From NCBI GenBank assembly GCA_041664285.1, contig JBAYLA010000001.1, positions 138,092 to 202,091 of the forward strand: 64,000 nucleotides of DNA, written 5' to 3'. The notes under the pieces were generated by a model that saw only the letters and a list, made by a program, of their open reading frames with translations, made no database searches and was not told where the DNA came from. Origin of the DNA: Minisyncoccota bacterium (GTDB taxonomy: Bacteria > Patescibacteriota > Minisyncoccia > Phycocordibacterales > UBA9973). Made by a program: the position numbers and the translations under genes. Below are positions 1 through 64,000 of the stretch, one piece after another (positions within the stretch are counted from its first letter, which is position 1; the number at the start of each line of letters is the position of its first letter).

Positions 1-1
1 A

Positions 2-700
2 ATTGCTAAGATTGGTGCTACCTTTTTCCCCGAAAAAGTTATTATTCGTTTTTCTGATTTCAAGACGAATGAATATCGTACATTGTTGGGTGGTGAGTTG
101 TATGAACCTCATGAAGAGAATCCGATGTTGGGATGGCGTGGAGCTTCTCGATATTACGATCCTAAATTCAAAGAATCGTTTAGCCTAGAATGTCAGGCAA
201 TGAAAATTGTCCGAGAGGATATGGGGCTTACTAATGTGATTCCAATGATTCCATTTTGTCGAACTCCAGAGGAGGGGAAAAATGTAATAGAAGTAATGAA
301 AGAATTTGGTCTAGATCGTGCCAAAGACAGCTCTCTTCATATTTATGTAATGTGTGAGATACCTTCCAATATTCTTCTAGCAGATGAATATCTAGAAATT
401 TTTGACGGAATGTCTATTGGCTCCAACGATTTGACTCAGCTCACTCTCGGGCTTGATCGTGATTCTGGAATAGTCACTCATATTGCCAACGAAAATAATC
501 CTGCAGTGAAAAAGCTTATCGCAGAAATCATTCACAAATGCAAAGAAAAAGGTAAGTACATAGGTATTTGTGGTCAAGCACCTTCAGACTATCCAGACTT
601 TGCAGAGTTCCTTGAAGAGGAAGGAATAGAAAGCATGTCTCTAAATCCTGACACGATTATTAAAATAATCATGGCGTTGAGTGAGAACGAAAAAAAATAA
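2..700 (+). CDS. PEP-utilizing enzyme, C-terminal TIM-barrel domain (PEP synthase / pyruvate phosphate dikinase-like); 5' end truncated by the window edge
   Basis: Frame 2 is open from nt 2 with no stop. The translation ...RFSDFKTNEYRTLLGGELYEPHEENPMLGWRGASRY...IGICGQAPSDYPDFAEFLEEEGIESMSLNPD matches the conserved C-terminal PEP-utilizer domain. Confidence 0.75.
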   Translation: MAKIGATFFPEKVIIRFSDFKTNEYRTLLGGELYEPHEENPMLGWRGASRYYDPKFKESFSLECQAMKIVREDMGLTNVIPMIPFCRTPEEGKNVIEVMKEFGLDRAKDSSLHIYVMCEIPSNILLADEYLEIFDGMSIGSNDLTQLTLGLDRDSGIVTHIANENNPAVKKLIAEIIHKCKEKGKYIGICGQAPSDYPDFAEFLEEEGIESMSLNPDTIIKIIMALSENEKK

Positions 701-709
701 AAATCTCTG

Positions 710-791
710 TGCTGGGAGGGAGACTCGAACTCCCAAGGGTTGCCCCACTAGTTCCTAAGACTAGCGCGTATACCAATTCCGCCATCCCAGC
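710..791 (-). tRNA. tRNA-Leu (anticodon TAG)
   Basis: Reverse complement GCTGGGA...CTAGT-CTTAGGA-ACTAG...long variable arm...GGGAGTTCGAGTCTCCC-TCCCAGC-A; cloverleaf folded by hand; type II tRNA. Confidence 0.85.
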
Positions 792-854
792 AATTTCAAA
801 ATTTCGCCTCGTCCACGTTAGAAATTTCCAATAGTGGAAATTTCTTTACGCGTG

Positions 855-927
855 TCCGCCCTGGAGGGATCGAACCTCCGACCTTATCCTTAAGAGGGAT
901 CTGCTCTACCAGCTGAGCTAAGGGCGG
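855..927 (-). tRNA. tRNA-Lys (anticodon CTT)
   Basis: Reverse complement ...TAGCTCAGCTGGTAGAGCA-GATCC-CTCTTAA-GGATA-AGGTC-GGAGGTTCGATCCCTCC-AGGGCGG-A. The acceptor reads CCGCCCT/AGGGCGG (unusual C1:G72), so the exact ends are uncertain by 1 nt. Confidence 0.75.
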
Positions 928-1024
928 GTATATGATTTATCAAAAACAACTTTATATTATTTAACAATCTAACGACCTACCAAAACAGCTAAGGGCGGTT
1001 ACTAAATCTTGCCTTGTGCAAGTG

Positions 1025-1106
1025 TGCCCGGAGTGGGAATCGAACCCACATCCCTTGCGAGACACGATTTTAAGTCGTGCGCGTATACCAGTTCCGCCAT
1101 CCGGGC
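1025..1106 (-). tRNA. tRNA-Leu (anticodon TAA)
   Basis: Reverse complement GCCCGGATGGCGGAACTGGTATACGCGCACGA-CTTAAAA-TCGTG...long variable arm...GTGGGTTCGATTCCCAC-TCCGGGC-A. Confidence 0.85.
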
Positions 1107-1138
1107 AAACATTCTAAAATATTTTAACATACTTTAGA

Positions 1139-1213
1139 TGGAGGCCTGGGTGGGAATCGCACCCACGTATATTCCTTTTGCAGAGGAATGCCTTACTACT
1201 TGGCTACCAGGCC
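1139..1213 (-). tRNA. tRNA-Cys (anticodon GCA), CCA encoded
   Basis: Reverse complement GGCCTGGTAGCCAAGTAGTAAGGCA-TTCCT-CTGCAAA-AGGAA...GTGGGTGCGATTCCCAC-CCAGGCC-T-CCA; U73 discriminator as expected for tRNA-Cys. Confidence 0.85.
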
Positions 1214-1250
1214 TTATTTTATTTAATAAAAACTTACTATTTTAAGAAGT

Positions 1251-1574
1251 TTAACCATTTCGAAGCAATTCGTCAATTTTCTGTCTGTTTTTTTCTCCTT
1301 GATCTATGGCTACATCTAGAAAAGGAATTGTCTTTATCTCTATGTTCTTTTTGATAAATCCTCGCAATTCTCCAAGGTTTCGTTTTATAAATCCTAGTGC
1401 ATCTTTCTCTTTATTAGAAGGAAGAACGGTGATGAATATGGTTGCCTTTTTTAGATCAGGGGAGCAAGAGGTGGAAATAACAGTAATGAGCGAAGTTCTA
1501 TTATTTTCTCTTCCTAAAAATTGAGCCGCCAATTCTTTTATTTGATTTGCTACTTTTTCGTTTCTCTGTATCAT
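1251..1574 (-). CDS. rbfA: ribosome-binding factor A
   Basis: 107-aa ORF immediately downstream of infB and overlapping it by 4 nt; size and position are typical for RbfA. Confidence 0.75.
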   Translation of the reverse strand: MIQRNEKVANQIKELAAQFLGRENNRTSLITVISTSCSPDLKKATIFITVLPSNKEKDALGFIKRNLGELRGFIKKNIEIKTIPFLDVAIDQGEKNRQKIDELLRNG

Positions 1575-3103
1575 TTTTGTGTTATTGAAAAGGACTCCAA
1601 TATATCTCCAGCTACAACTTCTATTTTTGATTCAATCATCATGCCAAATTCAGAACCTTCTTCGACGGTACTTGTTTTTATTTTATTTTTTTCTAAATTG
1701 ATTATTTTAGCTCGGCCGATCTCAAATTCTCGACGCATTATTTTTACTGTACTATTTAAGTTTATCTGTCCTTCTACAACCTTACCTCCCACTATTTGGC
1801 GTTCCTTGGTGCGACTAAAAGCTCTGATAATTTTTGCCCGGCCCACTACCTCTGTGGTTTCAATTTTTGGTCTTCTTTCTTCCATTTGTGTTTCTAGCCA
1901 TTCAGTCATTTTGTAAATAATTTCAAAGAAGGAAATTGTAATTCCTCTCTTTTCTGCGATTTCCATGGCACTACTGTCCGCTTTAACATTAAATCCGATA
2001 ACCAATGCATCAACACCACAAGAAACTCCCTTTATGTCAGATTCAGAAATTGGTCCGATACCCTTACTGACAATTTTAAATTCAGCATTTTGGATTTCGC
2101 TTTTATTTTGTATTTTAGTGATTTCTTTTTCGATGGCTTCAAGAGAACCAGAAACATCGGCTTTTAATATTATTGGTATTATTTTTTTATTTATTTCCTC
2201 TGATTTAGAAGTTTTTTCTTTGAGAGAAGGGACCACTTTTAAATTTTTCCAATTTTCTATTTCTTCTACGGCATCTCCCTTTTTTTGAAAAGTTTTAAAC
2301 TGCGCACCTACTCTTGGCATTTTATCAAATCCGACAATGCGGATAGGGGAAGAGAAAGTTGCTTCGCTTATCATTTTTCCTAGAAAATTTTCTATTATTC
2401 GCGTAGAACACATAGTATCTTCAACTACGACAGTCGTTCCTTTTTTAACGGATCCATTTTTGATAACCAAGGTAGCCATTATCCCACGCCTAGAATCTAA
2501 ATTTACTTCAATGACAAAACCAGAAGCAGGCAGAGCACTATCTCCGGTTAAATTTTCCATTTCTGCTAGAATTAAAATAATCGAGAGTAAATCGTTTACT
2601 CCAGTGCCAACTTTTGCGGAAATTTCTACGAAAGGAATTTTGCCTCCATAATTTTCTAAATAAATTTCATTTTCTGCCAGTTCCGTTTTTGTTTTTTCAA
2701 CATTAGCATCGGCTTTATCTATTTTATTTATCGCGACAATGCATGGGATACCGGATTCTACAATAGTTTTCCAAGCTTCAATTGTTTGTGGTTTTACTCC
2801 TTCAGAAGCGGAAACGACTAAGATAGCAATATCAGCTATTTCTGCACCACGTTCTCGCATTTTTGAAAAGGCTTCGTGTCCTGGGGTATCTAGAAAAGTG
2901 ATTATTTTATCTTGCTTATTTTCATCCAGATGGACAACTTCGTAAGCGGAAAGTCTCTGAGTTATTCCTCCAACTTCATTTTCAGTAATAGCTGTTTTTC
3001 TTATGTAGTCAAGCAAGGTTGATTTACCATGATCAATGTGACCCATTATCACTACCACTGGTGGCCTTGCCACTATATTTTGTTTTTTATTATTTTGTTC
3101 CAT
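1571..3103 (-). CDS. infB: translation initiation factor IF-2 (short form lacking the N-terminal extension)
   Basis: G-domain motifs VVIMGHIDHGKSTLLD, DTPGHEAF and NKID; the C-terminal IF2 domains are conserved. Confidence 0.92.
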   Translation of the reverse strand: MEQNNKKQNIVARPPVVVIMGHIDHGKSTLLDYIRKTAITENEVGGITQRLSAYEVVHLDENKQDKIITFLDTPGHEAFSKMRERGAEIADIAILVVSASEGVKPQTIEAWKTIVESGIPCIVAINKIDKADANVEKTKTELAENEIYLENYGGKIPFVEISAKVGTGVNDLLSIILILAEMENLTGDSALPASGFVIEVNLDSRRGIMATLVIKNGSVKKGTTVVVEDTMCSTRIIENFLGKMISEATFSSPIRIVGFDKMPRVGAQFKTFQKKGDAVEEIENWKNLKVVPSLKEKTSKSEEINKKIIPIILKADVSGSLEAIEKEITKIQNKSEIQNAEFKIVSKGIGPISESDIKGVSCGVDALVIGFNVKADSSAMEIAEKRGITISFFEIIYKMTEWLETQMEERRPKIETTEVVGRAKIIRAFSRTKERQIVGGKVVEGQINLNSTVKIMRREFEIGRAKIINLEKNKIKTSTVEEGSEFGMMIESKIEVVAGDILESFSITQK

Positions 3104-3107
3104 TGCT

Positions 3108-3575
3108 TTATTTTACTTCAGCTTTTTTAAGAGCTTCTTTTTCCTCGGTGGTTAGCTCATATTCCGAATTTCCTTTTTTAATAGGTTTAGCAAAGATGCT
3201 CATTCGTTCACGAGAATATAAACTTGAAATTACCAAACCATCACCTTCTTCATTTAACATCCCAATAGCAAAACTTTGGTTACTACCTTGGTCTGGAAAT
3301 GGATTGAAGCGTATTGTTTCAAGTCCGCGAATGCTTTTTTTCAATTTAGAATTTATGGAAGTAATGTTTTTTTCAATTTCTTCCTTTGCCTTATTTAATT
3401 TACTGATCTCAGCTTCTAGAATGACGATAGTTTCTTCTAAATCTTTTGCTTTTTTACCAAGAAAAAATCTTTTTAGACGTTTTTCGGTGATAATAGCCCA
3501 AATAATGCCCAAAATAAAAAATAAGGCGATAAATGCACTTAAAATAAAAAAAGCAATTTCAAGCTTTGTATTCAT
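3108..3575 (-). CDS. DUF4446-family protein (N-terminal TM helix, coiled coil)
   Basis: Motif RFNPFPDQGSNQSFAIGMLNEEGDGLVISSLYSRERMSIFAKPI is characteristic of DUF4446. It lies upstream of infB in the same operon. Confidence 0.55.
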   Translation of the reverse strand: MNTKLEIAFFILSAFIALFFILGIIWAIITEKRLKRFFLGKKAKDLEETIVILEAEISKLNKAKEEIEKNITSINSKLKKSIRGLETIRFNPFPDQGSNQSFAIGMLNEEGDGLVISSLYSRERMSIFAKPIKKGNSEYELTTEEKEALKKAEVK

Positions 3576-3599
3576 ATGATTTCAATATATACTATTTTT

Positions 3600-4817
3600 A
3601 TGTCGAAATCAATGCAAAAATTGAATAAAATTTACCTTGATTATGCAGCGAGCGTAGAAGCGAATCCTAGCTCTATCCACTCGACTGGCGTAGAAGCAAA
3701 GATAAAACTTCAAAATTCACGCAAAGTTGTCGCTAATATTTTAGGTGCTAGGCCGGAAGAAATAATTTTCACGAGCGGTGGAACAGAAAGCAACAATCTG
3801 GCAATTCAAGGTGTAGTTTTGGCTTGGCATAGAAAAGGGTTGCCACACATTATTACTACCAACATCGAGCATCCTTCAGTATTGAAAACTTTTAAATTAC
3901 TTGAGCAAAGAAAACTTGCGGAGATTTCAGTAATTGCAGTTGAACCAAACGGTATAGTAGATCCAAAAAAAATAAAAAAAGAAATAAAAAAAAATACAAT
4001 ACTTGTTTCAGTAATGTATGCTAATAATGAAATTGGCACTATTCAACCGATAAAAGAAATTGCGAAAGAAATTAGGCACTATAGAAAAATAAGTAAAAAC
4101 TTAACTCTACCAATATTCCACACAGACGCAGTGCAGGCAGTAAATTATTTAGATCTTAGCGTAGAAAAATTGGGTGTAGATTTACTTTCACTTTCTGGTT
4201 CAAAAATAGAAGAAGCCGGCAGGGTTGGAGTTCTTTATAAAAAGAACACAATTAAACTTGAGAAAATATTTGGTGGAGGAGATCAAGAAATGGGGTTACG
4301 TCCAGGAACAGAAAATTTGCCGGAAATTATAAGCTTTTCCAAGGCGCTAAAATTAACGCAAGATATGAAAGAGAAAGAAACAAAACGTTTAACCAAACTT
4401 CGAGATTATTTTATAAGTGAATTTCGCAGAATTATCTTTTTCTCAGGATCTCCTGCTTCGCAACGTCAACCATTCAAAAAAGATAATCCTGCTTCTTTCA
4501 TCATTAACGGGGATTTACAGAATAGATTGCCGAACAATGTAAATATAACTTTTTATAAAATTCCAAGTGATCTTTTGGTTATTGAACTTTCAGTGAAAGG
4601 AATAATGGCATCTTCGAAAAGTGCTTGCGAAAGTTCTAATGCCGAAGGTTCATATGTGATAAAAGCATTACGTAATGAGATGGGCTTGTCCTCCGAAGTT
4701 GGAGCGGGGGAGGGCGGAATGCGTTTTTCAATGGGCCGAAAAACCACCAAAAAAGATATAGATTATACGGTAAAAGCTTTATCTCAAATTTTGACTAAGT
4801 TAAAAAAGTGGTATTGA
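3600..4817 (+). CDS. cysteine desulfurase (class V aminotransferase, NifS/IscS-like). It carries an in-frame insertion of about 18 aa encoded by a palindromic repeat.
   Basis: YLDYAAS...SGGTESNN...H(T)DAVQA...SLSGSKI...SACESS...RFSMGRKTTKKDIDY. Start moved to the ATG at 3600; the track ORF begins at 3576, directly abutting the divergent gene. Confidence 0.85.
   Translation: MSKSMQKLNKIYLDYAASVEANPSSIHSTGVEAKIKLQNSRKVVANILGARPEEIIFTSGGTESNNLAIQGVVLAWHRKGLPHIITTNIEHPSVLKTFKLLEQRKLAEISVIAVEPNGIVDPKKIKKEIKKNTILVSVMYANNEIGTIQPIKEIAKEIRHYRKISKNLTLPIFHTDAVQAVNYLDLSVEKLGVDLLSLSGSKIEEAGRVGVLYKKNTIKLEKIFGGGDQEMGLRPGTENLPEIISFSKALKLTQDMKEKETKRLTKLRDYFISEFRRIIFFSGSPASQRQPFKKDNPASFIINGDLQNRLPNNVNITFYKIPSDLLVIELSVKGIMASSKSACESSNAEGSYVIKALRNEMGLSSEVGAGEGGMRFSMGRKTTKKDIDYTVKALSQILTKLKKWY
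4433..4498 (+). repeat. palindromic repeat element, 32-nt-core family, copy a, inside the cysteine desulfurase CDS
   Basis: AGAATTATCTTTTT-cTCAGGATcTCCTGCTtCGCAACGTCAACCATTc-AAAAAAGATAAT. It has 11-bp flanking inverted repeats and encodes FSGSPASQRQPFKKDNPAS, which is absent from IscS homologs at this position. Confidence 0.7.
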
Positions 4818-4842
4818 CAAAAGCCTTTATGGGGTATATAAT
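4814..4842 (+). promoter_or_regulatory. sigma70-type promoter TTGACA-N17-TATAAT (perfect consensus)
   Basis: TTGACA at 4814-4819, a 17-nt spacer, TATAAT at 4837-4842. An AAGGAG Shine-Dalgarno lies 8 nt upstream of the ATG at 4931. Confidence 0.7.
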
Positions 4843-4930
4843 TTAAGAGTAAAAAGAAAGTTTTTTGAAATTTTTATAAAATACGAAGCAATGGAGCTTC
4901 GTAAGCCTAAGTAAAAAAGGAGAAAAAACA

Positions 4931-5422
4931 ATGGATCAAGATTGTACTTTTGTAAAACGCGTTTGGGGTGACCGTCGGTGTGAACTCGCAGCAACGGATG
5001 GCAAGGAGACTCTTGCGGAAGCAAGGGATGTATTTATGATTATCGATAGTAGTATAAAGCCTCGAGTTAGTCAGATTAAGGCAACTCCTGTAACTCCCTT
5101 CACCATCTATCGAAAGTGTAAAGATGGGACACATGCTCAGGTTTTTAGTAGTTTTGGTGTAGACATGAAAAAGCTTTTATGGGAAGAAGAAAGTCAAATT
5201 ATAGCTTTCTCTCGCGACTATCGCGAAATTATGATTCAAGAGGACGTCAATAGTGGATTTTTCTTTCCCCTTAAAGATGATGGGGGATTCTCTGTTGTAA
5301 GTGTATTCGTGCGAAAAGGAGGTCTTTCTTTACACAAAGATTTGTTGTCTTACGAGGGTATATGGAAGGATGACGAAGAGTATAATTATTGTTATTTCTC
5401 TGTAATTCCTATGGTTCCTTAG
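4931..5422 (+). CDS. hypothetical protein (163 aa), locally elevated GC
   Basis: ORF with a strong promoter, a strong SD, and a downstream intrinsic terminator. No recognisable family. Confidence 0.6.
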   Translation: MDQDCTFVKRVWGDRRCELAATDGKETLAEARDVFMIIDSSIKPRVSQIKATPVTPFTIYRKCKDGTHAQVFSSFGVDMKKLLWEEESQIIAFSRDYREIMIQEDVNSGFFFPLKDDGGFSVVSVFVRKGGLSLHKDLLSYEGIWKDDEEYNYCYFSVIPMVP

Positions 5423-5454
5423 TTTTATTATAAGCCATTTCTCTGTTCGATTAT

Positions 5455-5490
5455 GAAAAACCGAACTGGAGGGACGGTTTTTCATTTTGC
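5455..5490 (+). terminator. Rho-independent terminator
   Basis: GAAAAACCG-aactggaggga-CGGTTTTTC followed by ATTTTGC. Confidence 0.6.
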
Positions 5491-5578
5491 CAATTTGAAA
5501 CTTTTTACCTTTTAAACTTATAAAAAATTTTGAATAAATTAAAAAAGTGGTATTAAAGCACTGCGATTTTGAAAGCTT

Positions 5579-5607
5579 TTGCAAAGATAAAAAATTGGGA
5601 GTATAAT
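5579..5607 (+). promoter_or_regulatory. sigma70-type promoter TTGCAA-N17-TATAAT placed for a leaderless transcript
   Basis: The -10 hexamer ends 8 nt before the ATG at 5616 and there is no Shine-Dalgarno sequence. Confidence 0.55.
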
Positions 5608-5615
5608 TACAGAAT

Positions 5616-6401
5616 ATGGACATTAAGGAATTAAATAAAACTCAACTTATATTATTGGCTATATTACTTAGTTTTATTACTTCCATAGCTACTGGTATAA
5701 CCACTGTGACTTTGATGCAACAGGCACCAGTCTCTTTCACCGCACCGATTAATCGCGTCGTTCAACAAACAATTGAAAAGATTCAGCAAGTGGAAGGAAA
5801 GACTACAGTGCAAACAGTAGTTGTGAAAGAAGAAGATTTAGTCGTGGATGCAATTGCAAAAAATCAATCCGCTGTTTTTTCTATAATTAAAGAAACCCAA
5901 GATTTAACTGGGGCAACCGTTGAAGTTGGAGCCGGACGGGGATTCGCAGTTTCTACTGATGGAATTATTGTGGCTGATGCTTTATCTGTTCCAGATAAAG
6001 GAGTTTATTATGTAAAAAATGATAGTGGAAAATTCAAAGCCGATTTTGTTTCTACCGATAAAGCGGGATTTTCTTTTCTGAACATAGGAGCCTCTGTCAA
6101 CGGTAAGGACAAACTTGTTTTCACTGTACCCGCCTTTGGAGATTTAGATAAAATGAAAACAGGACAGAAGGTTTTAGTTTTTGGTAGTAATATCTCTTCT
6201 TCTATTTTTGAAGGAGATAAAGATGTTAATATAAATGTTACAAAATCAAATACCGGAGGATTGGTCCTTAATTTAGACGGAGAAGCCCTTGGAATTGCTC
6301 TCTTTAGCGATACGACGAATTTTGCTTCAATCAAAACTATTAATGATGCCTTGAAAGCAATAACGCCTGCAAAGACAGACGTTACTTCTCCTAAAATCTA
6401 A
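5616..6401 (+). CDS. membrane-anchored trypsin-like (HtrA/DegP-like) domain protein, probably catalytically inactive
   Basis: N-terminal TM helix. GAGRGFAVSTDGIIVADA and SNTGGLVLNLDGEALGIA align to the HtrA GSGF...TNNHV and GNSGGPL...G..IGI blocks, but the catalytic His is absent and Ser is replaced by Thr. Confidence 0.5.
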   Translation: MDIKELNKTQLILLAILLSFITSIATGITTVTLMQQAPVSFTAPINRVVQQTIEKIQQVEGKTTVQTVVVKEEDLVVDAIAKNQSAVFSIIKETQDLTGATVEVGAGRGFAVSTDGIIVADALSVPDKGVYYVKNDSGKFKADFVSTDKAGFSFLNIGASVNGKDKLVFTVPAFGDLDKMKTGQKVLVFGSNISSSIFEGDKDVNINVTKSNTGGLVLNLDGEALGIALFSDTTNFASIKTINDALKAITPAKTDVTSPKI

Positions 6402-6441
6402 TAATATTTTTTACACTTGACACGTAGTGTATAATATAAAT

Positions 6442-9141
6442 ATGCCTCCATTGAATAAATTTACAACTAAAGCTAAAGACGCTATTAAGAAAGCCCATGA
6501 GCTGGCTATTGAACGTGGAGTAAACCATGTTTCTTCGCTTCATTTGCTTGGTGCGCTCTTACTGCAAGATGAATCAATGGTAAATTCGATTTTAGATAAA
6601 TTGGAAATTGACACCATGCTTTTAACAGATTCTGTTTTAGAATTAATTGAATTACCAGAATCACGTAGCACTATTTCACCGTCTTATCAGATTTATCTAA
6701 ACCCTGACTTGGCACAAGTTATTGAACAGTCAGCAAAATTAGCGGAATATATGAAAGATGATTTTGTTTCAACCGAACATCTTTTTATTGCTATCTTGGA
6801 AGTTACTAGCGAAGCCCGAGAAACTCTCGCGCGATTTAGAATTCACAAAGATCAAGTGATGAAAGTTTTAGAGCAACTTCGCAGTCAAAATATTACCGAC
6901 GTTTCTGAACCAAAGAAATTTAAATTATTAATAAAATATACTCGTAATTTAACCAAATTAGCCAAAGAAGATAAATTAGATCCAGTGATTGGTCGTGACA
7001 ATGAAATCACTCGTATCATGCAGATACTTTCGCGTCGAACAAAGAATAATCCAATTTTAATAGGCGAAGCTGGAACTGGCAAAACTGCAGTGGTGGAGGG
7101 GCTCGCTCAAATGATTATAAAAAATAATGTTCCCGAATCTCTAAAAGACAAAGAAGTTGTTTCACTTGATTTAGGATTACTGGTGGCTGGGACAAAATAT
7201 CGTGGAGAGTTTGAAGAGAGGTTGAAGGGGATTATGAAAGAAATTGAACGATCTGATGGAAAAATAATTCTTTTTATTGATGAAATACATACAATCGTTG
7301 GGGCTGGGGGAGCAGAGGGTACGATGGATGCTTCGAACATGTTGAAGCCGGCACTTTCTCGTGGAGAACTTCGAGCTATTGGCGCGACGACCCTGCGAGA
7401 ATATCAAAAACATATTGAAAAGGATCCTGCTCTAGCTCGTCGTTTTCAGCCAGTTTATATCGATGAACCTGGAATAGAAGATGCTGTAGCTATTCTTCGT
7501 GGTCTCAAAGAGAGATATGAACTTTTTCACGGAGTTAGAATTACCGATGACGCAATAGTTTCGGCTGTGAATCTTTCTTCTCGATATATCACAAACAGAT
7601 TTTTACCAGACAAAGCGGTTGATTTAATAGACGAAGCTTCTTCTTCCTTGAAAATAATGCTTGAGAATAAACCTCCAGTTTTAGAAGATGCCCATAGAAA
7701 AATAATGCGTCTAGAAATTGAAAAAGAAGCTCTGAAAAAAGAAATTAATTCTAAAGGAGAAGAGACAAAAGATAAACAAAAGGACAAAGAAATAAAAAGT
7801 AGAATTAAAGAAATTGATAAAGAAATAGGTAATTTAACCGAAAAAACAAAAGAACTTGAATTAAAATGGGCTAATGAAAAGCAAACTGTGGTTGAAATTC
7901 GAGCTATTAAGAAAGAAATAGAAACTATTCGCCTGGAGGCTGAAGACGCAGAAACAAAAGCCGACCTTTCAAAAGCAGCTGAAATACGTTATGGAAAAAT
8001 TCCGACATTACAAAAAGAACTTGAAGTAAAACTGGCGCGACTAAAAAAATTACAAAAATCACGCAGAATTTTAAAAGAAGAAATTACGGTTGAAGATATT
8101 GCCGAAGTGGTTTCTCGTTGGACAGGTATTCCTCTTACCAAAATGCTTGAAGGAGAGCGTGCCAAACTTGAGAAAATGGAACAAGAACTGAAGAAACGAG
8201 TCTTGGGTCAAGACGAGGCGATAAAACGTGTTGCAGACGTAATTAGGCGTTCTCGTGCGGGTATTTCGGATCCAAACAGACCAATTGGCTCCTTTATCTT
8301 TTTAGGTCCGACTGGAGTTGGTAAGACAGAACTTACTAAGACAATCGGTCAGTTTTTATTTGACGATGAAAGTGCAATTATCCGAGTTGATATGTCTGAA
8401 TACACAGAGAGACATTCAATGTCTAAACTCATTGGTTCTCCTCCTGGATATGTGGGTTATGATGAGTCCGGTCAGCTGACAGAGGCTGTTCGCCATAGGC
8501 CTTATGCAGTTATACTATTTGATGAAATTGAAAAAGCTCATCCAGAAGTTTTCAATATCCTTCTACAGGTTATTGATGAAGGACGCTTGACCGATGGAAA
8601 AGGAAGAGTAGTTAATTTCAAAAATACTATTATAATTTTGACTTCTAATATCGGTTCACAATTTGTAGAAAAAATGGAATCAATTGGATTTTCTAATAAT
8701 TCTCAAAAACAAGATTACAGTAACATGAAAGAAAAAGTGATGGAAGCGCTGAAAGAAAATTTCCGTCCAGAATTTTTGAATCGCCTAGACGAGGTTGTTG
8801 TCTTTGATGTTTTATCAGAAGAAGCTCTCAGGGAAATAGTTAATTTGCGAATCCAAGTAGTTGCTGATCGTCTGAAGAGTAAAGGGATAAATTTTGGAAT
8901 TTCTGACGAAGCCCTGTCTCTTTTGGCTAAAGAAGGTTACGATCCACATTTTGGTGCGAGACCCCTTAATCGTTTAATTCAGAGCAAGATTTTAAATTCA
9001 GTTGCTACTTTTATAATTTCAAACAAAGTCTCAAAAGGGGATACTGTTTATGTTTCGGTAAAAAATAAAGAATTTGTGATTGAAGCCAAAAAGGGCAAAA
9101 TTAAAAGTTCTATTCGAGTCCGAACTCCTTTGTCGACTTAG
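6442..9141 (+). CDS. clpB: ATP-dependent chaperone ClpB
   Basis: Two AAA+ modules ([28 protein letters not shown]) and a long coiled-coil middle domain. The track ORF starts at a GTG at 6427; the ATG at 6442 (MPPLNKF...) is preferred. Confidence 0.92.
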
Positions 9142-9148
9142 ATTTTTG

Positions 9149-9219
9149 TGCGAGTAGGGGGAATCGAACCCCCGTCTAATCCTTGGGAAGGACTCATTCT
9201 ACCACTAAACCATACTCGC
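9149..9219 (-). tRNA. tRNA-Gly (anticodon CCC)
   Basis: Reverse complement GCGAGTATGGTTTAGTGGTAGAATG-AGTCC-TTCCCAA-GGATT-AGAC-GGGGGTTCGATTCCCCC-TACTCGC-A. Confidence 0.85.
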
Positions 9220-9264
9220 ATATTATGTTATAATAGCTTATTACAAATTATTTTCAATATTTTT

Positions 9265-9498
9265 ATGCAAAAGGTAACAATTTATTCAACTCCGTCTTGT
9301 CATTTTTGCCATCTGGCGAAAGATTTTTTTACGGCAAATGGTATCGTTTATACAGAGTATAATGTTGCGAGTGATTTAGAAAAAAGAAAAGAAATGATAG
9401 AAAAAAGTGGCCAAATGGGCGTGCCAGTTATAATCATAGGAGATGAAATCACTGTTGGTTTTGATAAGCCCAAGATAGCAAAATTGCTTGGACTTTAA
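9265..9498 (+). CDS. glutaredoxin-like protein (NrdH/Grx family)
   Basis: MQKVTIYSTPSCHFCHLAKDFF... has a CxxC motif and a thioredoxin-fold signature (GVPVIIIGDE). The track ORF 9148.. reads through tRNA-Gly, so the real start is the ATG at 9265. Confidence 0.75.
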   Translation: MQKVTIYSTPSCHFCHLAKDFFTANGIVYTEYNVASDLEKRKEMIEKSGQMGVPVIIIGDEITVGFDKPKIAKLLGL

Positions 9499-9527
9499 TA
9501 TCCATCTAATATATTATTGCTCTTATA

Positions 9528-9599
9528 GCCCTCGTAGTTCAATGGATAGAACAGTTCCGTCCTAAGGAATAGATGCACGTTCGATTCGTACCGAGGGCA
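9528..9599 (+). tRNA. tRNA-Arg (anticodon CCT)
   Basis: GCCCTCG-TA-GTTCAATGGATAGAAC-A-GTTCC-GTCCTAA-GGAAT-AGAT-GCACGTTCGATTCGTAC-CGAGGGC-A, with one mismatch in the T stem. Confidence 0.8.
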
Positions 9600-9635
9600 C
9601 AAATTTTAATATTATTTATGTTATAGTACTTCTTT

Positions 9636-10454
9636 ATGGACAAATTGTTTAATAAGACAAATTCATTAGTAGAAACAGATTCTTCGTCGAAGACTATTGC
9701 CTCTAAGCTTTCAGATCTAATTGATTCTGGAGACAGTGTTGATTCAACTGTTTTAATGAGTGCTTTAGAAAAAGAAGAAATTACTCAATATCAATATATT
9801 ACTTTAGCTAATCAGCTTATGAAGAAAGGTGAGTGGACCGAAGACGCTCTTGCCAATGTAGGGAAAAAACTTGGAGATCAAATTGAAGGACTTGGGATTG
9901 ATCCTGTTACTAATCTTATGAGGTCTAATTTTTTAGAAGAAAGATTAGATCGTCTAATAAAAGAGTTAAATTTCAAATTAACCCCAGAAAAGAAACGCAG
10001 CTCTCCTTTATTTGCTGTTATGGTTATAGCTATAGACGTCGATAATTTAAGGATATGGAATACATATGGTCATGCTGTTGGCGACAAAGCATTGCGAATA
10101 ATTGCAGATTCTGTTAAAGAAGTAATTCGAGATGATGACGGTGCATTTCGTTTAGGTGACAAATCGGATGAAATTATAGTAACGATGAGAATTACACAAG
10201 ACCTAGAACCTTCTAAATTAGAAGAAATTTTTCGGCGAGTCAAACATAAATTAAATAGTAAATTTATAGAAATTGATAATATCAAGTTACCAGTTACAGT
10301 TGCTGCAGGGTGTGCAATATTGAAACCAGGAGAATCAAGAAAAAATAAAGAAATAATTCATGCCGCTGACCTAAATCAAGCAACGGACAAAACACTTGAA
10401 GTCAAAGAAGAAAGAATAAAGAAAGCTACAGTAAACTTAAATAAACTAAATTAA
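9636..10454 (+). CDS. GGDEF-domain protein with a degenerate active site
   Basis: IDVDNLRIWNTYGHAVGDKALRIIA matches the GGDEF-domain core, but the GG(D/E)EF motif is replaced by RLGDKSDEI. Confidence 0.5.
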   Translation: MDKLFNKTNSLVETDSSSKTIASKLSDLIDSGDSVDSTVLMSALEKEEITQYQYITLANQLMKKGEWTEDALANVGKKLGDQIEGLGIDPVTNLMRSNFLEERLDRLIKELNFKLTPEKKRSSPLFAVMVIAIDVDNLRIWNTYGHAVGDKALRIIADSVKEVIRDDDGAFRLGDKSDEIIVTMRITQDLEPSKLEEIFRRVKHKLNSKFIEIDNIKLPVTVAAGCAILKPGESRKNKEIIHAADLNQATDKTLEVKEERIKKATVNLNKLN

Positions 10455-10496
10455 GCAACCCTTTTAAATTATTTTATTTTGTGCTAAATTAGCTTT

Positions 10497-10769
10497 ATGG
10501 ATCCTGAGTCCAAAAAATTACTAGAAGAAACTTATAGGCTTACAGAGGAGAACAATCATATGCTCCGCAAAGTCAGAAATGTGCAGAGGTGGAGTGTTTT
10601 CTGGTCTAGTTTGAAGATTGTTTTAGTAATTGGAATTGCCTTAGGTTTGTTTTACTTTTTGGAACCATATATAGAAAAGATGATTAGTTTATATAATTCT
10701 GTTTCTGGGACAACTGGAAATATGAATTACAACAGCAGTTCTTTTCAGGATTTATTGAAAAAGTTTTAG
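10497..10769 (+). CDS. small membrane protein, hypothetical
   Basis: 90-aa ORF with one TM helix. Its 3' end contains a partial copy (CTTTTCAGGATTT) of the 32-nt repeat core. Confidence 0.4.
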   Translation: MDPESKKLLEETYRLTEENNHMLRKVRNVQRWSVFWSSLKIVLVIGIALGLFYFLEPYIEKMISLYNSVSGTTGNMNYNSSSFQDLLKKF

Positions 10770-10774
10770 AATAT

Positions 10775-10846
10775 GCCTGGGTAGCTCAGTAGTAGAGCGT
10801 TCCCCTGAAGAGGGACAGGTCGGGTGTGCGATCCACCCCCCAGGCA
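10775..10846 (+). tRNA. tRNA-Phe (anticodon GAA)
   Basis: GCCTGGG-TA-GCTCAGTAGTAGAGC-G-TTCCC-CTGAAGA-GGGAC-AGGTC-GGGTGTGCGATCCACCC-CCCAGGC-A. Confidence 0.85.
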
Positions 10847-10847
10847 C

Positions 10848-10931
10848 AAAAAAAGTAGTAGAATTTTCTTTTTTCAGGATTTCCTGCTACGCAACGTCAA
10901 CCATTTTAAAAAAAAATTCTACTACTTTTTT
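10848..10931. repeat. palindromic repeat element, 32-nt-core family, copy b, intergenic
   Basis: A perfect 20-bp inverted repeat AAAAAAAGTAGTAGAATTTT / AAAATTCTACTACTTTTTTT encloses CTTTTTTCAGGATTTCCTGCTACGCAACGTCAACCATTTTAAAAA. Confidence 0.75.
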
Positions 10932-10951
10932 TGCAACTGAATAAACCTCAA

Positions 10952-11443
10952 TTAGATTGATTTTACCTTAACAGTATTTTTCTTTTCTTTGTCTACTTTT
11001 TTGATTTTAATGGTGACTAGACCATGCTTTTCTGTTGCTTCAACTTCTTCTGGCTCTACTTCTGTAGGGAGGGATATTGTTCGTGAAAACTTACCCCAAT
11101 AAAGTTCTTTGGTAAAATAATTATCTTCATCGATATTTCTATTTTCTTCGCGTTTACCACGGATGGTGACGATATCTCGAGCAATTGATAATTCTAAATC
11201 TTCCGGCTTAACTCCAGCTATCATTGTTTGAATAACGATATCAGTTGGTGTCTGGTAAACGTCTATTGATAATTCTGCTTCTTCGTTTTCTTCTTCAATC
11301 CAGTTGTTATTCTTTTTGTTTTCGTTGTTGTCTTTTATACTTTCTAAATAACTTTTTTTAGAAGTTAATTCTTCTTCAGCGTTGACGCTTCCAGTTAATC
11401 TTTCAAAAAAACTTCTTTTTTTATTTTCCATAGATTTACTCAT
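10952..11443 (-). CDS. Hsp20/alpha-crystallin family small heat-shock protein
   Basis: ACD-domain signature ...DIVIQTMIAGVKPEDLELSIARDIVTIRGKRE...FSRTISLPTEVEPEEVEATEKHGLVTIKIKK. Confidence 0.8.
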   Translation of the reverse strand: MSKSMENKKRSFFERLTGSVNAEEELTSKKSYLESIKDNNENKKNNNWIEEENEEAELSIDVYQTPTDIVIQTMIAGVKPEDLELSIARDIVTIRGKREENRNIDEDNYFTKELYWGKFSRTISLPTEVEPEEVEATEKHGLVTIKIKKVDKEKKNTVKVKSI

Positions 11444-11451
11444 TATTTTAT

Positions 11452-12159
11452 CTAATAATCTTCGCTTATTCTTCTAACTTTTTCAAAAAGTAACATAAGT
11501 ATAATTGTGACGACCCACAAAAATGCTAAAACCTTCAAAAAATCATTTCCAGCATTTCTTATTATAAAAAAATTAAAGGTACTATGCAAGCTAATAGCAA
11601 TTAAAAACCCGACAAAAAGAAAACTTACTCTTTTCCATTTTGCTGCATAGAAGGAAATGCCTATTGAAATACCTATTATTCCACTAGAAATAGCATGCAG
11701 GAGATTAGCACCTAGAAATCTTAGATTACCTGTGCTTAAGCTTGGAATGGCTCCGATTGCTGAAGGAAAGATTTTCAGTAGAAATAGCATATTTTCCAAA
11801 GCAGCAAAACCTAAGGCAGCGGTGATTAGGCATATCGGCCAATCTATTGGCTTAGAGGCATTATTTGTTTTGTATATTATTAGTAATACAGCAAGATATT
11901 TTAATATTTCTTCTACGCTAGCCCACAACACAAGTTGGCCTCCATGAAAGTTTACATGATCTTGAATAAATTTTTGAATTGGCAAGACGATTATGACCGC
12001 TAACATACCTGTAATAAATACGACAGAGATTAGTCCTGTGGGCTCAGCTTGTTCTCCTTCTTCTTCTTTTAGCCAAAACCAAAGCCATAAAAGGGGAGGA
12101 ATAATTCCTCCTAAAAATGCTAAACATAAAATTTTTGGATCTGTTGCTAGGAGGTTCAT
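11452..12159 (-). CDS. PrsW-family intramembrane metalloprotease-like protein
   Basis: Multi-TM protein with EEILKYL, GFAALENMLF and RFLGANLLHAISSG motifs that resemble the PrsW signature blocks. Confidence 0.5.
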   Translation of the reverse strand: MNLLATDPKILCLAFLGGIIPPLLWLWFWLKEEEGEQAEPTGLISVVFITGMLAVIIVLPIQKFIQDHVNFHGGQLVLWASVEEILKYLAVLLIIYKTNNASKPIDWPICLITAALGFAALENMLFLLKIFPSAIGAIPSLSTGNLRFLGANLLHAISSGIIGISIGISFYAAKWKRVSFLFVGFLIAISLHSTFNFFIIRNAGNDFLKVLAFLWVVTIILMLLFEKVRRISEDY

Positions 12160-12164
12160 AGAAC

Positions 12165-14339
12165 TTAATTAGAAGCGAAAGGCCACTTTTCAACCATCAG
12201 GATAGTTTTATTATTTGGGAGCATCGACCAAATTTCTTCTGTGACAAATGGAATAAATGGGTGAAGAGCTTTCAAGAGGGTCGCTAACTGTGTAAGCAGA
12301 AGTATTCTTGCTGAATCGGCACTTACAGTATCTTTGACATTTTTATTTGCTAAAATTTTCTTTTTTGATCGTTCGATGATAACGTCTGCGAAAGTGTGCC
12401 AGAAATAATGATAAAGCTTTTCTGCAACAAGCGAGAACCTGTATTCATTCATCTCTTTTGTAGTTTCTTTTAGTAATTTATTTAATTCTTCTTCGCTCTT
12501 TTTATCTTCTTCATCTAGAGTTGTTGTTTGAAGGGAATCGAAATCTTTTGTTTGTTCTAAAACAAACCTCGAAGCATTCCAGACTTTATTGGTAAATTTA
12601 GCATAACCTCGAATATCATTTTCATTCAATTTTAAATCATTTCCTGGAGTATTGCCGATAATCATTGCCATACGTAATGCATCGTTTCCATATTTTGCCA
12701 CTATGTCAAGTGGGTCAACAGCTTTATTTCCCAAAGATTTAGACATTTTTTTACCGTCAGCAGTGCGAACCATACCATGAAAATATACGGTTTTAAACGG
12801 GACTTCTCCAACGAGGTATTGAGACATTAGAATCATTCTAGCGACCCAGAAAAAAATAAGATCATGACCTGTTTCAAGAATTGTTGTTGGGTGGTAGCTT
12901 TTTAAGTCGTCTGTCTTTTTTGGCCATCCTAATGTTGAGAAAGTCCAAAGTCCTGAAGAAAACCAAGTATCTAGAGTATCTTCATCTTGAGTCCAACCAT
13001 CTTCTTTGGGGGCTTCAATCTCGCAATAAATTTCATTATTTTTATACCAGACTGGAATTCGATGCCCGTACCAAATCTGACGAGAGATACACCAGTCTTG
13101 TAAATTTTCAATCCAATTAAAATAAACTTTTTCAAAATGAATAGGCATTATTTTTATTTTACCTTCGCGGACAGGTTCCAGCATTAAGTCTTTGAGAGAT
13201 TTATTGTCTCGTCTAGCAATTTTTTTATTGACGTCCACGAACCATTGCAACATAATTTGTGGCTCAATCATACCGTTGGTGCGTTCAGCTGTAGCGACTC
13301 TATTGATATAATTTTCATCTACAGAAACAAGTAGGCCTTTATTTTTTAATTTATCAACAATTTTTTCTCTGGCATCGGTAATTTTCATTCCATTAAATTC
13401 TCCGGCGATAGGCAAAAGCTTTCCATATTTATCAATGATTTGTTCTTTGTCTAATTTATGTCTTTCAGCAATTTCAAAATCAATAGCACTATGCCAAGGG
13501 GTGATAGTCATTACCCCTGTGCCGAATTCCATATCTATTGCTTCATCTTTTACAATTGTGGCTTCAATTGGGCCGTTGATCCACTCTAGTTTTATTTTTT
13601 GACCATCTGTGTACTTGGCATACCTTTTGTCTTTTGGATGCATGACGACATATTTATCTCCAAATTTTGTTTCTGGGCGGACAGTACTTATTTCAAAAGG
13701 TCCATATCTAAAAGTGTAAAATTTATTTTTGCGTTCCTCGTAAACTATTTCATCATCAGAAATAACTGTTTGTCCTTTTGGATCCCAATTTACCATTCGG
13801 TGTCCACGATAGATTAATCCATCGTCATACATTTGTTTAAATGCAGTGCGGACGGCTACATTGCGATCTTCGTCTAAAGTAAAGGCTTCTCTAGACCAAT
13901 CTAATGAGGCTCCCATCTTTTTTGCTTGATTCACTATGGTATCATGAGATTCATTTGCAAATTGCTCCACTCGTTTTAAGAATTCTTCACGTCCTAAGTC
14001 ATTTTTTCTTATTCTATCTTTTTCCAATATTTTTTCTACCTTTGATTGAGTGGCAATAGCAGCATGGTCTGTTCCCGGGAGCCAGAGAGTTTTTTTACCT
14101 TGCATACGGGCGTAACGTACCATAATATCTTCTATTACCAACATAAGGGCGTGCCCAGTATGTAAATTGCCGGTTACGTTTGGAGGGGGAAGAACAATGG
14201 AAAAATGTTCTGCATCAGTTTTGGTTATTCCTTTTTCTATGCATACATCCGGGTTAAAAAAACCTGACCCCTCCCAAAGTTTATAGATTCTTTCCTCTGT
14301 ATTTTTAGGGTCGTAGGGCTTGAGAAACTTTTCGTTCAT
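12165..14339 (-). CDS. valS: valyl-tRNA synthetase (short form without the C-terminal coiled coil)
   Basis: PPPNVTGNLHTGHA (HIGH motif), KMSKSLGN (KMSKS motif), DTLDTWFSSGLW. Confidence 0.88.
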   Translation of the reverse strand: MNEKFLKPYDPKNTEERIYKLWEGSGFFNPDVCIEKGITKTDAEHFSIVLPPPNVTGNLHTGHALMLVIEDIMVRYARMQGKKTLWLPGTDHAAIATQSKVEKILEKDRIRKNDLGREEFLKRVEQFANESHDTIVNQAKKMGASLDWSREAFTLDEDRNVAVRTAFKQMYDDGLIYRGHRMVNWDPKGQTVISDDEIVYEERKNKFYTFRYGPFEISTVRPETKFGDKYVVMHPKDKRYAKYTDGQKIKLEWINGPIEATIVKDEAIDMEFGTGVMTITPWHSAIDFEIAERHKLDKEQIIDKYGKLLPIAGEFNGMKITDAREKIVDKLKNKGLLVSVDENYINRVATAERTNGMIEPQIMLQWFVDVNKKIARRDNKSLKDLMLEPVREGKIKIMPIHFEKVYFNWIENLQDWCISRQIWYGHRIPVWYKNNEIYCEIEAPKEDGWTQDEDTLDTWFSSGLWTFSTLGWPKKTDDLKSYHPTTILETGHDLIFFWVARMILMSQYLVGEVPFKTVYFHGMVRTADGKKMSKSLGNKAVDPLDIVAKYGNDALRMAMIIGNTPGNDLKLNENDIRGYAKFTNKVWNASRFVLEQTKDFDSLQTTTLDEEDKKSEEELNKLLKETTKEMNEYRFSLVAEKLYHYFWHTFADVIIERSKKKILANKNVKDTVSADSARILLLTQLATLLKALHPFIPFVTEEIWSMLPNNKTILMVEKWPFASN

Positions 14340-14379
14340 ATATTTCTATAATATCATATTTATCCTGACCCGAGAAGGG

Positions 14380-15534
14380 TTAGAGCCTTAGGCCACCAGT
14401 TGCTTTTAGATTCTTTATTTTCGTAAACTTCTTTTTGTTTTTTATATAATTTAAGTATCCAGCAATACCAATCATGATAGAATTATCTCCCGAAAGTTCT
14501 TTGGGAGGGAAATAGATTTTGATTTTTTTTCCGCCAGAGGCGGATCCGCCTATGGCGGACATTTCGTTCCGAAGGTATTTATTAGCAGAGACTCCTCCCG
14601 CCACGATCAGAGTTTTAACTTTATATGTCTCAATGGCTTTAGCTGTTTTATAAACCAAGCATTCCATTGCAGCATTTTCGAATTCTAGAGCTATTTTGCT
14701 TTTTGTTTCTTCACTTATATTTTTTATTCCGCCAAGATCTCTAATTAAATAAAGCACGGCCGTCTTTAATCCAGAAAAAGAGAAATCAAAATTTTTACTG
14801 CGAAGCATAGGACGGGGAAGAGCTATAGGGGGAGTTTTGGCCGAGCCTGTATGCTTCTGTGAATGGTTGACGTTGCATAGCAGGAAATCCTGAGCAGAAG
14901 CATCAGGCTTGGCCAATCTTTCTTTCTCGGCTAATTTTGAAATCTGTGGTCCGCCTGGGTAGGGAAGGTCTAGCATTCTAGCGACTTTGTCGAAAGCTTC
15001 TCCAACTGCGTCATCGAGTGTCTCCCCAATAATTTCATAATCCATCCATTTTTTCATCAGAACTAGTTGCGTGTGCCCACCAGATATGAGCAATGCCAGA
15101 GTGGGTGTTTGTAATTTTTCTATTTTGAGAGTTCCCTTATTTTTACCAAAAACAGAAAGGATATGTCCCTCCATGTGATTGGTGGGGATCAAAGGTACGT
15201 TCCATTTTTTTACCAAATCTTTTGCAAAAGTAATACCTTCCCAGAGGCACATTTCTAAACCCGGACCATAAGTTACAGCTATGGCATCTACCGGCTTTTC
15301 TTTTTTATTCAACTTTACTTGTTTCAAACTTTTTTCTAATAAGATTGGTAAATTTTTAGCGTGTTCTCTTTTAGCCAGCACAGGAAAAACTCCTCCATAG
15401 GGAATATGAATGTTTACTTGAGAGTTTAAATTATTAGCCAAGACCCTAAAGGAAGGGTTTTTAACCCCTCCTTTTACCTCCAATATACTTACTCCAGTGT
15501 CATCGCAAGATGTTTCAATCGAAAGTATTTTCAT
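14380..15534 (-). CDS. tsaD: tRNA N6-adenosine threonylcarbamoyltransferase TsaD (Kae1/YgjD family). It carries an in-frame insertion of about 25 aa encoded by a palindromic repeat.
   Basis: MKILSIETSCDDTGVSIL..., HMEGH, ...LDLPYPGGPQISKLAE...LPRPM...DFSFSGLKTAV. Start taken at M12 of the track ORF. Confidence 0.88.
   Translation of the reverse strand: MKILSIETSCDDTGVSILEVKGGVKNPSFRVLANNLNSQVNIHIPYGGVFPVLAKREHAKNLPILLEKSLKQVKLNKKEKPVDAIAVTYGPGLEMCLWEGITFAKDLVKKWNVPLIPTNHMEGHILSVFGKNKGTLKIEKLQTPTLALLISGGHTQLVLMKKWMDYEIIGETLDDAVGEAFDKVARMLDLPYPGGPQISKLAEKERLAKPDASAQDFLLCNVNHSQKHTGSAKTPPIALPRPMLRSKNFDFSFSGLKTAVLYLIRDLGGIKNISEETKSKIALEFENAAMECLVYKTAKAIETYKVKTLIVAGGVSANKYLRNEMSAIGGSASGGKKIKIYFPPKELSGDNSIMIGIAGYLNYIKNKKKFTKIKNLKATGGLRL
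14853..14912. repeat. palindromic repeat element, 32-nt-core family, copy c (reverse orientation), inside the tsaD CDS
   Basis: The reverse complement reads GCCTGATGCTTCTG-cTCAGGATTTCCTGCTAtGCAACGTCAACCATTcA-CAGAAGCATaCAGGC. It encodes ...ASAQDFLLCNVNHSQ... within a loop that is about 25 aa shorter in E. coli TsaD. Confidence 0.7.
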
Positions 15535-15672
15535 AAAATGTGTCTTTACTATATCAAGATTGAGCATTTTTTCAAAATCATTAATTAATGAAATATTTCG
15601 CGCGCGTTTTGTGAATTTTTGAAGTAAAATAATGCGATTGCCTAGTAATTTAACAAATGTTAAGATATTCCT

Positions 15673-15834
15673 ATGGAAGGATTTGATTTTTCAAAACCAG
15701 AAGACCAAAAAAGATTTGATGATTCTTCTTTAGAAGTAAAAAAGAGAATTATTGAAGTAGCAAGAACAGAAGCAAACCAACTCAGAGAATTGGTTGTTTC
15801 TGGTAAAGCAAAAGATTATTCTGAGGCACTTTAA
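15673..15834 (+). CDS. hypothetical small protein (53 aa)
   Basis: ORF MEGFDFSKPEDQKRFDDSSLEVKKRIIEVARTEANQLRELVVSGKAKDYSEAL; its stop overlaps the next ATG (TAAATG). Not in the track because it is shorter than 60 aa. Confidence 0.25.
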   Translation: MEGFDFSKPEDQKRFDDSSLEVKKRIIEVARTEANQLRELVVSGKAKDYSEAL

Positions 15835-16080
15835 ATGATATCTAAAACAGAAATTGTTCAAGGTGGTTTTAATGTAGATATGGCTGAAAATGGTGACATA
15901 TTTTTGAATATTGGCGGAGGAAGACAGCTTATAGGTAATCCTCTTGAAGGGACTATAACAGAACTTCCTGGAGATGGATTTTCAATTGATTGGGATAAGT
16001 ATAATGAAAACCTAGAGAAAGTTTTTAAAATTATTGATTTACTTGTTATTGAACAACCTCCATCAAATAATCTGAATTAG
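15835..16080 (+). CDS. hypothetical protein (81 aa)
   Basis: Track ORF, translationally coupled to the preceding small ORF. Confidence 0.3.
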   Translation: MISKTEIVQGGFNVDMAENGDIFLNIGGGRQLIGNPLEGTITELPGDGFSIDWDKYNENLEKVFKIIDLLVIEQPPSNNLN

Positions 16081-16151
16081 TTTTTATTGATATAAATAGT
16101 TTGTTAGATTCTGGGATATCAGATATTAAAAGTCTTGAATAATAATTTAAT

Positions 16152-16227
16152 ATGGTGCGCGATACAGGATTCGAACCTGTGGCCTACCCCACGTCAAGGG
16201 GTCGCTCTACCAACTGAGCTAACCGCG
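16152..16227 (-). tRNA. tRNA-Val (anticodon GAC), CCA encoded
   Basis: Reverse complement GCGCGGT-TA-GCTCAGTTGGTAGAGC-G-ACCCC-TTGACGT-GGGGT-AGGCC-ACAGGTTCGAATCCTGT-ATCGCGC-A-CCA. Confidence 0.85.
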
Positions 16228-16249
16228 CGTTAAAATAATGATAGCACCA

Positions 16250-16993
16250 CTATACTACTAACTTCTCCAATATTTCAAGTTCTTCTTTTGAATTAACGCC
16301 AAGTGTTTCCATTGCATCTACTTGGATGCTTTCGATTTTCTTGTTTTCAATTCCTGCTATCTCCCATAAGTCCGTCAACTGATATTCTTTTTGAGAGTTG
16401 CTGTTTTTATCTAATTTTTTCAATTTATCCCAAAGCCACTGTGTCTTAAACGCATAACAGGAAACATTTACTTCTTTTATTTTTAATTCTTCTTCTGTGC
16501 AATCTTTAATTTCTTTATCAATTATTTTATTGTTTTCTCTTATAATTCTGCCGTAAGTGACGAAAGCTTTTCGCCAATCGTCAAAATCTGGCAATACCGT
16601 TGTCGTAATGGTAATCGTGGCGTCAGAATTTTTATGCTTTTCCCACAAATTTTTTATTGATTCACTTTTTATAAATGGCTGATCTCCGGAAATTACAATA
16701 ATATTTTCTGCATCTCTACAAGTTTGTTCCGTAACCATTACTGCATGACCCGTACCCAGTATTTCTTTTTGAATTACATAGTCGTATTTATTTCCCAGCT
16801 CTTTCATCATCAATTCTTTCTTGTACCCAACGACAACGATAGGCCTCTCGTCTAGAGCCGTTTTATCAACAGATTCAAGTAGGTGTTTTATCATGTGTTT
16901 GCCACGAAGCGATACTAAAGCTTTAGGCAATTCATTTTTCATCCTGGTGCCTTTCCCAGCAGCCAAGATAACGATTCTTACTTTATTTTTCAT
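16250..16993 (-). CDS. sugar-1-phosphate nucleotidyltransferase (GlmU N-terminal-domain-like)
   Basis: RIVILAAGKGTRMKNELPKALV...GTGHAV...VISGDQP nucleotidyltransferase signature; 247 aa, single domain. Confidence 0.7.
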   Translation of the reverse strand: MKNKVRIVILAAGKGTRMKNELPKALVSLRGKHMIKHLLESVDKTALDERPIVVVGYKKELMMKELGNKYDYVIQKEILGTGHAVMVTEQTCRDAENIIVISGDQPFIKSESIKNLWEKHKNSDATITITTTVLPDFDDWRKAFVTYGRIIRENNKIIDKEIKDCTEEELKIKEVNVSCYAFKTQWLWDKLKKLDKNSNSQKEYQLTDLWEIAGIENKKIESIQVDAMETLGVNSKEELEILEKLVV

Positions 16994-17406
16994 GCCTCCC
17001 GATTATAGCAATAAATAGAAAAAATAAAAATTATGATAAAGAAAATAAGTCCGTAAGAACAGGTTGGTAAACCGAGTGAGTAGTTGGTATCGACCCCAGA
17101 GAGGAGTATTTGAACTTCAGGAATCGTGAAGTATCCAGCAAAGAGAATTCCCATACCCGATACAACAGTCGTAATTATTAACATAACTTTTTCTGAAATA
17201 GTTTTTAGGAGTCCGAGTGTAGCTGAAAGGAAGATAATAAGGAACATTCCGAAGCCAAAATAACAAGCTGGATATCCTAGGAAGTAAGGACAAGGTTCAT
17301 TAAAGGCACAAGTGGCAGTAAAGAATTTTGTCGCACTTAAATATCCCGAGAACAAAACCCCTGCTAATCCAAGAAAAAACATTGTTTTATTATATGATTT
17401 TTTCAT
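16990..17406 (-). CDS. cysteine-containing integral membrane protein (possible VKOR/DsbB-like thiol oxidoreductase; uncertain)
   Basis: Four predicted TM helices with a C-x6-C pair (TCAFNEPC) in the first loop. No clear CxxC motif, so the family assignment is weak. Confidence 0.3.
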   Translation of the reverse strand: MKKSYNKTMFFLGLAGVLFSGYLSATKFFTATCAFNEPCPYFLGYPACYFGFGMFLIIFLSATLGLLKTISEKVMLIITTVVSGMGILFAGYFTIPEVQILLSGVDTNYSLGLPTCSYGLIFFIIIFIFSIYCYNREA

Positions 17407-17474
17407 ATAGTTTTTAATTAAATTATTAATGTATTTATTATACCTCTTTTTAACCTTCTAGTGCATATGTAATC

Positions 17475-18209
17475 TTAGTAAAGATTATCTCTCCCAAATT
17501 GAATCATCGTTAAAACATGCCCCTTTCCATTGTGTCTAACCACTTTAGTTTTTATTTTCTTTTTCATTAACTCTGCAATTAATTCTTCTCCATAAATCGT
17601 TGGAATATAGAAATCATGTGTTGCTAAATGTATTTCAATATTTTCTGGTAGATTATCTAGATTTTCAATAGGATTGGTGTCAGCAAGCAAAGAATCATAT
17701 TGTTCTCCATTTTCAAAACCAAGTGAGACCGCTCTCTTTTTAATACACTGACTTGCCATTCCTTTATAGATACAAGCACCCAATTTTGAACCTGGAGTTA
17801 CCGCAACCAATTTATCAACATTAAAATGATTGGCAATATAAAAACTAGGATATGCGCCAATGCTTAGACTTAAAACATTAAAATTATTTAAATTTAACGT
17901 TTTCAGATCATCCACTAATCTTTTCAACAAAACAATGGCAACAGATGGATCAGGGTTAGCAACACCTATAGGACCTTCATATGTTATGACTCTGCCATTC
18001 TTAGGAATTAGACCTAATTGAAGAGCTTGTTTAAAATTAACTCTCCATGGCAAAAAACAGACCCAAGTAGGGGAATCTCCATTTCTAATATCTGTTCTAA
18101 AATAATTTTCATCTCCAATTTCTTTCTCTCTTGATCCACTATTCTTTTTTGCATAGATTTTATCTAGTAAGCCGTAATCTTTTATTTTTGATAATAAATA
18201 ATTAAGCAT
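17475..18209 (-). CDS. alpha/beta-hydrolase fold protein
   Basis: Nucleophile-elbow-like LSLSIGAY and a C-terminal HNGKGH block; 244 aa. Confidence 0.4.
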   Translation of the reverse strand: MLNYLLSKIKDYGLLDKIYAKKNSGSREKEIGDENYFRTDIRNGDSPTWVCFLPWRVNFKQALQLGLIPKNGRVITYEGPIGVANPDPSVAIVLLKRLVDDLKTLNLNNFNVLSLSIGAYPSFYIANHFNVDKLVAVTPGSKLGACIYKGMASQCIKKRAVSLGFENGEQYDSLLADTNPIENLDNLPENIEIHLATHDFYIPTIYGEELIAELMKKKIKTKVVRHNGKGHVLTMIQFGRDNLY

Positions 18210-18235
18210 ATGTTTCTCGTGCTAGCACTTGATGG

Positions 18236-18290
18236 TGACCCTAATTATACGGAATTGGAACTTTATTTTTAATCAAATAAAAGGATTTTC
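18236..18290 (+). repeat. 55-bp direct repeat, left copy; resembles a degenerate tRNA-Glu 3' end (att-like)
   Basis: GTGACCCTAATTATACGGAATTGGAAC...AATCAAATAAAAGGATTTT is about 85% identical to 18878-18934. It begins with GTGACCCTA, the same 9 nt as the 3' acceptor end of tRNA-Glu(TTC) at 25259. Confidence 0.6.
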
Positions 18291-18311
18291 TAAAATACAA
18301 TTTTATATATA

Positions 18312-18349
18312 AAAACAGAAGGCCTCGCATAGAACGAAGAGCGAGGCTC
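18312..18349 (-). terminator. Rho-independent terminator (minus strand)
   Basis: On the minus strand: GCCTCGC-TCTTCGTTCTAT-GCGAGGCC followed by TTCTGTTTTT. It lies 35 nt downstream of the stop of ORF 18384..18773. Confidence 0.6.
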
Positions 18350-18383
18350 CTGTCTGTGCGAGGCTTGATACTTGGAGATCTGG

Positions 18384-18773
18384 CTATGGGAGGTTCGTGG
18401 GAGGTTTCATGAAGGAGTAGCCTACGCTGAATCCTTGACGAAAAATGACTACCAGCTCGAAGGACGACTCCTTCATTCCTGGCTCGTAGAGGGAAAGATC
18501 CACGAAAATCTGGTTTATCCACTCGCTCAGTACGACTGTCATCCGGTTCGAGTTCCTGAAGACTGCCAAGAGATAATTCCTCTTAACGCCTTCGGGGCGC
18601 AGGTATTCTCCCAAGAAATCCTTGAACTTTTCGTCGATGTCGTCTTTCGCTCCGGTCATGTTCTGTATGAACGAGAACGGAAAGCTCGACGCACTTTTTA
18701 GGACTGGGCTATCTTTCCACGCATTCCACTGTACCCAGAGCTTCGGATCGATCGAAGTGTTGATCTTTTTCAT
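18384..18773 (-). CDS. hypothetical protein (129 aa) in a GC-rich (about 50%) 0.6-kb cassette
   Basis: It is the only ORF in the cassette whose orientation matches the downstream terminator. Its composition is foreign relative to the flanks. Confidence 0.4.
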   Translation of the reverse strand: MKKINTSIDPKLWVQWNAWKDSPVLKSASSFPFSFIQNMTGAKDDIDEKFKDFLGEYLRPEGVKRNYLLAVFRNSNRMTVVLSEWINQIFVDLSLYEPGMKESSFELVVIFRQGFSVGYSFMKPPTNLP

Positions 18774-18877
18774 AATTTTCCCTTTCTAAGGAAGGCTTAC
18801 TACGGCCTGTACGGGACCCGACGTTGTTGTCAGGTTGTCCGTTATATTTTTAACACTATTATTAGCTCGTGTCAATT

Positions 18878-18934
18878 TGTGACCCTAATTATACAGAATT
18901 GGAACCACATTTTCAATCAAATAAAGGATTTTGC
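18878..18934 (+). repeat. 55-bp direct repeat, right copy (att-like)
   Basis: GTGACCCTAATTATACAGAATTGGAACC...AATCAAATAAAGGATTTTG. Confidence 0.6.
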
Positions 18935-18988
18935 GTTTTAATATAAATTGCCCTTATCCTAAAATTAGTGTAAAATGAGCTCATAACT

Positions 18989-19246
18989 ATGGATGAAAAT
19001 TACAGAAGGGTAAAATTTAATGACGTTTTTGATGAGAAGCCCGATGGGTCTTTATCTCCCAAAGTACCCATTGAAATAAATGGCGTAAATTTTAATTCTG
19101 GAACCACTTTTTCCAAAGGGGTTGTTTTTGGTGGTATCGATTTTCACCTCTATAAGAATCGAGATATAGCAATCCAAAATTCTGAAGTACCTGAAGAAAA
19201 TACTGATAGTACTGTATTTCACATAGTTGGTTTTTATAAAGAATAA
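18989..19246 (+). CDS. hypothetical protein (85 aa), element-borne
   Basis: Track ORF; first of three tightly packed co-directional small ORFs. Confidence 0.35.
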   Translation: MDENYRRVKFNDVFDEKPDGSLSPKVPIEINGVNFNSGTTFSKGVVFGGIDFHLYKNRDIAIQNSEVPEENTDSTVFHIVGFYKE

Positions 19247-19251
19247 ATAGT

Positions 19252-19611
19252 ATGGCCGATAAAAATCCTACAAAAACTGAAATCCTAGGAACGGTACAAG
19301 CTCAAGCAGAAACTTTAAAAGAATTATCTGAGCGCCTTGTAAAGATTGAAGGTCAAACGGAAAAACAAGAATCAAGAAATCAAAACATAATATATGCGGT
19401 ACTTTTCGCGCTTGCATTTATCGTAGTAACTGTTAGTGTTGAAGTTATACTATCGAGTAAAAGTGATAATTCTGTCGCTAATGATTTTTCTGAAAAACTT
19501 TTCAATATACAAGAAAATACAAACAACAAAATGAATGGTTTACAGAGCACAATAAATAGTATTCAAAGTGAAATTTTATTATTAAGAGCAAAAAATCCTT
19601 ATTTAAAATAA
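19252..19611 (+). CDS. hypothetical coiled-coil membrane protein (119 aa), element-borne
   Basis: Track ORF with a central TM helix flanked by coiled-coil-like segments. Confidence 0.35.
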   Translation: MADKNPTKTEILGTVQAQAETLKELSERLVKIEGQTEKQESRNQNIIYAVLFALAFIVVTVSVEVILSSKSDNSVANDFSEKLFNIQENTNNKMNGLQSTINSIQSEILLLRAKNPYLK

Positions 19612-19613
19612 AT

Positions 19614-19898
19614 ATGAAATCATATACCGTTAGAATTGAATTGCAAAATTCTGTTTTGGGAGATTACGAATCTCTTCATGTCGCAATGGAATCCGCTGGC
19701 TTTAGGAAGTTTATTATTTCAGATCAAGGTATTAAATACAAACTTCCAAATGGGGAATATAATATTTCTGGTAATTTTGATAGGGCAACAATTTTATCTT
19801 TGGCGAAAAGTGCAGTTACAACTACAAATAAAACTGCAGAGATATTGGTAACAGAGTCAAGTGGACGAACTTGGGCTAATCTGAAAGTTATAAAATAG
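19614..19898 (+). CDS. hypothetical protein (94 aa), element-borne
   Basis: Track ORF starting 3 nt after the preceding stop. Confidence 0.35.
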   Translation: MKSYTVRIELQNSVLGDYESLHVAMESAGFRKFIISDQGIKYKLPNGEYNISGNFDRATILSLAKSAVTTTNKTAEILVTESSGRTWANLKVIK

Positions 19899-19908
19899 TT
19901 TATAGATA

Positions 19909-21072
19909 TTATCTATTTCCTTTTGCTCGATTATGCGTTTTGCACAACATCTCACAATTATTAAGCATTGTTTTGCCACCTTTACTCCAAGCTGATACAT
20001 GGTCGGCGTCCATATCCGAAATACTCCAAATCTTGTCTTTGTTTGCATCGTGTCCAATCGCACAGTGAGAGCAGTTTGAAATACCTTTTTTCTTTGCGAT
20101 AGCAGTTTGAGCTTCGTAAACTGAACGCTTAGTTGAATCCTCAAATATTCTTACTTCAAGTAGCTTTGTTTCAACTTCTCCACCTAAAACATATTCAAAA
20201 ATGCCTTTTCGACTTTTTACGAAACCATCGGCATAGAGTTTTTTAACCAAAGCAGAGACGGTAGTCGGATTGTATTTTTTCTTGTGGTAAGTTTCGTAAA
20301 GCCTGTTCCATTCCAAGCCTCTCATATCACTTTCAACTTCAGTAAATATGGTTGAAACCCAATCAATGACTGTGTTGAAATGCTTTTTTAGCTCTGTAAT
20401 ATTTGTATCCTTTCTATGCATGCTCATGTAGTTGTCGATTGCACCGCCAGAAACCCAATCTAAGGCCTGTTCCAAATATGCTTGGCGTTTGATATCACCA
20501 GCTATGTACGCGCTCCATTTATGGACATTAGCATTTTGGCTATTACTAAACTCTTCGCGCGCCTTGGTAACAAAAGTCCCAGAATAGACAGCGTTCAAAA
20601 TTTCCTGCTCGGTCAGTGGCACACCAGCGATATTGATAGTCTTGAACCAATCCTTGATTTCAGGTTCGTCGCCTTCACACACATACACTAGCAACTTAGT
20701 ATTCATTATCTGCTCGCGCTGGCTAGTAGCCATACCACTGTAGTATTGTTCATGACCATTTTTGTCTTTGACTGCAAACTTACCAGCCACAAACCGACCG
20801 ATGCTCGTAATGCGTTGCTGACCGTCTAGCACCTCAAATTTATCCTTACCAGCTTGATTGAAATAAATTAAACCAATAGGATATCCTTTTAAAATTGAGT
20901 CAATAACCGCGACATCTTTTTTGCCATCAGCATAAATGTAATTACGCTGATACTCTGGCTGAATAGTTAGTTTGCCAGAGAGACCAAACAAACCTTTTCC
21001 TTCGAGTTCATTGTAGACGAAACCGTCGCAAACTTCTTTAATGGTAATATCATTTTTTAAGGTTGTTTTCAT
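19909..21072 (-). CDS. DUF262 (ParB-like DGQQR nuclease/NTPase domain) fused to a C-terminal HNH endonuclease; GmrSD/SspE-like
   Basis: The N-terminal ...FEVLDGQQRITSI... block is the DUF262 hallmark. The C-terminal CSHCAIGHD...DADHVSAWSKGGKT...NCEMLCKTHNRAKGN is an HNH motif. Confidence 0.7.
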   Translation of the reverse strand: MKTTLKNDITIKEVCDGFVYNELEGKGLFGLSGKLTIQPEYQRNYIYADGKKDVAVIDSILKGYPIGLIYFNQAGKDKFEVLDGQQRITSIGRFVAGKFAVKDKNGHEQYYSGMATSQREQIMNTKLLVYVCEGDEPEIKDWFKTINIAGVPLTEQEILNAVYSGTFVTKAREEFSNSQNANVHKWSAYIAGDIKRQAYLEQALDWVSGGAIDNYMSMHRKDTNITELKKHFNTVIDWVSTIFTEVESDMRGLEWNRLYETYHKKKYNPTTVSALVKKLYADGFVKSRKGIFEYVLGGEVETKLLEVRIFEDSTKRSVYEAQTAIAKKKGISNCSHCAIGHDANKDKIWSISDMDADHVSAWSKGGKTMLNNCEMLCKTHNRAKGNR

Positions 21073-21073
21073 A

Positions 21074-22264
21074 TTATTTCTTTTTGTGTTTAATTAGAAC
21101 TCTCTGATAAACTTTTTCTCTTAATCCATCACGAATAACAACACCACTCGCATTTAAATCATATACTCCTTTTTTCCCAAACTTATCTAAGTATGCCTGC
21201 TTACATTCCGCTGATGTATAAAATTTGGTCTTTAAACTATAAAGATCTTCGTTTTCACACATTCCTACAATCTTAAACTGTTCAGGAGAATACTTATCAA
21301 GAAAACTAATTGGCACACCCATGATGCCTTTGTAATTACTTGGTATGTTTTTTACTAGCGATACTTCAATCGCATCGTAGTTTTCATATTTCTCAAACTC
21401 TTTATTTGTTGAGAACTTGATTACATCTGCTCCTGACATCAAGGGAATTGGTTGGTGTAGTCGTCCGTGATCAAGATTTGTAAACCAACGCACCCCTTGG
21501 ACTCTTGTTATATAAGTCTTTTTACCTTTTTTGTCAGTCTTAATTTCACGTACTTGATCTAAGTTTGCAACAGCTTCTGGAATCTCATAGAACATTGCAC
21601 CGCCATTAACCCTTGCATTGTTTCCGAGCCATACCTTATTCTCTTTGATCATTGGAAAAATTTCCTTATAAGTTATTGCATTGAGATTACCAATGATTAG
21701 AAATTGTTTTTTGTGCTCGAAAAGTTGCGTAATATATTCACGAAATAAACTAAATGGAGGATTAGTGACTACTATGTCAGATTGTTTGAGCAACTCGACA
21801 CATTCGTCACTTCTAAAATCACCTTCACCCTCAAGCGGAGTCCATTCGTTGTTTTTGTTAGTTCTAAGTTGCTTCGCGATATCTTCTAGCGTAAAAGAGC
21901 CGTCGCCGTCCATGTCACCAACTTCGTTGATAATAAATTTGTTGGCAGTTACTTTTGGACGACCTTTTGATTTAGTAAGAGTTTTATCATCGCCAAATAA
22001 TCCCAATTGCGTATTGGCTACAGGTGAGGGTTTGTAACTTGTAGTGATAAGTTGTTTAAGTCCTAGTTTGTCAAAATTAAGTACAAAATAGCGAAAGAAA
22101 TTACTTTCGAATGGGTCGTCGCAGTTGCTGTAAACCACCTTACCTTTAAAAGTATTTGAGTCATACTCAAGATAGGACTCTACCTCTTTTTGAATATCAG
22201 AAAATTGAGTATAAAACTCATCATTTTTTGCCCGTTTTGCATTTGTGAGATTTTTGTTCGCCAT
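21074..22264 (-). CDS. N6-adenine DNA methyltransferase (EcoRI-methylase-like family)
   Basis: N-terminal KNDEFYTQFSDIQKEV block and motif IV VVTNPPF. It lies immediately upstream of, and is co-transcribed with, the DUF262-HNH gene (1-nt gap). Confidence 0.6.
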   Translation of the reverse strand: MANKNLTNAKRAKNDEFYTQFSDIQKEVESYLEYDSNTFKGKVVYSNCDDPFESNFFRYFVLNFDKLGLKQLITTSYKPSPVANTQLGLFGDDKTLTKSKGRPKVTANKFIINEVGDMDGDGSFTLEDIAKQLRTNKNNEWTPLEGEGDFRSDECVELLKQSDIVVTNPPFSLFREYITQLFEHKKQFLIIGNLNAITYKEIFPMIKENKVWLGNNARVNGGAMFYEIPEAVANLDQVREIKTDKKGKKTYITRVQGVRWFTNLDHGRLHQPIPLMSGADVIKFSTNKEFEKYENYDAIEVSLVKNIPSNYKGIMGVPISFLDKYSPEQFKIVGMCENEDLYSLKTKFYTSAECKQAYLDKFGKKGVYDLNASGVVIRDGLREKVYQRVLIKHKKK

Positions 22265-22530
22265 ATGTATCCTAACTTATGTTGAGAATTATAGCTGTTT
22301 TGGTTCCAAATTGCTAATGGTATTGACGCCATGAAATAGTTTAATGCCTAACCTGTCTTTTGGATTGACTTTTCGGAAAAAAAAGTGTACACTGTTATGG
22401 TAATAACAAAGAAGTTATCACAAAGCAAGTTTGAGTCAAAAGAATTTTAGAGAGAACTGGGACATAACCAGTTTTTTTATTTTTTAGGGAGATAACTCTC
22501 TAAAAAAAACAAAACAACGCACGTTTTTTA

Positions 22531-22566
22531 AAGCCCTCTTGAGCGAAATCCCGAGAGGGCTTTTTG
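22531..22566 (+). terminator. intrinsic terminator-like hairpin (bidirectional)
   Basis: GCCCTCT-tgagcgaaatccc-gAGAGGGC flanked by a T-run and an A-run. Confidence 0.5.
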
Positions 22567-22619
22567 CGTTTCCGTGTGGGCGCAAAATGCGTAATGGGTT
22601 TCGTTCTTTATAGCCGTAT

Positions 22620-22720
22620 TTGTGGTCGTAGCGATATCAGATTAGTGGCTGGCCACTTGTCTATCGCAATTACGACCACGATCCAAGCTAGTCGCCACCC
22701 GCTTTAGCGGTGGCGACGTT
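22620..22720. promoter_or_regulatory. GC-rich hairpin cluster upstream of rep; candidate rolling-circle double-strand origin / nick site
   Basis: GTGGTCGTAGCGATA...TATCGCAATTACGACCAC forms an imperfect 15-bp stem with a GTGGCTGGCCAC palindrome in its loop. GTCGCCACCCGC-TTTA-GCGGTGGCGAC forms an 11-12-bp stem. Confidence 0.45.
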
Positions 22721-22774
22721 GGACGAGCGAAGCGAGTCCGTTGGACTTGATTATACCCACACTTAAAGAGAAAT

Positions 22775-23593
22775 ATGAAATCAACAAATAGAACAATGAT
22801 TATATCTGGCTCAACGATTGAGGCTTATCACTACAAGGAAAGTCCATTGTTTTATGATTACGAAGTGCCTAAGGTTAAAAAATATCCGATTTTAGTTATT
22901 GATGAAGAAAGTGCGCAAAGAAAAATTGAATCTAGAAAATCTTCACAACATCGCTCTCGTTCTGTATTGAGAAGATTGGTAAATACAAATGCGTGGAAAT
23001 GGTATAAGGCTAGTGGTATTCCTTTCATTCCCATTTTTCTAACATTCACATTTGCTGAAAATGTAAAAGATATTAAAGTTGCCAACCCTATTTTTTCTAA
23101 ATTTATTAAGAGATTTAATTATGAAATTACTGGACAAAAGAAAAGTTTTCTTAAGTATGTTGTTGTTACTGAATTTCAAGAGCGTGGGGCAGTTCATTTT
23201 CATGCCGTATTTTTTAATTTAAAACATATTTGGGTTGATACGCTTACTAAAATTTGGGGTCAAGGTTTTATTAAATTAAAGAAAATTAGCCATGTTGATA
23301 ATGTTGGAGCATATATTTCTAAATACATGGTTAAGCATTTTGAAGACGATAGACTTGATGGAAAGAAAAGATATTTTTCAAGTAGCGGATTGATAAAGCC
23401 GACAGTTATAAAAGATGAAGTAAAAGTTCTTCAAATAATAAAGCGTATACCGAAAAAATATCTTAAACATGAAACTGAATATGAAAGAAAACATAAAGGC
23501 AAGAAAATAGGCACCGTTGAATACGTGCAATACAAAATAGACAAGAAGGAGTCTATCTTTGACATTATTCCTGAACTCAAACAAATGCCATGA
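22775..23593 (+). CDS. rolling-circle replication initiator (HUH endonuclease superfamily Rep)
   Basis: Motif I FLTFTF, motif II GAVHFHAVFF (HUH), motif III GAYISKYMVKH (catalytic Tyr), in canonical order. Confidence 0.7.
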   Translation: MKSTNRTMIISGSTIEAYHYKESPLFYDYEVPKVKKYPILVIDEESAQRKIESRKSSQHRSRSVLRRLVNTNAWKWYKASGIPFIPIFLTFTFAENVKDIKVANPIFSKFIKRFNYEITGQKKSFLKYVVVTEFQERGAVHFHAVFFNLKHIWVDTLTKIWGQGFIKLKKISHVDNVGAYISKYMVKHFEDDRLDGKKRYFSSSGLIKPTVIKDEVKVLQIIKRIPKKYLKHETEYERKHKGKKIGTVEYVQYKIDKKESIFDIIPELKQMP

Positions 23594-23772
23594 TTACTCC
23601 TGCCGACTGCCGAAAAATTGACCCTGCTCTTGAAAGTAAAACTGATAAGGAATTACAGGAGGTTATTGAACTTTTGTATGGTCTTGGAGGACTTGCCCTT
23701 GAATCATATTTTAGCGGTTCCAAAAATCTCCGTGGGGTATCTAGACTTAATAATAGTGATGTGCCAAAGTAA
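23590..23772 (+). CDS. hypothetical small protein (60 aa) between rep and the recombinase; possible directionality factor (speculative)
   Basis: Track ORF overlapping the rep stop (ATGCCATGA). Confidence 0.25.
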   Translation: MITPADCRKIDPALESKTDKELQEVIELLYGLGGLALESYFSGSKNLRGVSRLNNSDVPK

Positions 23773-23776
23773 TGCT

Positions 23777-25297
23777 ATGAATACTACCGATACAAAAAAT
23801 GGTGTTATCTATGTCCGAGTTTCTTCTGCTGAACAAATAGACGGCACAAGTTTAGAATCCCAAGAAAGATTTTGCCAAGAATATGCCAAGCGCGAAAATA
23901 TAAATGTCTTAAAAGTTTTTATTGAAAAAGGTGAATCTGCTAAGACGGCAAATAGAACCGAATTTATTAAAGCCATTAGTTTTTGCTCTGAAAAGAAAAA
24001 TAAAATAGAGTGCTTTATCGTTTACAAAGTTGATAGATTTGCTCGCAGTCAATCAGACCATATTTCTGTTAAGGAAACATTGAAAAAATATAATACAGAA
24101 CTTCATTCTGTTACTGAACCTATTGGTGATAGCCCAATGGGTAAAATGATGGAGGGCATACTCTCTACTTTTGCAGAGTTTGATAACAATGTCCGAACAG
24201 AAAGAAGTGTTAATGGTATGAGAGAACGCCTAAAACAAGGTGTATGGGTCTGGCAGGCTCCTCTAGGTTATTACAGAACTTCACAGGGCGAAAACATTAG
24301 TCCTGATCCTAAATTTGCTCCCTATGTGGAACTTGCCTTTAATGAATTTGCTAAAGGAACTTATACTTTTGAATCTCTAGCGAACTTTTTAAATGAAAGA
24401 GGTTTTGTAACTAAATGCGGAAATAAAGCCACCCCTTCTTTAATGGATAAAATAATTAAGAATCCTCTTTATTGCGGAATAATTAAAGTCTGGGACATGG
24501 AACATAAAGGTAGTTTTAATTACATTATTTCGGAAGAACTTTTTAATAAATGTAATGGACGGAAGAAAAAAGAATATATGCCTCGTCTTGCTAAAAATTC
24601 TAATTTCCCATTAAGAAAGTTGGTGGTATGTGAATCTTGCCAGCATTCGCTTACAGGAAGCTCGTCTACGGGCAGAAAGGGCGTTAAATATCCTTATTAT
24701 CACCACCACAAACAAACTTGCCCTTCAGCTAAATTTATTCCAAAAGAAACATTTGAACAGTTGTTTGTGGAATATCTAGCCGATATTACTCCTAGCCCAG
24801 AATATGAAAAAGTATTTAAGGCTATTGTTGTTGATATTTGGAAGAATAATTTTAAGAAGTTGGACGAGCAGAATGAACAAGTGCGAAAAGAAATCAAGGT
24901 TTTTGAAAATCAAAGACAGCGTGTTTTTGAAATGCACCAATCAGGTGTATATTCTGATCAAGATTTTATAGCACAGAAAGATATTCTTAATAAAAAGATT
25001 GCCGAGAAGAAACTTTTGATTCACGAAAAGGCTGTAGAAGAATTTAATATGGACGAAGCATTAGAATATTGCTTTAACTACATACGAGAAACTTCTAAGA
25101 CATGGATTGAACTTGAAACTGAACCAGAGAGAAGATTACGGTTCCAAAAATTTATATTTGCAGAAAATTTAGGATTTTCTGGTGAAGAATTTGGAACCAC
25201 AAAATTAACGCCTATTTACAGCATGTATCAGCAATATTTGACTGAACCATCTTCACTTGTGACCCTACTGGGAATCGCACCCAGATTACCAGCTTGA
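23777..25297 (+). CDS. large serine recombinase / integrase
   Basis: N-terminal resolvase domain GVIYVRVSSAEQ (catalytic Ser) ...VYKVDRFARS, a recombinase domain, zinc ribbon CESCQHSL...YYHHH, and a C-terminal coiled coil. Start taken at the ATG encoding MNTTD. The 3' end overlaps tRNA-Glu. Confidence 0.85.
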   Translation: MNTTDTKNGVIYVRVSSAEQIDGTSLESQERFCQEYAKRENINVLKVFIEKGESAKTANRTEFIKAISFCSEKKNKIECFIVYKVDRFARSQSDHISVKETLKKYNTELHSVTEPIGDSPMGKMMEGILSTFAEFDNNVRTERSVNGMRERLKQGVWVWQAPLGYYRTSQGENISPDPKFAPYVELAFNEFAKGTYTFESLANFLNERGFVTKCGNKATPSLMDKIIKNPLYCGIIKVWDMEHKGSFNYIISEELFNKCNGRKKKEYMPRLAKNSNFPLRKLVVCESCQHSLTGSSSTGRKGVKYPYYHHHKQTCPSAKFIPKETFEQLFVEYLADITPSPEYEKVFKAIVVDIWKNNFKKLDEQNEQVRKEIKVFENQRQRVFEMHQSGVYSDQDFIAQKDILNKKIAEKKLLIHEKAVEEFNMDEALEYCFNYIRETSKTWIELETEPERRLRFQKFIFAENLGFSGEEFGTTKLTPIYSMYQQYLTEPSSLVTLLGIAPRLPA

Positions 25298-25330
25298 AAA
25301 GCTGATGTCCTAACTATTAGACGATAGGGC
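25259..25330 (-). tRNA. tRNA-Glu (anticodon TTC); integration target
   Basis: Reverse complement GGCCCTA-TC-GTCTAATAGTTAGGAC-AT-CAGC-TTTTCAA-GCTG-GTAAT-CTGGGTGCGATTCCCAG-TAGGGTC-A. Confidence 0.8.
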
Positions 25331-25656
25331 CAAAACAGTTAATATCATACCATTTTTTGAAAAAATCGCAAAAATCTTGCAATTATAAAAATTTTATTTT
25401 ATAATAAAACCATGGCAAAGAAAGTTAATTATATGAATACAGCTTGGTGGACGACTCACATTTGTGGGTAGTCTTTCGTTGTATCTATAATTATCTCTAA
25501 AAACAACAACACGCAAGATACCCACAGAAAAGTGGGTTTTTTATTTGTTATTTAATTTTAAGATGAATAAATTTATTTTTAAAAATCATTGTACGGAGTT
25601 CTGGCAATAATAAACATTGTGCAGTTTTCTTATTATTATCTTAAAAATTAAACTAT

Positions 25657-26862
25657 ATGAATAAAAAAATAAAATCATTAAAAAATTTACCAGATGCAAA
25701 TGGCTATTATGGACAATTTGGGGGAAGTTTCGTTCCTCCTCAGTTAGTAAAACCATTACAAGAAATAGAAAGGGAATACAAAAAGGCAAAGAAAGATCCG
25801 AGCTTCCAAAAAGAATATTCTGACTTGCTTAAGAATTATGTTGGCCGTCCTTCTCCGTTATATTTTGCAAAGAATTTAACAAAAAAGCTCGGAGGAGCAA
25901 AAATCTATTTCAAACGGGAAGATTTGAATCACACTGGGGCTCATAAAATAAATCACTGTTTAGGAGAAGTTCTACTAGCAAAAAGAATGGGGAAGAAAAA
26001 AGTCTTAGCCGAAACTGGGGCAGGACAGCACGGAGTAGCCTTAGCCACGGCTGCTGCCTTGCTTGGTTTAGAGTGTGAAATTCACATGGGCTCAATAGAC
26101 ATAGCGAAACAGCATCCAAATGTTATTCGTATGAAATTGCTTGGAGCGAAAGTCTTCGATGTTTCAACTGGAGGAAAGTGTCTGAAGGACGCTGTGGATA
26201 GTGCTTTTACAACTTTTATGAAGGAATATAAAACTACTTTCTTTGCCATAGGGTCTGTCGTCGGACCGCATCCGTATCCTATGATTGTGAGAGATTTTCA
26301 ATCTATTGTTGGGAAAGAAGTAAGAGAACAAATTCTACAACAAGAAAAAAGATTACCAGATTATATTATCGGTTGTGTTGGTGGTGGCTCTAACGCTATT
26401 GGATTATTTCATGAATTTCTTGATGATAAAGTGAAATTAATCGGCGTGGAGCCAGCAGGCAAGGGGACAGGAGTTGGGCAACATGCCGCTACTATTTCTT
26501 ATGGTTCTATGGGGGTACTTCATGGAATGAAAACAATTGTCTTGCAAAATAAAAAAGGTGAACCAGATCCCGTTCACTCTATAGCTTCGGGATTAGATTA
26601 TCCTGGGGTTGGGCCTATCCATGCTTTTCTGAAAGATATTGGAAGAGTTAACTATACTTCAGCGACTGACAAAGAGACGATTAACGCTTTTCTTGAATTA
26701 TCAAAAGTTGAAGGAATTATTCCTGCCCTAGAAAGTGCTCACGCCATAGCCGAGGCAATGAAGTTAGCACCTACTCTAAGTAAAAATAAAATAATTGTTG
26801 TCAATATTTCAGGGCGAGGAGATAAAGACGTTGATTATGTTGCTGAGTTATTAAAAATATAA
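25657..26862 (+). CDS. trpB: tryptophan synthase beta-chain family protein (stand-alone; no trpA in the window)
   Basis: [13 protein letters not shown]...HTGAHKINH...GAGQHGVA...[11 protein letters not shown] beta-family motifs. Confidence 0.85.
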
Positions 26863-26945
26863 TAAAGCTAGCAACATTACAAAGACCACACCTATATTAC
26901 ATATACGCCATGGCTGATATGTAAATTTAATAAACTAGCCAAAGG

Positions 26946-28649
26946 CTAGTAAACTTCCTGCTGGTAGCATTTTTCACAATAAACTATTTCCGGTCTATCG
27001 GGTGCATAGGTGGTTTCGAATTCTACATCGCAAGGCTTACCTTCGTGACTGATGTGCTCTTTGTCGCACAGGCAAGTTCTATGCCAAAGTTTGCTTGCGC
27101 CTCTATTTTTGAAACGCCTTATATGCCTACATTCAGGACAATTTCTTGGGATAGGTATTTGCATTCTTTTATAGAAAGAAAGTTCGTCTGTAATAATTCT
27201 GTAATTTTTGCTACATTCCGTACAAATAAAGACTTCTTTATTTACATCAAAGTCTGATGGTAGTTCTGAAATAGAATCTGGGAAATTTTTCCAATCAATG
27301 GTTTCTTTACCATAAGTTCCACGTTCAGTATCTTCCCATTTAAATCCTTTTTTCAGTGCTTCCTCTTTAGTAAGAGGGAATTCATCCATGGCTGAAGATT
27401 CGTTGTAGCCAAAAGCTGAAATTTTAGATGGATAAAAGTCTCCATAAATTCCTTCTTGTTTCATTTTTTCAATAATTTCTTCTCGTAATTTTTTGTATTC
27501 TTCTTTGGTATATTGTTTATTGAAAATACAATATGAACCTTTTTTTAAGTTTACACATCCAAAACAGTTATTCGAATTTGGGCAATTCACGCAATACTCC
27601 ATAAATTGGGAACCCCAACATATAGAACCACAAATAACATTTGATGTTTCAATCCCATTATTAAGACTATTGTAAATTAATTCAGCCCCACGTCCTGCGG
27701 TATTACAATCTACACAATCTTTTGCCCCACGCCAAACATGTATACTGTGGGCATTATCTTCTGCATCGTAAGAATGGAAACAATTACGATTATTTTTCAC
27801 ATTGGTCATATAATTCCCAGTAGAATTTACAGCATTAAAAATCTCAGCAAATTTTCTCGGTTTGTCTTCTATGAAATTCTGAAATTCTTTTTTAAAAGAT
27901 TCCACGCCCGAATGTGTGTCTAATTGAAAAGACTTTAATTTCTTTTCATACTCCTCTTCTGTATATGGTTCATTAAAAATGTGATATTTTTGTTGACGTA
28001 AATTTATACATCCAAGGCAATTCGTACATCCACGACAATCAAGCAGAAACGAGCTATCTAAACAGCTATAACAACCTTTAGAAAAACGTAAATTATTGCA
28101 GTCATAACAATCATCCACTTCATAAGACAACTCTACTTTATTAGTAAAAGAACAATCAACTAAATCTTTAGAGAGCTGAATCCAGTAACAATTTATACAA
28201 TTTTCGTTATTAGAGCTTTCTATGATCACATAGCAATTTTTATTATCTGCGGTTAAATTAAGATAACTACAGCGAACATCGTTTGTAGAAAATAGAGCTG
28301 GTTTTGGAACTTTATTCCAAAGCTTTTTCCATTGTTCAAAAAATGGTTTATTAGGATCATAATCTATGGCGTATTTCTTACTGTCTAAATCGTCACTCCA
28401 CCAGCAGTCTGGGCACCAGACTGGATAATTTTTATTAGGGCTAAAAGTTGAAATACCTTCCTTTTTACAATTATCGCATTGACGTTTATAGAAGCACCTT
28501 TCATTTCTGAAACAAAGTCGCAATTGCGCTCGACAATCTGGGCAAATTTTTGGTACTGATACTTTTACTTTTTCATAAAATCCAAAATCATCAGGTTCAA
28601 TAACGAAATCCTTCTTACAATTTTGGCAATTAAGTGTCTCTCTGTTCAT
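26946..28649 (-). CDS. large cysteine-rich protein, paralog 1 (N- and C-terminal CxxC...FY...CPxCR zinc ribbons; internally duplicated Cys-repeat core)
   Basis: N-terminal CQNCKKDFVIEPDDFGFYEKVKVSVPKICPDCRAQLRL and C-terminal CTECSKNYRIITDELSFYKRMQIPIPRNCPECRHIRRF. Repeated C-x2-C units and two FGC(I/V)NL(R/K)..Y.(I/F)FN..YT.EEY.K blocks. By eye about 10% Cys. Ends ...PEIVYCEKCYQQEVY. Confidence 0.7.
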   Translation of the reverse strand: MNRETLNCQNCKKDFVIEPDDFGFYEKVKVSVPKICPDCRAQLRLCFRNERCFYKRQCDNCKKEGISTFSPNKNYPVWCPDCWWSDDLDSKKYAIDYDPNKPFFEQWKKLWNKVPKPALFSTNDVRCSYLNLTADNKNCYVIIESSNNENCINCYWIQLSKDLVDCSFTNKVELSYEVDDCYDCNNLRFSKGCYSCLDSSFLLDCRGCTNCLGCINLRQQKYHIFNEPYTEEEYEKKLKSFQLDTHSGVESFKKEFQNFIEDKPRKFAEIFNAVNSTGNYMTNVKNNRNCFHSYDAEDNAHSIHVWRGAKDCVDCNTAGRGAELIYNSLNNGIETSNVICGSICWGSQFMEYCVNCPNSNNCFGCVNLKKGSYCIFNKQYTKEEYKKLREEIIEKMKQEGIYGDFYPSKISAFGYNESSAMDEFPLTKEEALKKGFKWEDTERGTYGKETIDWKNFPDSISELPSDFDVNKEVFICTECSKNYRIITDELSFYKRMQIPIPRNCPECRHIRRFKNRGASKLWHRTCLCDKEHISHEGKPCDVEFETTYAPDRPEIVYCEKCYQQEVY

Positions 28650-28704
28650 GCAAAGATTATATCAGAAATGCCAAAAAAGTCTTTATTTGGTATAGTTAAC
28701 ACCT

Positions 28705-29673
28705 ATGAATCTTTTTTATCCTATTCAATTGTTAGCGGACTGGGTAACTTATACAGTTTTGAACCATATTCCAGGTACTTTGTCTGCTAATGCAATTAAC
28801 TTTTTTATCTTTGACACAATCAAGATATTTATTCTTTTAACTGTCATTATCTTTATTGTTTCAATCATTCGATCATATTTACCACCAGAAAAGATAAAAG
28901 GAATACTATCTCACAAAAATATTTACACGGGAAATATTACCGCTTCTCTTTTGGGAATTATTACTCCATTTTGTTCTTGTTCAGCTATTCCTTTATTTTT
29001 AGGATTTATTCAAGCAGGGGTTCCACTAGGGGTAACTTTTTCTTTTCTAGTAGCATCGCCGATGATTAATGAAGTAGCCTTAGTTTTACTTTTAGGAATG
29101 TTTGGCTGGAAGATTGCCTTAATGTATATAGTGAGCGGACTTATCATTTCTATTTTTGCCGGAATAATTATCGGAAAAATGAAGGTAGAAAACTTAGTAG
29201 AATCTTTTGTTTATGAAAATACTGTGAATGGAAATATTGTTTTATCAACTATGACTCAAAGAGAAAGATTAATTTATGCAAAAAATTATACTTTAGATAT
29301 TTTACAAAAAGTTTGGCCATATATTGTAATTGGGATTGGGGTAGGGGCTTGGATTCATGGATACGTTCCGATAGATTTTTTGGCTCAGTACGCAGGCAGC
29401 GACAAGTGGTATACAGTTCCAATTGCCGTGCTTATTGGAATACCTCTTTATTCGAATGCCGCCGGTGTTATCCCACTAGTATCTGCTTTAACAGAAAAAG
29501 GTGTTTCAATAGGAACAACTCTTGCTTTTATGATGTCTGTCACCGCTTTATCCCTTCCCGAATTTATGATTCTAAAAAAGGTAATGAAAATTAAACTGAT
29601 AATAATTTTTGCTGGAATCGTCGGAGTCGGGATAATGTTTACTGGTTTTCTTTTTAATTTGATTTTGAAGTAA
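28705..29673 (+). CDS. DUF318/ArsP-family permease with a TPFCSCS motif
   Basis: Multi-TM protein; ...ITPFCSCSAIPLFLGFIQAGVPLGVTFSFLVASPMINE... matches the conserved cysteine-containing core of this predicted permease family. Confidence 0.6.
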   Translation: MNLFYPIQLLADWVTYTVLNHIPGTLSANAINFFIFDTIKIFILLTVIIFIVSIIRSYLPPEKIKGILSHKNIYTGNITASLLGIITPFCSCSAIPLFLGFIQAGVPLGVTFSFLVASPMINEVALVLLLGMFGWKIALMYIVSGLIISIFAGIIIGKMKVENLVESFVYENTVNGNIVLSTMTQRERLIYAKNYTLDILQKVWPYIVIGIGVGAWIHGYVPIDFLAQYAGSDKWYTVPIAVLIGIPLYSNAAGVIPLVSALTEKGVSIGTTLAFMMSVTALSLPEFMILKKVMKIKLIIIFAGIVGVGIMFTGFLFNLILK

Positions 29674-29725
29674 ATAATTCAATTGAAAAAATCCCCAAAA
29701 ATGGTAGATTGGAACAACGGAGCGA

Positions 29726-29812
29726 GGAGGCGTGGCTGAGTGGTTGAAGGCACCACTTTCGAAAAGTGGCATCGAGGAAACTTGATCGTGAGTTCAAATC
29801 TCACCGCCTCCG
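29726..29812 (+). tRNA. tRNA-Ser (anticodon CGA)
   Basis: GGAGGCG-TG-GCTGAGTGGTTGAAGGC-A-CCACT-TTCGAAA-AGTGG-long variable arm-GTGAGTTCAAATCTCAC-CGCCTCC-G; type II tRNA. Confidence 0.85.
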
Positions 29813-29843
29813 CAGAATATTTAAGATTTGGTATAATCAAACT

Positions 29844-31586
29844 ATGGATTCGGAAACAAAATCTATAAATTGTCAGAGTTGCAAAAAAGACTTCGTGATT
29901 ACATCTGATGATTTTAATTTCTATGAAAGAATGCAGGTTCCTCCACCAACTTTTTGCCCGCAATGCCGAGTGATTAGAAGAATGAGTTTCTTGAATGATC
30001 GGAATTTTTACAAGAGAAAGTGTGACAAAACTGGAAATATATGTGTTTCTTTATTTCCTGAAGATTTTAAAACTCCAGTTTATTCACCCAAAGCTTGGTG
30101 GGCTGATGACTGGGACGCTATTTCATATGGTCAAGATTATGATTTTTCTAAACCATTTTTCGAACAATTTAAAGAATTAATGAAAAAAGTTCCTCAATTC
30201 TCCATGCAAAGTCAGTATACTACTCTAATAAATAGTGAGTATACAATGATGGGAACTTACAACCGTAATTGTTTTATGGTTACGAATACAGAATATTGCG
30301 AGGACTGTGTTTACACCACCTATACTTCTCATAGTAATAATTGTTTGGATACATACATGTGTGACAGCTCAGAATTTTGTTGTGAATGTATTAATGTCAG
30401 AAAATGTAGTAAAGCTATTTTTAGTATAGATTGCGAAGATTGTTTCAATATTGCTTTTTCAAAAAACCTTAAAGGTTGTCATGATTGCTTCGGTTGTTTT
30501 AATTTAAGAAATAAATCCTATTATTTTTTTAACGAACAATTAACTCAAGAAGAATATCAAAAGAAATTAGATGAATACGACACTGGTTCAGAAAGAAATG
30601 TTTTAAATTTAATCAAAAGATTTAAAAAAGAAAATTTAAAATATCCTAAAAAGTTTATGGAGGGAACGAAAAATGTAAAAGTTTCTGGTAATTATCTATA
30701 TCAATCAAAGAAAGCTTTAACCTGTTTCGAATCGCTTGGACTTGAAGATTGTAAATATTGCCAATTTTGTTTTTTGAAGCCAACTCGTGACTCATACGAT
30801 ATGACCCAATGGGGAGGGAATGCTCGGTTTATCTATGATTGTATGGGGGCTGGAGACAATGAAAGTATGATTAAATTTTCGATTGACTGCTGGGCTCAAG
30901 GTTCGAATATAGAATATTCTTATCACATTGTTTCACCTAATGATGATTTATTTGGATGTATTGGTTTGAAACATAAAAGATATTGTATTTTAAATAAACA
31001 ATATACTAAAGAGGAATATGAAAAATTAATTCCCCAAATTAAGCAACATATGAATGATATGCCCTATGTTGATAAAAAGGGGAGAGTCTATAAATATGGA
31101 GAATTTTTCCCAAGCGAGCTATCTTTTTTTGGTTATAACGAAACATTAGCTTATAGTTATTTTCCATTAACCCAAAAGGAAGCAGAGGAAAAAGGTTTAA
31201 ATTGGACAGAAATAAAAATAAATAGACATGAAATAACGAAAAAATCTTCTGAATTACCAGACAATATAAAAGATGTTGACGATAGCATTTTAAATGAAAC
31301 TATTGAAGATGAAGTCAATAATCGACCTTACAAAATAACTGAACAAGAACTTAAAATTTTAAGGCGATTAAATGTTCCCTTGCCACGGAAACATTATAAT
31401 CAAAGACATTATGATCGCGTTGCCAAAAGAAATCCCATGCAACTCTGTGTTAGAACTTGCATGTGCGACAAGGGGAATCATTTTCATGGTGCTGAAAAAT
31501 GCGAAATAGAATTTGAAACATCATATTTACCTGATAGCCCAGAAATAGTTTATTGTGAAAAATGTTATCAACAAGAAGTTTACTAA
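29844..31586 (+). CDS. large cysteine-rich protein, paralog 2
   Basis: Same architecture as paralog 1 (CQSCKKDFVITSDDFNFYERMQVPPPTFCPQCRVIRRM...) and shares the terminal PEIVYCEKCYQQEVY. The track ORF start at 29766 lies inside tRNA-Ser, so the real start is the ATG at 29844. Confidence 0.7.
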   Translation: MDSETKSINCQSCKKDFVITSDDFNFYERMQVPPPTFCPQCRVIRRMSFLNDRNFYKRKCDKTGNICVSLFPEDFKTPVYSPKAWWADDWDAISYGQDYDFSKPFFEQFKELMKKVPQFSMQSQYTTLINSEYTMMGTYNRNCFMVTNTEYCEDCVYTTYTSHSNNCLDTYMCDSSEFCCECINVRKCSKAIFSIDCEDCFNIAFSKNLKGCHDCFGCFNLRNKSYYFFNEQLTQEEYQKKLDEYDTGSERNVLNLIKRFKKENLKYPKKFMEGTKNVKVSGNYLYQSKKALTCFESLGLEDCKYCQFCFLKPTRDSYDMTQWGGNARFIYDCMGAGDNESMIKFSIDCWAQGSNIEYSYHIVSPNDDLFGCIGLKHKRYCILNKQYTKEEYEKLIPQIKQHMNDMPYVDKKGRVYKYGEFFPSELSFFGYNETLAYSYFPLTQKEAEEKGLNWTEIKINRHEITKKSSELPDNIKDVDDSILNETIEDEVNNRPYKITEQELKILRRLNVPLPRKHYNQRHYDRVAKRNPMQLCVRTCMCDKGNHFHGAEKCEIEFETSYLPDSPEIVYCEKCYQQEVY

Positions 31587-31634
31587 CTAAATTATATATT
31601 CAAAATTATTCAGATATTGTCACAGCACCCACTT

Positions 31635-32576
31635 TTATTTAGTATGTATCGTTAAGTAAATATCTTCTACGGCACGGACGGCGTCACCAGCTGCTATGTT
31701 GTTTTGGTGATAGAGAATATTAGTACAATCACCAGCCGCCCAGATGCCTGGGGTTTCTGTTTTTTGGGACCAAGCGTCAATTTTTATTTTATTTATTTCA
31801 TCAAGTGGCACTAAAGTTTGTACGAAATCAGTATTTGGAATTTGTCCTACTTCTACGAAAATACCTGAAACTTTCAATTCTATTTCTTTTTCAGAAGTTT
31901 TTTCCTTGTAAACTATTCCTTCTACAAATTTATCACCTTGTATCTCTAAAATATCTATATTTTTTAATATTTTAATTTTTGGATTTTGTAAAACTTTTTG
32001 AACAGTAATTTGATCTGCACGAAAAGTATCACTGCGGTGTACTATGGTTACAGATTTACAATAAGCGACAAGTTGTGAAGCGGATTCAAAAGCGGCATTG
32101 CCTCCACCAACCACAACCACATCCATATCTGCAAAAAGAGGTCCGTCACAAGTGGCGCAGTAGGTGAGTCCTTTGTGTTCTAGTTTATCAGCATTTTTGA
32201 CGGTAAGTTTTCTGCGTCCGCTTCCAGTGGCAATTAAAATTGTTTTGGTTGAGAATTCTTGTCCAGATTCTGTTTTTACAGAAAAGTCATTAGGATTTTT
32301 TGTAATATTAGTTACTTTTTCTCCTTCTTTTACTTCTAGACTATCTCCTGTATTTTCTAAAACATGACTTTTTAAATTATCAGCCAATTCTGCACCAGAG
32401 ATAGAAGGAGTACCAATCCAATTATAAATTTTCTCGGACACAATACTTTGTCCGCCCCATTCTGAAGTAATAAAGAGTGTTTTTAGTCTCTTTCTAGAAG
32501 CGTAAACAGCGGCTGCGCTTCCAGCCGGTCCACCTCCTATAATTATTAAATCGTATGTCATCTTTTTATTATACAC
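31635..32576 (-). CDS. trxB: thioredoxin-disulfide reductase
   Basis: DLIIIGGGPAGSAAA (FAD), the CATCDG redox-active disulfide, and VVGGGNAA (NADPH). Confidence 0.9.
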   Translation of the reverse strand: MYNKKMTYDLIIIGGGPAGSAAAVYASRKRLKTLFITSEWGGQSIVSEKIYNWIGTPSISGAELADNLKSHVLENTGDSLEVKEGEKVTNITKNPNDFSVKTESGQEFSTKTILIATGSGRRKLTVKNADKLEHKGLTYCATCDGPLFADMDVVVVGGGNAAFESASQLVAYCKSVTIVHRSDTFRADQITVQKVLQNPKIKILKNIDILEIQGDKFVEGIVYKEKTSEKEIELKVSGIFVEVGQIPNTDFVQTLVPLDEINKIKIDAWSQKTETPGIWAAGDCTNILYHQNNIAAGDAVRAVEDIYLTIHTK

Positions 32577-32597
32577 TAGAAATAGAAATTAAAATCA

Positions 32598-32681
32598 AAC
32601 TTTTTCCGGTACGGATTTTTTTCTGATGAAAAAAATCCTGAAGTTCTCGCGCCGTCGCACTCGAAACCCCCCAAAAGTTTA
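32598..32681 (-). repeat. 65-nt structured repeat family, copy 2 (reverse orientation, GCGC-gacg-GCGC variant)
   Basis: Reverse complement AAACTTTTGGGGGGTTTCGAGTGCGACGGCGCGAGAACTTCAGGATTTTTTTCATCAGAAAAAAATCCGTACCGGAAAAAGTTT. Confidence 0.7.
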
Positions 32682-32690
32682 TTTTAATTT

Positions 32691-33902
32691 CTATTTCTTA
32701 TTACGTCGTAAAAATGCTGGAACAGCGCTCCAGTCATCACCATCATCTTCAATAATTTCTTCCTTAACTTCTTTCTTTTCCATTTTCTTAATAAAATCAT
32801 TGTTACCTACACTTCCATTTTGTCTCCCGTTCTGCATATTATTTTGGATACTATTATTTATTTCTTTTTTTATTACCACTGGAGTTTCGTCTTTGAGAAG
32901 TTGGCCTACTACTGCCCCACTGTTAAAAAGATTTTTGCGAGGCATATCAGCAGGGAACGAGGTTGCTATCACGGTAACTTTTATTTCTCCCTTTTTCAAC
33001 TTTTCATCACGAATTGTTCCGAAGATTACTTTCGCATCTTTGTCGATTGATTCAGTAATTATTTTTGCGGCTTCTTGAATTTCATTAATAGTCAAATCAT
33101 CGCCACCAGAGATAGCGAAGAGCACCCCTTTCGCGCCGTGAATAGAAACTTCCAAGAGAGGAGAATTAATAGCAGCCAAAGCAGCTTTTTCAGCTCGCTT
33201 TTCTCCAGAAGCATTACCAATACCCATCAGAGCTGAACCAGCATTTGCCATGACAGCTTTAATATCTGCAAAATCAACATTAATGATACCCGGAGTAGTA
33301 ATTAAATCAGAAATACCTTCAACTGCTTGACGTAATACATCATCGCATTTAACAAAAGCATCTTTGAAATTAGTATTTTTATCAGCCAATTGGAGTAATT
33401 TATCGTTTGGAATAATAATGATAGCATCAACTTCTTTAGCCAAATCATCAATTCCTTTCTCGGCTATTTTCATTCGGTGATTTCCTTCAAAGAAGAAAGG
33501 TTTGGTTGTGACCGCTACAGTCAAGATACCTTGTTCTCTAGCTGCGCGAGCCACGATCGGAGCAGCGCCTGTCCCAGTACCTCCTCCCATTCCACAAGCT
33601 AGAAAAATCATGTCTGCTCCTTTGATGACATCTTGGATTTCAGACTTTGTTTCTTCAGCTGCTTTTTTTCCAACTTCTGGATCCATCCCAGCACCAAGAC
33701 CTTTTGTAAGATTTTTTCCTATATGAATTTTTTTCTCAGCCAGAGAGTGGTGTAAGTCTTGAGTATCTGTATTCATGCAAATAAAGGTGACCCCTTTAAC
33801 TTTAGAATTTATCATGTGGTTTACTGCATTCTTTCCAGAACCCCCGATTCCGATGACCATAATACGAGCAAAACTTTGTATTTCTTGATTTATTTTTGGC
33901 AT
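32691..33902 (-). CDS. ftsZ: cell division GTPase FtsZ
   Basis: IGIGGSGKNAVNHM...GMGGGTGTGAAPIVA tubulin/FtsZ signature. Confidence 0.95.
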   Translation of the reverse strand: MPKINQEIQSFARIMVIGIGGSGKNAVNHMINSKVKGVTFICMNTDTQDLHHSLAEKKIHIGKNLTKGLGAGMDPEVGKKAAEETKSEIQDVIKGADMIFLACGMGGGTGTGAAPIVARAAREQGILTVAVTTKPFFFEGNHRMKIAEKGIDDLAKEVDAIIIIPNDKLLQLADKNTNFKDAFVKCDDVLRQAVEGISDLITTPGIINVDFADIKAVMANAGSALMGIGNASGEKRAEKAALAAINSPLLEVSIHGAKGVLFAISGGDDLTINEIQEAAKIITESIDKDAKVIFGTIRDEKLKKGEIKVTVIATSFPADMPRKNLFNSGAVVGQLLKDETPVVIKKEINNSIQNNMQNGRQNGSVGNNDFIKKMEKKEVKEEIIEDDGDDWSAVPAFLRRNKK

Positions 33903-34061
33903 ATTTTTTAAAAAATTAATCCCTCGCTTTTGCTCGGGATCCCGACCTTAGGTCAGGACTTGTATGGAAACACACTACCACTAGAGCAAAAAAAAGCAAA
34001 CCAATTAAGTTCTGGTAATTATGTTCTAGTTTCTGGTCACTAGTATCTAACACTTAATTTC

Positions 34062-35225
34062 CTATGGCAAGAGTTGTTTTAAATTTGATGTTAAGATGTT
34101 TTTTAAATCTTTGAAAAAGTTTTTTAAGGTATCTTCTCCATAACTACCACCATCTTTATTAGAAATTAGAAGACCAATTACGTTTAGATAAGCCCCATCT
34201 CGGAGTTTTGTTTTTGTGTTGCCAAAAATTTCAGTTGACCCAATACTGGAAGGAAGTTTTAAAATTGATTTTGATAATTCTGCTAAAAGGGGAGTATTGG
34301 CACCACCACCGACAAAAACAATACCAGCTGGTAAAAGTTCTGACCTCTTTATTTTTTTTAAATTATTTTCTATTGATTCAAAAATATCACAAAGTCGTGC
34401 CTCGATTATTTCATCAAGTTTTTTCTTTGAAAACTCTTCCGTATTGTTTCCAAGTTTTAAAGCTTCTGCTTTTTCCAACGAAATTTTAAAACCAAGAGCG
34501 AGGTCGTTAGTTATTTTAGTTGAACCGATTGAAAAAGTTGTAATCGACATCAAGGATCCATTTTCAAAGACAGATAGCGAAGTTGTTTGATCCCCGATAT
34601 CAACTAATGCCACTCCAACGATTTTTTGTCTCTCAGACAAGGCAATATTACTAATAGCTAAAGGGGAGGCGATGACATCTATGGTGGCGACTCCAGCTTC
34701 AGCAATAGCTCCAAGTAAATCTTCTAAATGTATAATAGAATAGGTAACAAAAAGAGCTTTTGCCTCAAGCTTTGTTCCCGTCATTCCTTCAAGTCTACCA
34801 AACACTTCTTTTCCATCAAGGCGAAAAGTCTGTGGAAATATATGAATAATTTTTTTATTACCTAAGTTTAGATTATCTTCACAATCCTTTAGTGCCTTAT
34901 TAATGTCGAGAGTTGTTACTTCACCATCTGCTTTTGAAACTATTGTTCCACCAGAACTTACCTCACTCTTCAGAGTAGCGCCCGAAAGGGAAACGAAACA
35001 ACGTTTAATTTTTAGACCAGAAGTTTTCTCTGCTAAGGCAACTGCATTTTTTACAGAGGTAGCAACGAGAGAAGAATCTACCACGTAGCCGTATCGCATA
35101 CCTAATGTTGGGCTTTCACCCACGCCAATAATTTTAGGATTTTTTTCTCCTTTTAGAAATTCTCCGACCACAACTCGCGTCATGGAAGATCCCACGTCTA
35201 TTCCCACTGAAATATTTCTGATCAT
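34062..35225 (-). CDS. ftsA: cell division protein FtsA
   Basis: Actin-like ATPase GIDVGSSMTRVVVGE...VDIGDQTTSLSVF...GGGANTP; upstream of ftsZ. Confidence 0.88.
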   Translation of the reverse strand: MIRNISVGIDVGSSMTRVVVGEFLKGEKNPKIIGVGESPTLGMRYGYVVDSSLVATSVKNAVALAEKTSGLKIKRCFVSLSGATLKSEVSSGGTIVSKADGEVTTLDINKALKDCEDNLNLGNKKIIHIFPQTFRLDGKEVFGRLEGMTGTKLEAKALFVTYSIIHLEDLLGAIAEAGVATIDVIASPLAISNIALSERQKIVGVALVDIGDQTTSLSVFENGSLMSITTFSIGSTKITNDLALGFKISLEKAEALKLGNNTEEFSKKKLDEIIEARLCDIFESIENNLKKIKRSELLPAGIVFVGGGANTPLLAELSKSILKLPSSIGSTEIFGNTKTKLRDGAYLNVIGLLISNKDGGSYGEDTLKNFFKDLKNILTSNLKQLLP

Positions 35226-35541
35226 ATTTTTCCTCTAGTCTCTCCATTGTACTACTATGTTCGAAACCTTTCAAATGAAGCATTCCGTGGATAACTAAAA
35301 AGCCTAAAAATTGATCGAAAGTTCTTCCAAATTTTTTTGCTCCTTTTTTGATTACAGCAGGGCAGAGTATAATTTCACCCACATTTGTGCGAAGAGGAAA
35401 AGATAGGATATTGGTAGCTTTATCTATCTTCCTATATTTTTTATTTATTTTTCTAGATGTTCTCTCATCAACACAGGCAATTGACAGGGAATAGTTTTTT
35501 CCCAAAATATCATTTTTCATTATTGAAAAATCATCCTCCAT
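35134..35541 (-). CDS. ybeY: endoribonuclease YbeY (rRNA maturation factor)
   Basis: HGMLHLKGFEH zinc-binding motif. The 3' end overlaps the annotated ftsA start by about 90 nt. Confidence 0.8.
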   Translation of the reverse strand: MEDDFSIMKNDILGKNYSLSIACVDERTSRKINKKYRKIDKATNILSFPLRTNVGEIILCPAVIKKGAKKFGRTFDQFLGFLVIHGMLHLKGFEHSSTMERLEEKYDQKYFSGNRRGIFHDASCGRRISKRRKKS

Positions 35542-35543
35542 GT

Positions 35544-35777
35544 TTATTTAGTTACCATTTTGCCGAGCTTTTTGAGTTTCTCTATTTCTTTTCTTCTTTC
35601 GAGTTTCTTCAGAGCACTTTTTTTATTTTTAAGTTTTGACTCTTTTCTTAAATTATAGCGAGCACCTTTAACTTTACGGATAATACCGGACTCTTGAATT
35701 CTGCGCGAAAAGCGACGCAAAACGCTTGCATTATTTTCATTTGGATTTTTCTTCACTTCGATTACTGTTTTTGCCAT
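35544..35777 (-). CDS. rpsU: 30S ribosomal protein bS21
   Basis: MAKTVIEVKKNPNENNASVLRRFSRRIQESGIIRKVKGARYNLRKESK... is a typical S21. Confidence 0.85.
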   Translation of the reverse strand: MAKTVIEVKKNPNENNASVLRRFSRRIQESGIIRKVKGARYNLRKESKLKNKKSALKKLERRKEIEKLKKLGKMVTK

Positions 35778-35903
35778 ATGGTTACAAGATTAGCATAATT
35801 TTTTTTTAAAGCAAGCATGCATACTTAAATTTCAAGTGTCTAAGCAAGTATTTCTTCCTTTTTTTATTGACTTTTTTACAAAAAAAGATAATATTAGAAA
35901 ATT

Positions 35904-36371
35904 ATGCAACAAGCAGGAGATTATATAACTGAAGAAAAAAGGCAAATGCTTTTGGTAGAGTTGGCAGACCTTAAGGGGCCAAAAAGAAAAGAAATTCTAA
36001 AAAGTTTAGAGTATTCCAAGTCATTGGGTGACTTATCAGAAAATGCCGAATATCATCAAGCTCGTGAAGATCAAGGCAAATTAGAAGCACGAATTGTTAA
36101 AATAGAACAAATTTTACAATCTTCCCAAACGGTCAAAGGGGGTGGAGGAGATATCATCGAAATTGGCTCTAAAGTAGTTGTTCAGAAAAAGGGAACAAAA
36201 GATGAGAAAAAATATGTTATAGTAGGTTCAGAGGAAGCAGACATGAAAGTAGGGAAGATTTCTAATCGATCACCCTTTGGTACTGCGCTTTTTGGTAAAA
36301 AGAAAGGCGACAATGTTTCATTTAAAACTCCCAATGGTTTGGTTAATTATGAAATCATAAATGTTTCCTAA
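35904..36371 (+). CDS. greA: transcription elongation factor GreA
   Basis: N-terminal coiled coil ...LSENAEYHQAREDQGKLEARI... and C-terminal FKBP-like domain. Confidence 0.85.
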   Translation: MQQAGDYITEEKRQMLLVELADLKGPKRKEILKSLEYSKSLGDLSENAEYHQAREDQGKLEARIVKIEQILQSSQTVKGGGGDIIEIGSKVVVQKKGTKDEKKYVIVGSEEADMKVGKISNRSPFGTALFGKKKGDNVSFKTPNGLVNYEIINVS

Positions 36372-36383
36372 GCTGAAAAAATT

Positions 36384-37844
36384 ATGTCTTCAATTGATGA
36401 AATTAGGGACGCTAGAATAAAAAAACTTAAACTCTTAGAAAGTAGAGGATATAAGGCATATCCAGCAGATTCTTTGAGAGAAATTTCTCTGAAAGAGGCA
36501 TTTGATAATTTTGAAAATCTTGAAAAAGGTAAAGAAACAAAATGGATTGCAGGCAGAATAATGTCTATTCGTGGACAGGGGGCTATTGTTTTTATTACCT
36601 TAAATGATGGAACTGGAACTTTTCAAGGATTACTAAAAAAAGATATTCTCGGTGATGAAAAATTTAATTTTTGGAATGATGTCGTTGACATCGGAGACTT
36701 TGTAGAGACACAAGGAACTTTCTTTACCACAAAAAGAGGAGAGAAGACACTTGAGGTAAAAGATTGGCACATGCTTTCAAAAAGTTTGAGACCTCTACCT
36801 GAAAAATGGCATGGCTTAGTGGACGTAGAAGAAAGATTCCGAAAAAGATATTTAGATATTTTAATGAACCCGGAGATGAAAGAGCTTTTTGAGAAGAAGG
36901 CAAAATTTTGGGATGTGACTCGTAATTTTCTGAAAAAAGAAAATTTTCTAGAAGTTGAAACTCCAACCCTAGAAGTGACCACAGGCGGAGCAGAAGCGAG
37001 ACCTTTTGGAACTCACCATAATGATTTTGATATGGATGTCTATATGCGTATTTCAGTCGGGGAACTCTGGCAGAAGAGATTGATGACGGCTGGGTTTCCT
37101 AGAACTTTTGAAATAGGTAGAGTTTATAGGAATGAGGGAGGAAGCCCAGAGCACACCCAAGAATTCACCAATATGGAATTCTACGCCTCTTTTATGAACA
37201 TAAACGAAGGGAAAAAATTGGTCAGAGATTTGTATATAAAAATAGCGAAGGAAGTTTTTGGAAAAACTGAATTTGAAACTAGAGGACATAAATTTAATTT
37301 GAGCGGGGATTGGGGAGAAATAGATTATGTAGAAGAAATCAAAAAACAAACAGGAATTGATGTCTTGGAGGATTCAGAGGAAAAAATGGAAAAGACATTA
37401 AAGAAATTGAAAGTAGAGTTTCAGGGAAAAAATAGAGAGAGAATGACTGACTCACTTTGGAAATTTTGTCGCAAGAATATTTCTGGTCCGGTGTTTCTTG
37501 TAAATCATCCCAAGCTCGTTGCTCCTCTTTCCAAAGAAAATGGGGAAGACAATCGAAAAACAGAAATGTTTCAAGTGATTATTGCTGGAAGTGAGATCGG
37601 GAGAGCTCATGCAGAATTAAATGACCCTGTTGATCAGAAAAAAAGGTTTGACGAACAGAAGAAATTGATTGAAGGAGGGGATAAAGAAGCGATGATGTCT
37701 GATATGGAATTTGTGGAGATGCTTGAATATGGCATGCCCCCATGTTTCGGTTTCGGTTTCGGTGAAAGGTTCTTTGCTTTTCTGGTAGATAAACCGATTC
37801 GCGAAATTCAGCTATTCCCCCTAATGAGACCGGTTAAAGATTAA
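36384..37844 (+). CDS. lysS: lysyl-tRNA synthetase (class II)
   Basis: OB-fold N-domain; class II motifs FLEVETP, GRVYRNEG, and GFGFGERF at the C-terminus. Confidence 0.9.
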   Translation: MSSIDEIRDARIKKLKLLESRGYKAYPADSLREISLKEAFDNFENLEKGKETKWIAGRIMSIRGQGAIVFITLNDGTGTFQGLLKKDILGDEKFNFWNDVVDIGDFVETQGTFFTTKRGEKTLEVKDWHMLSKSLRPLPEKWHGLVDVEERFRKRYLDILMNPEMKELFEKKAKFWDVTRNFLKKENFLEVETPTLEVTTGGAEARPFGTHHNDFDMDVYMRISVGELWQKRLMTAGFPRTFEIGRVYRNEGGSPEHTQEFTNMEFYASFMNINEGKKLVRDLYIKIAKEVFGKTEFETRGHKFNLSGDWGEIDYVEEIKKQTGIDVLEDSEEKMEKTLKKLKVEFQGKNRERMTDSLWKFCRKNISGPVFLVNHPKLVAPLSKENGEDNRKTEMFQVIIAGSEIGRAHAELNDPVDQKKRFDEQKKLIEGGDKEAMMSDMEFVEMLEYGMPPCFGFGFGERFFAFLVDKPIREIQLFPLMRPVKD

Positions 37845-37899
37845 ATAATAATATTAAAAAACCACCAAATTGGTGGTTTTTTAATATATACCCTTCACT

Positions 37900-38550
37900 T
37901 TGTTCAAGGTCCTCAATTTTCTAGTTTTTCTTCAAAAAACGAAATTTGGGAGTTATCAACACCTAGTAGTCCCTCACAATATAATAACTGAAAAATATAA
38001 ATACTATCCATATAACATAAAAGATACTATTGAATCCAAAAAACATTTTGCAAAATGTATACTTATGGTATACTTAAAAGTAATATTTAATATGGTTAAA
38101 CATAAAGCAAAACCAGCAGATGAACCGCATGATTCTCAAGAGAATGATGAATCAAAAGCAAAAACTGTTCCACTTTTTTCGGGGATTAGTGATGCTATTT
38201 CTGATGAAGCATTAGAAGACCATAAAGTTGCAAAAGTAATAGCAAAAACAGCTCTTTCAGAAAACAAGCGATTGGAAAAAGAAATAATTGAACTAAAAAA
38301 TTATAAAGACCAATATTATGAAAAAAAAGAAGAATCGGCAGTTTTATCAACACAAATAAATCAGCAAGGAGAATCTATAGGAGTTCGCAATTTATTTTTT
38401 ACTATAGGAGGTCTACTTGGAGGTCTTTTGTTTGTTGCAGACATGGCTTCTTATCGCTTAGGATTTGGTATTGGTTGTATAGCATGTTTTATTGTGGCTA
38501 TGTTAAAACCAGATTTCAAAATTAGCAGTTTTTGGAAAAGAGAAAAATAG
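37900..38550 (+). CDS. hypothetical protein with a C-terminal membrane anchor
   Basis: Track ORF. Confidence 0.35.
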   Translation: MFKVLNFLVFLQKTKFGSYQHLVVPHNIITEKYKYYPYNIKDTIESKKHFAKCILMVYLKVIFNMVKHKAKPADEPHDSQENDESKAKTVPLFSGISDAISDEALEDHKVAKVIAKTALSENKRLEKEIIELKNYKDQYYEKKEESAVLSTQINQQGESIGVRNLFFTIGGLLGGLLFVADMASYRLGFGIGCIACFIVAMLKPDFKISSFWKREK

Positions 38551-38552
38551 TT

Positions 38553-38927
38553 ATGAATATAAAAATATCAGGAATTGAAAATAGAGGAGATTTAGAAAAA
38601 GAACGAATTGTCTTTAATGTTTTGGCTGATGATGACGCAGGAAGATATATCGTTTTAAAAAGTAGAAAAATAGGGGAAGATAAAGTTTCTGTAAAACCGA
38701 GTGCTATTTTATGGTTTACAGATCAAGAAGTTAAAAAAGATGATTTTGTTATTCTTTATACAAAAAAAGGTATATATAAATCAAGTAAAAACGAGGCAGG
38801 GAATACTTCTCACTTTTTTTATTGGGATAAAGAAACACCAATTTGGAACAACGATAATGATGCTGTTGTTTTAGTAAATGCAAATACTTGGGAGTTTAAG
38901 TTCTTAAAAGAAAAGGAGAATGCCTAG
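38553..38927 (+). CDS. hypothetical protein (125 aa)
   Basis: Track ORF 38532.., start moved to MNIKISG; followed by a terminator. Confidence 0.35.
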   Translation: MNIKISGIENRGDLEKERIVFNVLADDDAGRYIVLKSRKIGEDKVSVKPSAILWFTDQEVKKDDFVILYTKKGIYKSSKNEAGNTSHFFYWDKETPIWNNDNDAVVLVNANTWEFKFLKEKENA

Positions 38928-38991
38928 ACATGATCTTATAAACGCCCTTAAGCGTGCAATAAACTAATAAAAAAGACTAAATAATACTAGT

Positions 38992-39022
38992 AAAAAACGG
39001 AAGAAAAACTTCCGTTTTTTTT
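38992..39022 (+). terminator. Rho-independent terminator (bidirectional)
   Basis: AAAAAACGGAAG-aaaaa-CTTCCGTTTTTTTT. Confidence 0.7.
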
Positions 39023-39147
39023 ATCGTTAAAACCAATAAAAGTTATCCACAGGCGGGGCTTGGTGTTATTTTTGCCTGTGGTTTATAATGTTAACTAAGT
39101 GGGAAAAAGTGGGAAATCTGTGTATAAGTTATTTTTAATAAAAAATT

Positions 39148-39585
39148 ATGTTAATCGGAGAATACATACATACCATAGATGAGAAGAATAGAATTTCCAT
39201 GCCGGCAAAGTTTCGTAAAGAACTCGGCAAGAAAATTATTATTACTCCGGGATTAGAAAAATGTTTATTTATTTTCACTTTGAAGGAATGGGAGAAGGTA
39301 AGCAAGAAACTTTCAAATTCAAATACAGAACTTTCTTTTCTGAAAGCGGATCAAAGAAATTTTAATAGATATATGTTCGGACGGGCAGCAGAAGTGGAGA
39401 TAGATTCAATTGGAAGAATTTTGATACCAGATTTTTTGAAAGACAGAATTGGATTAAAGAATACAGCAGCGTTAATTGGAGTAGAGGATAGGGTAGAAGT
39501 TTGGAACGATAAGGTTTGGTCGCAGAGCCAGGAAGCTATATCTAAGCAAGCGGGAGAGTTGGCGGAAAAGCTTGGAAATAGTTAG
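39148..39585 (+). CDS. mraZ: division/cell-wall cluster transcriptional regulator MraZ
   Basis: Two MraZ repeats (IDEKNRISMPAKFR... / ...IDSIGRILIPDFL); first gene of the dcw cluster. Confidence 0.85.
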   Translation: MLIGEYIHTIDEKNRISMPAKFRKELGKKIIITPGLEKCLFIFTLKEWEKVSKKLSNSNTELSFLKADQRNFNRYMFGRAAEVEIDSIGRILIPDFLKDRIGLKNTAALIGVEDRVEVWNDKVWSQSQEAISKQAGELAEKLGNS

Positions 39586-39597
39586 TTAGTAAGAAGT

Positions 39598-39702
39598 GAT
39601 CTTCGAAAGCATAATTTAGGGGGTTTCGAGGCTGTCGAGCCGAGAACTTCAGGATTTTTTAAGCTTCAAAAAATCTGTACCCTAAATTATGCTTTCGAAG
39701 AT
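39598..39702 (+). repeat. 65-nt structured repeat family, copy 1 (GGCT-gtcg-AGCC variant) with 23-bp perfect terminal inverted repeats
   Basis: ATCTTCGAAAGCATAATTTAGGG-GGTTTCGAGGCTGTCGAGCCGAGAACTTCAGGATTTTTTAAGCTTCAAAAAATCTGTA-CCCTAAATTATGCTTTCGAAGAT. Confidence 0.75.
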
Positions 39703-39711
39703 AAGAAAATT

Positions 39712-40608
39712 ATGGAAAGCATACACAAGACAGTTCTTTTAAATGAAACAACAGAAGGCCTAAATTTGCAAGATAATTCTTTAGTACTTGACTGTACTTT
39801 TGGGGGGGGAGGACACAGTAAAGAAATTTTATTGAGGTATCCAAATTCAAAAGTCATTGCCTTAGACCAAGACAATACTGTTTGGGAAAAAGCAAAAGAT
39901 AAATTCAAAGGACTAGAAAGTAGAATTACTTTTGTAAACGCAAATTTTAGAGATCTGAAAACAAAAGGTTTTCCAGTAAAGCTAGAAAATCTGCATGGAA
40001 TTATTTTTGATTTAGGTTTGAGTTCAGATCAGTTAGAGAATTCTGGACGAGGATTTTCCTTTATGAAAGATGAGCCACTACTCATGACCATGAAAGAAAA
40101 TCCTCTTTCGGAAGATGTTACAGCGCTAGATGTTGTAAACACTTGGGAAGAGAAGAATTTAGCAGACATTATTTATGGCTACGGAGAAGAAAGATACGGG
40201 AGAAAAATAGCCAAAGGAATAGTGGATGCAAGGAAAAGTGGAGAGATCAAGACCACCTTTGATTTAGTCAAGATAATTGAGGGGGCGATACCAGTAAGAT
40301 ATAGAAGGGGAAGATTGAATCCAGCTACCAAAACGTTTCAAGCATTACGGATAGCAGTCAATGATGAGCTGGGAGCTTTAAAAGATGGATTAGGAGAAGG
40401 GTTTGATCAATTAAAGGTAGGCGGAAGGATGGCGGTTATTTCTTTCCATAGTTTAGAAGATAGAATCGTTAAGAAATTTTATAAAGAAAAAGAAAAAGAG
40501 AGTAAGGCAAGATTGATTAACAAAAAGCCAATAAGTGCAGGTAGTGGAGAGTTAAAGAATAATTTAAGAGCGAGAAGCGCAAAGTTAAGAATTTTAGAAA
40601 AAATATGA
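39712..40608 (+). CDS. rsmH: 16S rRNA (cytosine1402-N4)-methyltransferase RsmH (MraW)
   Basis: ...DCTFGGGGHS...IIFDLGLSSDQL...; second gene of the dcw cluster. Confidence 0.9.
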   Translation: MESIHKTVLLNETTEGLNLQDNSLVLDCTFGGGGHSKEILLRYPNSKVIALDQDNTVWEKAKDKFKGLESRITFVNANFRDLKTKGFPVKLENLHGIIFDLGLSSDQLENSGRGFSFMKDEPLLMTMKENPLSEDVTALDVVNTWEEKNLADIIYGYGEERYGRKIAKGIVDARKSGEIKTTFDLVKIIEGAIPVRYRRGRLNPATKTFQALRIAVNDELGALKDGLGEGFDQLKVGGRMAVISFHSLEDRIVKKFYKEKEKESKARLINKKPISAGSGELKNNLRARSAKLRILEKI

Positions 40609-40988
40609 GACAAGCAACCTTACAACTAAAAACCCGCATCCAAAACGTAAATATTATGAATAATAATATTGAAGTTGAGAAAAATATTTTTAATACTATG
40701 CTTCTAGTTTTAGCTGCTCTTGCACTTTTTTACGTTTTAATTTTAGGAAATATGGTTTTTAATATTGTCGAGAGGAAAACTTTAGAAAAAGAGATGCTCA
40801 CCCTTAATAATGAAGTTGGGGAATTAGAGGTTTCTTATTTAGCTGTTTCAAATAGTATTGATACGAATCTTTCATCTATAATGGGTTTCAAAGAAACAAA
40901 AGCAACGTTTGCCACTCGTAAATCTCTAGGATTTAATTCTAACGGTAGCAATTTTGGAAACGTAAAACTTGCTAACAATGAAATCTAG
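40605..40988 (+). CDS. ftsL: FtsL-like small bitopic cell-division protein
   Basis: Single TM helix plus a coiled coil; sits in the rsmH-ftsI position of the dcw cluster. Assigned by position only. Confidence 0.4.
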   Translation: MRQATLQLKTRIQNVNIMNNNIEVEKNIFNTMLLVLAALALFYVLILGNMVFNIVERKTLEKEMLTLNNEVGELEVSYLAVSNSIDTNLSSIMGFKETKATFATRKSLGFNSNGSNFGNVKLANNEI

Positions 40989-42693
40989 TTTTGTTTTTAG
41001 GGGCAGAATAATTCTTTTTTTTGTTGTAATTTTTGCTGGCATACTTATTGCCAAACTTTTCTTTGTGCAACTCGTGCATGGTGGTACATATTCACAAGCT
41101 GCCGATCATCAATATTCTACCCCTTCAGCTAATATTTTTGAACGAGGAACAATTTACTTTGAACGTAAAGATGGAGTGCTTATTTCTGCGGCTACACAGG
41201 TTTCTGGTTTTAAGATGGCTATTAATCCTGATAAAATTCTTGATGCAGAAAATACTTATCTAAAATTATCTAAAATTATAACTATTGATCATGATGATTT
41301 TATAACCAAGGCTAGTCAGAAAAATGATCCCTATGAAGAAATAATTCATCGTCTTTCTAAGAAACAGGCTGATGCCATTACTGCTTTAAAAATTTCTGGG
41401 GTAAGTATTTTTAAAGAAAAATGGCGTTTTTACCCTGGGGCAAATTTGGCTGCTCATACTCTTGGCTTGGTGGGGTATAAAGGCAATGAATTAGGTGGAC
41501 GTTACGGACTCGAGAGACAATACGATGCTATTTTATCTCGGAGTGTAGACAACCCTTATATTAATTTTTTTGCTGAAGTTTTTTCTAATATAAAGAAAAC
41601 CTTATTTGAAAACAATGTCGCCGAAGGAGATATTGTAACAACCATTGAGCCTCAAGTTCAAAGTTTTTTAGAAAAAAAGTTGATGGAAGTAAAGAATAAA
41701 TATCAAATTGATTCTGTTGGAGGAATAATTATGAATCCGCAAGATGGGTCTATTTACGCTCTTGGGGTACTGCCTTCTTTTGATCTTAATAATTTTTCTC
41801 AAGTTAAAAATGTTTCTACCCTTTCTAATCCATTAGTGGAAAATGTTTTAGAGTTTGGGTCTGTCGTCAAGCCTTTGGTAATGGCAGCTGCCCTTAATGA
41901 GGGAGTGGTGAAAGCAAATACGACTTATAACGATAAAGGTGAAGTTACAGTTGAAAAACATCAAATATTTAATTTTGATAAAAAGGGGAGGGGTCCAGGT
42001 ACGAGTATGCAGGAAGTTCTAAATCAATCTCTCAATACAGGGATGGTTTTTGTAGAACAACATTTAGGTAAAGTAAATTTACGTAATTATTTACTTGCTT
42101 ATGGTATTAAAGATAAAACTGGAATTGATTTACCAAACGAGACTTCTGGGCTCGTTTCAGGAATATTAACCAGTCCTCGTGAAATTGAATATGCCAATGC
42201 TGCTTTTGGTCAAGGAATTGCTTTTACTCCAGTTGAATTAATTCGAGCCTTAGCATCTCTCTCAAATGGTGGGAATTTAGTTGTTCCTCACATTGTTAAA
42301 GAAATAAAATATAACAATGGAACTTCTAAACAAATGACTTACTCGACCACTCTCACCAAAATATCTAAAGCTACTTCCGAAGAGATAACCAGAATGCTTG
42401 TGCAGGCCATGGATAAAGGGATAGCTGGAGACTCAAAAAAACTTGATCATTTCAGCGTGGCAGCAAAAACAGGGACAGCTCAAGTTGCAGACAACATAAA
42501 TGGAGGATATTATGAAGATAGACATAACCATTCTTTCGTGGGTTATTTTCCTGCTTATGGTCCGAAGTTTATAATTTTTCTTTACGCGATAAATCCAAAA
42601 GGGGTGCTTTATTCTGCGATTACTTGGACTGATCCCTTTTTAGAGATTACAAAATTTTTATTAAATTATTACAATATTTCACCAGACAGATGA
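40969..42693 (+). CDS. ftsI: penicillin-binding protein (FtsI/PBP2-type transpeptidase)
   Basis: N-terminal TM helix; transpeptidase motifs SVVKP (SxxK), SLN, KTGTAQ. Confidence 0.85.
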   Translation: MLTMKSSFVFRGRIILFFVVIFAGILIAKLFFVQLVHGGTYSQAADHQYSTPSANIFERGTIYFERKDGVLISAATQVSGFKMAINPDKILDAENTYLKLSKIITIDHDDFITKASQKNDPYEEIIHRLSKKQADAITALKISGVSIFKEKWRFYPGANLAAHTLGLVGYKGNELGGRYGLERQYDAILSRSVDNPYINFFAEVFSNIKKTLFENNVAEGDIVTTIEPQVQSFLEKKLMEVKNKYQIDSVGGIIMNPQDGSIYALGVLPSFDLNNFSQVKNVSTLSNPLVENVLEFGSVVKPLVMAAALNEGVVKANTTYNDKGEVTVEKHQIFNFDKKGRGPGTSMQEVLNQSLNTGMVFVEQHLGKVNLRNYLLAYGIKDKTGIDLPNETSGLVSGILTSPREIEYANAAFGQGIAFTPVELIRALASLSNGGNLVVPHIVKEIKYNNGTSKQMTYSTTLTKISKATSEEITRMLVQAMDKGIAGDSKKLDHFSVAAKTGTAQVADNINGGYYEDRHNHSFVGYFPAYGPKFIIFLYAINPKGVLYSAITWTDPFLEITKFLLNYYNISPDR

Positions 42694-42699
42694 TCCTAT

Positions 42700-44055
42700 A
42701 TGAAAACAACTTTTAAAAAAATAATAACTTATATTTTAAGAATTGAGTCACAACTCGTACTTTTAAAATATAAACCAAAAATTATTGCAGTTACCGGATC
42801 ATTTGGAAAGACTTCTACCAAAGACGCAGTTTATGCTGTTCTTTCTAAAATCTCATATGTTCGTAAAAGTGAAAAAAGTTTTAATAGTGAAATAGGATTA
42901 CCCCTCACTATCTTAGGTGTTCCAAATGGATGGAGTAATCCATTAACTTGGATTCTCAATATATTTCGAGGTTTATGGCTTTTTATTGGGCCTCATAAAT
43001 ATCCTAAATGGCTTGTCCTCGAGGTGGGAGTAGGTAAACCAGACGATATGAGAAAGACTGCCTTGTGGTTGAAGACTGATGTCGTTATTTTGACTGCGAT
43101 TGGCGATACTCCTCCTCATGTTGAATTCTTTAATTCACATAAACATCTTTTAGAAGAAAAAAGTCAACTTATAAAAACTTTAAAGAAAGACGGCATTTTA
43201 ATATTAAATGCAGACGATGAAATGTTCCTGGAGATAAAGGAAAAAAGTAAACACAAAACTATCACTTATGGTTTTAAGGAGGGTGCTGATGTTTTGGGTT
43301 CCGGTGATACTATTTTTTATAATGAAAACAATGAATCTTCTACAAATAGTCTTCTAGGTGAGCCAGCCGGAGTAATTTTTAGAGTAGACGAAGGGGGGAG
43401 CAGTTTTCCTGTTGTTATTGAAAAAGTCTTTGGCCGAAACCATATTTATGCGACACTTTCAGCTTTGGCGTTATCTTCTAGTTTAGAATTAAATATGTTG
43501 ACAGCCGTAAACTCACTTAAAAATTATGATGTTGCTCCTGGCAGAATGAGATTACTGAAAGGGATAAACGATAGCTTGATTATTGATGATACATACAATT
43601 CTTCTCCTTTTGCTTGTGAATCCGCACTTAAAACTTTAGGTGAAATAAAAAGTAAAAATGAAGCCTATAGAAAAATTGCTGTTTTGGGTGATATGTTGGA
43701 ACTTGGACGACACACACTTGCTGCTCATAAAGATATTGGCAAAATAGCAAAAGAAATTTTAAGCGAAGATCAAAATAAAAAGATAAATATGCTTATGATT
43801 GTTGGGCCTAGAGCTAAAGCTATCAAAGAAGGCGCAATAGAGGCGGGCATGAAAGATAAAAATATCTTTGAATTTTTAAATTCAAGAGAAGCAGGAATTT
43901 TTCTAAAAACTTTTGTACGAGCAAATGATTTAGTGCTTATAAAAGGTTCTCAGGGTATGCGAATGGAGAGAGCGGTAGAAGCGATCCTTTTAGATAAAGA
44001 AAATAAAAATAAATTACTAGTCCGTCAGGATTCAGAGTGGCTTCAAAAAAACTAA
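42700..44055 (+). CDS. murF: Mur ligase, most consistent with UDP-MurNAc-pentapeptide synthetase MurF (MurE not excluded)
   Basis: IIAVTGSFGKTSTKD P-loop and Mur ligase middle and C-terminal domains; follows ftsI. Confidence 0.6.
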   Translation: MKTTFKKIITYILRIESQLVLLKYKPKIIAVTGSFGKTSTKDAVYAVLSKISYVRKSEKSFNSEIGLPLTILGVPNGWSNPLTWILNIFRGLWLFIGPHKYPKWLVLEVGVGKPDDMRKTALWLKTDVVILTAIGDTPPHVEFFNSHKHLLEEKSQLIKTLKKDGILILNADDEMFLEIKEKSKHKTITYGFKEGADVLGSGDTIFYNENNESSTNSLLGEPAGVIFRVDEGGSSFPVVIEKVFGRNHIYATLSALALSSSLELNMLTAVNSLKNYDVAPGRMRLLKGINDSLIIDDTYNSSPFACESALKTLGEIKSKNEAYRKIAVLGDMLELGRHTLAAHKDIGKIAKEILSEDQNKKINMLMIVGPRAKAIKEGAIEAGMKDKNIFEFLNSREAGIFLKTFVRANDLVLIKGSQGMRMERAVEAILLDKENKNKLLVRQDSEWLQKN

Positions 44056-44056
44056 A

Positions 44057-44305
44057 TTAAATTTCTCCAATGAATTTTAAAATCCATTTTTCTGCTTTTT
44101 CCACCAAGGGGAAAACATGGGGGGATTTTTGTGCATGCTTGTGTATGAGAAGGCGAATAGCTGGAAAATAAAGAGAAAGAATCATAAAGCCAATAATTAA
44201 AAAGAGTATTCCTTGCAGTAAGGGCACGACTAAGCCGAGAAATCCTAAGAGTATAAAACTAATTCCAATAATTAAAACAAAAGTTTTCTTTATTTCTTTT
44301 TTCAA
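44057..44305 (-). CDS. small inner-membrane protein (DUF454/YbaN-like)
   Basis: 82 aa with two TM helices; LGLVVPLLQGILFLIIGFMILSLYFP resembles the YbaN family. Confidence 0.4.
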   Translation of the reverse strand: MKKEIKKTFVLIIGISFILLGFLGLVVPLLQGILFLIIGFMILSLYFPAIRLLIHKHAQKSPHVFPLVEKAEKWILKFIGEI

Positions 44306-44320
44306 GGGTTTTTTGACTTT

Positions 44321-45691
44321 TTAATACCTATTAAGTTTAAAAGCAGCAGTTGTCTTAGGACCTACTATTCCATCAACCACTAATCCTGGAACACTAGTTT
44401 GGAAAGCTTTCACAGCTGCATAAGTTTTCGGACCAAATTTTCCGTCCAGAACTAAACCTGATCCTAAACTCTTTTGTAAACAAACAACATCAGCACCAGA
44501 CAAACCACGTCTTAAGGTTCTACCGATTGTACAAGTTGAAGAAAAATTACCAAGTTTCAAAGCAGCAGTTGTCTTAGGACCTACTATTCCATCAACCACT
44601 AATCCTGGAACACTAGTTTGAAAAGCTTTCACAGCTGCATAAGTTTTCGGACCAAATTTTCCGTCCAGAACTAAACCTGATCCTAAACTCTTTTGTAAAC
44701 AAACAACATCAGCACCAGTTGAACCACGCCTTAAGGTTCTATTAATTGAACAAGAAGAAGTAGGTGCTGACAGAACTCCGCAAGATATTCCCGTGATTAC
44801 ACTAAAACCTACGGATGAAGTACAACCTAATGGATAGCTTCCGCAAGGTTTTCCTGTGGTTATACTAAAACCGGAAGCAGAACTACAACCATAAGGGAGG
44901 CCTGTTGTTGGATCGTAATCAGAATTTGAAGAAGAATTTGAATTTGTTTGATTAATCACTGGCGTCACCCCACAAGAGCCACCCGTAATTACACTAACCC
45001 CCAAAGATGAGTTACAACCTAATGGATAGAGTCCACAAGATATCCCCGTGGTTGTACTAAATCCTGAAGTAGAAGAACTACAACCGCAAAGGAGACCTGT
45101 ATTTTGATCGTAACCAGAAATTAAACAAGTTGAGGTAGAATTTGAATTATTTAAATTACCTGAAGTAACCGAAATACTCGAAGTATTAGAATTATTTAGA
45201 TTATTTGAATTAGTCGAATTGGGGGAGGTTTTTTCTGACGTTTTCTCTATACAAGACTTTCCTGTGGTTGGACTAAAACCCGAAGAAGAAGAACTACAAC
45301 CACAAAGGAAACCTGTTGTTAAATCATGATCATTTACACAGTTTGGATCAGAAAAAGATGTGTTAGGTTGTACAGTGCCACAATATTCTCCCTTATTTGT
45401 AAGCCAATCTGTAGCTGCTGAGCAACCACAACTAAAACCTGTCGTTGTATCATAACCATTTTCACAAGTCGGATCAGAAGATGTGAAAGTTGCAGAATTT
45501 GCTTTGACGCAACTTTCTCCTGTAAATATATTATAGCCAGAAGTTATACTACTACAGCCACTAGCCACACTAGTACCACTGCTCACACTAGTACTACCAG
45601 TTACTATAGTTGCATTTGCAGAGTTTGTATTAAATAAAAACAAACCTAAAACAAAGATAAAAGTAAGCGAAATTAATTTATATTTTTTCAT
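44321..45691 (-). CDS. secreted cysteine-rich repeat protein with two C-terminal peptidoglycan-binding (PG_binding_1-like) domains
   Basis: Signal peptide MKKYKLISLTFIFVLGLFLF...ANA. Repeated DxxTG(F/L)xCGCS modules. Two copies of ...GADVVCLQKSLGSGLVLDGKFGPKTYAAVKAFQTSVPGLVVDGIVGPKTTAA.... Start moved to M42 of the track ORF. Confidence 0.6.
   Translation of the reverse strand: MKKYKLISLTFIFVLGLFLFNTNSANATIVTGSTSVSSGTSVASGCSSITSGYNIFTGESCVKANSATFTSSDPTCENGYDTTTGFSCGCSAATDWLTNKGEYCGTVQPNTSFSDPNCVNDHDLTTGFLCGCSSSSSGFSPTTGKSCIEKTSEKTSPNSTNSNNLNNSNTSSISVTSGNLNNSNSTSTCLISGYDQNTGLLCGCSSSTSGFSTTTGISCGLYPLGCNSSLGVSVITGGSCGVTPVINQTNSNSSSNSDYDPTTGLPYGCSSASGFSITTGKPCGSYPLGCTSSVGFSVITGISCGVLSAPTSSCSINRTLRRGSTGADVVCLQKSLGSGLVLDGKFGPKTYAAVKAFQTSVPGLVVDGIVGPKTTAALKLGNFSSTCTIGRTLRRGLSGADVVCLQKSLGSGLVLDGKFGPKTYAAVKAFQTSVPGLVVDGIVGPKTTAAFKLNRY
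44324..44781. repeat. tandem duplication (2 x roughly 229 bp, about 95% identical) encoding the two PG-binding domains
   Basis: AGTTTAAAAGCAGCAGTTGTCTTAGGACCTACTATTCCATCAACCACTAATCCTGGAACACTAGTTTGGAAAGC... recurs from 44553 with few substitutions. Confidence 0.8.
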
Positions 45692-45766
45692 AACTTTGAT
45701 TATATCAAATAATATATAAAAGTATATCATATTAAAATTTTTTAGATTTTTTGTATAATGTAAACT

Positions 45767-46207
45767 ATGAAGCTTGATATGCTTACAAAAAGAGCTATAC
45801 AGCATACTCTCCATTGTTTGTTGGGGTGTTCGATAGGTGAAATCCTAGGTATGTCCATAACTACTTGGCTTGGTTGGGAAACACTAGTGAAGGTGATCTT
45901 TTCTATACCACTTGCGTTCCTTTTTGGATATCTACTCACTTCTTGGTCGCTTGTGCGCAGGGGTGTATCTTGGCGTGCAGCCATCAAGACTACGATTGCC
46001 ACGGACACAATCTCAATATTATCAATGGAGATAGTAGATAGTGTATTTCTATTTTTTATTCCGGGCGCAATGAATGTACATCTAGGTGATTTACTTTATT
46101 GGTTTAAACTACTTTCTGCACTTGTGACCGCCTTTTTATTTACTGTTCCAGTCAATCGTTTTTTTATAGCTCGAAACAGCGAGGAGCATCATGTGCATAC
46201 TCACTAG
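45767..46207 (+). CDS. hypothetical multi-TM membrane protein with an HCLLGCSIGE motif
   Basis: Track ORF, 146 aa, 4 predicted TM helices. Confidence 0.4.
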   Translation: MKLDMLTKRAIQHTLHCLLGCSIGEILGMSITTWLGWETLVKVIFSIPLAFLFGYLLTSWSLVRRGVSWRAAIKTTIATDTISILSMEIVDSVFLFFIPGAMNVHLGDLLYWFKLLSALVTAFLFTVPVNRFFIARNSEEHHVHTH

Positions 46208-46211
46208 TAGT

Positions 46212-46283
46212 GTGACTCTACTGGGAATCGCACCCAGATTTGAAGCTTGAGAAGCTTCCGTCCTAACTATTAGACGATAGAGC
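46212..46283 (-). tRNA. tRNA-Glu (anticodon CTC)
   Basis: Reverse complement GGCTCTA-TC-GTCTAATAGTTAGGAC-GGAAGC-TTCTCAA-GCTTC-AAAT-CTGGGTGCGATTCCCAG-TAGAGTC-A. Confidence 0.8.
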
Positions 46284-46336
46284 CAATAAAAAAAATATAG
46301 CATTTTTCAATAAAAAACTAAAGAAAAATTTAAAAG

Positions 46337-47374
46337 TTACTCTTCGATTTTTGGTTTTTCTACTTCTAGTAAGGCAAGCTCGGGTGAAGTGCCAGCTATG
46401 CGGAGCACGTCCTTATCTATTTTTTTTAGTTCTTTGTTTGAAGCATTGTAGTGATTTACCACTGTGCCTAAAGCATTCCCGAGTTTATTGTGATATTCAT
46501 CATAAGATTTTAAATGTTTCCCTAAGTCTTCCACTTTTTTAATTATTTCTTTTGCCGATTCTTCTATTTTGAGGGCTTTGAGTCCTTGTAAGACAGTTTG
46601 TAAATAAGCGAGAAATGATGTTGGGGAGGTGATAATAACTTTGTATTTTCCGGCTGCGCGCTGGATTAGATTTTCATTTTCTTCTGTGGTAGAGGCACCT
46701 ACTTTATTAGTGAGCAGGTCGTAATAAATAGCTTCATGGGGAATAAACATAAAAGCGAAATCCGTGGTACCCTTGGTTGGCTGGATATATTTCGCTGTTT
46801 CAGTAATTCTATTTTTTAAATCATTTATAAAAATTGTTTCCAGTTTTTTCTTTTCTGTTCCATCTCGTTCTTCTACCATTTTATTATAATTTTCTAATGA
46901 GAACTTTGAATCGATTGGAATGATTTTATCTTTTACGAAGACGACTGCGTCAACGATAGTTTTATCTGGGAATTCATATTGCATCTGATAGCTTCCTGGA
47001 GGTAAGACATTTTTTAAAACTGTCTCTAGGTAATATTCACCCAAAATTCCGCGTTGTTTTGGATTTTTTAAAACATTCTCCAAACTTTGAAGTTGGTCAG
47101 CAAAAGAGATGACTTGTTTATTTGTTTCGTCTAGCCTAGTGAGTCTTTCTGTGACATCGCGAATTATTTTATTTGATTCAGAAGAATGAAACTTCAAACT
47201 TTCATTAACTTGTCTGTGGCTTTCACCGATTTTACTATCTACTGTTCGCGAGAGTTCATTTATTTGGTTTAAAATAAGGTTTAATCCTATATTGTCGTCT
47301 TTTCTACTAAAAATAAAATAAGCAATAATGCCTCCAATAAAAGCTGCTATTATAATGAATAAAGTGATTTCCAT
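46337..47374 (-). CDS. rmuC: DNA recombination protein RmuC
   Basis: N-terminal TM helix, long coiled coil, and the conserved RmuC C-terminal domain (...TTDFAFMFIPHEAIYYDLL...). Confidence 0.8.
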   Translation of the reverse strand: MEITLFIIIAAFIGGIIAYFIFSRKDDNIGLNLILNQINELSRTVDSKIGESHRQVNESLKFHSSESNKIIRDVTERLTRLDETNKQVISFADQLQSLENVLKNPKQRGILGEYYLETVLKNVLPPGSYQMQYEFPDKTIVDAVVFVKDKIIPIDSKFSLENYNKMVEERDGTEKKKLETIFINDLKNRITETAKYIQPTKGTTDFAFMFIPHEAIYYDLLTNKVGASTTEENENLIQRAAGKYKVIITSPTSFLAYLQTVLQGLKALKIEESAKEIIKKVEDLGKHLKSYDEYHNKLGNALGTVVNHYNASNKELKKIDKDVLRIAGTSPELALLEVEKPKIEE

Positions 47375-47389
47375 ATTTTTATTTTATCA

Positions 47390-48106
47390 TTATTTCTCTA
47401 GATAATACTTTAGTGTATAAATCCAATCTTCGTCTATTTGGTCACTCGCAGTCTTTTGTTGAAGGAGCCATTCCAGATATCCTCGGTCTACTTTTAGTAC
47501 TTCTTCTATCTTCTTGCCTAAATGTTTTCCAAAGTTAAAAGACAAGAGGAGTGATGGATGAGAAGAAATTTCTACCATTTTTTCTATTGCCTCATTTTCG
47601 TTCAAGTTTTCTTCTTTTATAATTTTATTTTTTAAACGTTCAAAAAGTTTTTCTAACACCAAAACATCTCCCATCGCGTCATGGGCCGTAGCTTCTACGT
47701 CTAGGTCAAGCAAATAACGCAAGTATTGTAAGTTGTATCGCTCTATTTTACCTTCAGGGTCTAAAAATCTAGCGACTCGGAGTGTGCAGATAAATTTATT
47801 TGGTTTTATTCCTTCTTTTTCTATAACCATTAAGTCAAAAGTAGCATTATGAGCAATAACAATAGAATCTTTATCTTCAAAAAGTTTTTTAATGATTGGT
47901 TGGTCAGTGCTTTCTTTGAAGGTTGGTTTATTTTCAACCATTTTATTTGTTATGTGATGTATCGCTGAAGCTTCAGGGGGTATTTTAATTTTTGGTTTAT
48001 AAAAACCAACAAAACTTTCATCTCCACTTTTGTAAGCAATTTGGATTAAAAAATCTTTTTCTGTATTACCTGTGGTTTCTGTATCAAAAAATATTAATTT
48101 AGTCAT
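47390..48106 (-). CDS. DEDDh 3'-5' exonuclease (DnaQ/epsilon-like) with a C-terminal extension
   Basis: Exo I FFDTETTG, Exo II IAHNATFDL, Exo III HDAMGD. Confidence 0.8.
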   Translation of the reverse strand: MTKLIFFDTETTGNTEKDFLIQIAYKSGDESFVGFYKPKIKIPPEASAIHHITNKMVENKPTFKESTDQPIIKKLFEDKDSIVIAHNATFDLMVIEKEGIKPNKFICTLRVARFLDPEGKIERYNLQYLRYLLDLDVEATAHDAMGDVLVLEKLFERLKNKIIKEENLNENEAIEKMVEISSHPSLLLSFNFGKHLGKKIEEVLKVDRGYLEWLLQQKTASDQIDEDWIYTLKYYLEK

Positions 48107-48145
48107 TTGGTTATTTTAACATATTTTGATATAATAAAAAGTATA

Positions 48146-48246
48146 TAAAATATAATTTTTCGCAGGGGTTTCGTAGGCTGTCGAGCTTTGAACTCCAATC
48201 TTTTTTTCACCAGAAAAAAATCCGTACCGAAGAAAAATTGATATTT
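48146..48246 (+). repeat. 65-nt structured repeat family, copy 3 (diverged 3' half)
   Basis: AAATATAATTTTTCGCAGGGGTTTCGTAGGCTGTCGAGCTTTGAACTCCAATCTTTTTTTCACCAGAAAAAAATCCGTACCGAAGAAAAATTGATATTTT. Confidence 0.7.
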
Positions 48247-48265
48247 TATATACTTTTGCTTATTT

Positions 48266-48718
48266 ATGCTACATGAACAAATAAAAAATGGGATAAAGGA
48301 ATCAATGATGGCGAAAGATATTTTACGCTTGAAAGCTTTCCGGGCGATGTCTGCAGCTTTTACCAATGAACTTGTGGCTAAAAATAAAAAACCACAAGAA
48401 ATGCTAAGTGATGAAGAGGCTCTTGTTGTTATTACCAAGTTGGCCAAGCAGAGGCGTGATTCTATCGAGCAATTCAAAAAAGGAGGCCGAGCAGATTTAG
48501 TCAAAGAAGAAGAAGAGGAGCTTACTATTTTTGAAACTTTTTTGCCTAAACTAATGGATAAAAGTGAAGTAGAGAAAGTTGCCCGAGTAAAAAAGGATGA
48601 GCTTGGAATTATTGACGTCACCAAGAAGGGCATGCTGATGTCTGCCTTGATGAAAGATTTGAAAGGGAAAGCGGATGGGTCAATAGTTAAAGAAGTGGTG
48701 GACTCTCTTTTTGAATAA
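48266..48718 (+). CDS. GatB/YqeY domain protein
   Basis: 150 aa; N-terminal LKEAMKARDKLRL-like block (IKESMMAKDILRLKAFRA) and YqeY architecture. Confidence 0.7.
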   Translation: MLHEQIKNGIKESMMAKDILRLKAFRAMSAAFTNELVAKNKKPQEMLSDEEALVVITKLAKQRRDSIEQFKKGGRADLVKEEEEELTIFETFLPKLMDKSEVEKVARVKKDELGIIDVTKKGMLMSALMKDLKGKADGSIVKEVVDSLFE

Positions 48719-48724
48719 TCATTT

Positions 48725-49330
48725 ATGGATACGATTAATCTTCTAATTGGTTTAGTAGAACATAATCAAGTTCTAGCATATCTTTTTATTTTTATCGGGC
48801 TTATTTTTGAGGGAGAATTCTTTATAATTTTTACCGGAATTTTGGCACATCTCGGAGCTTTGAACTTTTGGTTCTCTCTTTTTTTTATTTTCTTAGGTGC
48901 TTTATCTAAAACTTTTCTTGGTTATGCTTTAGGAGAATGTCTTTATAAAAAATTTCAATACCATAGATTTTTTAAATATATTCAAAAACGAGTTTATAAT
49001 ATTTTACCTAGATTCAAAGCTAAACCATTTTGGTCTATTTTTATTTCTAAATTTATAATAGGTGCAAATAATATTGTTGTTATTTTTTCGGGTTTTGAGA
49101 AAATAAATTTCAAACTTTATTTAAAAGCAGAAATTTTAGCTACGATAGTTTGGGCGCCACTCCTTCTTTCTTTAGGTTTCTTTTTCAGCTATACTGCCTT
49201 ACATATAAGCCGTGAGATTTGGACATTCTCTTTGGTGATTATAGTTTTGTTCATAATATTCACCCTTTTTGATAAATTAGTATCTTGGCTTTATGAATTA
49301 TTTGAAGAATTTTACAATGACAAACAATAA
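48725..49330 (+). CDS. DedA/SNARE-associated family membrane protein
   Basis: ...FIGLIFEGEFFIIFTGILA... re-entrant motif and 4-5 TM helices. Confidence 0.5.
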   Translation: MDTINLLIGLVEHNQVLAYLFIFIGLIFEGEFFIIFTGILAHLGALNFWFSLFFIFLGALSKTFLGYALGECLYKKFQYHRFFKYIQKRVYNILPRFKAKPFWSIFISKFIIGANNIVVIFSGFEKINFKLYLKAEILATIVWAPLLLSLGFFFSYTALHISREIWTFSLVIIVLFIIFTLFDKLVSWLYELFEEFYNDKQ

Positions 49331-50252
49331 AAAATTAAAATTAGTTACACATAATGGATCTTTTCATGGAGATGACGTTTTTGCTTGTGCTACTCTAATT
49401 CTTTATTTAGAAAAAAACAATAAAGAATTTTCCGCCCAAGGCGGACCAGCCTCTGGCTGGGAAGTATTTCGCACCAGAGATCCTGAGATCATAGAGAATG
49501 GCGAGTATGTTTTTGATGTGGGTGGAATTTACGACGAAGAAAAGAATAGATTTGACCATCATCAAAAAGGTGGTGCTGGGAAAAGAGGGAATGGTATAGA
49601 ATATTCGTCTTTTGGTTTAGTTTGGAAAAAGTTTGGAATAGAAATTTGTGAATCTCAGAAAATTTTTGACACAGTAGATAGGAAATTAGTTTCTCCTATT
49701 GATGCTGACGATAATGGAATTGATTTATACAAAAATAATTTTGAAAACGTTTTGCCCTATACAATAAACGATGTTTTGTCTATTTTTTCTAAAACAGCCC
49801 TGGAAGACATAGATAAAGACGAGCAATTTTTTAAAGCAGTTGTTTGGGCAAAAGAAATTTTAAGCAGAGAAATAAAAAGAACCAGTGATCAAATAGAAAT
49901 TACAAAAATTATTCAGGATTTTTATAAAAATAGTCAAGACAAAAGATTGGTCGTTATAGACAAGCCGAAAGTTTCTAGACATGAAATTTATGATGCATTA
50001 CAAGATTTTCCTGAACCTCTTTTCATTGTTTACGGTGATAGCGAAGATTGGGGAGTTGTAGCTATGAGAAAAGAAATAAATAGTTTCAAAAACAGAAAAG
50101 ATTTTCCACAAAATTGGGGAGGTTTGAGAGAAGAAGAATTACAGAAAATTACTGGTGTATCGGATGCAGTTTTTTGCCATCGAGCACTTTTCCTAGCAGT
50201 AGCGAAAACTAAAGAAGGAGCTATCAAATTAGCAGAAATTGCGGTAGAATAA
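49317..50252 (+). CDS. MYG1/UPF0160 family metal-dependent hydrolase
   Basis: LKLVTHNGSFHGDDVFACATL N-terminal signature; conserved H/D residues throughout. Confidence 0.75.
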   Translation: MTNNKKLKLVTHNGSFHGDDVFACATLILYLEKNNKEFSAQGGPASGWEVFRTRDPEIIENGEYVFDVGGIYDEEKNRFDHHQKGGAGKRGNGIEYSSFGLVWKKFGIEICESQKIFDTVDRKLVSPIDADDNGIDLYKNNFENVLPYTINDVLSIFSKTALEDIDKDEQFFKAVVWAKEILSREIKRTSDQIEITKIIQDFYKNSQDKRLVVIDKPKVSRHEIYDALQDFPEPLFIVYGDSEDWGVVAMRKEINSFKNRKDFPQNWGGLREEELQKITGVSDAVFCHRALFLAVAKTKEGAIKLAEIAVE

Positions 50253-50265
50253 CAATTAGCTCATA

Positions 50266-50364
50266 AAATATAATTTTTCGCAGGGGTTTCGTAGGCTGTC
50301 GAGCCGAGAACTTCAAGATTTTTTAAGCTTCAAAAAATCTGTACCGGAGAAAAATTGATATTTT
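50266..50364 (+). repeat. 65-nt structured repeat family, copy 4
   Basis: AAATATAATTTTTCGCAGGGGTTTCGTAGGCTGTCGAGCCGAGAACTTCAAGATTTTTTAAGCTTCAAAAAATCTGTACCGGAGAAAAATTGATATTTT. Confidence 0.75.
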
Positions 50365-50384
50365 GTGAGCTAATAATTAAACCT

Positions 50385-51398
50385 ATGGCATTTATTGATG
50401 AAATGAAAATAGAAGCTTTCGCAGGACGTGGTGGAGACGGAGTCGTGCGTTGGCGTCAAGAAAAATTTGTACCAAAAGGTGGACCCTCAGGTGGGGATGG
50501 AGGCCGTGGTGGCAATTTCTATATTCTAGCTGTGCGTGATGTTCACATCCTTTCTAAATATAAAGCGAAAAAAAGTTTTTCAGCCGGACGAGGGGAAGAT
50601 GGTGGAAACAAAAGTCTTCATGGTGCAAATGGAGAAGATTTTTTTCTCGAGTTGCCAATTGGTTCTATTGTTACGAATCTGGAAACCGATGAAACTTGGC
50701 AGCTAGAAGAGGAGGGGCAGAAATTTATGATTTTGAAGGGTGGTTATGGTGGTTTTGGCAACGAACATTTTAAAAGTTCTACCAACACAACCCCTAAGGA
50801 ATCACGAGAAGGAGCGGAGGGAGAAAAAGGAAATTTCCGAATAGAGTTGGAGCTTTTTGCTGATGTTGGATTTATTGGACTTCCCAATGCAGGGAAAACT
50901 TCTTTATTAAATTCACTCACTAACGCAGAGGGACGCGTCGGGGATTATGCTTTTACTACTCTTGACCCAAATCTCGGAGATTTTTATGGATATATTATTG
51001 CTGATATTCCTGGAATTATTGAAGGAGCATCAGAAGGCAAAGGCCTCGGAGTAAAATTTTTACGACACATTAAGCGTACAAAAATGCTTGCACATTTAGT
51101 TTCTTTTGAGAATTTGTCTAAAGGTACAACTGGAATGATGAAAACTTATAAAGAAATTCGTAAAGAACTTGAAAAATATGATAAAAAATTAGGTCTAGGA
51201 AAAGATGGTCTCTCTTCAAAAGATGAAATAATAATTTTAACGAAATCTGATGTTGTAGAAGATTCGAAAATTATTACTAAAAAAATAAACGAATTTGAAA
51301 AATTAGGCAAAAGAGTTTTTGTAGTTTCGTTATTTGATGATAAAATGGTAAAGAAATTCAGAGACGAGCTAGTAAAGATTTTGAAAAAAGCTAAATAA
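50385..51398 (+). CDS. obg: GTPase Obg
   Basis: Obg fold MAFIDEMKIEAFAGRGGDGVVRWRQEKFVPKGGPSGGDGGRGGN... followed by a G domain GLPNAGKTSLL...DIPGII. Start at M11 of the track ORF. Confidence 0.9.
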   Translation: MAFIDEMKIEAFAGRGGDGVVRWRQEKFVPKGGPSGGDGGRGGNFYILAVRDVHILSKYKAKKSFSAGRGEDGGNKSLHGANGEDFFLELPIGSIVTNLETDETWQLEEEGQKFMILKGGYGGFGNEHFKSSTNTTPKESREGAEGEKGNFRIELELFADVGFIGLPNAGKTSLLNSLTNAEGRVGDYAFTTLDPNLGDFYGYIIADIPGIIEGASEGKGLGVKFLRHIKRTKMLAHLVSFENLSKGTTGMMKTYKEIRKELEKYDKKLGLGKDGLSSKDEIIILTKSDVVEDSKIITKKINEFEKLGKRVFVVSLFDDKMVKKFRDELVKILKKAK

Positions 51399-51401
51399 TT
51401 T

Positions 51402-52832
51402 ATGGCAAATAAGTATTATCCAACAATTGGACTTGAAATTCACGCAGAGTTAAAAACACAAACGAAAATGTTTTGTGGTTGTAAGAATGACCCAGATGAA
51501 GAAAAGCCCAATGTAAATATTTGCCCAGTTTGCATGGCACATCCAGGAGCCTTACCGGTGTTAAATAAAAAAGCGATAGAGAATGTGATAAAAGTTGGAT
51601 TAGCAGTTAATGGAACAATTGCTGACTTTACAGAATTTGATCGTAAGAATTATTTTTACCCAGATATTCCTAAAGGATATCAGATTTCTCAATATAAATA
51701 TCCAATAGTTTCTGGTGGTAAGTTGGCCGAAATGGATATTACTCGGGTGCACTTAGAAGAAGATACTGCGAATAATAAACATGATCGTGGAGACTTCTCT
51801 TTAATTGACTTTAATCGTGCCGGAGTACCTTTAATGGAGCTTGTGACCGAACCTCATACATTTTCGAATGCAGAAGAAGCAGCCAAAAAAGCAACTAAGT
51901 TTGCCAAAGAGTTTCAGTTGATACTTTGGTATTTAGGTGTGTCTGAAGCCAATATGGAGAAAGGTGAAATGCGAGTTGAGGCCAATATTTCTATTTCTGC
52001 AGATCCGAAAATTCTTGGAACGAAAGTCGAAGTTAAAAATTTAAATTCTTTCAGGAGTGTTGAACGAGCTATTAAATATGAGATAGATAGAATGACCAAA
52101 CTTTTGGAAGAGGGTAAGGGGTCAGAAATTGTTCAAGAAACGCGAGGGTGGGATGATTCCAAACAGAAAACATTTTCTCAGAGAACAAAAGAGGGAAGTG
52201 CAGATTATCGATATTTTCCAGATCCCGATTTACCAAAGTTGAAACTCCATGAAGCTTTTGATTTAGAGAAAATGAAAAAAGAATTACCGGAATTACCAGC
52301 AGAAAAACGTGTTAGATATCAAAAAGATTTTGTAATTAAAGACGAAGACATAGAAAGCTATATCAACGACCAAGTGCTGGGTGCGTGGTTTGAAGAAATT
52401 GCAACAATTTTAAATAATAAAGAATTAGTAAAACTTGCTTCCAATTATATAACCTCAGACTATGTTGGTCTTAAAAACTCTAACCCAGAAATTAAACTGA
52501 CTAAGCCAGAAAATTTTGCTGAGCTTATTAAGATGACAAAGGATGGCTACATTTCTTCCCGTGCAACAAAAGATATAATGGGTAGAATTTTTATTCATGA
52601 TGAATCACCAAAGAAAATTGCTGAAGAAAATAACTTACTTCAAACCCATGACGAAGGAGAACTTAAAAAAATAGTAGAGAAGATAATTTCAGAAAATCCT
52701 GACGTGGTTGCAATTTATAAAGCTGGAAAAGAAAACGCTATTATGTCCCTAGTTGGTAAAATAATTAAAGAATCAAATGGTTCTGCTAATCCTCAAATTG
52801 TTATTAAATTGTTAAAAGAAATGCTAAAATAG
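51402..52832 (+). CDS. gatB: Asp-tRNA(Asn)/Glu-tRNA(Gln) amidotransferase subunit B
   Basis: YYPTIGLEIHAELKTQTKMFCGC...NICPVCMAHPG N-terminal GatB signature and a YqeY-like tail. Confidence 0.9.
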   Translation: MANKYYPTIGLEIHAELKTQTKMFCGCKNDPDEEKPNVNICPVCMAHPGALPVLNKKAIENVIKVGLAVNGTIADFTEFDRKNYFYPDIPKGYQISQYKYPIVSGGKLAEMDITRVHLEEDTANNKHDRGDFSLIDFNRAGVPLMELVTEPHTFSNAEEAAKKATKFAKEFQLILWYLGVSEANMEKGEMRVEANISISADPKILGTKVEVKNLNSFRSVERAIKYEIDRMTKLLEEGKGSEIVQETRGWDDSKQKTFSQRTKEGSADYRYFPDPDLPKLKLHEAFDLEKMKKELPELPAEKRVRYQKDFVIKDEDIESYINDQVLGAWFEEIATILNNKELVKLASNYITSDYVGLKNSNPEIKLTKPENFAELIKMTKDGYISSRATKDIMGRIFIHDESPKKIAEENNLLQTHDEGELKKIVEKIISENPDVVAIYKAGKENAIMSLVGKIIKESNGSANPQIVIKLLKEMLK

Positions 52833-52836
52833 GTTA

Positions 52837-53703
52837 ATGAAAACCTTAAGAGAATATATAAAAGAAGCGGAAGAAAAAGGCGTAGCCATCGGGCATTTTA
52901 ATATTTCTAATTTAGAAGGATTTCATGGTGTTTACCATTCAGCCAAGAAATTAAATGTGCCTGTTATCATTGGGCTTTCCGAAGGCGAAGAAGATTTTGT
53001 TGGAAGGAATGAAGCCATAGGAATGATTAAGGAAATTAGGGAAAAAGAAAATTTTCCAATTTTTCTAAATGCAGATCATCACTATAGTTTTGAAAGAGTG
53101 AAACTTGCTATTGATGCTGGTTTTGATTCGGTAATTTTTGATGGTGCTAATTTAAGTTTTGAAGAGAATGTAAAAATTACTAAAGAGTGTGTGGAGTATG
53201 CCCATAAAATTATAAAAGAAACAGGACGAGATATTTTAGTTGAGGCAGAGATTGGCTTTATTGGTTCTGGTTCAAATATAAAAGACACAATTCCAGAAGG
53301 TGCTGGAGTTTTAACTAAACCTGAAGAAGCAAAAAAATTCGTTGAATTAACAGGCTTAGATATGCTTGCGCCGTCTGTTGGAAGTATCCATGGTTTGATA
53401 AAAAGTGGTAAACCACACATTGATGCAGAATTGGTTGCTGAAATAAAAAAGGCAACTGGTATTCCATTGGTATTGCATGGTGGTTCAGGATTGAGAGATG
53501 TTGACTTTACTAATGCAGCAAAGGCAGGAATTTCGATTATTCATATCAGCACTGAGATCAGGTTGTCTTATGACGAAGCACTTAAAAAGTCTTTATTAGA
53601 CAATCCTAACGAAACTACACCTTATAAAATATTACAACCAGCTGTAGATGCTATAGAAAAAGTAGTAGAAAACAGATTGAAACTTTTTAACGGAATAGAA
53701 TAA
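52837..53703 (+). CDS. fba: class II fructose-bisphosphate aldolase family protein
   Basis: ...LNADHHYSFE...VIFDG...HGGSG... class II aldolase motifs. Confidence 0.85.
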   Translation: MKTLREYIKEAEEKGVAIGHFNISNLEGFHGVYHSAKKLNVPVIIGLSEGEEDFVGRNEAIGMIKEIREKENFPIFLNADHHYSFERVKLAIDAGFDSVIFDGANLSFEENVKITKECVEYAHKIIKETGRDILVEAEIGFIGSGSNIKDTIPEGAGVLTKPEEAKKFVELTGLDMLAPSVGSIHGLIKSGKPHIDAELVAEIKKATGIPLVLHGGSGLRDVDFTNAAKAGISIIHISTEIRLSYDEALKKSLLDNPNETTPYKILQPAVDAIEKVVENRLKLFNGIE

Positions 53704-55434
53704 ATGAAAGAATCTAAAACTCCTAAATTTGACGCATTGATAGATAAAATTTTAGATGAATTAATTCCTCACGTTAGAATTTGCCCAGATTGCAAAAAAG
53801 AATTTAAGATTGAAAATGATGACATTGTGTTTTATAGAATATTTCGAGTTCCTCCATCTAAGCTTTGCCCTAATTGTCGCCAGAAACGTCGATTGGCCTA
53901 CGCTAATTATTCAAGTATTTATAAACGTAAGTGTGATGTTCCTGGTCACTCAGATATTATGATTTCACCTGTGGCACCTGTGATGCCTTGGATTACTTAT
54001 GATTATGAGACATATTATTCTGATGTTTGGGACCCATTTTCTTATGGGAAAGATGTAAAACAAGGAGAATCTTTTTTTGATCAATTTTTAAATTTATTGA
54101 AAGTTATTCCTCAGCCAGGAGTGCGTCGTGGTGAAAATTCTCCCAATTCTGATTTTAGTTTTTATGGGAAAAACATGAAAGATTGCTATTATGTTTTTGG
54201 TGGACGATATTCAGAAGATGTTATGTTTTCTTCCTCAATTTATCGTTCAAAACATGTTTTAGATTCTTACTCTGTTTACGATGTTGATACTGTTTTTAAT
54301 AACATTGGCACCAATGGAAGTTATAAAACAAACTACGCATATTTTTCTTCAAATTGTATTGATTGTGATTTTATTTTTGATTGTCGAAATTGTCAGAATT
54401 GTTTCGGTTGCGTGAATTTACGCAATAAGAATTATTGTTATTTTAATGAACAATTAACTAAAGAGGAATATAAAACAAAAAGAAAAAATATAGATTTAGG
54501 TAGTATTAAAACAGCGAAAGAATATCAAGAAAAATTTTTCAACTTTCTTAAAGAAAACTCCATTCGAGCTGTCAGAATTTCTCAATCAAATAATTGCTTC
54601 GGTGAAGATATTCGTAAGTCCAATAATTGTCAGCATTGTTATCAAGTTGAAGAATCAGAAAATTTAAAATATGCATCTTTTGCGATTGTTCTTTTAAGAG
54701 ACTCTATGGACGTAGGGCATTCTGGAGGAGCAGAGAAAATATATTATTCACAAAATTGTGGTACTAAATCTTCTAATATTAAATTTTCTTTTGCTATAAA
54801 AGAATCAATAGATTGCGAGTATATTATGTCTTCAAAAAATTGCACTAATTGTTTTGGCTGTGTAGGACTTCAGAATGCTTCATATTGCATATTTAATAAA
54901 AAGTATTCCCCAGATGAATACTGGAAAATTTTAGATGAAATTAAAAGTACGATGTTAATAAGTGGAGATTACGGAGAATTTTTTCCAATGTCTTTTGCTC
55001 CTTGTGCCTATAATAGTTCCTTGGCAAATATTTTATATCCAATGACGGAAGAAGAAGCAAAGTCAAATGGAGTTTTTTGGCAACAAGATACCAATGTTGA
55101 TTTAAAAGATCTGAAAAGCATTCCTGCAAGTGATTTGCCCGACAATGTAGATGATGTTACGGAAAGTCTTTATCAGAATGCGATTATAGGGTATTTTTCA
55201 AAAAAACCATTTAAAATTATTCCTAGAGAAGTTGCATTTTATAAAAAGAATAGATTACCACTTCCGACGGATACGCCTTATCAACGTACAATTGATAGAT
55301 TTAAATTTTTAAATAATTTTCAAGTTTATCCAGAAAATTGTTTTTCTTGCAATAAAGAAATTGAATCATCTTTTAGAAAAGTTGATGGATATAAACCTCT
55401 TTGTGAACAATGTTATCAGAGAGAAATTTTATAG
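53704..55434 (+). CDS. large cysteine-rich protein, paralog 3 (more diverged)
   Basis: N-terminal CPDCKKEFKIENDDIVFYRIFRVPPSKLCPNCRQKRRL; CRNCQNCFGCVNLRNKNYCYFNEQLTKEEYK and CTNCFGCVGLQNASYCIFNKKYSPDEY blocks; the C-terminal ribbon is partly degenerate. Confidence 0.7.
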   Translation: MKESKTPKFDALIDKILDELIPHVRICPDCKKEFKIENDDIVFYRIFRVPPSKLCPNCRQKRRLAYANYSSIYKRKCDVPGHSDIMISPVAPVMPWITYDYETYYSDVWDPFSYGKDVKQGESFFDQFLNLLKVIPQPGVRRGENSPNSDFSFYGKNMKDCYYVFGGRYSEDVMFSSSIYRSKHVLDSYSVYDVDTVFNNIGTNGSYKTNYAYFSSNCIDCDFIFDCRNCQNCFGCVNLRNKNYCYFNEQLTKEEYKTKRKNIDLGSIKTAKEYQEKFFNFLKENSIRAVRISQSNNCFGEDIRKSNNCQHCYQVEESENLKYASFAIVLLRDSMDVGHSGGAEKIYYSQNCGTKSSNIKFSFAIKESIDCEYIMSSKNCTNCFGCVGLQNASYCIFNKKYSPDEYWKILDEIKSTMLISGDYGEFFPMSFAPCAYNSSLANILYPMTEEEAKSNGVFWQQDTNVDLKDLKSIPASDLPDNVDDVTESLYQNAIIGYFSKKPFKIIPREVAFYKKNRLPLPTDTPYQRTIDRFKFLNNFQVYPENCFSCNKEIESSFRKVDGYKPLCEQCYQREIL

Positions 55435-55520
55435 TTTAAATTTGCTTTTTTGTCATTTTTATATATACCCGTACACTTATTCGAATGATATTACATCAGG
55501 TTATTTTTGACTTTTAATAA

Positions 55521-56219
55521 GTGTTCGGGTATACTATCCTTATGTTTATAATTAAAGCTACAAAGAGAGAGGCAGGTGTTAAATTAGATAGTTTGAGAAA
55601 AGAGGGAGAAATCCCGGCTGTTTTTTATGGAGCGGGCAAAGAGACAACTTCTATTTCAGTTTCAATCGTTGATTTCAAGAAAGTCTGGCGAGAGGCAGGA
55701 GAATCTTCAGCTGTTAAAATTGAAATGTTAAATAGTAATATTGATGTGCTTATTCATGAAGTACAAGTTGACCCAATAACTAGTGAGCCAATTCATGTGG
55801 ACTTTTTAGCAATCGATATGAAAAAGAAAATTCGTGTTCACATCCCACTTGAATTTGAGGGTATCTCTGCTGCAGTTAAAAGTGGACTTGGAAATCTTGT
55901 TAAGGTTATCCATGAGCTTGAAATTGAAGCACTTCCTTCCGACTTACCTCACAATCTTGTTGTTGATCTTTCTAAACTAAACACACTCGATGATCAAATC
56001 TTTGTTTCTGATATTAAACTTCCTACTGGAGTTGCTGTTATTAACGAACCAACTGAAGTTGTAGTTTCTGTTGTTGAACAAGTGGAAGAAAAAGAAGAAG
56101 TTGCCGCCCCAGTTGATCTATCTGCTATTGAAGTTGAAAAGAAAGGCAAAAAAGACGAGGAAGGGGCTGAAGGAGTTGCACCTACAGCAGCAGAAGAGAA
56201 AAAGACGGAAAAAAAATAA
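55521..56219 (+). CDS. rplY: 50S ribosomal protein bL25 (general stress protein Ctc form)
   Basis: ...IKATKREAGVKLDSLRKEGEIPAVFYG... plus an acidic C-terminal tail; the real start may be the ATG at about 55542. Confidence 0.8.
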   Translation: MFGYTILMFIIKATKREAGVKLDSLRKEGEIPAVFYGAGKETTSISVSIVDFKKVWREAGESSAVKIEMLNSNIDVLIHEVQVDPITSEPIHVDFLAIDMKKKIRVHIPLEFEGISAAVKSGLGNLVKVIHELEIEALPSDLPHNLVVDLSKLNTLDDQIFVSDIKLPTGVAVINEPTEVVVSVVEQVEEKEEVAAPVDLSAIEVEKKGKKDEEGAEGVAPTAAEEKKTEKK

Positions 56220-56250
56220 CCTTATTCTCAAATATGATATAATAAAGACT

Positions 56251-57642
56251 ATGATCAAGAAATTAGTCATAGTCTTTGTTTTTATTTTTACCGCGTTACT
56301 TTTTTTCGGTTCTTTTGCGGTTCATAAAATTATAGCGGCTGATTGTTCTGACTCAATTTATGCCAAAGCGAATGAAACTGCTTGCCTTCAGGAACAGAAA
56401 GACTTAGAGGCTCAATTTATTGAATTATCAAAACAAAAAGCCAAATTAGACAAACAAAGTAGTACTTACGCCTTAGAAGTAAAAAAACTGACAACTCAGA
56501 TTAATGCCCTAAATGCTAAAATAAAAGCTCGAGTTTTAGTTATTACTCAATTAAAAATACACATAGGAGAAAAGGTCAATACCATTAACTCACTTTCTAA
56601 GAAGATAGACCGCGAGCACTCATCACTTGCTCAACTTTTAAGAAATACAAATGAATTCGATAATAATAATTTGGTAAATTTAATTTTGTCTAACGAGAGT
56701 ATTTTTGATTTTTATAGTGATTTGGAGTCTTATAATTCTATCAAGCAGGCAATCAAAGATTCTGTTGATGTTATCAATGGAGTAAAAACTGAAACAGAAG
56801 TACAAAAAAAAGATTTAGAAATAAAACAAGATGCCGAAACTGATGCTAAGTATGAATTAGAGAGTGCTCAAAAACAAGCGGCTCAATTAAAAACAGAAAA
56901 TAGTATACTTAAAGCTGGAGTAGATAATCAAGCAGCAACCGTTAAAAAACTTGCAGATGAAAAAAAAGCTAGGGCTAATAAAATTAGAAATGCCCTAATT
57001 CAGTTTCAGGGTAGTGGTATCTCTAATAAAGAGATAAAATTTGGAGAAGCATATGATTATGCTAAAAAGGCATCATTAAAAACTGGAGTTCGAGCAGCTC
57101 TTATTTTAGCTATTATGCAACAAGAAACTAGTTTTGGTAGTAATTTTGGTGGATGTTATGTTACTAACTTGACAACAGGAGATGGTAAGGGAATTAACAC
57201 TGGTGCTTTTTATGAAAAAGTTATGGGACTTGGAAGTTTAGGTTATTTTAAACGCATCACAGAAAGTCTTGGACTTGATTGGAGCAATACACCTGTTTCA
57301 TGTCCAATTGATATTAAGGGTCGTGGTACCGCAACAAAGTATTATGACGGGCGTGGTTATGGAGGTGCTATGGGATATACACAATTTATTCCAAGTACAT
57401 GGGTATTAGTTGAAGCACGAGTTTGTTCCAATCTTTTAGTTGAGACTGCCAATCCATGGAATCCAGAACATGCTGTTATGGCAACTGCAGTACATTTACA
57501 AGATTTAGGTGCAGGAAAGCAAACATATACAGCAGAGCATAATGCTGCTTGTAAATATTATGGATCTTGTTCTAGTTATGCAAGCTCGGTAATGAAAAAA
57601 GCTACGAGCATACAGATGGATATAGATAATCTTGAAGATTAA
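56251..57642 (+). CDS. secreted coiled-coil protein with a C-terminal lytic-transglycosylase (SLT)-like domain
   Basis: Signal/TM MIKKLVIVFVFIFTALLFFGSFA; about 250 aa of coiled coil; SLT-like AIMQQETSFGSN (catalytic Glu) and GAMGYTQFIPSTW. Start at M61 of the track ORF. Confidence 0.55.
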   Translation: MIKKLVIVFVFIFTALLFFGSFAVHKIIAADCSDSIYAKANETACLQEQKDLEAQFIELSKQKAKLDKQSSTYALEVKKLTTQINALNAKIKARVLVITQLKIHIGEKVNTINSLSKKIDREHSSLAQLLRNTNEFDNNNLVNLILSNESIFDFYSDLESYNSIKQAIKDSVDVINGVKTETEVQKKDLEIKQDAETDAKYELESAQKQAAQLKTENSILKAGVDNQAATVKKLADEKKARANKIRNALIQFQGSGISNKEIKFGEAYDYAKKASLKTGVRAALILAIMQQETSFGSNFGGCYVTNLTTGDGKGINTGAFYEKVMGLGSLGYFKRITESLGLDWSNTPVSCPIDIKGRGTATKYYDGRGYGGAMGYTQFIPSTWVLVEARVCSNLLVETANPWNPEHAVMATAVHLQDLGAGKQTYTAEHNAACKYYGSCSSYASSVMKKATSIQMDIDNLED

Positions 57643-57695
57643 TAGAACGATTTTTGCTTGCTTTCAAGTTAAAATTATGATAATGTTTTTGAGCA

Positions 57696-57920
57696 ATGAA
57701 AAAAGATATACATCCAAAATATAATTTAAAGACTAAAGCTATCTGTGCTTGTGGAGCTGTTTTTGAAGTTGGTTCCACGATGCCAGAAATTAAAATGGAA
57801 ATTTGTAGCCAATGTCATCCTTTCTATACTGGTAATGAAAAAATAATGGATACGGCTGGACGAGTAGAAAGATTCAATAAACGTAGAGCTGCAACTCCTA
57901 AAGCTAAGGTAAAAAAATAA
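57696..57920 (+). CDS. rpmE: 50S ribosomal protein bL31
   Basis: MKKDIHPKY...C.C...[10 protein letters not shown] is a typical L31 with zinc-ribbon cysteines. Confidence 0.9.
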
Positions 57921-57932
57921 AAGATTTAAAAA

Positions 57933-58018
57933 CCGAAATTTTTATCGGTACAGATTTTTTGAAGCTTAAAAAATCCTGAAGTTCTCGCGCCGTCGCGCTC
58001 GAAACCCCTTAAAAATTT
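57933..58018 (-). repeat. 65-nt structured repeat family, copy 5 (reverse orientation, GCGC-gacg-GCGC variant)
   Basis: Reverse complement AAATTTTTAAGGGGTTTCGAGCGCGACGGCGCGAGAACTTCAGGATTTTTTAAGCTTCAAAAAATCTGTACCGATAAAAATTT. Confidence 0.75.
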
Positions 58019-58051
58019 GTTTTTAATTCTTTTAATTTTTTATTATATTTT

Positions 58052-59032
58052 ATGACTTTCGATCTAGATGAACTAAAGAAAAATCACAACACGAGCTATC
58101 TAGCTAGTGTTTTAGAGAAACTTTCTCGTGAAGAAGCTGAAGTTCGTGAAATGCTTGCTTCGGATGAGACGCTTCACGAGATGGCTGCTAAAGAACTACA
58201 ATTTATTCAAGAAGAGAGGGAACGGATAGAAAAACAAATTCAGGATATTTTAGATAAAGATAAAGAAGCAGAAGAGTTTCCAAACGAAGTAATATTAGAA
58301 GTACGAGCAGGAGCTGGTGGCGACGAGGCTTCTCTTTTTGCCTGGGAGCTGGCGCATATGTATGAAAAGTTTGCAGAGTCACAGGGTTGGGCTTGGAAAG
58401 TAAATTATGAATCAAAGAGTGATCTAAATGGGTACAAAGAAGCTTCTTTTGAAATAAAAGGGAGGAACCCAAATAATAATGTTTATAAAAAAATGCGTTA
58501 TGAACAGGGAGTACATAGAGTGCAAAGAATTCCTGCAACTGAAAAAAATGGCCGAGTGCATACTTCCACTGCTTCAGTGGCGGTATTACCAATTAAAAAG
58601 AAAATAACTTTTCAAATAAATCCAGCTGATTTTGAAATGGAATATTCACGTTCTGGTGGAAAGGGTGGGCAAAATGTAAATAAAGTAGAGACCGCTGTTC
58701 GAATTATCCATATTCCAACAGGACTGGATGTTCGTTCCACCAATGAAAGAAGCCAGCTAGCGAATCGTGAACAAGCGATGATGATTTTAACAGCGAAACT
58801 TCAGCAATTAGAAGAAGAAAAAGAAGCCAAGAAATACTCTGGCCAGAGAAAGGAACAAATAGGGTCTGGGGATCGTTCTGAAAAAATCCGCACTTATAAC
58901 TTTTCTCAAGATCGCGTCACAGATCATCGAATAAAGAAGTCGTGGCACAATTTACCAAAAATTCTAGAAGGAGAGATAGGGGACATAATTCAAGCACTTG
59001 ATTCTGGAGTGGTGGGGAACGAAGAAGAGTAA
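58052..59032 (+). CDS. prfA: peptide chain release factor 1
   Basis: PxT-type decoding region (RIPATE) and GGQ motif SGGKGGQNVNKVETAVRIIHIPTG. Confidence 0.9.
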   Translation: MTFDLDELKKNHNTSYLASVLEKLSREEAEVREMLASDETLHEMAAKELQFIQEERERIEKQIQDILDKDKEAEEFPNEVILEVRAGAGGDEASLFAWELAHMYEKFAESQGWAWKVNYESKSDLNGYKEASFEIKGRNPNNNVYKKMRYEQGVHRVQRIPATEKNGRVHTSTASVAVLPIKKKITFQINPADFEMEYSRSGGKGGQNVNKVETAVRIIHIPTGLDVRSTNERSQLANREQAMMILTAKLQQLEEEKEAKKYSGQRKEQIGSGDRSEKIRTYNFSQDRVTDHRIKKSWHNLPKILEGEIGDIIQALDSGVVGNEEE

Positions 59033-59050
59033 TTATGCTATAATCAATTT

Positions 59051-59380
59051 ATGAAAGAAGGAAAACGAAGTACTTATGAGCTTAAAGAACACGAGTATTC
59101 ATTTGAAGAATTTAATAAACAATTCAATAATTTTCACCTTATTTTTGCAGTAGACAATAAAGAATATATGTCTAGTGTTAAAGGGGTTCTTCTTTCAGGA
59201 GAATATTCTAAAAAATTTGAAGAGATTAAAGAAAAATTTAATAAAAGAATAAAAGATGAAAAGAAAAGGAAAACCCCCAGTGATATTAAACAAGAACATA
59301 TTTCTGATCTGTATGAAATATATAAAGATTTGAGGAAGAAAGGTTTTTCTAATAAACAACTAGGACTTAAATATTGGTAA
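59051..59380 (+). CDS. hypothetical protein (109 aa)
   Basis: Track ORF, lysine-rich. Confidence 0.35.
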   Translation: MKEGKRSTYELKEHEYSFEEFNKQFNNFHLIFAVDNKEYMSSVKGVLLSGEYSKKFEEIKEKFNKRIKDEKKRKTPSDIKQEHISDLYEIYKDLRKKGFSNKQLGLKYW

Positions 59381-59534
59381 ATAATTTTTTGAAATTGCAT
59401 TTCGTTTTAGATATGTTATGCTTGTTTGGTAGTATTCTCATTTAGCGAAATAGAGTTTCTACGCTTGATCTTTTTAAGGTCAGGTTTATAAGTAGTTTTT
59501 TGTCCTTTTTAGGAAAAAAGGAAGAAATAATAGT

Positions 59535-59852
59535 ATGGCTACAAAGCTATATGTAGGGGGACTCCCTTACAGCACTCAAGAGGATGCTCTTAAAGAGCTC
59601 TTCGCACAAGCTGGAAACGTTGTTTCCGCTGTGATTATCATGGACAAAATGTCCGGTCGTTCAAAAGGTTTTGGATTCGTCGAAATGTCATCTCAGGATG
59701 AGGCGGCAAAGGCCATCTCAATGTTTAATGACCAAGAATTCGAAGGACGTAAGCTGACTGTTAACGAGGCTCGTCCAATGGAAGCTCGACCACCACGTTC
59801 AAATGGTGGAGATCGAGGAGGATACAACGGTGGAGGACGCCGAGAATACTAA
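59535..59852 (+). CDS. RRM-domain RNA-binding protein with a glycine/arginine-rich tail
   Basis: RNP2 KLYVGGL and RNP1 KGFGFVEM motifs. Confidence 0.85.
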   Translation: MATKLYVGGLPYSTQEDALKELFAQAGNVVSAVIIMDKMSGRSKGFGFVEMSSQDEAAKAISMFNDQEFEGRKLTVNEARPMEARPPRSNGGDRGGYNGGGRREY

Positions 59853-59867
59853 TTCTAAAATGAACCT

Positions 59868-59899
59868 AAAAACAACCCCGCAATATGCGGGGTTGTTTG
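59868..59899 (+). terminator. Rho-independent terminator
   Basis: CAACCCCGC-aatat-GCGGGGTTG followed by TTTGCG. Confidence 0.7.
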
Positions 59900-59948
59900 C
59901 GTCTATGTGCTTTTTCTGTTATATTTCTTATGTTGTTTTAATAATAAT

Positions 59949-59974
59949 GAGCGTGTAGTTTAGTATAGGACGCT
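59949..59974 (+). pseudogene. tRNA fragment (acceptor 5' strand plus D arm); duplicate of the tRNA-Ile 5' end
   Basis: GAGCGTGTAGTTTAGTATAGGACGCT versus GAGCGTGTAGTTCAGTGGTAGAACGCT of the intact tRNA 55 nt downstream. Confidence 0.55.
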
Positions 59975-60003
59975 ACGGGGATGATGTTTAAGAAATATGT
60001 TTC

Positions 60004-60075
60004 GAGCGTGTAGTTCAGTGGTAGAACGCTGTCCTGATAAGACAGAGGCCGATGGTTCGATCCCATCCACGCTCA
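60004..60075 (+). tRNA. tRNA-Ile (anticodon GAT)
   Basis: GAGCGTG-TA-GTTCAGTGGTAGAAC-G-CTGTC-CTGATAA-GACAG-AGGCC-GATGGTTCGATCCCATC-CACGCTC-A. Confidence 0.85.
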
Positions 60076-60185
60076 CAAAAAATTCTTATTTTTGAATGTT
60101 TGACACATAAATACATATGTGTTATTGTTTGCGAAACAACAGCTATTCGAAAAAAATTTTTTATATATATGAAGGAGGAGTTATA

Positions 60186-60425
60186 ATGGCGGGACCTTAT
60201 TTTAAGGGACAAGAACCAGCGATTTGTGGTTGCTATTATCCTGATGTTGTCCGTATTCAGGATGATATAAAAAAGAACACACGGACTCTTTTTTGCATCA
60301 CTCATGGGATGATGCATCTGTCGTTAAAACATTTTCCAGGGGCAGCTATCAGAAGTAGAGTTGAAGAAATTCCTTCTGATGAATGGAGGGAAAAAGAAAG
60401 AACAAGGCTACAAAATATAAAATAA
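60186..60425 (+). CDS. hypothetical protein (79 aa), GC-rich island
   Basis: GGAGG Shine-Dalgarno 7 nt upstream of the ATG; MAGPYFKGQEPAICGCYYPD... Confidence 0.4.
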   Translation: MAGPYFKGQEPAICGCYYPDVVRIQDDIKKNTRTLFCITHGMMHLSLKHFPGAAIRSRVEEIPSDEWREKERTRLQNIK

Positions 60426-60462
60426 TAATACATTACAAAACGAGAACGAAAGGAGATTGAGT

Positions 60463-61488
60463 ATGAAAAAGGTCTTAATTCTAGGATTTGGAGGTACGAT
60501 CGCAATGATTCCCGACGTAAGCGGAGTTCTCGCTCCAGCAAAGAGTATCGAGGAAATTCTACTTATCGTACCATCACTACGCGAGATGGCTGATGTGGAA
60601 TTGGTGCAAGTTGAGAATAAAGATAGCACTAATATTACGCCTAGCCACTGGACAAAGTTAGCAATCAAGATCGCCGAAATTCATGGCGATTATGATGCGA
60701 TCATTGTCACCCATGGGACAGACACCATGGCATACACAGCGGGAGCAGTTTCACTGGCCCTCGGTCGTGAATTGGAGATTCCCATCGTTTTCACGGGATC
60801 TCAGCTTCCACTTATCTCGTACGGTTCAGATGCGCGCTTCAATCTCGAAAACGCAATGAAGACAGTTCTCGAAGCATGTGAGGTAGGTATCGCTGAAGTG
60901 ATGATTGTTTTCAGTGATTTAGTACTTCGTGCAAGTCGGACTGTTAAAATTAGCGAAGCGAAGTTCGGAGCGTTTGATTCACCAGCGTTTCCGTATCTCT
61001 CACAGATCACGGCAACTGGGGTTTGTTTCATTCCCCAAGCGCTCAAAGCCGGCGAAAAGAAAACGATTCTCGACATCAAGCCACATTTTCAGCGTGGCAT
61101 ATTGTCGGTCGAGATTGTTCCGGGACTCGAACCGGGAATCTTGATGGCCGTTCTGAAGTCCGGAACGTGCCAGGGATTGCTTCTCAAATCGCTCGGTGCG
61201 GGAAACGTTCCATCTGAAGAGGAGTATTCTATACTGCCAGTCATCGAGGCAGCGACTTCCAAGTACAAAGTTCCGGTTCTCGTTTCGACGAAGTTCGTGG
61301 GTGGCAACACACACATGGACATATACGAACCGGGCAAACTCGCCCTCGAAGCCGGAGCTATTCCGACCGGCGACATGACAGACGTCATGGCGCAGATCAA
61401 ATTCATGTGGGCTCTCGCACAAGGGCACCGTGACCGAAAATCGCTTGAGGAAGTAATTAAAAAGAGTTTTGTGGGAGAAATCTCTTAA
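60463..61488 (+). CDS. L-asparaginase / GatD-like amidohydrolase (type I asparaginase family), about 50% GC
   Basis: LGFGGTIAM (catalytic Thr motif), HGTDTM, and a C-terminal domain present. AAAGGAG SD 8 nt before the ATG at 60463. Confidence 0.75.
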   Translation: MKKVLILGFGGTIAMIPDVSGVLAPAKSIEEILLIVPSLREMADVELVQVENKDSTNITPSHWTKLAIKIAEIHGDYDAIIVTHGTDTMAYTAGAVSLALGRELEIPIVFTGSQLPLISYGSDARFNLENAMKTVLEACEVGIAEVMIVFSDLVLRASRTVKISEAKFGAFDSPAFPYLSQITATGVCFIPQALKAGEKKTILDIKPHFQRGILSVEIVPGLEPGILMAVLKSGTCQGLLLKSLGAGNVPSEEEYSILPVIEAATSKYKVPVLVSTKFVGGNTHMDIYEPGKLALEAGAIPTGDMTDVMAQIKFMWALAQGHRDRKSLEEVIKKSFVGEIS

Positions 61489-61696
61489 AAAGCAAGACGT
61501 GCTTGACGTTTTTTAAGCAATAGGAGGAGATCCCAATCAACTATCACAATAGCCAGCACAAACCGAAAGGAGATAAAGTGTCTGGCTATTTAATTTTTTT
61601 ACAGACACAAATATAGATAATGATATAGCACTTAACACTACATTATAATTTCTTGGCTTCGGTCAGGATTTTCTGTTTTTATGATAGAATATATTA

Positions 61697-61951
61697 ATGA
61701 GTGATACTTTAGAAATAGAGATTCAAAATTTAAAAGAACGTAACAAGAGAGTAGAGATCGATAAAGCTTGGGAAGGGAGCTGGACGAGGCGTTTCACTAT
61801 AATGATATTAACTTTTGTCATTGCTAGTATCTGGCTTTTAGTAATAAAAGAGTCACGTGTTTTATTGAAAGCGATGGTTCCAACACTTGGATATCTTCTT
61901 TCGACTTTATCAATTCCTCAAATTAAAAAAATTTGGGCTAAAAATAATTAG
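61697..61951 (+). CDS. hypothetical small membrane protein (84 aa)
   Basis: Track ORF with one TM helix. Confidence 0.3.
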   Translation: MSDTLEIEIQNLKERNKRVEIDKAWEGSWTRRFTIMILTFVIASIWLLVIKESRVLLKAMVPTLGYLLSTLSIPQIKKIWAKNN

Positions 61952-62015
61952 TCCTAAAAGCTACGTCTAATTCTCACATTGATTTTTAAAGGAATATTTG
62001 ATATAAACGAATCAC

Positions 62016-62525
62016 ATGAAAATAAAAATTTTTACATGCGGGGGAACTATAGATAAAGATTATTTAGAAACTAAAGGAATCTACAATTTTTCTTTTGGTA
62101 AACCTGCCATAAATGAAATGTTGCAAAATAAAGTTAATTTAAATTTTGGCTATAGTATAAAGTCTCTTTTTGCAAAAGACAGTCTCAAAATGAAAGGCAA
62201 ACTTTATATGAATGAAACAGATAGACAATTGATCAAAAAGGCATGTCAGGGTACTAAAGAAAATAAAATTTTAATAACACACGGAACAGACACGATGATA
62301 GATACTGCTAAAATTTTAAGTACTATTCCAAATAAAATTATTGTTTTGACGGGTGCTTCACAGCCCTATAAGTTTCATGAGTCTGATGCAGATTTTAATA
62401 TTGGTGTGGCTATCGGTGCTCTCAATATTTTAGATAAAGGAGTTTATATTTCAATGAACGGAAGAGTATATGAATGGGATAAATGTGAAAAGCGTTCTGA
62501 TGGATGGTTCGTGGACAAAAAATAG
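62016..62525 (+). CDS. asparaginase N-terminal-domain-like protein (169 aa, native AT-rich composition)
   Basis: FTCGGTIDK and ITHGTDTM motifs but only the N-terminal domain. Confidence 0.55.
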   Translation: MKIKIFTCGGTIDKDYLETKGIYNFSFGKPAINEMLQNKVNLNFGYSIKSLFAKDSLKMKGKLYMNETDRQLIKKACQGTKENKILITHGTDTMIDTAKILSTIPNKIIVLTGASQPYKFHESDADFNIGVAIGALNILDKGVYISMNGRVYEWDKCEKRSDGWFVDKK

Positions 62526-62654
62526 TTTGCATCTAGAATATCTTTATATTACAATATGGTAAAGCTTTTTGGCTTTTGTTTTTGCTTGTCTCGTATTAAA
62601 TTTTGGTTACGGGGCATAAAAATGAGTATTATCAATTAAGATTTTTATATTAAT

Positions 62655-62957
62655 ATGGATGAAAATAAACAAAATTTTAATACCTTAGATTCATCTCATC
62701 ACAGTAGTCCAGGCTGGCATAGACCGGTAATGTTTTTTTACATCAAAACAACTTCTTGGATAATTTTACCTTTGATCTTAGGTTTGATTTTAGGAAAATA
62801 TATAGGTGAGTCTGCCGGTAGTCAAACATTGTTTTTTGGAATTATCTTTTTGGGGTTTTTAATTACTTGCTATGGAATTTATCGAGAGGTTAAAACATAT
62901 TTGAAAGATTTAGAAAAACAAAAAAATAAAAAAAATGATCAGCTCAACTCAAAATAA
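62655..62957 (+). CDS. AtpZ/AtpI-like small membrane protein preceding atpB
   Basis: Two TM helices; sits directly upstream of the ATP synthase a-subunit gene and overlaps it. Confidence 0.4.
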   Translation: MDENKQNFNTLDSSHHSSPGWHRPVMFFYIKTTSWIILPLILGLILGKYIGESAGSQTLFFGIIFLGFLITCYGIYREVKTYLKDLEKQKNKKNDQLNSK

Positions 62958-63810
62958 TATACCAGTGGAAGTAATTCACGAAACAACAATTTTTGCCGAG
63001 CCAGTTTTTCATGTTGGAAGTTTTCAAATTACAAATTCTCTTTTAAATTCATGGCTAGCAGTTTTGGTAATTCTAATTCTTTTAGTGGCTCTTCGTTTAA
63101 AGTTGAAACAAATTCCAGGCAAAATTCAGCATATTTTTGAAATTCTTTTAGAGGGGGCTCTGTCTTTATGCGACCAAGTAACCAACGATCGTAAATTAAC
63201 ACTCAAAATTTTCCCTTTAGTCACTTCTCTCTTTATTTTTATTTTAATAAATAATTGGCTTGGACTTTTGCCATTTGTCGGGTCAGTTGGTTTTATAGCA
63301 AAAGAAGCTGGGCAATCTTTTTTTATACCAGTCTTCCGTGCAGGGACAGCTGATATTAACACTACTTTAGCTTTGAGTTTGGCGATTGTTGTTGCTTCAA
63401 ATATTTTCGGAATCGTAAGTATTGGTGCTTGGAAAATTTTCAATAAATATGTTAATATAAAGGCACTCGGAGGTATAGTGACAAAATTCCGAAAGGATAA
63501 AAGTGTCATAATAGTTGCCCCGATTACGTTTTTTGTTGGCATTCTAGAGTTAATTGGAGAAATAGCTAAAGTGGCGTCTCTTTCTTTCCGACTTTTCGGC
63601 AATGTGTTTGCCGGAGAAGTATTGTTGGCCTCAATGGGGGCAATTTTTCTTTATATTTTGCCAACCCCCTTTTTGTTCTTGGAAGTGTTTATTGGGCTTA
63701 TCCAAGCATTGATATTTTCTCTACTGGCTACGGTTTATTTTACAATAGCATCTCAAGATCATGAAGAGCACGAAGAAGAGAGTCACGAAAAAGAATTAGT
63801 TAGTATTTAA
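62935..63810 (+). CDS. atpB: F0F1 ATP synthase subunit a
   Basis: SLSFRLFGNVFAGEVLL contains the conserved essential Arg; five TM helices. Confidence 0.88.
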   Translation: MISSTQNNIPVEVIHETTIFAEPVFHVGSFQITNSLLNSWLAVLVILILLVALRLKLKQIPGKIQHIFEILLEGALSLCDQVTNDRKLTLKIFPLVTSLFIFILINNWLGLLPFVGSVGFIAKEAGQSFFIPVFRAGTADINTTLALSLAIVVASNIFGIVSIGAWKIFNKYVNIKALGGIVTKFRKDKSVIIVAPITFFVGILELIGEIAKVASLSFRLFGNVFAGEVLLASMGAIFLYILPTPFLFLEVFIGLIQALIFSLLATVYFTIASQDHEEHEEESHEKELVSI

Positions 63811-64000
63811 GATTGGTATAAAATTATTAATTATTAGTCGAAATTATTAGAAAAATTAATGAGCAAAGCGAATATAATTTTCTAACCCCGTTAAATAATT
63901 TTTGTTAAACAAAAATTAAAATCCAAAGATTTTATTTAACAGGGTAAAGATTTTTATGCTCACAGGATTCGCTAAAAATCATTTATGGAAAAAGAAGTAG

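Follow-up and report, generated by a model that had tools for sequence, protein, structure and literature searches.

A putative palindromic insertion element with a conserved loop and variable arms, carried in frame by housekeeping genes of Patescibacteria

Introduction

A short sequence is repeated in a 64-kb stretch of DNA (the window) whose proteins are named Candidatus Paceibacterota by NCBI, with two copies inside conserved housekeeping genes and one between genes, and the question is what kind of sequence can occupy such genes without closing them. The initial annotation proposed a palindromic element resembling the Rickettsia palindromic elements (RPEs) by behaviour. In-frame palindromic elements have so far been a curiosity of Rickettsia and fungal mitochondria, and in the literature searched here none have been described from the Candidate Phyla Radiation (CPR) or Patescibacteria. 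The same behaviour in the CPR would suggest recurrence in small A+T-rich genomes, not the oddity of one lineage.

Three copies of a hairpin element in the window

The core TCAGGATTTCCTGCTACGCAACGTCAACCATT matches the window three times with 0-2 mismatches (Table 1), where zero matches are expected from 100 shuffles; the count given by the initial annotation stands, and its figure of about 90% identity is revised to 94-100% identity to the core. All three copies (a, b and c, with unit lengths of about 69, 87 and 80 bp respectively) fold into hairpins with the core in the loop (z-scores -4 to -7), as had been proposed, although the arm lengths first given as 11, 20 and 9+5 bp are in fact 16, 26 and ~23 bp, the arms of copy c including one bulge. 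Copy a is read in its host gene as RRIIFFSGSPASQRQPFKKDNPA and copy c in tsaD as RLAKPDASAQDFLLCNVNHSQKHTGSAKTPP. Copy b was correctly placed as intergenic; its site is between tRNA-Phe and the 3' end of hsp20, a short way 3' of the hsp20 stop codon, with an A-run before it and a T-run after it. With a loop longer than 8 nt, copy b escapes a simple terminator scan. The density of the element is low (3 copies per 64 kb), and no copy was found in the adjacent 10 kb downstream (L031).

Table 1. Coordinates in the window of the three copies, their host genes and the neighbours of copy b
Feature	Position	Strand	Remarks
Copy a, full hairpin element	4425-4493	+	covariance model 81.9 bits; inside IscS-like gene
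Copy a, arms	4426-4441 / 4477-4492	+	16 nt each; inverted repeat
Copy a, core	4443-4474	+	2 mismatches; read as part of IscS-like gene
Copy b, intergenic hairpin element	10847-10933	+	covariance model 80.3 bits
Copy b, arms	10847-10872 / 10908-10933	+	26 nt each; inverted repeat
Copy b, core	10874-10905	+	0 mismatches
Copy c, full hairpin element	14837-14916	-	covariance model 75.4 bits; inside tsaD
Copy c, core	14862-14893	-	1 mismatch
Copy a host: class-V aminotransferase, IscS/NifS-like cysteine desulfurase	3576-4817	+	Pfam PF00266 (Aminotran_5), E 1.8e-52; PDB homologues
Copy c host: tsaD	14380-15567	-	Pfam PF00814, E 1.6e-77; 14380-15534 with the NCBI start codon (protein of 384 aa)
tRNA-Phe (GAA)	10775-10847	+	3' end adjoins left arm of copy b
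hsp20	10952-11443	-	convergent with tRNA-Phe; Pfam HSP20 on L027 orthologue

Dispersal among Patescibacteria

The initial annotation anticipated copies beyond the window, and exact-pattern scans together with a covariance model, applied to genome and metagenome contigs, recover 16 further distinct copies in other Patescibacteria, for a total of 19 distinct copies at 11 insertion sites in several assemblies. All but one of them (18/19) are intragenic, and the sites comprise one that is intergenic and ten in housekeeping genes (by Pfam: Aminotran_5, TsaD, YchF, TGT, LeuRS, MnmA, CCA/PolyA_pol, a Mur ligase, PurH and PolA). The products of six of these ten genes act on tRNA, and the set of host genes varies between genomes. 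The many independent assemblies in which the copies occur rule out an artefact of assembly or adapters.

The unit of ~65-87 bp consists of two mutually complementary arms of 16-26 nt and a comparatively G+C-rich loop of 33-34 nt, CTCAGGATTTCCTGCTNYGCAACGTCAACCATTC, and where the arms meet the loop the left one has a T-run and the right one an A-run (CTTTT.../...AAAAG). Loop variation is concentrated at a single position at which all four bases occur, and the arms are copy-specific, with most of the outer 12 arm columns having no majority base. Unrelated genes nonetheless have entire arms of 20-26 nt in common: the arm subfamily GCCTGATGCTTTTGC is present in five genes, and the arm AGAATTTTCTTTTT is common to copy b and the IscS copies. 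These alignments show that the arms travel together with the core, and the shared arms, along with an empty form of site b that has neither arm (see below), rule out that arms are made from the target at insertion.

The element is demonstrably copied to new chromosomal sites. There is no direct repeat indicative of a target-site duplication at the borders of seven aligned subfamily copies, nor at site b when compared with the empty site, and neither a target motif nor a mobilizing enzyme was identified. No transposase was found among 34 of the window ORFs (23 scanned directly and 11 through precomputed Pfam matches on their L027 or L031 orthologues), and no Y1 transposase among the window ORFs scanned. 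With moderate confidence we favour the explanation that Patescibacteria (class Paceibacteria and relatives) carry a non-autonomous insertion element made of palindromic DNA, RPE-like in behaviour and not a member of the RPEs. These negative results and the low copy number weigh against it. We infer that it is selfish: it would give the host protein no benefit and would be retained because its exact removal from an essential gene is unlikely, in the manner of a ratchet.

Reading frames and host proteins

All 18 genic copies, at ten gene sites, are sense to the host gene, in-frame and stop-free, and the length of the insert always preserves the downstream frame. The two genic copies of the window had been described as lying in different frames and opposite orientations; the frames do differ (SGSPASQRQPF versus QDFLLCNVNHSQK), but both copies are sense to their hosts and are opposite only on the strands of the window. 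Two frames are used across the copies, QDFLLRNVNHSQK and SGFPASQRQPF, and because the same core is read in both the element is a nucleotide-level repeat, and a protein-level motif is ruled out. In a six-frame translation of the core the three sense frames are open and all three antisense frames are closed by stop codons, which explains why genic copies are found in the sense orientation only.

It could be argued that the segment never reaches the host protein, either through intron-like excision at the base of the stem or through a translational bypass like that of the mitochondrial 'byps' of Magnusiomyces, leaving the host proteins unaltered. The long stem juxtaposes both flanks of the host mRNA, and bypass of G+C-rich palindromic clusters is possible in yeast mitochondrial coding regions (PMC8811140). 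However, a removed segment would not be expected to be in-frame, stop-free and sense at ten independent sites, nor to preserve the downstream frame each time, and no ribozyme or intron family is matched. Intervening and bypassed sequences are recognized by an interrupted frame in a functional gene, and here every genic copy is open and in-frame. We therefore regard removal or skipping as very improbable.

For an insertion element that is read through with its gene, insertion in a coding region would add ~17-27 residues, the intact frame implying translation. The TsaD insert, residues 205-236, corresponds to residues 190-194 in the Salmonella protein (3zet_B) and lengthens TsaD by ~27 aa net, and alignment with 9wep_A gives ~17 extra residues at the IscS site. 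The in-frame inserts of ~18-25 aa described by the initial annotation are borne out by these values, as are the open host genes and the absence of the extra peptides from distant orthologues. The predicted peptides spanning the TsaD insert include DASAQDFLLCNVNHSQK. In the AlphaFold model of TsaD the insert is a predicted low-confidence excursion (pLDDT below 50 for residues 213-234, with a model mean of 84.6).

Empty sites and hot-spots for related cassettes

The closest syntenic relative, L027, keeps the same genes and lacks the element at all three window sites. At site b the whole copy b segment is missing, both 26-nt arms included; the IscS site is occupied by a short palindrome of unrelated sequence, and tsaD carries another cassette in place of the element. 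Among 11 orthologous proteins compared between the window and L027, large internal differences occur only at the IscS and TsaD sites. Being dispersed in genes and between them, in-frame and polymorphic, the element is RPE-like in behaviour as initially proposed.

Among 120 TsaD homologues, 93 fall in the one-cassette length class and 5 in the two-cassette class, and 17 are empty-like; at least 103 exceed the empty-like form in length at this site. The IscS site is longer in at least 94 of 120 homologues (41 in the long-cassette and 53 in the short-insert class). The inserts at both sites come from a few DNA families, and the two loops are hot-spots for several related hairpin cassette families. 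The element is one of a wider set of hairpin cassettes with a common architecture, and such cassettes sit in the same TsaD and IscS loops across most Paceibacteria. Related lineages carry different cassettes at the same site, tandem cassettes occur at one site, and in the other families a given DNA sequence serves as coding sequence in either orientation and in several frames (up to six). A sister family has the loop ends TCAGG...ACCATTC in common with the element, with a weak covariance-model match (23.9 bits), and at the IscS site near-identical arms enclose either the element's loop or the sister loop. In all families the core is flanked by a T-run and, on its opposite side, by an A-run, and the 'empty' sites carry short A/T-rich quasi-palindromes.

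Several of these observations would also be accounted for by hairpin-prone mutation, in which template switching between dispersed quasi-palindromes at stalled replication forks copies loops through the T-run/A-run microhomology with no element-specific enzyme. The runs found beside every core, the quasi-palindromes already present at 'empty' sites, the exchange of cassettes between related lineages in either orientation or in tandem, the near-identical IscS arms around two different loops, and the finding of neither target-site duplication nor transposase all point in this direction. It does less well with unrelated genes that share whole arms of 20-26 nt beyond the loops, and with the L027 site that is without both arms of copy b. 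We consider this account improbable, although it overlaps the insertion element that we favour and differs from it solely in the copying mechanism.

The cassettes inflate and diversify the 'lineage-specific insertions' of CPR proteins and can mislead marker-gene alignments and phylogenies; their presence or absence can also serve as a marker in the population genetics of uncultivated bacteria at strain level. They are useful for the study of mechanism as well, combining a conserved loop with variable arms, one DNA family in both orientations and several frames, and TsaD and IscS loops that exceed the empty-like form in length in ~80-85% of the closest homologues.

Conservation of the loop and drift of the arms

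In the aligned copies 82% of arm cells are paired, compared with 62% in shuffles and 39-54% in slid controls; 15 of 18 arm pairs have changed on both sides, and compensatory cells number 91 against 34 expected, a value reached by none of 500 shuffles. By these comparisons the arms covary strongly, with the loop conserved while the arms drift through compensatory changes. Divergence is 4-6% in the loop and 19-42% in the arms, and at orthologous sites in iscS, mnmA and ychF the loop diverges ~5-fold less than the flanking third-codon positions (third-position divergence of 8-12% in the core and 50-58% in the flanks), figures that are in part an ascertainment effect since the search that recovered most copies required 20-22 core positions to match exactly. 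In two copies found without an exact core match, four of four core changes are synonymous. Homing with co-conversion of the flanking gene is ruled out, as the arms and neighbouring codons have diverged.

Such low divergence of the loop would not be given by a passively decaying selfish relic, and this counts against the explanation that we favour. The element could instead be a functional module under purifying selection wherever it sits, a structured RNA or single-stranded DNA signal with its 33-nt loop as the binding site of a protein or a complementary RNA, serving as a regulatory or processing site of housekeeping genes or as a hairpin of the antisense strand. The leuS orthologues, only 57% identical, keep the element at the same site, with one core two synonymous changes from the consensus, and a module of this kind would fit the concentration of loop variation at one position, the covarying arms and the tRNA-related host genes. 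In cassette families sampled through whole-protein homology, conservation of the loop peptides equals that of the host protein, unlike that of the arm peptides, and a second family of the window has the same architecture while being purely intergenic. The mismatches also favour this possibility: within the inner 14 bp of the arms the sense strand has 24 A.C and 5 G.U mismatches (p = 5e-4), and therefore the antisense strand is the better folder, for the whole element in all 19 copies (19 of 19) and for the arms by themselves in 15 of 19. This asymmetry hints at selection on one strand and likewise counts against the insertion element.

Against a functional module stand the retention of the same genes by L027 with the element missing from all three sites, the variation of host genes between genomes, and the occupation of the same protein loops in sister lineages by unrelated loops in either orientation, from which it follows that no site depends on one particular loop. 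Rfam yields no match, the exact-pattern search introduces a bias into most of the conservation estimate, and DNA palindromes can gain compensatory changes through template-switch correction without selection. We judge the functional module unlikely, and return to the insertion element in what follows.

Comparison with known elements and candidate copying routes

Some insertions of the Rickettsia elements (RPE-1 to RPE-10) are common to whole lineages, for example in an aminoacyl-tRNA synthetase (PMC10969869; PMC1779305). The likeness lies in interspersed palindromic repeats of a small, A+T-rich genome of a host-dependent bacterium, present both intergenically and in-frame in unrelated housekeeping genes whose proteins gain a peptide (here ten genes and one intergenic copy), with no known transposase. 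It is a likeness of behaviour, with no relationship in sequence found, in another phylum, and there are further differences: RPEs are 100-150 bp long and the element 65-87 bp; RPEs are defined by one conserved peptide in a single frame, whereas the core here is read in two; and here conservation lies in the loop and variation, with compensatory changes, in the arms, and a few protein loops are hot-spots with different cassettes in related lineages.

The GC clusters of yeast mitochondria are likewise short G+C-rich palindromes in an A+T-rich genome; they include in-frame insertions in the coding gene var1, and they merge or shuffle into new clusters, form tandem arrays and act as recombination hot-spots (PMC8811140). 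Their substitutions accumulate especially in the loop (PMC8811140), whereas the loop is the most conserved part of the element. Their AG/TAG terminal repeats are taken as target-site duplications, of which none is visible here, and they belong to an organelle and not to a free bacterial chromosome.

MITEs and REP/BIME sequences resemble the element in being small, non-autonomous, hairpin-forming and dispersed. A MITE is marked by conserved terminal inverted repeats and target-site duplications, neither of which is seen here, and by a parent IS, for which no transposase was seen among the 34 window ORFs scanned; a conserved loop with drifting arms is the opposite of a classical MITE. REPs are extragenic imperfect palindromes of 20-40 nt, with a conserved stem, a 5' GTAG and an accompanying gene for a REP-associated tyrosine transposase (RAYT), in contrast to a variable stem and 18 of 19 copies intragenic here. 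REP and IS200/IS605 systems are mobilized by HUH enzymes that read single-stranded DNA hairpins, and this is one candidate mechanism for the element. At the origins used by HUH Rep proteins of CRESS-DNA viruses and rolling-circle plasmids the stem may vary and the loop holds the conserved recognition and nick sequence. The variable stem and conserved loop of the element may be analogous, although the conserved sequence is a nonanucleotide there and a 33-nt loop here.

Copying of the element would go through the hairpin. A trans-acting enzyme such as an HUH-type endonuclease, recognizing the loop when the DNA is single-stranded, would be one candidate route, and a second is template switching or gene conversion between dispersed hairpins by way of the T-run/A-run arm ends; either would account for uniform loops and drifting arms. 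Complementarity of the arms could be maintained because the hairpin is selected for or because template switching corrects quasi-palindromes. A broader and more speculative proposal is that Paceibacteria harbour exchangeable hairpin cassettes, with structured loops of 33-65 nt held uniform by selection or directed copying and with copy-specific arms, located between genes and in a small number of permissive loops of essential enzymes. A trans-acting factor, perhaps an HUH-type endonuclease or an RNA-binding protein, would recognize the loops and act on the strand complementary to the mRNA, and the genic copies, being more than tolerated, would be chromosomal landing pads or signals of a so far undescribed mechanism; we think it doubtful that this full proposal holds.

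Database searches and other features of the window

In Rfam searches of the window only tRNAs reach the gathering score, with no ribozyme, riboswitch or intron family, and a permissive search adds only generic long-hairpin miRNA models far below threshold. The phages searched for the core contain one 20-nt chance match, and the plasmids and E. coli genomes searched contain none; with no real match in these, the loop is no fragment of a universal RNA gene. No match was found in the viral contigs scanned. The 31-aa window peptide, compared with 1.84 billion representatives, retrieves only P0241, a spurious tandem-repeat ORF.

Elsewhere in the window there is no near-match to the core with up to 3 mismatches, the neighbouring rolling-circle Rep island included, and the core is thereby ruled out as the origin of that island. 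An HUH Rep gene is present in the window at 22775-23593. The window also contains a second hairpin family, with the same architecture as the element and intergenic copies only.

Copies of the element in the window

A 32-nt core had been reported three times in the window, and this is borne out, with no matches in 100 dinucleotide-preserving shuffles (window G+C is 32-36%, and the NCBI name on its proteins is Candidatus Paceibacterota). The core forms the loop of a 65-87-base hairpin element. Copies a and c are genic, and intergenic copy b has the last base of tRNA-Phe as its left end and stops 19 nt short of the stop codon of the convergent hsp20. Folding of the core strand agrees that each copy forms a hairpin with the core as loop, with z-scores of -4.0, -6.3 and -6.2 for a, b and c, and arms of 16 nt (94% complementary), 26 nt (96%) and ~23 bp respectively. 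The genic copies are read in different frames, as the initial annotation stated (SGSPASQRQPF in a, QDFLLCNVNHSQK in c), but the opposite orientations it gave them hold for the window strands only; relative to the host genes both are sense.

All three copies fall within 10.5 kb of the 64 kb (4443-14893). A search with the covariance model gives no hit in the other 49 kb, nor in the 10 kb past the downstream window end as represented by L031; this contig belongs to another assembly and carries an identical ATP synthase A gene. By a rough calculation such clustering has a chance of ~7%, and it may mean nothing.

Coordinates of features in the window
Feature	Position	Strand	Remarks
Core, copy a	4443-4474	+	2 mismatches
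Core, copy b	10874-10905	+	0 mismatches
Core, copy c	14862-14893	-	1 mismatch
Host of copy a	3576-4817	+	Aminotran_5 cysteine desulfurase (IscS-like)
Host of copy c	14380-15567	-	tsaD
Segment absent from L027	4818-5615		~800 bp
163-aa ORF	4931-5422		
tRNA-Arg (CCT) and GGDEF segment	9528-10454		
GGDEF-domain gene	9636-10454		
Tandem mini-hairpins	14530-14559		in tsaD
Third mini-hairpin	49431-49463		in ORF 49293-50252
Integrated mobile island	~17400-25350		
GmrSD/HNH endonuclease	19909-21072		mobile island
EcoRI-like adenine methyltransferase	21074-22264		mobile island
Nested G+C-rich hairpins	22540-22760		upstream of rep
Rolling-circle HUH Rep	22775-23593		PF23343; HFH and YISKY motifs
Large serine recombinase	23618-25297		mobile island
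tRNA gene	25260-25331		adjoins mobile island
Second hairpin family, copy 1	39599-39702	+	
Second hairpin family, copy 2	~48140-48260	+	
Second hairpin family, copy 3	~50262-50380	+	
Second hairpin family, copy 4	~32590-32700	-	
Second hairpin family, copy 5	~57945-58075	-	
Peptidoglycan-binding-domain protein	44321-45814	-	repeat families D1, D5, D6, D9

Distribution and host genes

Further copies exist beyond the window, giving 19 distinct copies overall, 18 of them intragenic. Scanning one genome per species for exact matches to 20 core positions yielded four chance matches in high-G+C genomes and five real copies, which came from MAGs labelled Nomurabacteria and Saccharibacteria; a 22-position scan added 13 loci from metagenome contigs. 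Two copies were found without exact core matching, one in locus L026 through whole-protein homology and one at L016:4342-4411 through a covariance-model search. In-frame genic insertion, proposed from the window alone, extends to the whole set: all 18 genic copies are sense, in-frame and stop-free, and they occupy ten host genes (IscS-like desulfurase, TsaD, YchF, Tgt, LeuRS, MnmA, CCA-adding enzyme, Mur ligase, PurH and PolA). The frame used encodes QDFLLRNVNHSQK at 7 sites and SGFPASQRQPF at 3. All three sense frames of the core are open and all three antisense frames contain a stop codon, which is why genic copies are found in the sense orientation only.

Of the relatives with a long contig, the closest is represented by L027, a 21-kb syntenic locus with 72-93% protein identity, and among 11 orthologous proteins large internal differences occur at the IscS and TsaD sites only. 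At site b L027 reads tRNA...CCAGGCAC|CAAAATATTT, and thus ~87 nt including both 26-nt arms were inserted in the window. Its IscS site contains a 30-nt palindrome encoding FHSNILTNYRM, and its TsaD site a hairpin cassette of another kind, SIAQAVEPSIANFQQKIMCAES. The element borders show neither a target-site duplication nor a target motif. The lineage-specific protein insertions are likewise recovered, with TsaD residues 205-236 in place of residues 190-194 of Salmonella TsaD (3zet_B) and ~17 extra residues in IscS relative to 9wep_A. The AlphaFold model of TsaD has a mean pLDDT of 84.6, with residues 213-234 below 50 and without secondary structure; in this model they have the look of an excursion out of a fold that is confident elsewhere.

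Conservation of loop and arms

When all 19 copies are aligned without gaps over 69 columns, the core shows no variation in 26 of its 32 columns, and one position has all four bases. Arm pairing is in register in 82% of cells, compared with 62% in shuffles and 39-54% with a slid partner; 15 of 18 arm pairs have changed on both sides, and the 91 compensatory cells (34 expected) were reached in none of 500 shuffles. The arm GCCTGATGCTTTTGC / GCAAAAGCATACAGGC recurs in tsaD, ychF, leuS, cca and purH, and AGAATTTTCTTTTT is common to copy b and the IscS copies. Despite their variation, the arms are inherited together with the core. Next to the loop, almost every copy has a T-run at the end of one arm and an A-run at the end of the other, with U-A pairs in alignment columns 13-16 in 12-17 of the 19.

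Between orthologous sites in iscS (5 copies), mnmA (4) and ychF (2), pairwise divergence is 3-6% across the core, 8-12% at its third codon positions, 19-42% in the arms and 50-58% at flanking third codon positions. These estimates are biased, since most of the copies came from searches that required 20-22 core positions to match exactly. The two copies found otherwise have two core differences each from consensus, all four synonymous in the frame used, and a LeuRS pair carries the element at an identical site in proteins 57% identical. Cassette families sampled through TsaD homology alone have loop peptides conserved like the flanking enzyme and variable arm peptides, so that a slow-evolving or frequently renewed loop is real, its degree being uncertain.

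Arm mismatches are asymmetric between strands, with 31 A.C and 10 G.U on the mRNA strand overall, and 24 and 5 respectively in the inner 14 bp (p = 5e-4). When folded as RNA, the complementary strand is consequently the more stable one: with the arms alone this holds for 15 of 19 copies (Wilcoxon p = 0.0013), and with the whole element for all 19. Possible causes are a strand-biased mutation process and selection, either for structure in the antisense strand or against too stable a hairpin in the translated mRNA.

Cassettes at the TsaD and IscS sites

The YPGG-to-FSFSGLKT segment was measured in the 120 closest TsaD homologues and is 43-49 aa in 17 (empty-like), 50-64 aa in 5 (intermediate), 65-85 aa in 93 (one-cassette length class) and 106-112 aa in 5 (two-cassette length class); 120 homologues at the IscS site comprise 26 empty-like, 53 short-insert and 41 long-cassette members. 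Short A/T-rich quasi-palindromes are present at 'empty' sites, and every cassette examined as DNA is a long hairpin. The many cassette 'peptide families' reduce to a few DNA families that are read on either strand and in several frames: the reverse-complemented GVSQADGPRGSAP loop encodes GSLSPLASGALPLGPSACET, and the other strand of the RGRNFSAEKFTQSSGRRPAES element GTPQGDGPRTE.IFQQKN. A sister family, FSGPRF...PARPFKKESF, is present at both sites, has the loop ends TCAGG...ACCATTC and T-run/A-run arms as in the element, and is weakly matched by the element's covariance model (23.9 bits).

In the LeuRS of another locus, L007:3031-6093, Pfam matches NUDIX within the synthetase (residues 420-523), and the alignment of L016:3889-6966 LeuRS to it runs through this segment. 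The L016 protein has an extra 29-aa insert immediately upstream of the hairpin element, with SHPEGEG, similar to the IscS-site cassette RGSHSEGEGRRGKK.

Nature of the element

The element is best read as a non-autonomous palindromic insertion element that essential enzymes tolerate in their variable loops. The likeness to Rickettsia palindromic elements proposed in the initial annotation stands as an analogy of behaviour and not as membership (PMC10969869, PMC1779305), and the same is true of yeast mitochondrial GC clusters (PMC8811140). Full-text literature searches turned up no account of in-frame palindromic elements in CPR or Patescibacteria. A loop that is conserved while its stem varies suggests that a folded single strand may be recognised, and copying from one hairpin to another through template switching or gene conversion would fit the T-run/A-run ends common to the arms, the differing cassettes per site, the tandems and the presence of both orientations. 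A host-level function of the hairpin is the main rival to an insertion element, because the loop is conserved better than expected of a decaying relic.

Identity as a MITE was rejected, the element being without conserved terminal repeats or target-site duplication, and no transposase of a parent IS being seen among the 34 window ORFs scanned. Identity as a REP was rejected too, the element being intragenic in 18 of 19 copies.

Other features of the window

A second hairpin family of like architecture is purely intergenic, with five window copies. Its conserved, structured core of ~62 nt (GGGGTTTCGAGGCTGTCGAGCCGAGAACTTCAGGATTTTTTAAGCTTCAAAAAATCTGTACC) is enclosed by copy-specific arms of 23-30 bp, the GGGG... 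orientation folds better in all five, and no Rfam match was found; the 16-mer AGGCTGTCGAGCCGAG is shared with the L027 TsaD cassette. G+C-rich mini-hairpins, TCCGCC-NNN-GGCGGA, occur three times against 0.01 expected. The two in tsaD encode GGSASGG and coincide with a second low-pLDDT spot (TsaD residues 332-334), and the third lies beside CCAGCC-TCT-GGCTGG. These mini-hairpins appear to be a distinct class of micro-palindromic in-frame insert.

The mobile island lies 8 kb from the hairpins and also includes several ORFs without family match. A core near-match search of island and window gave nothing connecting its Rep to the hairpins. The segment missing from L027 separates the IscS-like gene from the gene that follows it, and its ORF has no Pfam or PHROG match. 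The tRNA-Arg and GGDEF segment lies between a glutaredoxin gene and a 90-aa ORF, and no gene is called in the matching L027 interval. The peptidoglycan-binding-domain protein gene contains tandem direct repeats of ~200-220 bp with 76-94% identity.

What the first reader, a model, noticed from the sequence alone, without database searches (positions are those of the whole stretch)
18236..25330. Integrated rolling-circle-replicon-like element at tRNA-Glu(TTC): serine recombinase reading into the tRNA, HUH Rep, and ori hairpins
The large serine recombinase gene (23777-25297) terminates inside the 3' half of tRNA-Glu (25259-25330, opposite strand). This is the classic arrangement in which an integrated element carries a replacement tRNA 3' end. 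Upstream lie an HUH Rep with motifs FLTFTF / HFHAVFF / YISKYMVK and, directly 5' of it, a 100-bp GC-rich region with two long hairpins (22620-22720) plausibly forming the double-strand origin or nick site.

Two 55-bp direct repeats at 18236 and 18878 begin with GTGACCCTA, the tRNA acceptor 3' strand, and resemble a degenerate T arm plus acceptor. They are candidate att remnants, suggesting two tandem integration events. The element cargo is the MTase plus DUF262-HNH pair and several small ORFs. A compact integrative RC-plasmid or ssDNA-phage-like element in a CPR-type genome is notable.
Basis: partly seen in the sequence, partly recalled or inferred. Interest (0 to 1): 0.7.

Follow-up and report, generated by a model that had tools for sequence, protein, structure and literature searches.

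The report
Integrated rolling-circle element at tRNA-Glu
A 6.4-kb mobile DNA element carrying a restriction-modification system sits at the end of a tRNA-Glu gene in a Paceibacterota (CPR) genome, and it belongs to a large family, not found described in the searched literature, whose integrase gene is itself cut by the integration site.

Summary

**The element.** Window 18879-25267 is a 6.38-kb integrated element. It carries:
- three small ORFs;
- a Type II restriction-modification pair;
- a GC-rich origin region;
- an HUH Rep with two catalytic tyrosines;
- a 60-aa ORF;
- a large serine recombinase (LSR).

It is preceded by a 644-bp recombinase-less unit (18235-18878). Both begin with the core GTGACCCTA followed by a conserved arm.

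**Evidence for mobility.** In every related locus that reaches a tRNA, the Rep-small ORF-LSR module ends with the LSR reading into an antisense tRNA. The targets are Glu, Ala, Lys, Gln, Ser and Val. One relative is 99.9% identical at two unrelated loci.

- The element does not bring a replacement tRNA half. The crossover lies in GTGN at the extreme 3' end of the tRNA.
- The tRNA T arm acts as the host half-site. The element arm mimics it 4-5 bp further from the core.
- The crossover lies inside the LSR reading frame, so integration swaps the enzyme's last 20-25 residues.
- The likely nick site is the invariant CTTG|ATTATA at 22746-22755, which resembles the phiX174 and pC194 origins. It is not the first long hairpin.

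There are no virion genes. No empty site or junction read was obtained for this copy.

The parts
18235..18243 (+). Outer left junction (attL1): core GTGACCCTA, with host DNA to its left
   Evidence: Exact repeat of the core at the tRNA 3' end. The 244-aa gene to the left has homologues in other Patescibacteria in unrelated contexts.
18235..18312 (+). P arm copy 1. It holds the T-arm mimic GGAATTGGAAC and lies in frame with the LSR: VTLIIRNWNFIFNQIKGFSKIQFYI*
18235..18878 (.). 644-bp recombinase-less unit, GC 47-50%. It holds an orphan 129-aa ORF (18384-18773, minus strand) and a terminator-like hairpin (18323-18339). It resembles a cis-mobilizable or decayed element.
   Evidence: Analogous units occur in L073 and L026.
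18879..18941 (+). Inner left junction (attL2): core plus P arm copy 2, in frame as VTLIIQNWNHIFNQIKDFAF*. The minus strand carries a sigma70-like TTGAAA-17-TATAAT site (18916..18888) reading outward.
18989..19898 (+). Three small cargo ORFs of 85, 119 (one TM helix) and 94 aa. The last matches phrog_8894 and is YmfI-like.
   Evidence: They are absent from related elements.
19909..21072 (-). DUF262 (GmrSD_N) plus HNH nuclease, the putative Type II restriction enzyme
   Evidence: Pfam. PADLOC REase_II at 7.5e-85. Its 90% cluster has 279 members. It is also found outside Rep/LSR elements (L179).
21074..22264 (-). EcoRI-family adenine methyltransferase
   Evidence: PF13651 at 1.4e-121. PADLOC MTase_II at 7.5e-101.
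22610..22692 (+). It is not conserved.
   Evidence: Absent from L013, whose core module is 92% identical in DNA. Fold.
22691..22739 (+). Conserved-position GC-rich hairpins: GTCGCCACCCGC-TTTA-GCGGTGGCGAC, then GGAC...GTCC. Probably the Rep-binding or extrusion part of the origin.
   Evidence: A GC-rich hairpin 10-25 nt 5' of the motif in the folded LSR-bearing relatives (L022/L043 only a weaker one). The stems differ in sequence and the GCTTTAGC loop recurs.
22740..22774 (+). Invariant motif GTTGGACTTGATTATACCCACACTTAAAGAGAAAT. The predicted nick lies in CTTG|ATTATA, between 22749 and 22750. It probably overlaps the rep promoter and RBS.
   Evidence: Invariant in 10 aligned elements. TTGA[TC][TA]ATA lies less than 120 nt 5' of rep in 55 of 92 loci, including circular Rep-only contigs of 1.1-3.7 kb.
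22775..23593 (+). HUH rolling-circle Rep with motifs HFH and YISKY (two tyrosines)
23590..23772 (+). Conserved 60-aa ORF, translationally coupled to rep. It is a candidate directionality factor or accessory protein; its function is untested.
   Evidence: tblastn-detectable in all 39 loci with an LSR at least 62% identical that cover the position (36-95% id). No family hit.
23777..25297 (+). Large serine recombinase, 506 aa in the integrated form. Codons 495-506 are read from the antisense strand of the tRNA.
25259..25267 (+). Right junction (attR) core GTGACCCTA
25259..25331 (-). tRNA-Glu(ttc), the host target. Its T arm (GGAATCGCACC on the + strand) serves as the B' half-site.

Best explanation
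Window 18879-25267 is an intact 6.38-kb integrative rolling-circle replicon. The excised circle would be 7.02 kb if the outer junction at 18235 were used.

**Integration.** The element entered the chromosome when its large serine recombinase joined a site on the circular element to the extreme 3' end of tRNA-Glu(ttc).
- The exchange happens in GTGN, at the acceptor end of the tRNA gene. The tRNA stays whole and only its 3' trailer changes.
- The tRNA T arm serves as the host-side half-site.
- The element-side arm carries a T-arm look-alike (TTGGAAC) 4-5 bp further from the crossover. That is the spacing rule known for serine integrases.
- The crossover lies inside the recombinase reading frame. 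The excised circle would therefore encode a 514-519-aa enzyme whose last 20-25 residues come from the other end of the element. The integrated copy ends in 12 residues read from the tRNA antisense strand.

**Replication (inferred).** After excision, Rep is predicted to nick at CTTG|ATTATA just upstream of its own gene and copy the circle by the rolling-circle route.

**Cargo.** The cargo is a Type II restriction-modification pair that probably defends the host and stabilises the element.

**The 644-bp unit.** This unit at 18235-18878 is an older or captured recombinase-less module sitting between two copies of the element end.

**Shown versus inferred.** Shown here: the anatomy, the family-wide arrangement, mobility of relatives, and contiguous circular-type junctions in relatives. 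Inferred: activity of this particular copy, the exact nick site, and any function for the tail or the 60-aa ORF.
For: - **Domains and motifs.**
- **Family-wide arrangement.** In 29 related loci (plus the same-genome contig L002) where a complete LSR meets a tRNA, the LSR ORF runs 13-175 nt into an antisense tRNA. The targets are Glu ttc/ctc, Ala, Lys, Gln, Ser and Val.
- **Mobility.** The element with Rep P0002 is 99.9% identical from its left core through the tRNA at two unrelated loci, tRNA-Glu ttc and ctc. Similarity starts exactly at the core.
- **Shared left ends.** Left ends of 11 elements share core plus N8-9 plus GGAATTGGAAC.
- **Spacing rule.** The T-arm-like motif is 4-5 bp further from the core in the P arm than in the tRNA. 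This matches the LI integrase rule (PMC3783163).
- **Crossover position.** It is mapped to GTGN from L005 and L037.
- **Circular-type junctions.** Contiguous P'-core-P junctions with a longer LSR and no tRNA occur in L181, L182 and L183, three independent assemblies. They also occur in L185.
- **Empty-site analogue.** The L037 element lies between tRNA-Leu(tag) and tRNA-Lys(ctt). The same two tRNAs are adjacent, with no insert, in this window at 709-927.
- **Origin.** The motif is invariant and is shared with free circular Rep-only contigs of 1.1-3.7 kb.
- **Cargo exchange.** The cargo differs between core modules that are 92% identical.
Against: - No empty tRNA-Glu site and no circular junction was found for this particular element. 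Related genomes found with the left-flank gene share no synteny.
- The only other assembly of this genome has the same integrated layout.
- Rolling-circle replication of the LSR-bearing elements is inferred from homology and from Rep-only circles. L181 could not be closed into a circle.
- The invariant motif next to the rep start codon could be only a promoter and RBS.
- The right end of the 644-bp unit is not LSR-derived, so its origin is unresolved.
Confidence: 0.85

Rival explanations
1. It is a prophage of a small ssDNA phage (inovirus, plectrovirus or microvirus type). That phage would replicate through the Rep and integrate with the serine recombinase.
For: - The best Pfam and PHROG matches of the Rep are families named from phage proteins.
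- The 94-aa ORF matches a phage family (phrog_8894; YmfI-like).
- The 119-aa ORF has one transmembrane helix, like a coat protein.
Against: - No Zot/pI ATPase, capsid or other virion gene appears among the ORFs.
- The small ORFs are absent from every related element. A relative with a 92% identical core carries entirely different cargo.
- IMG/VR holds no close Rep relative; the best is 47% identity over part of the protein.
- The family also includes Rep-only circles of 1.1-2 kb, too small to be viruses.
Confidence: 0.05
2. It is an integrative mobilizable element. The HUH protein would act mainly as a relaxase, nicking a transfer origin so that another system's secretion or uptake machinery can move the element. 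It would not serve as a vegetative replication initiator.
For: - HUH Reps and relaxases are related, and some integrative elements use Rep-type relaxases (general knowledge; review PMC5704250).
- T4SS-pilin genes lie near one relative (L007).
- The element has no transfer genes of its own, so it needs some route between cells.
Against: - The same Rep family, with the same nick-like motif, makes up the whole coding content of many circular contigs of 1.1-2 kb. Those contigs must replicate through it.
- There is no coupling protein or mobilisation accessory gene.
Confidence: 0.1
3. This copy is a fixed, no longer mobile genomic island. The arrangement would be a relic, and the recombinase and Rep would be silent or domesticated.
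For: - No empty site or junction was found for this copy.
- The duplicated, diverged arms (85% identity) show that the site is old enough to have accumulated changes.
Against: - Rep, the 60-aa ORF and the LSR are full length with catalytic motifs intact.
- The core module is 92% identical to that of a relative with different cargo, which implies recent exchange.
- Near-identical relatives sit at different loci.
Confidence: 0.15

Closest known systems
[quoted passage not shown]
   Same: They are small elements of about 11 kb that integrate at the 3' end of a tRNA gene, excise to a circle and replicate by the rolling-circle route with an HUH Rep (RepSA). The window Rep gives a weak RepSA match (29.9 bits).
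   Different: AICEs use a tyrosine integrase with Xis and carry FtsK-like transfer genes. Here the integrase is a large serine recombinase and there are no transfer genes. The RepSA match is below Pfam's cutoff of 34 bits. The host is a CPR bacterium.
Phage-type large serine integrases (A118/LI, TP901-1, SPbeta SprA, Bxb1, phiC31)
   Same: The domain set is the same: Resolvase, Recombinase and zinc ribbon. There is sequence homology to the SprA and TP901-1 structures. The core is short, and the outer DNA motif lies 4-5 bp closer to the crossover in the host site than in the element site (PMC3783163).
   Different: According to the IME review (PMC5704250), site-specific serine recombinases of IMEs usually target sites inside protein genes. 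This family targets tRNA 3' ends and uses the universal T arm as a half-site. The element-side site lies inside the recombinase gene, so the enzyme's C-terminus changes on integration. No described case of this for a serine integrase was found.
phiX174 gpA / pC194-type rolling-circle origins
   Same: The Rep has the HUH motif and a YxxKY pair of tyrosines, as in phiX174 gpA. The invariant ACTTGAT(T)ATA motif, followed in the mini-circles by ATTAATAA, resembles the phiX174 origin CAACTTG|ATATTAATAAC and the pC194 nick CTTG|ATA. Both reference sequences are recalled from established knowledge.
   Different: There is no detectable sequence match to any solved Rep structure. Cleavage at this site is untested. 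The motif abuts the rep start codon and may double as the promoter.
SSV1-type archaeal integrases and mycobacteriophage integration-dependent immunity
   Same: In these systems, as recalled from the literature, the element's attachment site lies inside one of its own genes. Integration therefore splits or truncates that gene's product.
   Different: Those systems use tyrosine integrases. In SSV1 the whole integrase gene is split, and in the mycobacteriophages it is the repressor that is truncated. Here only the last 20-25 codons of a serine integrase are exchanged.
CIME / tandem accretion at att sites (ICESt1/ICESt3; review PMC5704250)
   Same: Recombinase-less units flanked by att-type sites lie in tandem with a complete element at the same tRNA end. 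Incoming elements integrate into the junction that keeps the target gene end.
   Different: Described cases involve tyrosine integrases and conjugative elements. Here the units are 0.6-2.6 kb, their tRNA-proximal ends are not recombinase-derived, and the mechanism is unknown.

Membership tests
Large serine recombinase (serine integrase) | N-terminal resolvase catalytic domain with the nucleophilic serine | tested here: met
   PF00239 at 5.9e-32 over residues 10-157. The YVRVSS motif aligns to the catalytic region of PDB 3guv.
Large serine recombinase (serine integrase) | Recombinase domain plus zinc-ribbon domain, with a coiled-coil C-terminal to the catalytic domain | tested here: met
   PF07508 at 5.4e-12 and PF13408 at 7.6e-07. 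Homology extends to SPbeta SprA residues 84-455. The coiled coil is inferred from sequence only.
Large serine recombinase (serine integrase) | Short attP and attB sites with a central crossover, and the outer motif 5 bp closer to the centre in attB | tested here: met
   The shared core is 7-9 bp and the crossover lies within GTGN. T[CT]G[ACG]A[AC]C lies at +17 in the tRNA arm and at +21 in the P arm in seven elements. The rule is from PMC3783163. No biochemical test was possible.
HUH rolling-circle Rep (PF23343 REP_ORF2-G2P; two-tyrosine type) | HUH metal-binding motif and catalytic tyrosine(s) | tested here: met
   PF23343 at 75.3 bits against a cutoff of 27.8. H141, H143, Y180 and K183 are invariant, and Y184 is at least 90% conserved, in 40 sequences.
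HUH rolling-circle Rep (PF23343 REP_ORF2-G2P; two-tyrosine type) | A cognate origin with a nick site that supports autonomous circular replication | tested here: inconclusive
   A conserved CTTGATTATA motif lies next to rep, and Rep-only circular contigs carry it. No cleavage or replication assay was possible.
AICE (pSAM2-like) | Tyrosine integrase plus Xis | tested here: not met
   The only recombinase is a serine recombinase.
AICE (pSAM2-like) | FtsK/SpoIIIE-type transfer protein and spread genes | tested here: not met
   No such domain appears in any ORF of 18235-25297.
AICE (pSAM2-like) | RepSA-family replication initiator | tested here: not met
   PF20199 scores 29.9 bits, below the cutoff of 34.
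Inovirus/plectrovirus or microvirus prophage | Morphogenesis ATPase (pI/Zot) and coat proteins, or a microvirus major capsid protein | tested here: not met
   No Pfam or PHROG hit of that kind was found. No close relatives are present in IMG/VR.
Integrative mobilizable element (IME) | Own integration/excision module plus a relaxase and oriT used with a helper's transfer apparatus | tested here: inconclusive
   The integration module is present. The HUH protein could in principle act as a relaxase, but no helper or transfer function can be tested here.
Cis-mobilizable element (CIME), applied to the 644-bp unit | Flanked by attL- and attR-type sites, with no recombinase or transfer genes | tested here: inconclusive
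   The unit is flanked by two cores and has a P arm on its left. It encodes no recombinase. Its right end does not resemble a P' arm.

The most novel reading that the evidence does not exclude
Placing the crossover site inside the recombinase gene may be a built-in state switch.

- The circular form would make a full-length integrase whose tail is encoded by the far end of the element. That form would also face an outward promoter in the same arm, reading antisense into the integrase gene.
- The integrated form would make a tail-swapped enzyme. The arm promoter would then drive the neighbouring gene instead.

Together these could set the direction or level of recombination without a classical directionality factor, or alongside one. 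The same lax requirement for the second half-site could let the enzyme capture small recombinase-less gene units at the element end, somewhat like an integron.
Probability: 0.2. Interest if true: 0.85.

Novelty: new variant of a known kind. Interest (0 to 1): 0.62.

Why it matters
CPR/Patescibacteria bacteria have very few described mobile elements and almost no genetic tools.

**A ready parts list.** This family combines four defined components:
- a minimal replicon (a Rep plus a roughly 35-bp origin motif);
- a serine integrase;
- a predictable chromosomal target (tRNA 3' ends);
- short, defined attachment sites.

These are the parts needed to build integrative or shuttle vectors for these organisms.

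**Biological points.**
- Serine integrases can be systematically aimed at tRNA genes by reading the universal T arm. Closely related enzymes switch between Glu, Ala and Lys by changing a 7-bp core.
- Restriction-modification systems move among Paceibacterota on these elements.
- An integrase whose own C-terminus is rewritten by integration is an unusual arrangement. It makes a regulatory hypothesis directly testable in vitro.

Tried and rejected
**Empty-site searches.**
- Exact look-ups of the flanking proteins found only the same genome with the same layout. Those contigs break inside the methyltransferase gene.
- A genome-contig scan with the 244-aa left-flank protein found five relatives. 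None has tRNA-Glu or trpB nearby, so no empty site could be shown.

**Searches for circular or excised forms.**
- An exact look-up of the Rep found nothing.
- A search with a chimeric 'excised-form' LSR C-terminus returned only five integrated-type fragments, because of the word prefilter.
- L181 (7.3 kb) could not be closed into a circle; its ends do not overlap.

**The 644-bp unit.**
- Its 129-aa ORF has no homologue, no family hit and no Rfam match.
- A structured-RNA reading is possible (fold z = -3.96) but unsupported.

**Tests of the LSR tail as coding sequence.**
- Codon-position bias in the P arm is weak: 238, 209 and 261 differences at positions 1, 2 and 3.
- The best-conserved DNA motif is read in two different frames in two clades.
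- I therefore do not claim a conserved tail peptide.

**Other rejected ideas.**
- Dyad symmetry between the P and P' arms was looked for by eye and was not convincing.
- The argument that the host flank at 18235 restores an encoded CCA is weak, because the paralogous tRNA-Glu(ctc) has none.
- Literature searches found no description of this family, nor of a serine integrase gene spanning its own attP.

Full report
**1. Observation**

- ARAGORN finds tRNA-Glu(ttc) at 25259-25331 on the minus strand, and Rfam agrees.
- The ORF 23777-25297 carries Resolvase, Recombinase and zinc-ribbon domains. Its stop codon lies 39 nt inside the tRNA.
- Rep (22775-23593) matches PF23343 and rolling-circle PHROGs. 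Its HUH histidines and the YxxKY tyrosines are invariant or nearly so in a 40-sequence alignment.
- The two direct repeats are at 18235-18288 and 18879-18932. The combined pattern of core plus arm occurs twice in the window, against none in 100 shuffles.
- The GC-rich hairpins fold far better than shuffles (z = -5.85).
- The cargo is an EcoRI-family methyltransferase and a DUF262-HNH nuclease. PADLOC scores them as a Type II restriction-modification pair.
- The window comes from a Candidatus Paceibacterota MAG.

**2. It is one member of a large family of tRNA-targeting elements**

The Rep has 256 relatives at E <= 0.001 in a word-filtered search. The named ones are all Parcubacteria or Patescibacteria. 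A full profile search gives 1000 clusters (at 50% identity) at E <= 1e-30.

I collected about 100 loci and scanned them with a script. Wherever a contig is long enough, the order is Rep, a small ORF, then a large serine recombinase (LSR). The LSR reading frame runs 13-175 nt into a tRNA gene on the opposite strand.
- Targets are tRNA-Glu ttc or ctc when the LSR is at least 62% identical to the window's, and tRNA-Ala or tRNA-Lys(ctt) for slightly more distant enzymes.
- LSRs only 24-32% identical target tRNA-Gln, Ser, Val or Lys(ttt).

**3. Relatives are demonstrably mobile**

The element with Rep P0002 occurs on at least 24 contigs in several host contexts. L003 and L005 are 99.9% identical from the left core through the tRNA, while their flanks are unrelated. 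One copy sits at tRNA-Glu(ttc) and the other at tRNA-Glu(ctc).

The L037 element lies between tRNA-Leu(tag) and tRNA-Lys(ctt). The same two tRNAs are neighbours with a 62-nt spacer in this window at 709-927, which gives an empty-site analogue.

For the window's own element I found no empty site. Relatives of the left-flank gene share no synteny.

**4. Anatomy of the ends**

Searching upstream of each element for the tRNA-end sequence finds a 7-9-bp core: GTGACCC, GTGATCC, GTGGACC or GTGC. The core is followed by a conserved arm, N8-9 then GGAATTGGAAC. Both window repeats are copies of this arm.

Comparing junctions places the crossover within GTGN:
- in L005 the base before the core differs between the two junctions;
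- in L037 the fifth base differs.

The tRNA body is therefore host DNA, and only its 3' trailer is replaced. The element does not supply a replacement tRNA half.

The tRNA T arm (T[CT]G[ACG]A[AC]C on the plus strand) starts 17 nt from the core start. The look-alike in the element arm starts at 21 nt, in all seven elements checked, including a tRNA-Ser member. This 4-5-bp outward shift in the element site is the rule established for LI integrase (PMC3783163).

Use of the universal T arm explains how close relatives change targets by changing only the core. The window's second tRNA-Glu (ctc, 46212-46284) has an identical T arm but the core GTGACTC, and it is unoccupied.

**5. The recombinase gene spans the attachment site**

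The core's GTG is codon 495 of the LSR. Read in that frame, all eleven left arms stay open for 20 or more codons. Examples are VTLIIQNWNHIFNQIKDFAF* and VTQVVRNWNRIIKEIAEWKHF... The arms of the distant clades stay open for 15-33 codons.

Contiguous junctions of this kind exist in sequence data:
- L181, L182 and L183 come from three independent assemblies. They carry a 532-aa LSR ending ...MVMYYYPLHELILNKMKANLTLDFCY* with no tRNA.
- L185 has a 523-aa LSR only 33% identical to the window's. It reads across GTGACCC into the arm of the next element (...HWVTLSGSNWNRIVENIRVFKVLN*).

The excised form of the window element would thus encode a 514- or 519-aa enzyme. The integrated form encodes 506 aa, the last 12 of them from tRNA antisense.

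Whether the tail matters is open. Codon-position bias is weak. The most conserved DNA motif, TTGGAAC, is read in different frames in two clades, which marks it as a DNA signal rather than a peptide motif.

**6. Origin**

Aligning the region upstream of rep from ten elements shows an invariant GTTGGACTTGATTATA(N3)ACACTTAAAGAGAAA ending at the rep start codon. It is preceded by a GC-rich hairpin whose stem sequence varies and whose GCTTTAGC loop recurs.

The motif TTGA[TC][TA]ATA lies within 120 nt upstream of rep in 55 of 92 loci. These include many contigs with terminal overlaps, and therefore circular, of 1.1-3.7 kb. The smallest of these (1.1-2.1 kb) have room for little beyond a 38-45% identical Rep.

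The motif resembles the phiX174 origin and the pC194 nick site (established knowledge), and the Rep has the phiX174-type YxxKY pair. I therefore place the likely nick between 22749 and 22750.

The second hairpin (22691-22717) is the conserved one.

**7. Cargo and modularity**
- Similarity between the window and L013 stops at about 22277, next to the methyltransferase start codon. To the left of that point the cargo is unrelated.
- Relatives carry other restriction-modification genes: NgoPII with a C5 methylase, NgoFVII, or HinP1I.
- The window's methylase-nuclease pair also occurs without Rep or LSR (L179). The nuclease's 90% cluster has 279 members.
- That spread of near-identical copies may explain why another assembly of this genome breaks inside the methylase gene.

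**8. The 644-bp unit and tandem arrays**

The segment between the two arms is GC-rich. It has an orphan 129-aa ORF and its own terminator-like hairpin. Its right end does not look like an LSR 3' end.

Similar situations recur:
- L073 has two identical arms around a 958-bp unit with two small membrane ORFs.
- L026 has a 2.6-kb LSR-less unit between the LSR and the tRNA.
- L020 and L185 have hybrid junctions.

This fits the accretion model described for cis-mobilizable elements, in which newcomers integrate into the junction that keeps the target gene end (PMC5704250). The non-LSR right ends remain unexplained.

**9. What it is not**
- There are no virion or morphogenesis genes, and IMG/VR has no close relatives.
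- It fails the AICE definition on the integrase type, the transfer genes and the RepSA threshold.

**10. Novelty**

Literature searches found no description of this family, nor of a serine integrase gene that spans its own attachment site.

Each component is of a known kind. The new parts are the combination, the tRNA T-arm targeting and the split integrase gene. I rate it a new variant of a known kind, of moderate to high interest, mainly as a source of genetic parts for CPR bacteria and as a testable regulatory oddity.

Noticed in passing
L042, L048, L050, L055, L058, L059, L064, L065, L076, L080, L083, L086, L088, L089, L091, L092, L097, L098 (whole contigs): Many metagenome contigs of 1.1-2.1 kb have terminal overlaps, so they are circular. 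They have room for little beyond a Rep 38-45% identical to the window's, and most that were checked carry the same AACTTGATTATA...ATTAATAA motif. These would be among the smallest autonomous replicons known.
   Followed up: partly
window 18888-18916 and 18244-18272, minus strand: The best sigma70-like match in 18200-25700 lies inside P arm copy 2 (TTGAAA-17-TATAAT). A weaker one lies in copy 1, and the L037 arm has TTGAAA-17-TACAAT. The sites read outward across the core. When the element is integrated they point toward the neighbouring gene. In a circle they would read antisense into the recombinase gene.
   Followed up: partly
window 46212-46284: A second tRNA-Glu (ctc) has a T arm identical to the occupied tRNA-Glu(ttc). 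Its end reads GTGACTCTA instead of GTGACCCTA, and nothing is inserted there. It is a natural test of core specificity.
   Followed up: partly
window 709-927: tRNA-Leu(tag) and tRNA-Lys(ctt) are adjacent with a 62-nt spacer. In L037 a related 6.8-kb element lies exactly between these two tRNA types.
   Followed up: yes
L073 5908-6910: A distant family member at tRNA-Ser(cga) has two 100% identical 44-nt left arms. They flank a 958-bp unit with two small membrane-protein ORFs, which mirrors the window's duplicated arm.
   Followed up: partly
L026 6281-8922; L020 5372-5826; L185 5600-5700: These are tandem arrays in which one element's recombinase gene reads across the core into the arm of a different unit. 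L026 has a 2.6-kb LSR-less unit next to the tRNA.
   Followed up: partly
L001 and L002 (same genome, ENA ERZ27249449): An independent assembly of this genome breaks inside the methyltransferase gene on both contigs. Near-identical copies of the restriction-modification pair may exist in other community members; the nuclease's 90% cluster has 279 members.
   Followed up: no
window 22610-22692: An 83-bp palindromic insertion is absent from L013, whose core module is 92% identical in DNA. It could be a small mobile palindrome or a single-strand origin.
   Followed up: no
window 25440-25545: Between the tRNA-Glu promoter region and trpB there are two hairpins. One is terminator-like (25520-25537, followed by a T run). 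This could be a leader or attenuator for trpB, but there is no Rfam match.
   Followed up: no
L179 8811-11164: The methyltransferase and DUF262-HNH pair (76% and 87% protein identity) occurs in another Patescibacteria contig. Rep and LSR are absent there, and a prophage-like gene run lies nearby.
   Followed up: no

Follow-up and report, generated by a model that had tools for sequence, protein, structure and literature searches.

A GC-rich segment flanked by direct repeats

The window, that is, the whole 64,000-nt stretch of Minisyncoccota DNA analyzed here, has a GC content of 34.8%, against which a short segment (18289–18878) stands out, with 48.6% GC over positions 18320–18860. In 200-nt steps across the segment, the GC fraction rises from 0.265 (approximately 0.27) to 0.48–0.50 and falls back to 0.31. 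The segment contains a single plausible gene, encoding a protein of 129 aa on the minus strand, followed by a strong terminator, and is bracketed by two direct repeats (18235–18288 and 18879–18932). The initial annotation, made from the sequence alone, had described such a GC-rich 0.6-kb segment between direct repeats, and this description holds. The repeats themselves, given there as 55 bp, are direct as claimed but 54 nt long and imperfect (ungapped identity, 85%), with no exact 55-mers. Of their first 27 nt, 26 are identical, and this 27-mer matches the window twice, compared with 0.00 matches expected from shuffled sequences; if one indel is allowed, the similarity reaches approximately 60 nt. 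A search for inverted repeats around the segment yielded weak AT-rich pairs only.

On the host side, a putative hydrolase gene (17475–18209, minus strand; weak match to the Pfam DLH family) begins 26 nt outside the left repeat. When the hydrolase was looked up by exact match, the same genome alone was returned, and no empty site was seen; the Rep protein of the neighboring element (see below) had no record. On the other side, the right repeat marks the beginning of a larger mobile element that extends to a tRNA-Glu gene.

A protein gene of foreign composition

The 129-aa open reading frame (ORF; 18384–18773, minus strand) has GC fractions of 0.446, 0.338, and 0.677 at the first, second, and third codon positions, respectively, such that the first two positions are host-like and the whole excess resides at the third. 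This is the highest GC3 value among the 54 non-overlapping ORFs of at least 110 aa in the window (mean 0.269, SD 0.081), five SDs above the mean. The ORFs overlapping this gene in other frames show no such codon-position pattern, in agreement with the earlier view that the antisense ORFs are an artefact. The second-highest GC3 in the window (0.50) belongs to an ORF at 60463–61488, just past a tRNA-Ile gene, which is probably spurious, being located inside an rRNA gene.

An exhaustive HMMER search against 1.84 billion representative proteins identified five full-length relatives (126–131 aa; identity 40–67%; E values from 3.5e-50 to 1.6e-17), and a subsequent profile search added a sixth full-length homologue. 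All these proteins can be aligned with the 129-aa protein from end to end with few gaps, none of them frame-breaking, and those with a source name come from metagenome-assembled genomes of Paceibacterota or Pacebacteria. A further match, to a protein of 1,536 aa (P0007), was judged spurious, as it involves only a short low-complexity region of a repetitive protein, presumably, from the look of its sequence, a nematode polyprotein. For one pair of homologues at a syntenic locus, dN/dS is 0.24 at a dS of 0.95, which indicates purifying selection on a protein.

The 129-aa protein has no family match in Pfam, NCBIfam, PHROGs, PADLOC, or the sequences of the PDB, and tblastn against phage and plasmid collections produced no match. 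Viral contigs, scanned with the protein profile, the leader motif, the repeat, and the recombinase, likewise gave no hits. Modeling with AlphaFold2 from an alignment of five sequences reached moderate confidence (pLDDT 78.5, pTM 0.76) and predicts one strand followed by approximately five helices and a four-stranded sheet; a Foldseek search with this model found no significant neighbor in the PDB or BFVD. The protein belongs to an uncharacterized family of small proteins of Paceibacterota/Pacebacteria.

The 129-aa ORF does encode a protein; its composition is foreign, and it was acquired horizontally. High GC3 is also found in relatives, with values near 0.65 in the homologues of two loci (L008 and L015) from genomes of approximately 40% GC, which weakens the argument that the un-ameliorated GC3 is a sign of recent arrival. 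The homologues that we identified reside at other loci; none with a native-like composition was found at the same locus.

A complete transcription unit with a conserved leader

The segment appears to form a complete transcription unit that consists of a promoter-like site, a structured leader, the gene, and a terminator, all on the minus strand. The promoter-like site (TTGACA-18-AAAAAT; 18846–18875), a consensus match only, lies directly inside the right repeat, and a similar site was read by eye at the equivalent relative position in the homologues. The intrinsic terminator (18311–18364, with the stem at 18322–18364) is a GC-rich hairpin followed by a U-run, with a predicted free energy of −24.6 kcal/mol (z −4.6 versus shuffles). 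In line with the earlier description, the segment is a cassette of foreign composition, and a self-contained one.

Between promoter-like site and gene lies a leader of approximately 70 nt (18774–18840), which is found upstream of every family member for which the DNA was read and is better conserved than the protein. In all five distinct sequences, the same elements follow in the same order, namely, AGGC-N-R-UAGUAA-GCCU, a CC-rich stretch, RAAGG(G), and AAUUAUG, and the 14-nt core of the leader occurs once per homologue-bearing locus, always just 5′ of the gene. Of the hairpins that can be drawn, the upstream one, P1, is paired in all sequences, with three of its six pairs changed on both sides, whereas P2 (AGGC-CRUAGUAA-GCCU) is invariant and hence uninformative for covariation; in single-sequence folds, a third hairpin pairs with the Shine-Dalgarno sequence. 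A covariance model built on four sequences (the window, L008, L015, and L018) recovered two left-out members, L020 (44.5 bits, E 2e-8) and L021 (29.2 bits, E 1.7e-4), and had no further match in 200 kb. From this small sample, the leader can be considered a candidate translational operator of the orphan protein. Elsewhere in the window, at 32903–32916 on the minus strand, the sequence GGCAGTAGTAGGCC matches the invariant hairpin motif of the leader with one mismatch.

The leader also delimits what can be retained of the earlier suggestion that the segment encodes a structured non-coding RNA, with the ORF being accidental. GC-rich islands in AT-rich genomes often are RNA genes, and the minus strand of the segment indeed folds better than shuffled sequences (z −3.96). 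For the body of the segment, however, this explanation is highly improbable, given that the GC excess is confined to third codon positions, that full-length proteins are conserved across relatives and evolve under the dN/dS given above, and that one of the homologous genes has just 34% GC. Moreover, a search of the window with Rfam 15 recovered tRNAs only at the gathering score and, over positions 18100–19050, nothing better than an E value of 2.9, with no match in the cassette proper even at E ≤10. Within the cassette, the leader alone has the look of a conserved RNA structure.

A family of elements targeting tRNA-Glu

The mobile element adjoining the segment spans 6.4 kb (18879–25258) and combines restriction-modification cargo with genes for Rep and a large serine recombinase. 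It is located at the 3′ end of the tRNA-Glu(UUC) gene (25259–25331, minus strand), its integration target. The cargo module (18912–22268) comprises three small ORFs, a GmrSD/HNH nuclease, and an EcoRI-type methylase. Further inward, on the plus strand, a gene for a rolling-circle-type Rep (22775–23593; Pfam REP_ORF2-G2P, with a weak match to RepSA) and a small ORF precede the recombinase gene (23777–25297; start codon of our choice), the product of which contains the Resolvase, Recombinase, and Zn_ribbon_recom domains. For its last ~13 codons, the recombinase gene runs through the tRNA-Glu 3′ end on the complementary strand. The Rep gene is preceded by a GC-rich non-coding stretch (22530–22740) with a terminator-like hairpin and a perfect hairpin, GTCGCCACCCGCTTTAGCGGTGGCGAC, which may be a replication origin of the element.

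The recombinase has more than 1,600 homologues at E ≤1e-20. We compared the element with relatives encoding three of these recombinases, P0013 (L027), P0014 (L028), and P0016, the latter in ten contexts (L029–L038); P0013 and P0014 are each 71% identical to the recombinase of the window. The relatives share a core consisting of Rep, an ORF of ~60 aa, and the recombinase, and the cargo is variable, although often of the restriction-modification type. Eleven of the loci continue beyond the recombinase gene, and in every one of them this gene adjoins a tRNA-Glu gene (CUC or UUC) on the opposite strand, and at the six junctions that we read (L027–L032), its 3′ end overlaps the tRNA. Thus, this is a family of Rep and large serine recombinase elements that targets tRNA-Glu. 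The same element, with an identical recombinase (P0016), occupies tRNA-Glu(UUC) as well as tRNA-Glu(CUC) genes across several host contexts.

The cargo module has a distribution of its own. Modules 88–93% identical to it are present in other metagenome contigs (L023–L026), next to Fic/HTH genes and without Rep or recombinase, which indicates that the module moves independently of the core of the element. Its left boundary is located inside the right repeat, just past the arm motif described below, and a metagenome scan for this end of the module identified one alternative context only. An 85-aa protein of the module is recorded in 101 blocks of the collection.

The repeats as probable attachment-site arms

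Both repeats are related to the target tRNA. On the minus strand, each of them ends in TAGGGTCAC, the 3′ end of tRNA-Glu(UUC), and the complement of this end, the 9-mer GTGACCCTA (hereafter, the core), occurs only three times in the 64 kb, always on the same strand: at 18235, at 18879, and at the tRNA-Glu 3′ end (25259). The resemblance extends beyond the core. The outer 34 nt of the repeats score 8.5–11.5 against tRNA-Glu 3′ ends and at most 7.5 against ten other tRNAs of the window, and in each of the six comparisons between repeats and tRNA-Glu, no more than 9 of 5,000 shuffles reached the observed score. Compared to the tRNA, the repeats contain 4–5 extra nt between the acceptor-stem segment and the T-arm-like GGAATTGGAAC, such that the distance between core and GAATTG motif is 4–5 bp greater in the arm than it is for the T-arm of the tRNA. 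In the attachment sites of large serine recombinases, the outer (zinc-ribbon) motif is located 5 bp nearer the center in attB than in attP (PMC3783163), and the offset observed here would fit this half-site rule. The left repeat would then consist of the core and an element-type (P′) arm, ATTATACGGAATTGGAAC...ATAAAAGGATTT, and the right repeat, of the core and the P′ arm of the large element.

The arm motif of the repeats, GTGAYCC-N9-RRAATTGGAAC...ATAAAGGAWTT, recurs at the distal ends of related elements, namely, at position 6366 of L027 (GTGACCCACTGTAGTAGAAATTGGAAC...ATAAAGGAATT), at position 6009 of L028 (GTGACCCAAGTGGTACGGAATTGGAAC...TAAAGGAAATT), and in L029 and L032 (GTGATCCATTGTAGCACGAATTGGGAC). 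The latter two loci contain one element in two hosts and are identical from the core inward, with unrelated outer flanks; hence, the arm belongs to the element. Strictly, this comparison demonstrates an element-borne arm for a relative of the element in the window. The core itself follows the end of the local tRNA, reading GTGATCC where the tRNA has GTGATCC and GTGACCC where it has GTGACCC. Two other accounts of the repeats, as a duplicated promoter or as decayed, displaced tRNA 3′ ends, are superseded by the presence of the same motif, with its additional 4–5 nt, at the outer junctions of these related elements.

The boundaries of similarity between the two repeats conform to this assignment. 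On the outer side, the similarity ends exactly where the core ends, which is what a site-specific crossover would produce, and on the opposite, inner side, it fades past ~55–60 nt, where the two units diverge. Both repeats additionally contain a well-spaced consensus match to a σ70 promoter, facing outward: TTAAAA-17-TATAAT in the left repeat (18272–18244), facing the hydrolase gene, and TTGAAA-17-TATAAT in the right repeat (18916–18888), facing the cassette. The TATAAT box of the arm might therefore now drive neighboring genes, with the left arm probably serving the hydrolase gene and the right arm reading into the cassette.

The initial annotation had proposed a site-specific, integron-like capture of the cassette, possibly via the nearby serine recombinase. 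Given that both repeats correspond to the attachment arm of its family, this recombinase very probably was involved. The integron-like part of the proposal, namely, capture by recombination between attC and attI, accounts for a single small gene lying between repeats next to a recombinase gene, but is the least credible of the explanations considered here. The recombinase is of the large serine type and not an IntI tyrosine recombinase, and no integrase was found among the ORFs of the 14–24 kb region; the repeats reproduce a tRNA-like arm in direct orientation and are not attC inverted repeats, and no attC-type site is present at the cassette end; and both a promoter-like site and a terminator lie within the cassette.

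A probable recombinase-less unit in tandem with the large element

Taken together, these observations can best be explained by a tandem array. Under this reading, to which we assign a probability of about 0.6, the segment body (18289–18878) and one repeat make up a 644-bp single-gene unit that lacks a recombinase gene and is located in tandem with the 6.4-kb element at tRNA-Glu. The two repeats would be two copies of the element-borne arm, one per unit, with the right repeat representing the outer junction of the 6.4-kb element and the left repeat, that of the cassette unit. The contribution of one arm by each unit points to serial site-specific recombination rather than transposition or integron capture. 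Such serial recombination at the tRNA-Glu end, with strand exchange presumably at the TG of the core, would have built the array in which the 644-bp unit is now distal, and the recombinase would either have placed the small unit there or trimmed it to its present size. The earlier notion of an insertion into a divergent promoter region is correct as far as it goes but too narrow, the site being the outer junction of an integrated serine-recombinase element.

The tandem arrangement is supported by the positions of the sites and by a second, similar unit. The core occurs at the unit boundaries in a single orientation (18235, 18879, and 25259), and the arm motif is common to L027, L028, L029, L032, and L008. 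The last of these, a 20-kb locus from a Pacebacteria genome in which the cassette protein likewise has a homologue, yielded no recombinase gene call and contains a near-identical arm, ATGACCCAAATTATACGGAATTGGAAC, at position 9387, followed by a single ORF for a 91-aa membrane protein and then by core and tRNA-Glu at 9723. Accordingly, this unit measures 336 bp; it and the unit in the window are the two single-gene units that we observed.

Tandem insertion imposes a demand on the recombinase. Canonical serine integrases recombine attP with attB only (PMC3783163), and insertion next to a resident element thus requires tolerance toward the left half-site. The variable left flanks of the sites suggest that the recombinase may possess such tolerance. 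Neither an excised circle nor an empty site was found; the locus is known in three further copies, all of them 100% identical to the window.

A different history could have led to the same arrangement. The small unit might be the remnant of an older full-size element of the family that lost Rep and recombinase by deletion, possibly through action of the recombinase on an internal pseudo-site, and it would then never have been an independently mobile mini-cassette. This scenario, which differs from the favored one in the history of the unit only, is possible, although we consider it rather unlikely. It agrees with the gene content of all full-size relatives, in which Rep, the 60-aa ORF, and the recombinase adjoin the tRNA, and with the 85% identity of the arms, as expected of two related but distinct elements. 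Furthermore, the inner end of the small unit (18849–18878) is unlike the recombinase-proximal arm of the family, with 11 of 26 positions matching in a by-eye count, which is near chance for AT-rich DNA. Deletion would, however, have to occur twice independently, in the window and in L008, and to end in both cases exactly at the core, with the gene start or promoter within 4–6 nt, a precision that itself implies a site-specific process.

Alternatively, one junction could have been copied locally as foreign DNA entered by illegitimate recombination or repair, in which case the repeats would represent an unusually long target duplication. The two arms share not only the core but also the spacer ATTATAC, which would fit duplication of a single junction as well, and a complete attP cannot be demonstrated on the cassette. 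Nevertheless, we regard such a duplication as improbable, because the left edge of the repeat coincides exactly with the attachment core and because L008 contains another single-gene unit with an arm and a core at its boundaries. The 15% difference between the copies, for a cassette that has not drifted toward the composition of the host, also argues against it, an argument that is weakened by the high GC3 that homologues retain elsewhere.

Returning to the tandem unit, a bolder version can be formulated, in which the elements run a minimal cassette system at tRNA-Glu, with single genes of 0.3–0.6 kb, each bearing one element-type arm, inserted and exchanged by the recombinase in trans, the arm acting as an outward promoter for any sequence beyond it, and the leader controlling the orphan protein. 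We consider this extension speculative and, at present, unlikely.

Relationship to known systems

Several known systems share individual features with this locus. Elements of the pSAM2 type in actinomycetes encode RepSA and an integrase, of the tyrosine type, together with transfer genes, and integrate at a tRNA gene. The element described here similarly combines a rolling-circle Rep with site-specific integration at a tRNA gene but is smaller, employs a serine recombinase, and carries restriction-modification cargo. In tandem islands formed by tyrosine integrases, direct repeats of the tRNA 3′ end mark the junctions, and newer islands are found next to the tRNA. Here, by contrast, the recombinase is of the serine type, and the arm is element-borne, with its extra 4–5 nt, rather than a plain copy of the tRNA end. 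Integron cassettes resemble the small unit in that a single small gene bounded by recombination sites constitutes the unit; they usually lack a promoter of their own, whereas the cassette described here has its own promoter-like site and terminator, and there is no attC, attI, or IntI.

The tandem arrangement resembles that of the composite islands of the staphylococcal cassette chromosome (SCC), in which tandem elements, including recombinase-less pseudo-SCC units, are separated by repeated integration-site sequences (PMC3900703). As in SCC with its CcrAB or CcrC, large serine recombinases insert at the 3′ end of a conserved gene, and restriction-modification cargo is common (PMC3900703). Unlike in SCC, the target is tRNA-Glu rather than rlmH, the hosts are of the Paceibacterota type, the elements encode a rolling-circle Rep, and the recombinase-less units are only 0.3–0.6 kb long with one gene each; there is no sequence relationship, and the elements described here are known from their sequences alone. 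The attachment sites, in turn, resemble those of phage large serine integrases (A118/LI, Bxb1, and phiC31) in the short core and in the outward shift of the outer motif of the element arm, by ~5 bp in the phages (PMC3783163). In the present case, the shift amounts to 4–5 bp and is deduced from alignments only, and canonical integrases do not join attP to hybrid sites, as tandem insertion would demand. Within the tandem islands of large serine recombinases, the locus stands out by the very small size of the unit without recombinase, by its host group, by an attachment arm that mimics the tRNA, and by an orphan protein whose conserved leader is undescribed.

Bacteria of the candidate phyla radiation have tiny genomes with few described mobile elements, and this locus exposes a widespread family of them. 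The family members that we examined are small elements with Rep and serine recombinase that often carry restriction-modification genes to tRNA-Glu, and units in an array of this kind can be reduced to one gene. If the units move in trans, they would constitute a very compact gene-capture system, the serine-recombinase counterpart of integron cassettes, and for organisms in which genetic tools are currently lacking, the arms would offer portable landing sites. A defined protein–RNA pair is provided by the orphan protein together with its conserved leader.

Genomic neighborhoods of related loci

At six loci from two lineages (L008, L014–L017, and L019), the gene of the cassette family is located ~150–200 nt from the 5′ end of a tRNA-Glu(CUC) gene, in divergent orientation and upstream of DUF2200, rhodanese, and TerC genes; the tRNA was confirmed with ARAGORN in L008, L014, L015, and L016. 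This is the opposite side of the tRNA from that in the window, and the proximity to tRNA-Glu in L008 and L014–L016 was rejected as an instance of the same insertion mode, the gene being on the 5′ side of the tRNA there.

Two of these loci show signs of recombination. Over 1,524 nt, the DUF2200, rhodanese, and TerC genes are 100% identical between L008 (9700–13729) and L015 (200–4248), whereas the adjoining ORFs of the cassette family are 73% identical and their leaders, 92%. This drop in identity indicates a recombination breakpoint at the 3′ end of the cassette-family gene and, hence, mosaic genomes. L008 also contains, at 9796–9850, a pseudo-copy (33 nt) that corresponds to the 5′ half of a tRNA-Glu with the L015 type of sequence; located 22 nt upstream of the intact tRNA-Glu gene, between that gene and the cassette-family gene, it suggests an older recombination inside the tRNA-Glu gene.

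Homologues of the hydrolase encoded next to the left repeat (L003–L007) are scattered over assemblies labeled as Peribacteria (63% identity), Moraniibacteriota (51%), Azotimanducaceae (46%), Pacearchaeota (45%), and a Patescibacteria group bacterium (32%), and no conserved neighborhood or tRNA-Glu gene was found around them. This patchy distribution and the lack of a conserved neighborhood suggest that the hydrolase gene may itself be horizontally mobile.

Finally, the 1,302-nt contig L021, which encodes the homologue P0005, has identical 30-nt ends and thus is either circular or a tandem array. Its two small genes differ from each other; both have, as read by eye, a promoter-like site and a hairpin resembling a terminator, and they are separated by direct repeats of 65–150 nt (84–92% identical) that are unrelated to those of the window. 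Hence, a second member of the protein family is also bracketed by repeats.
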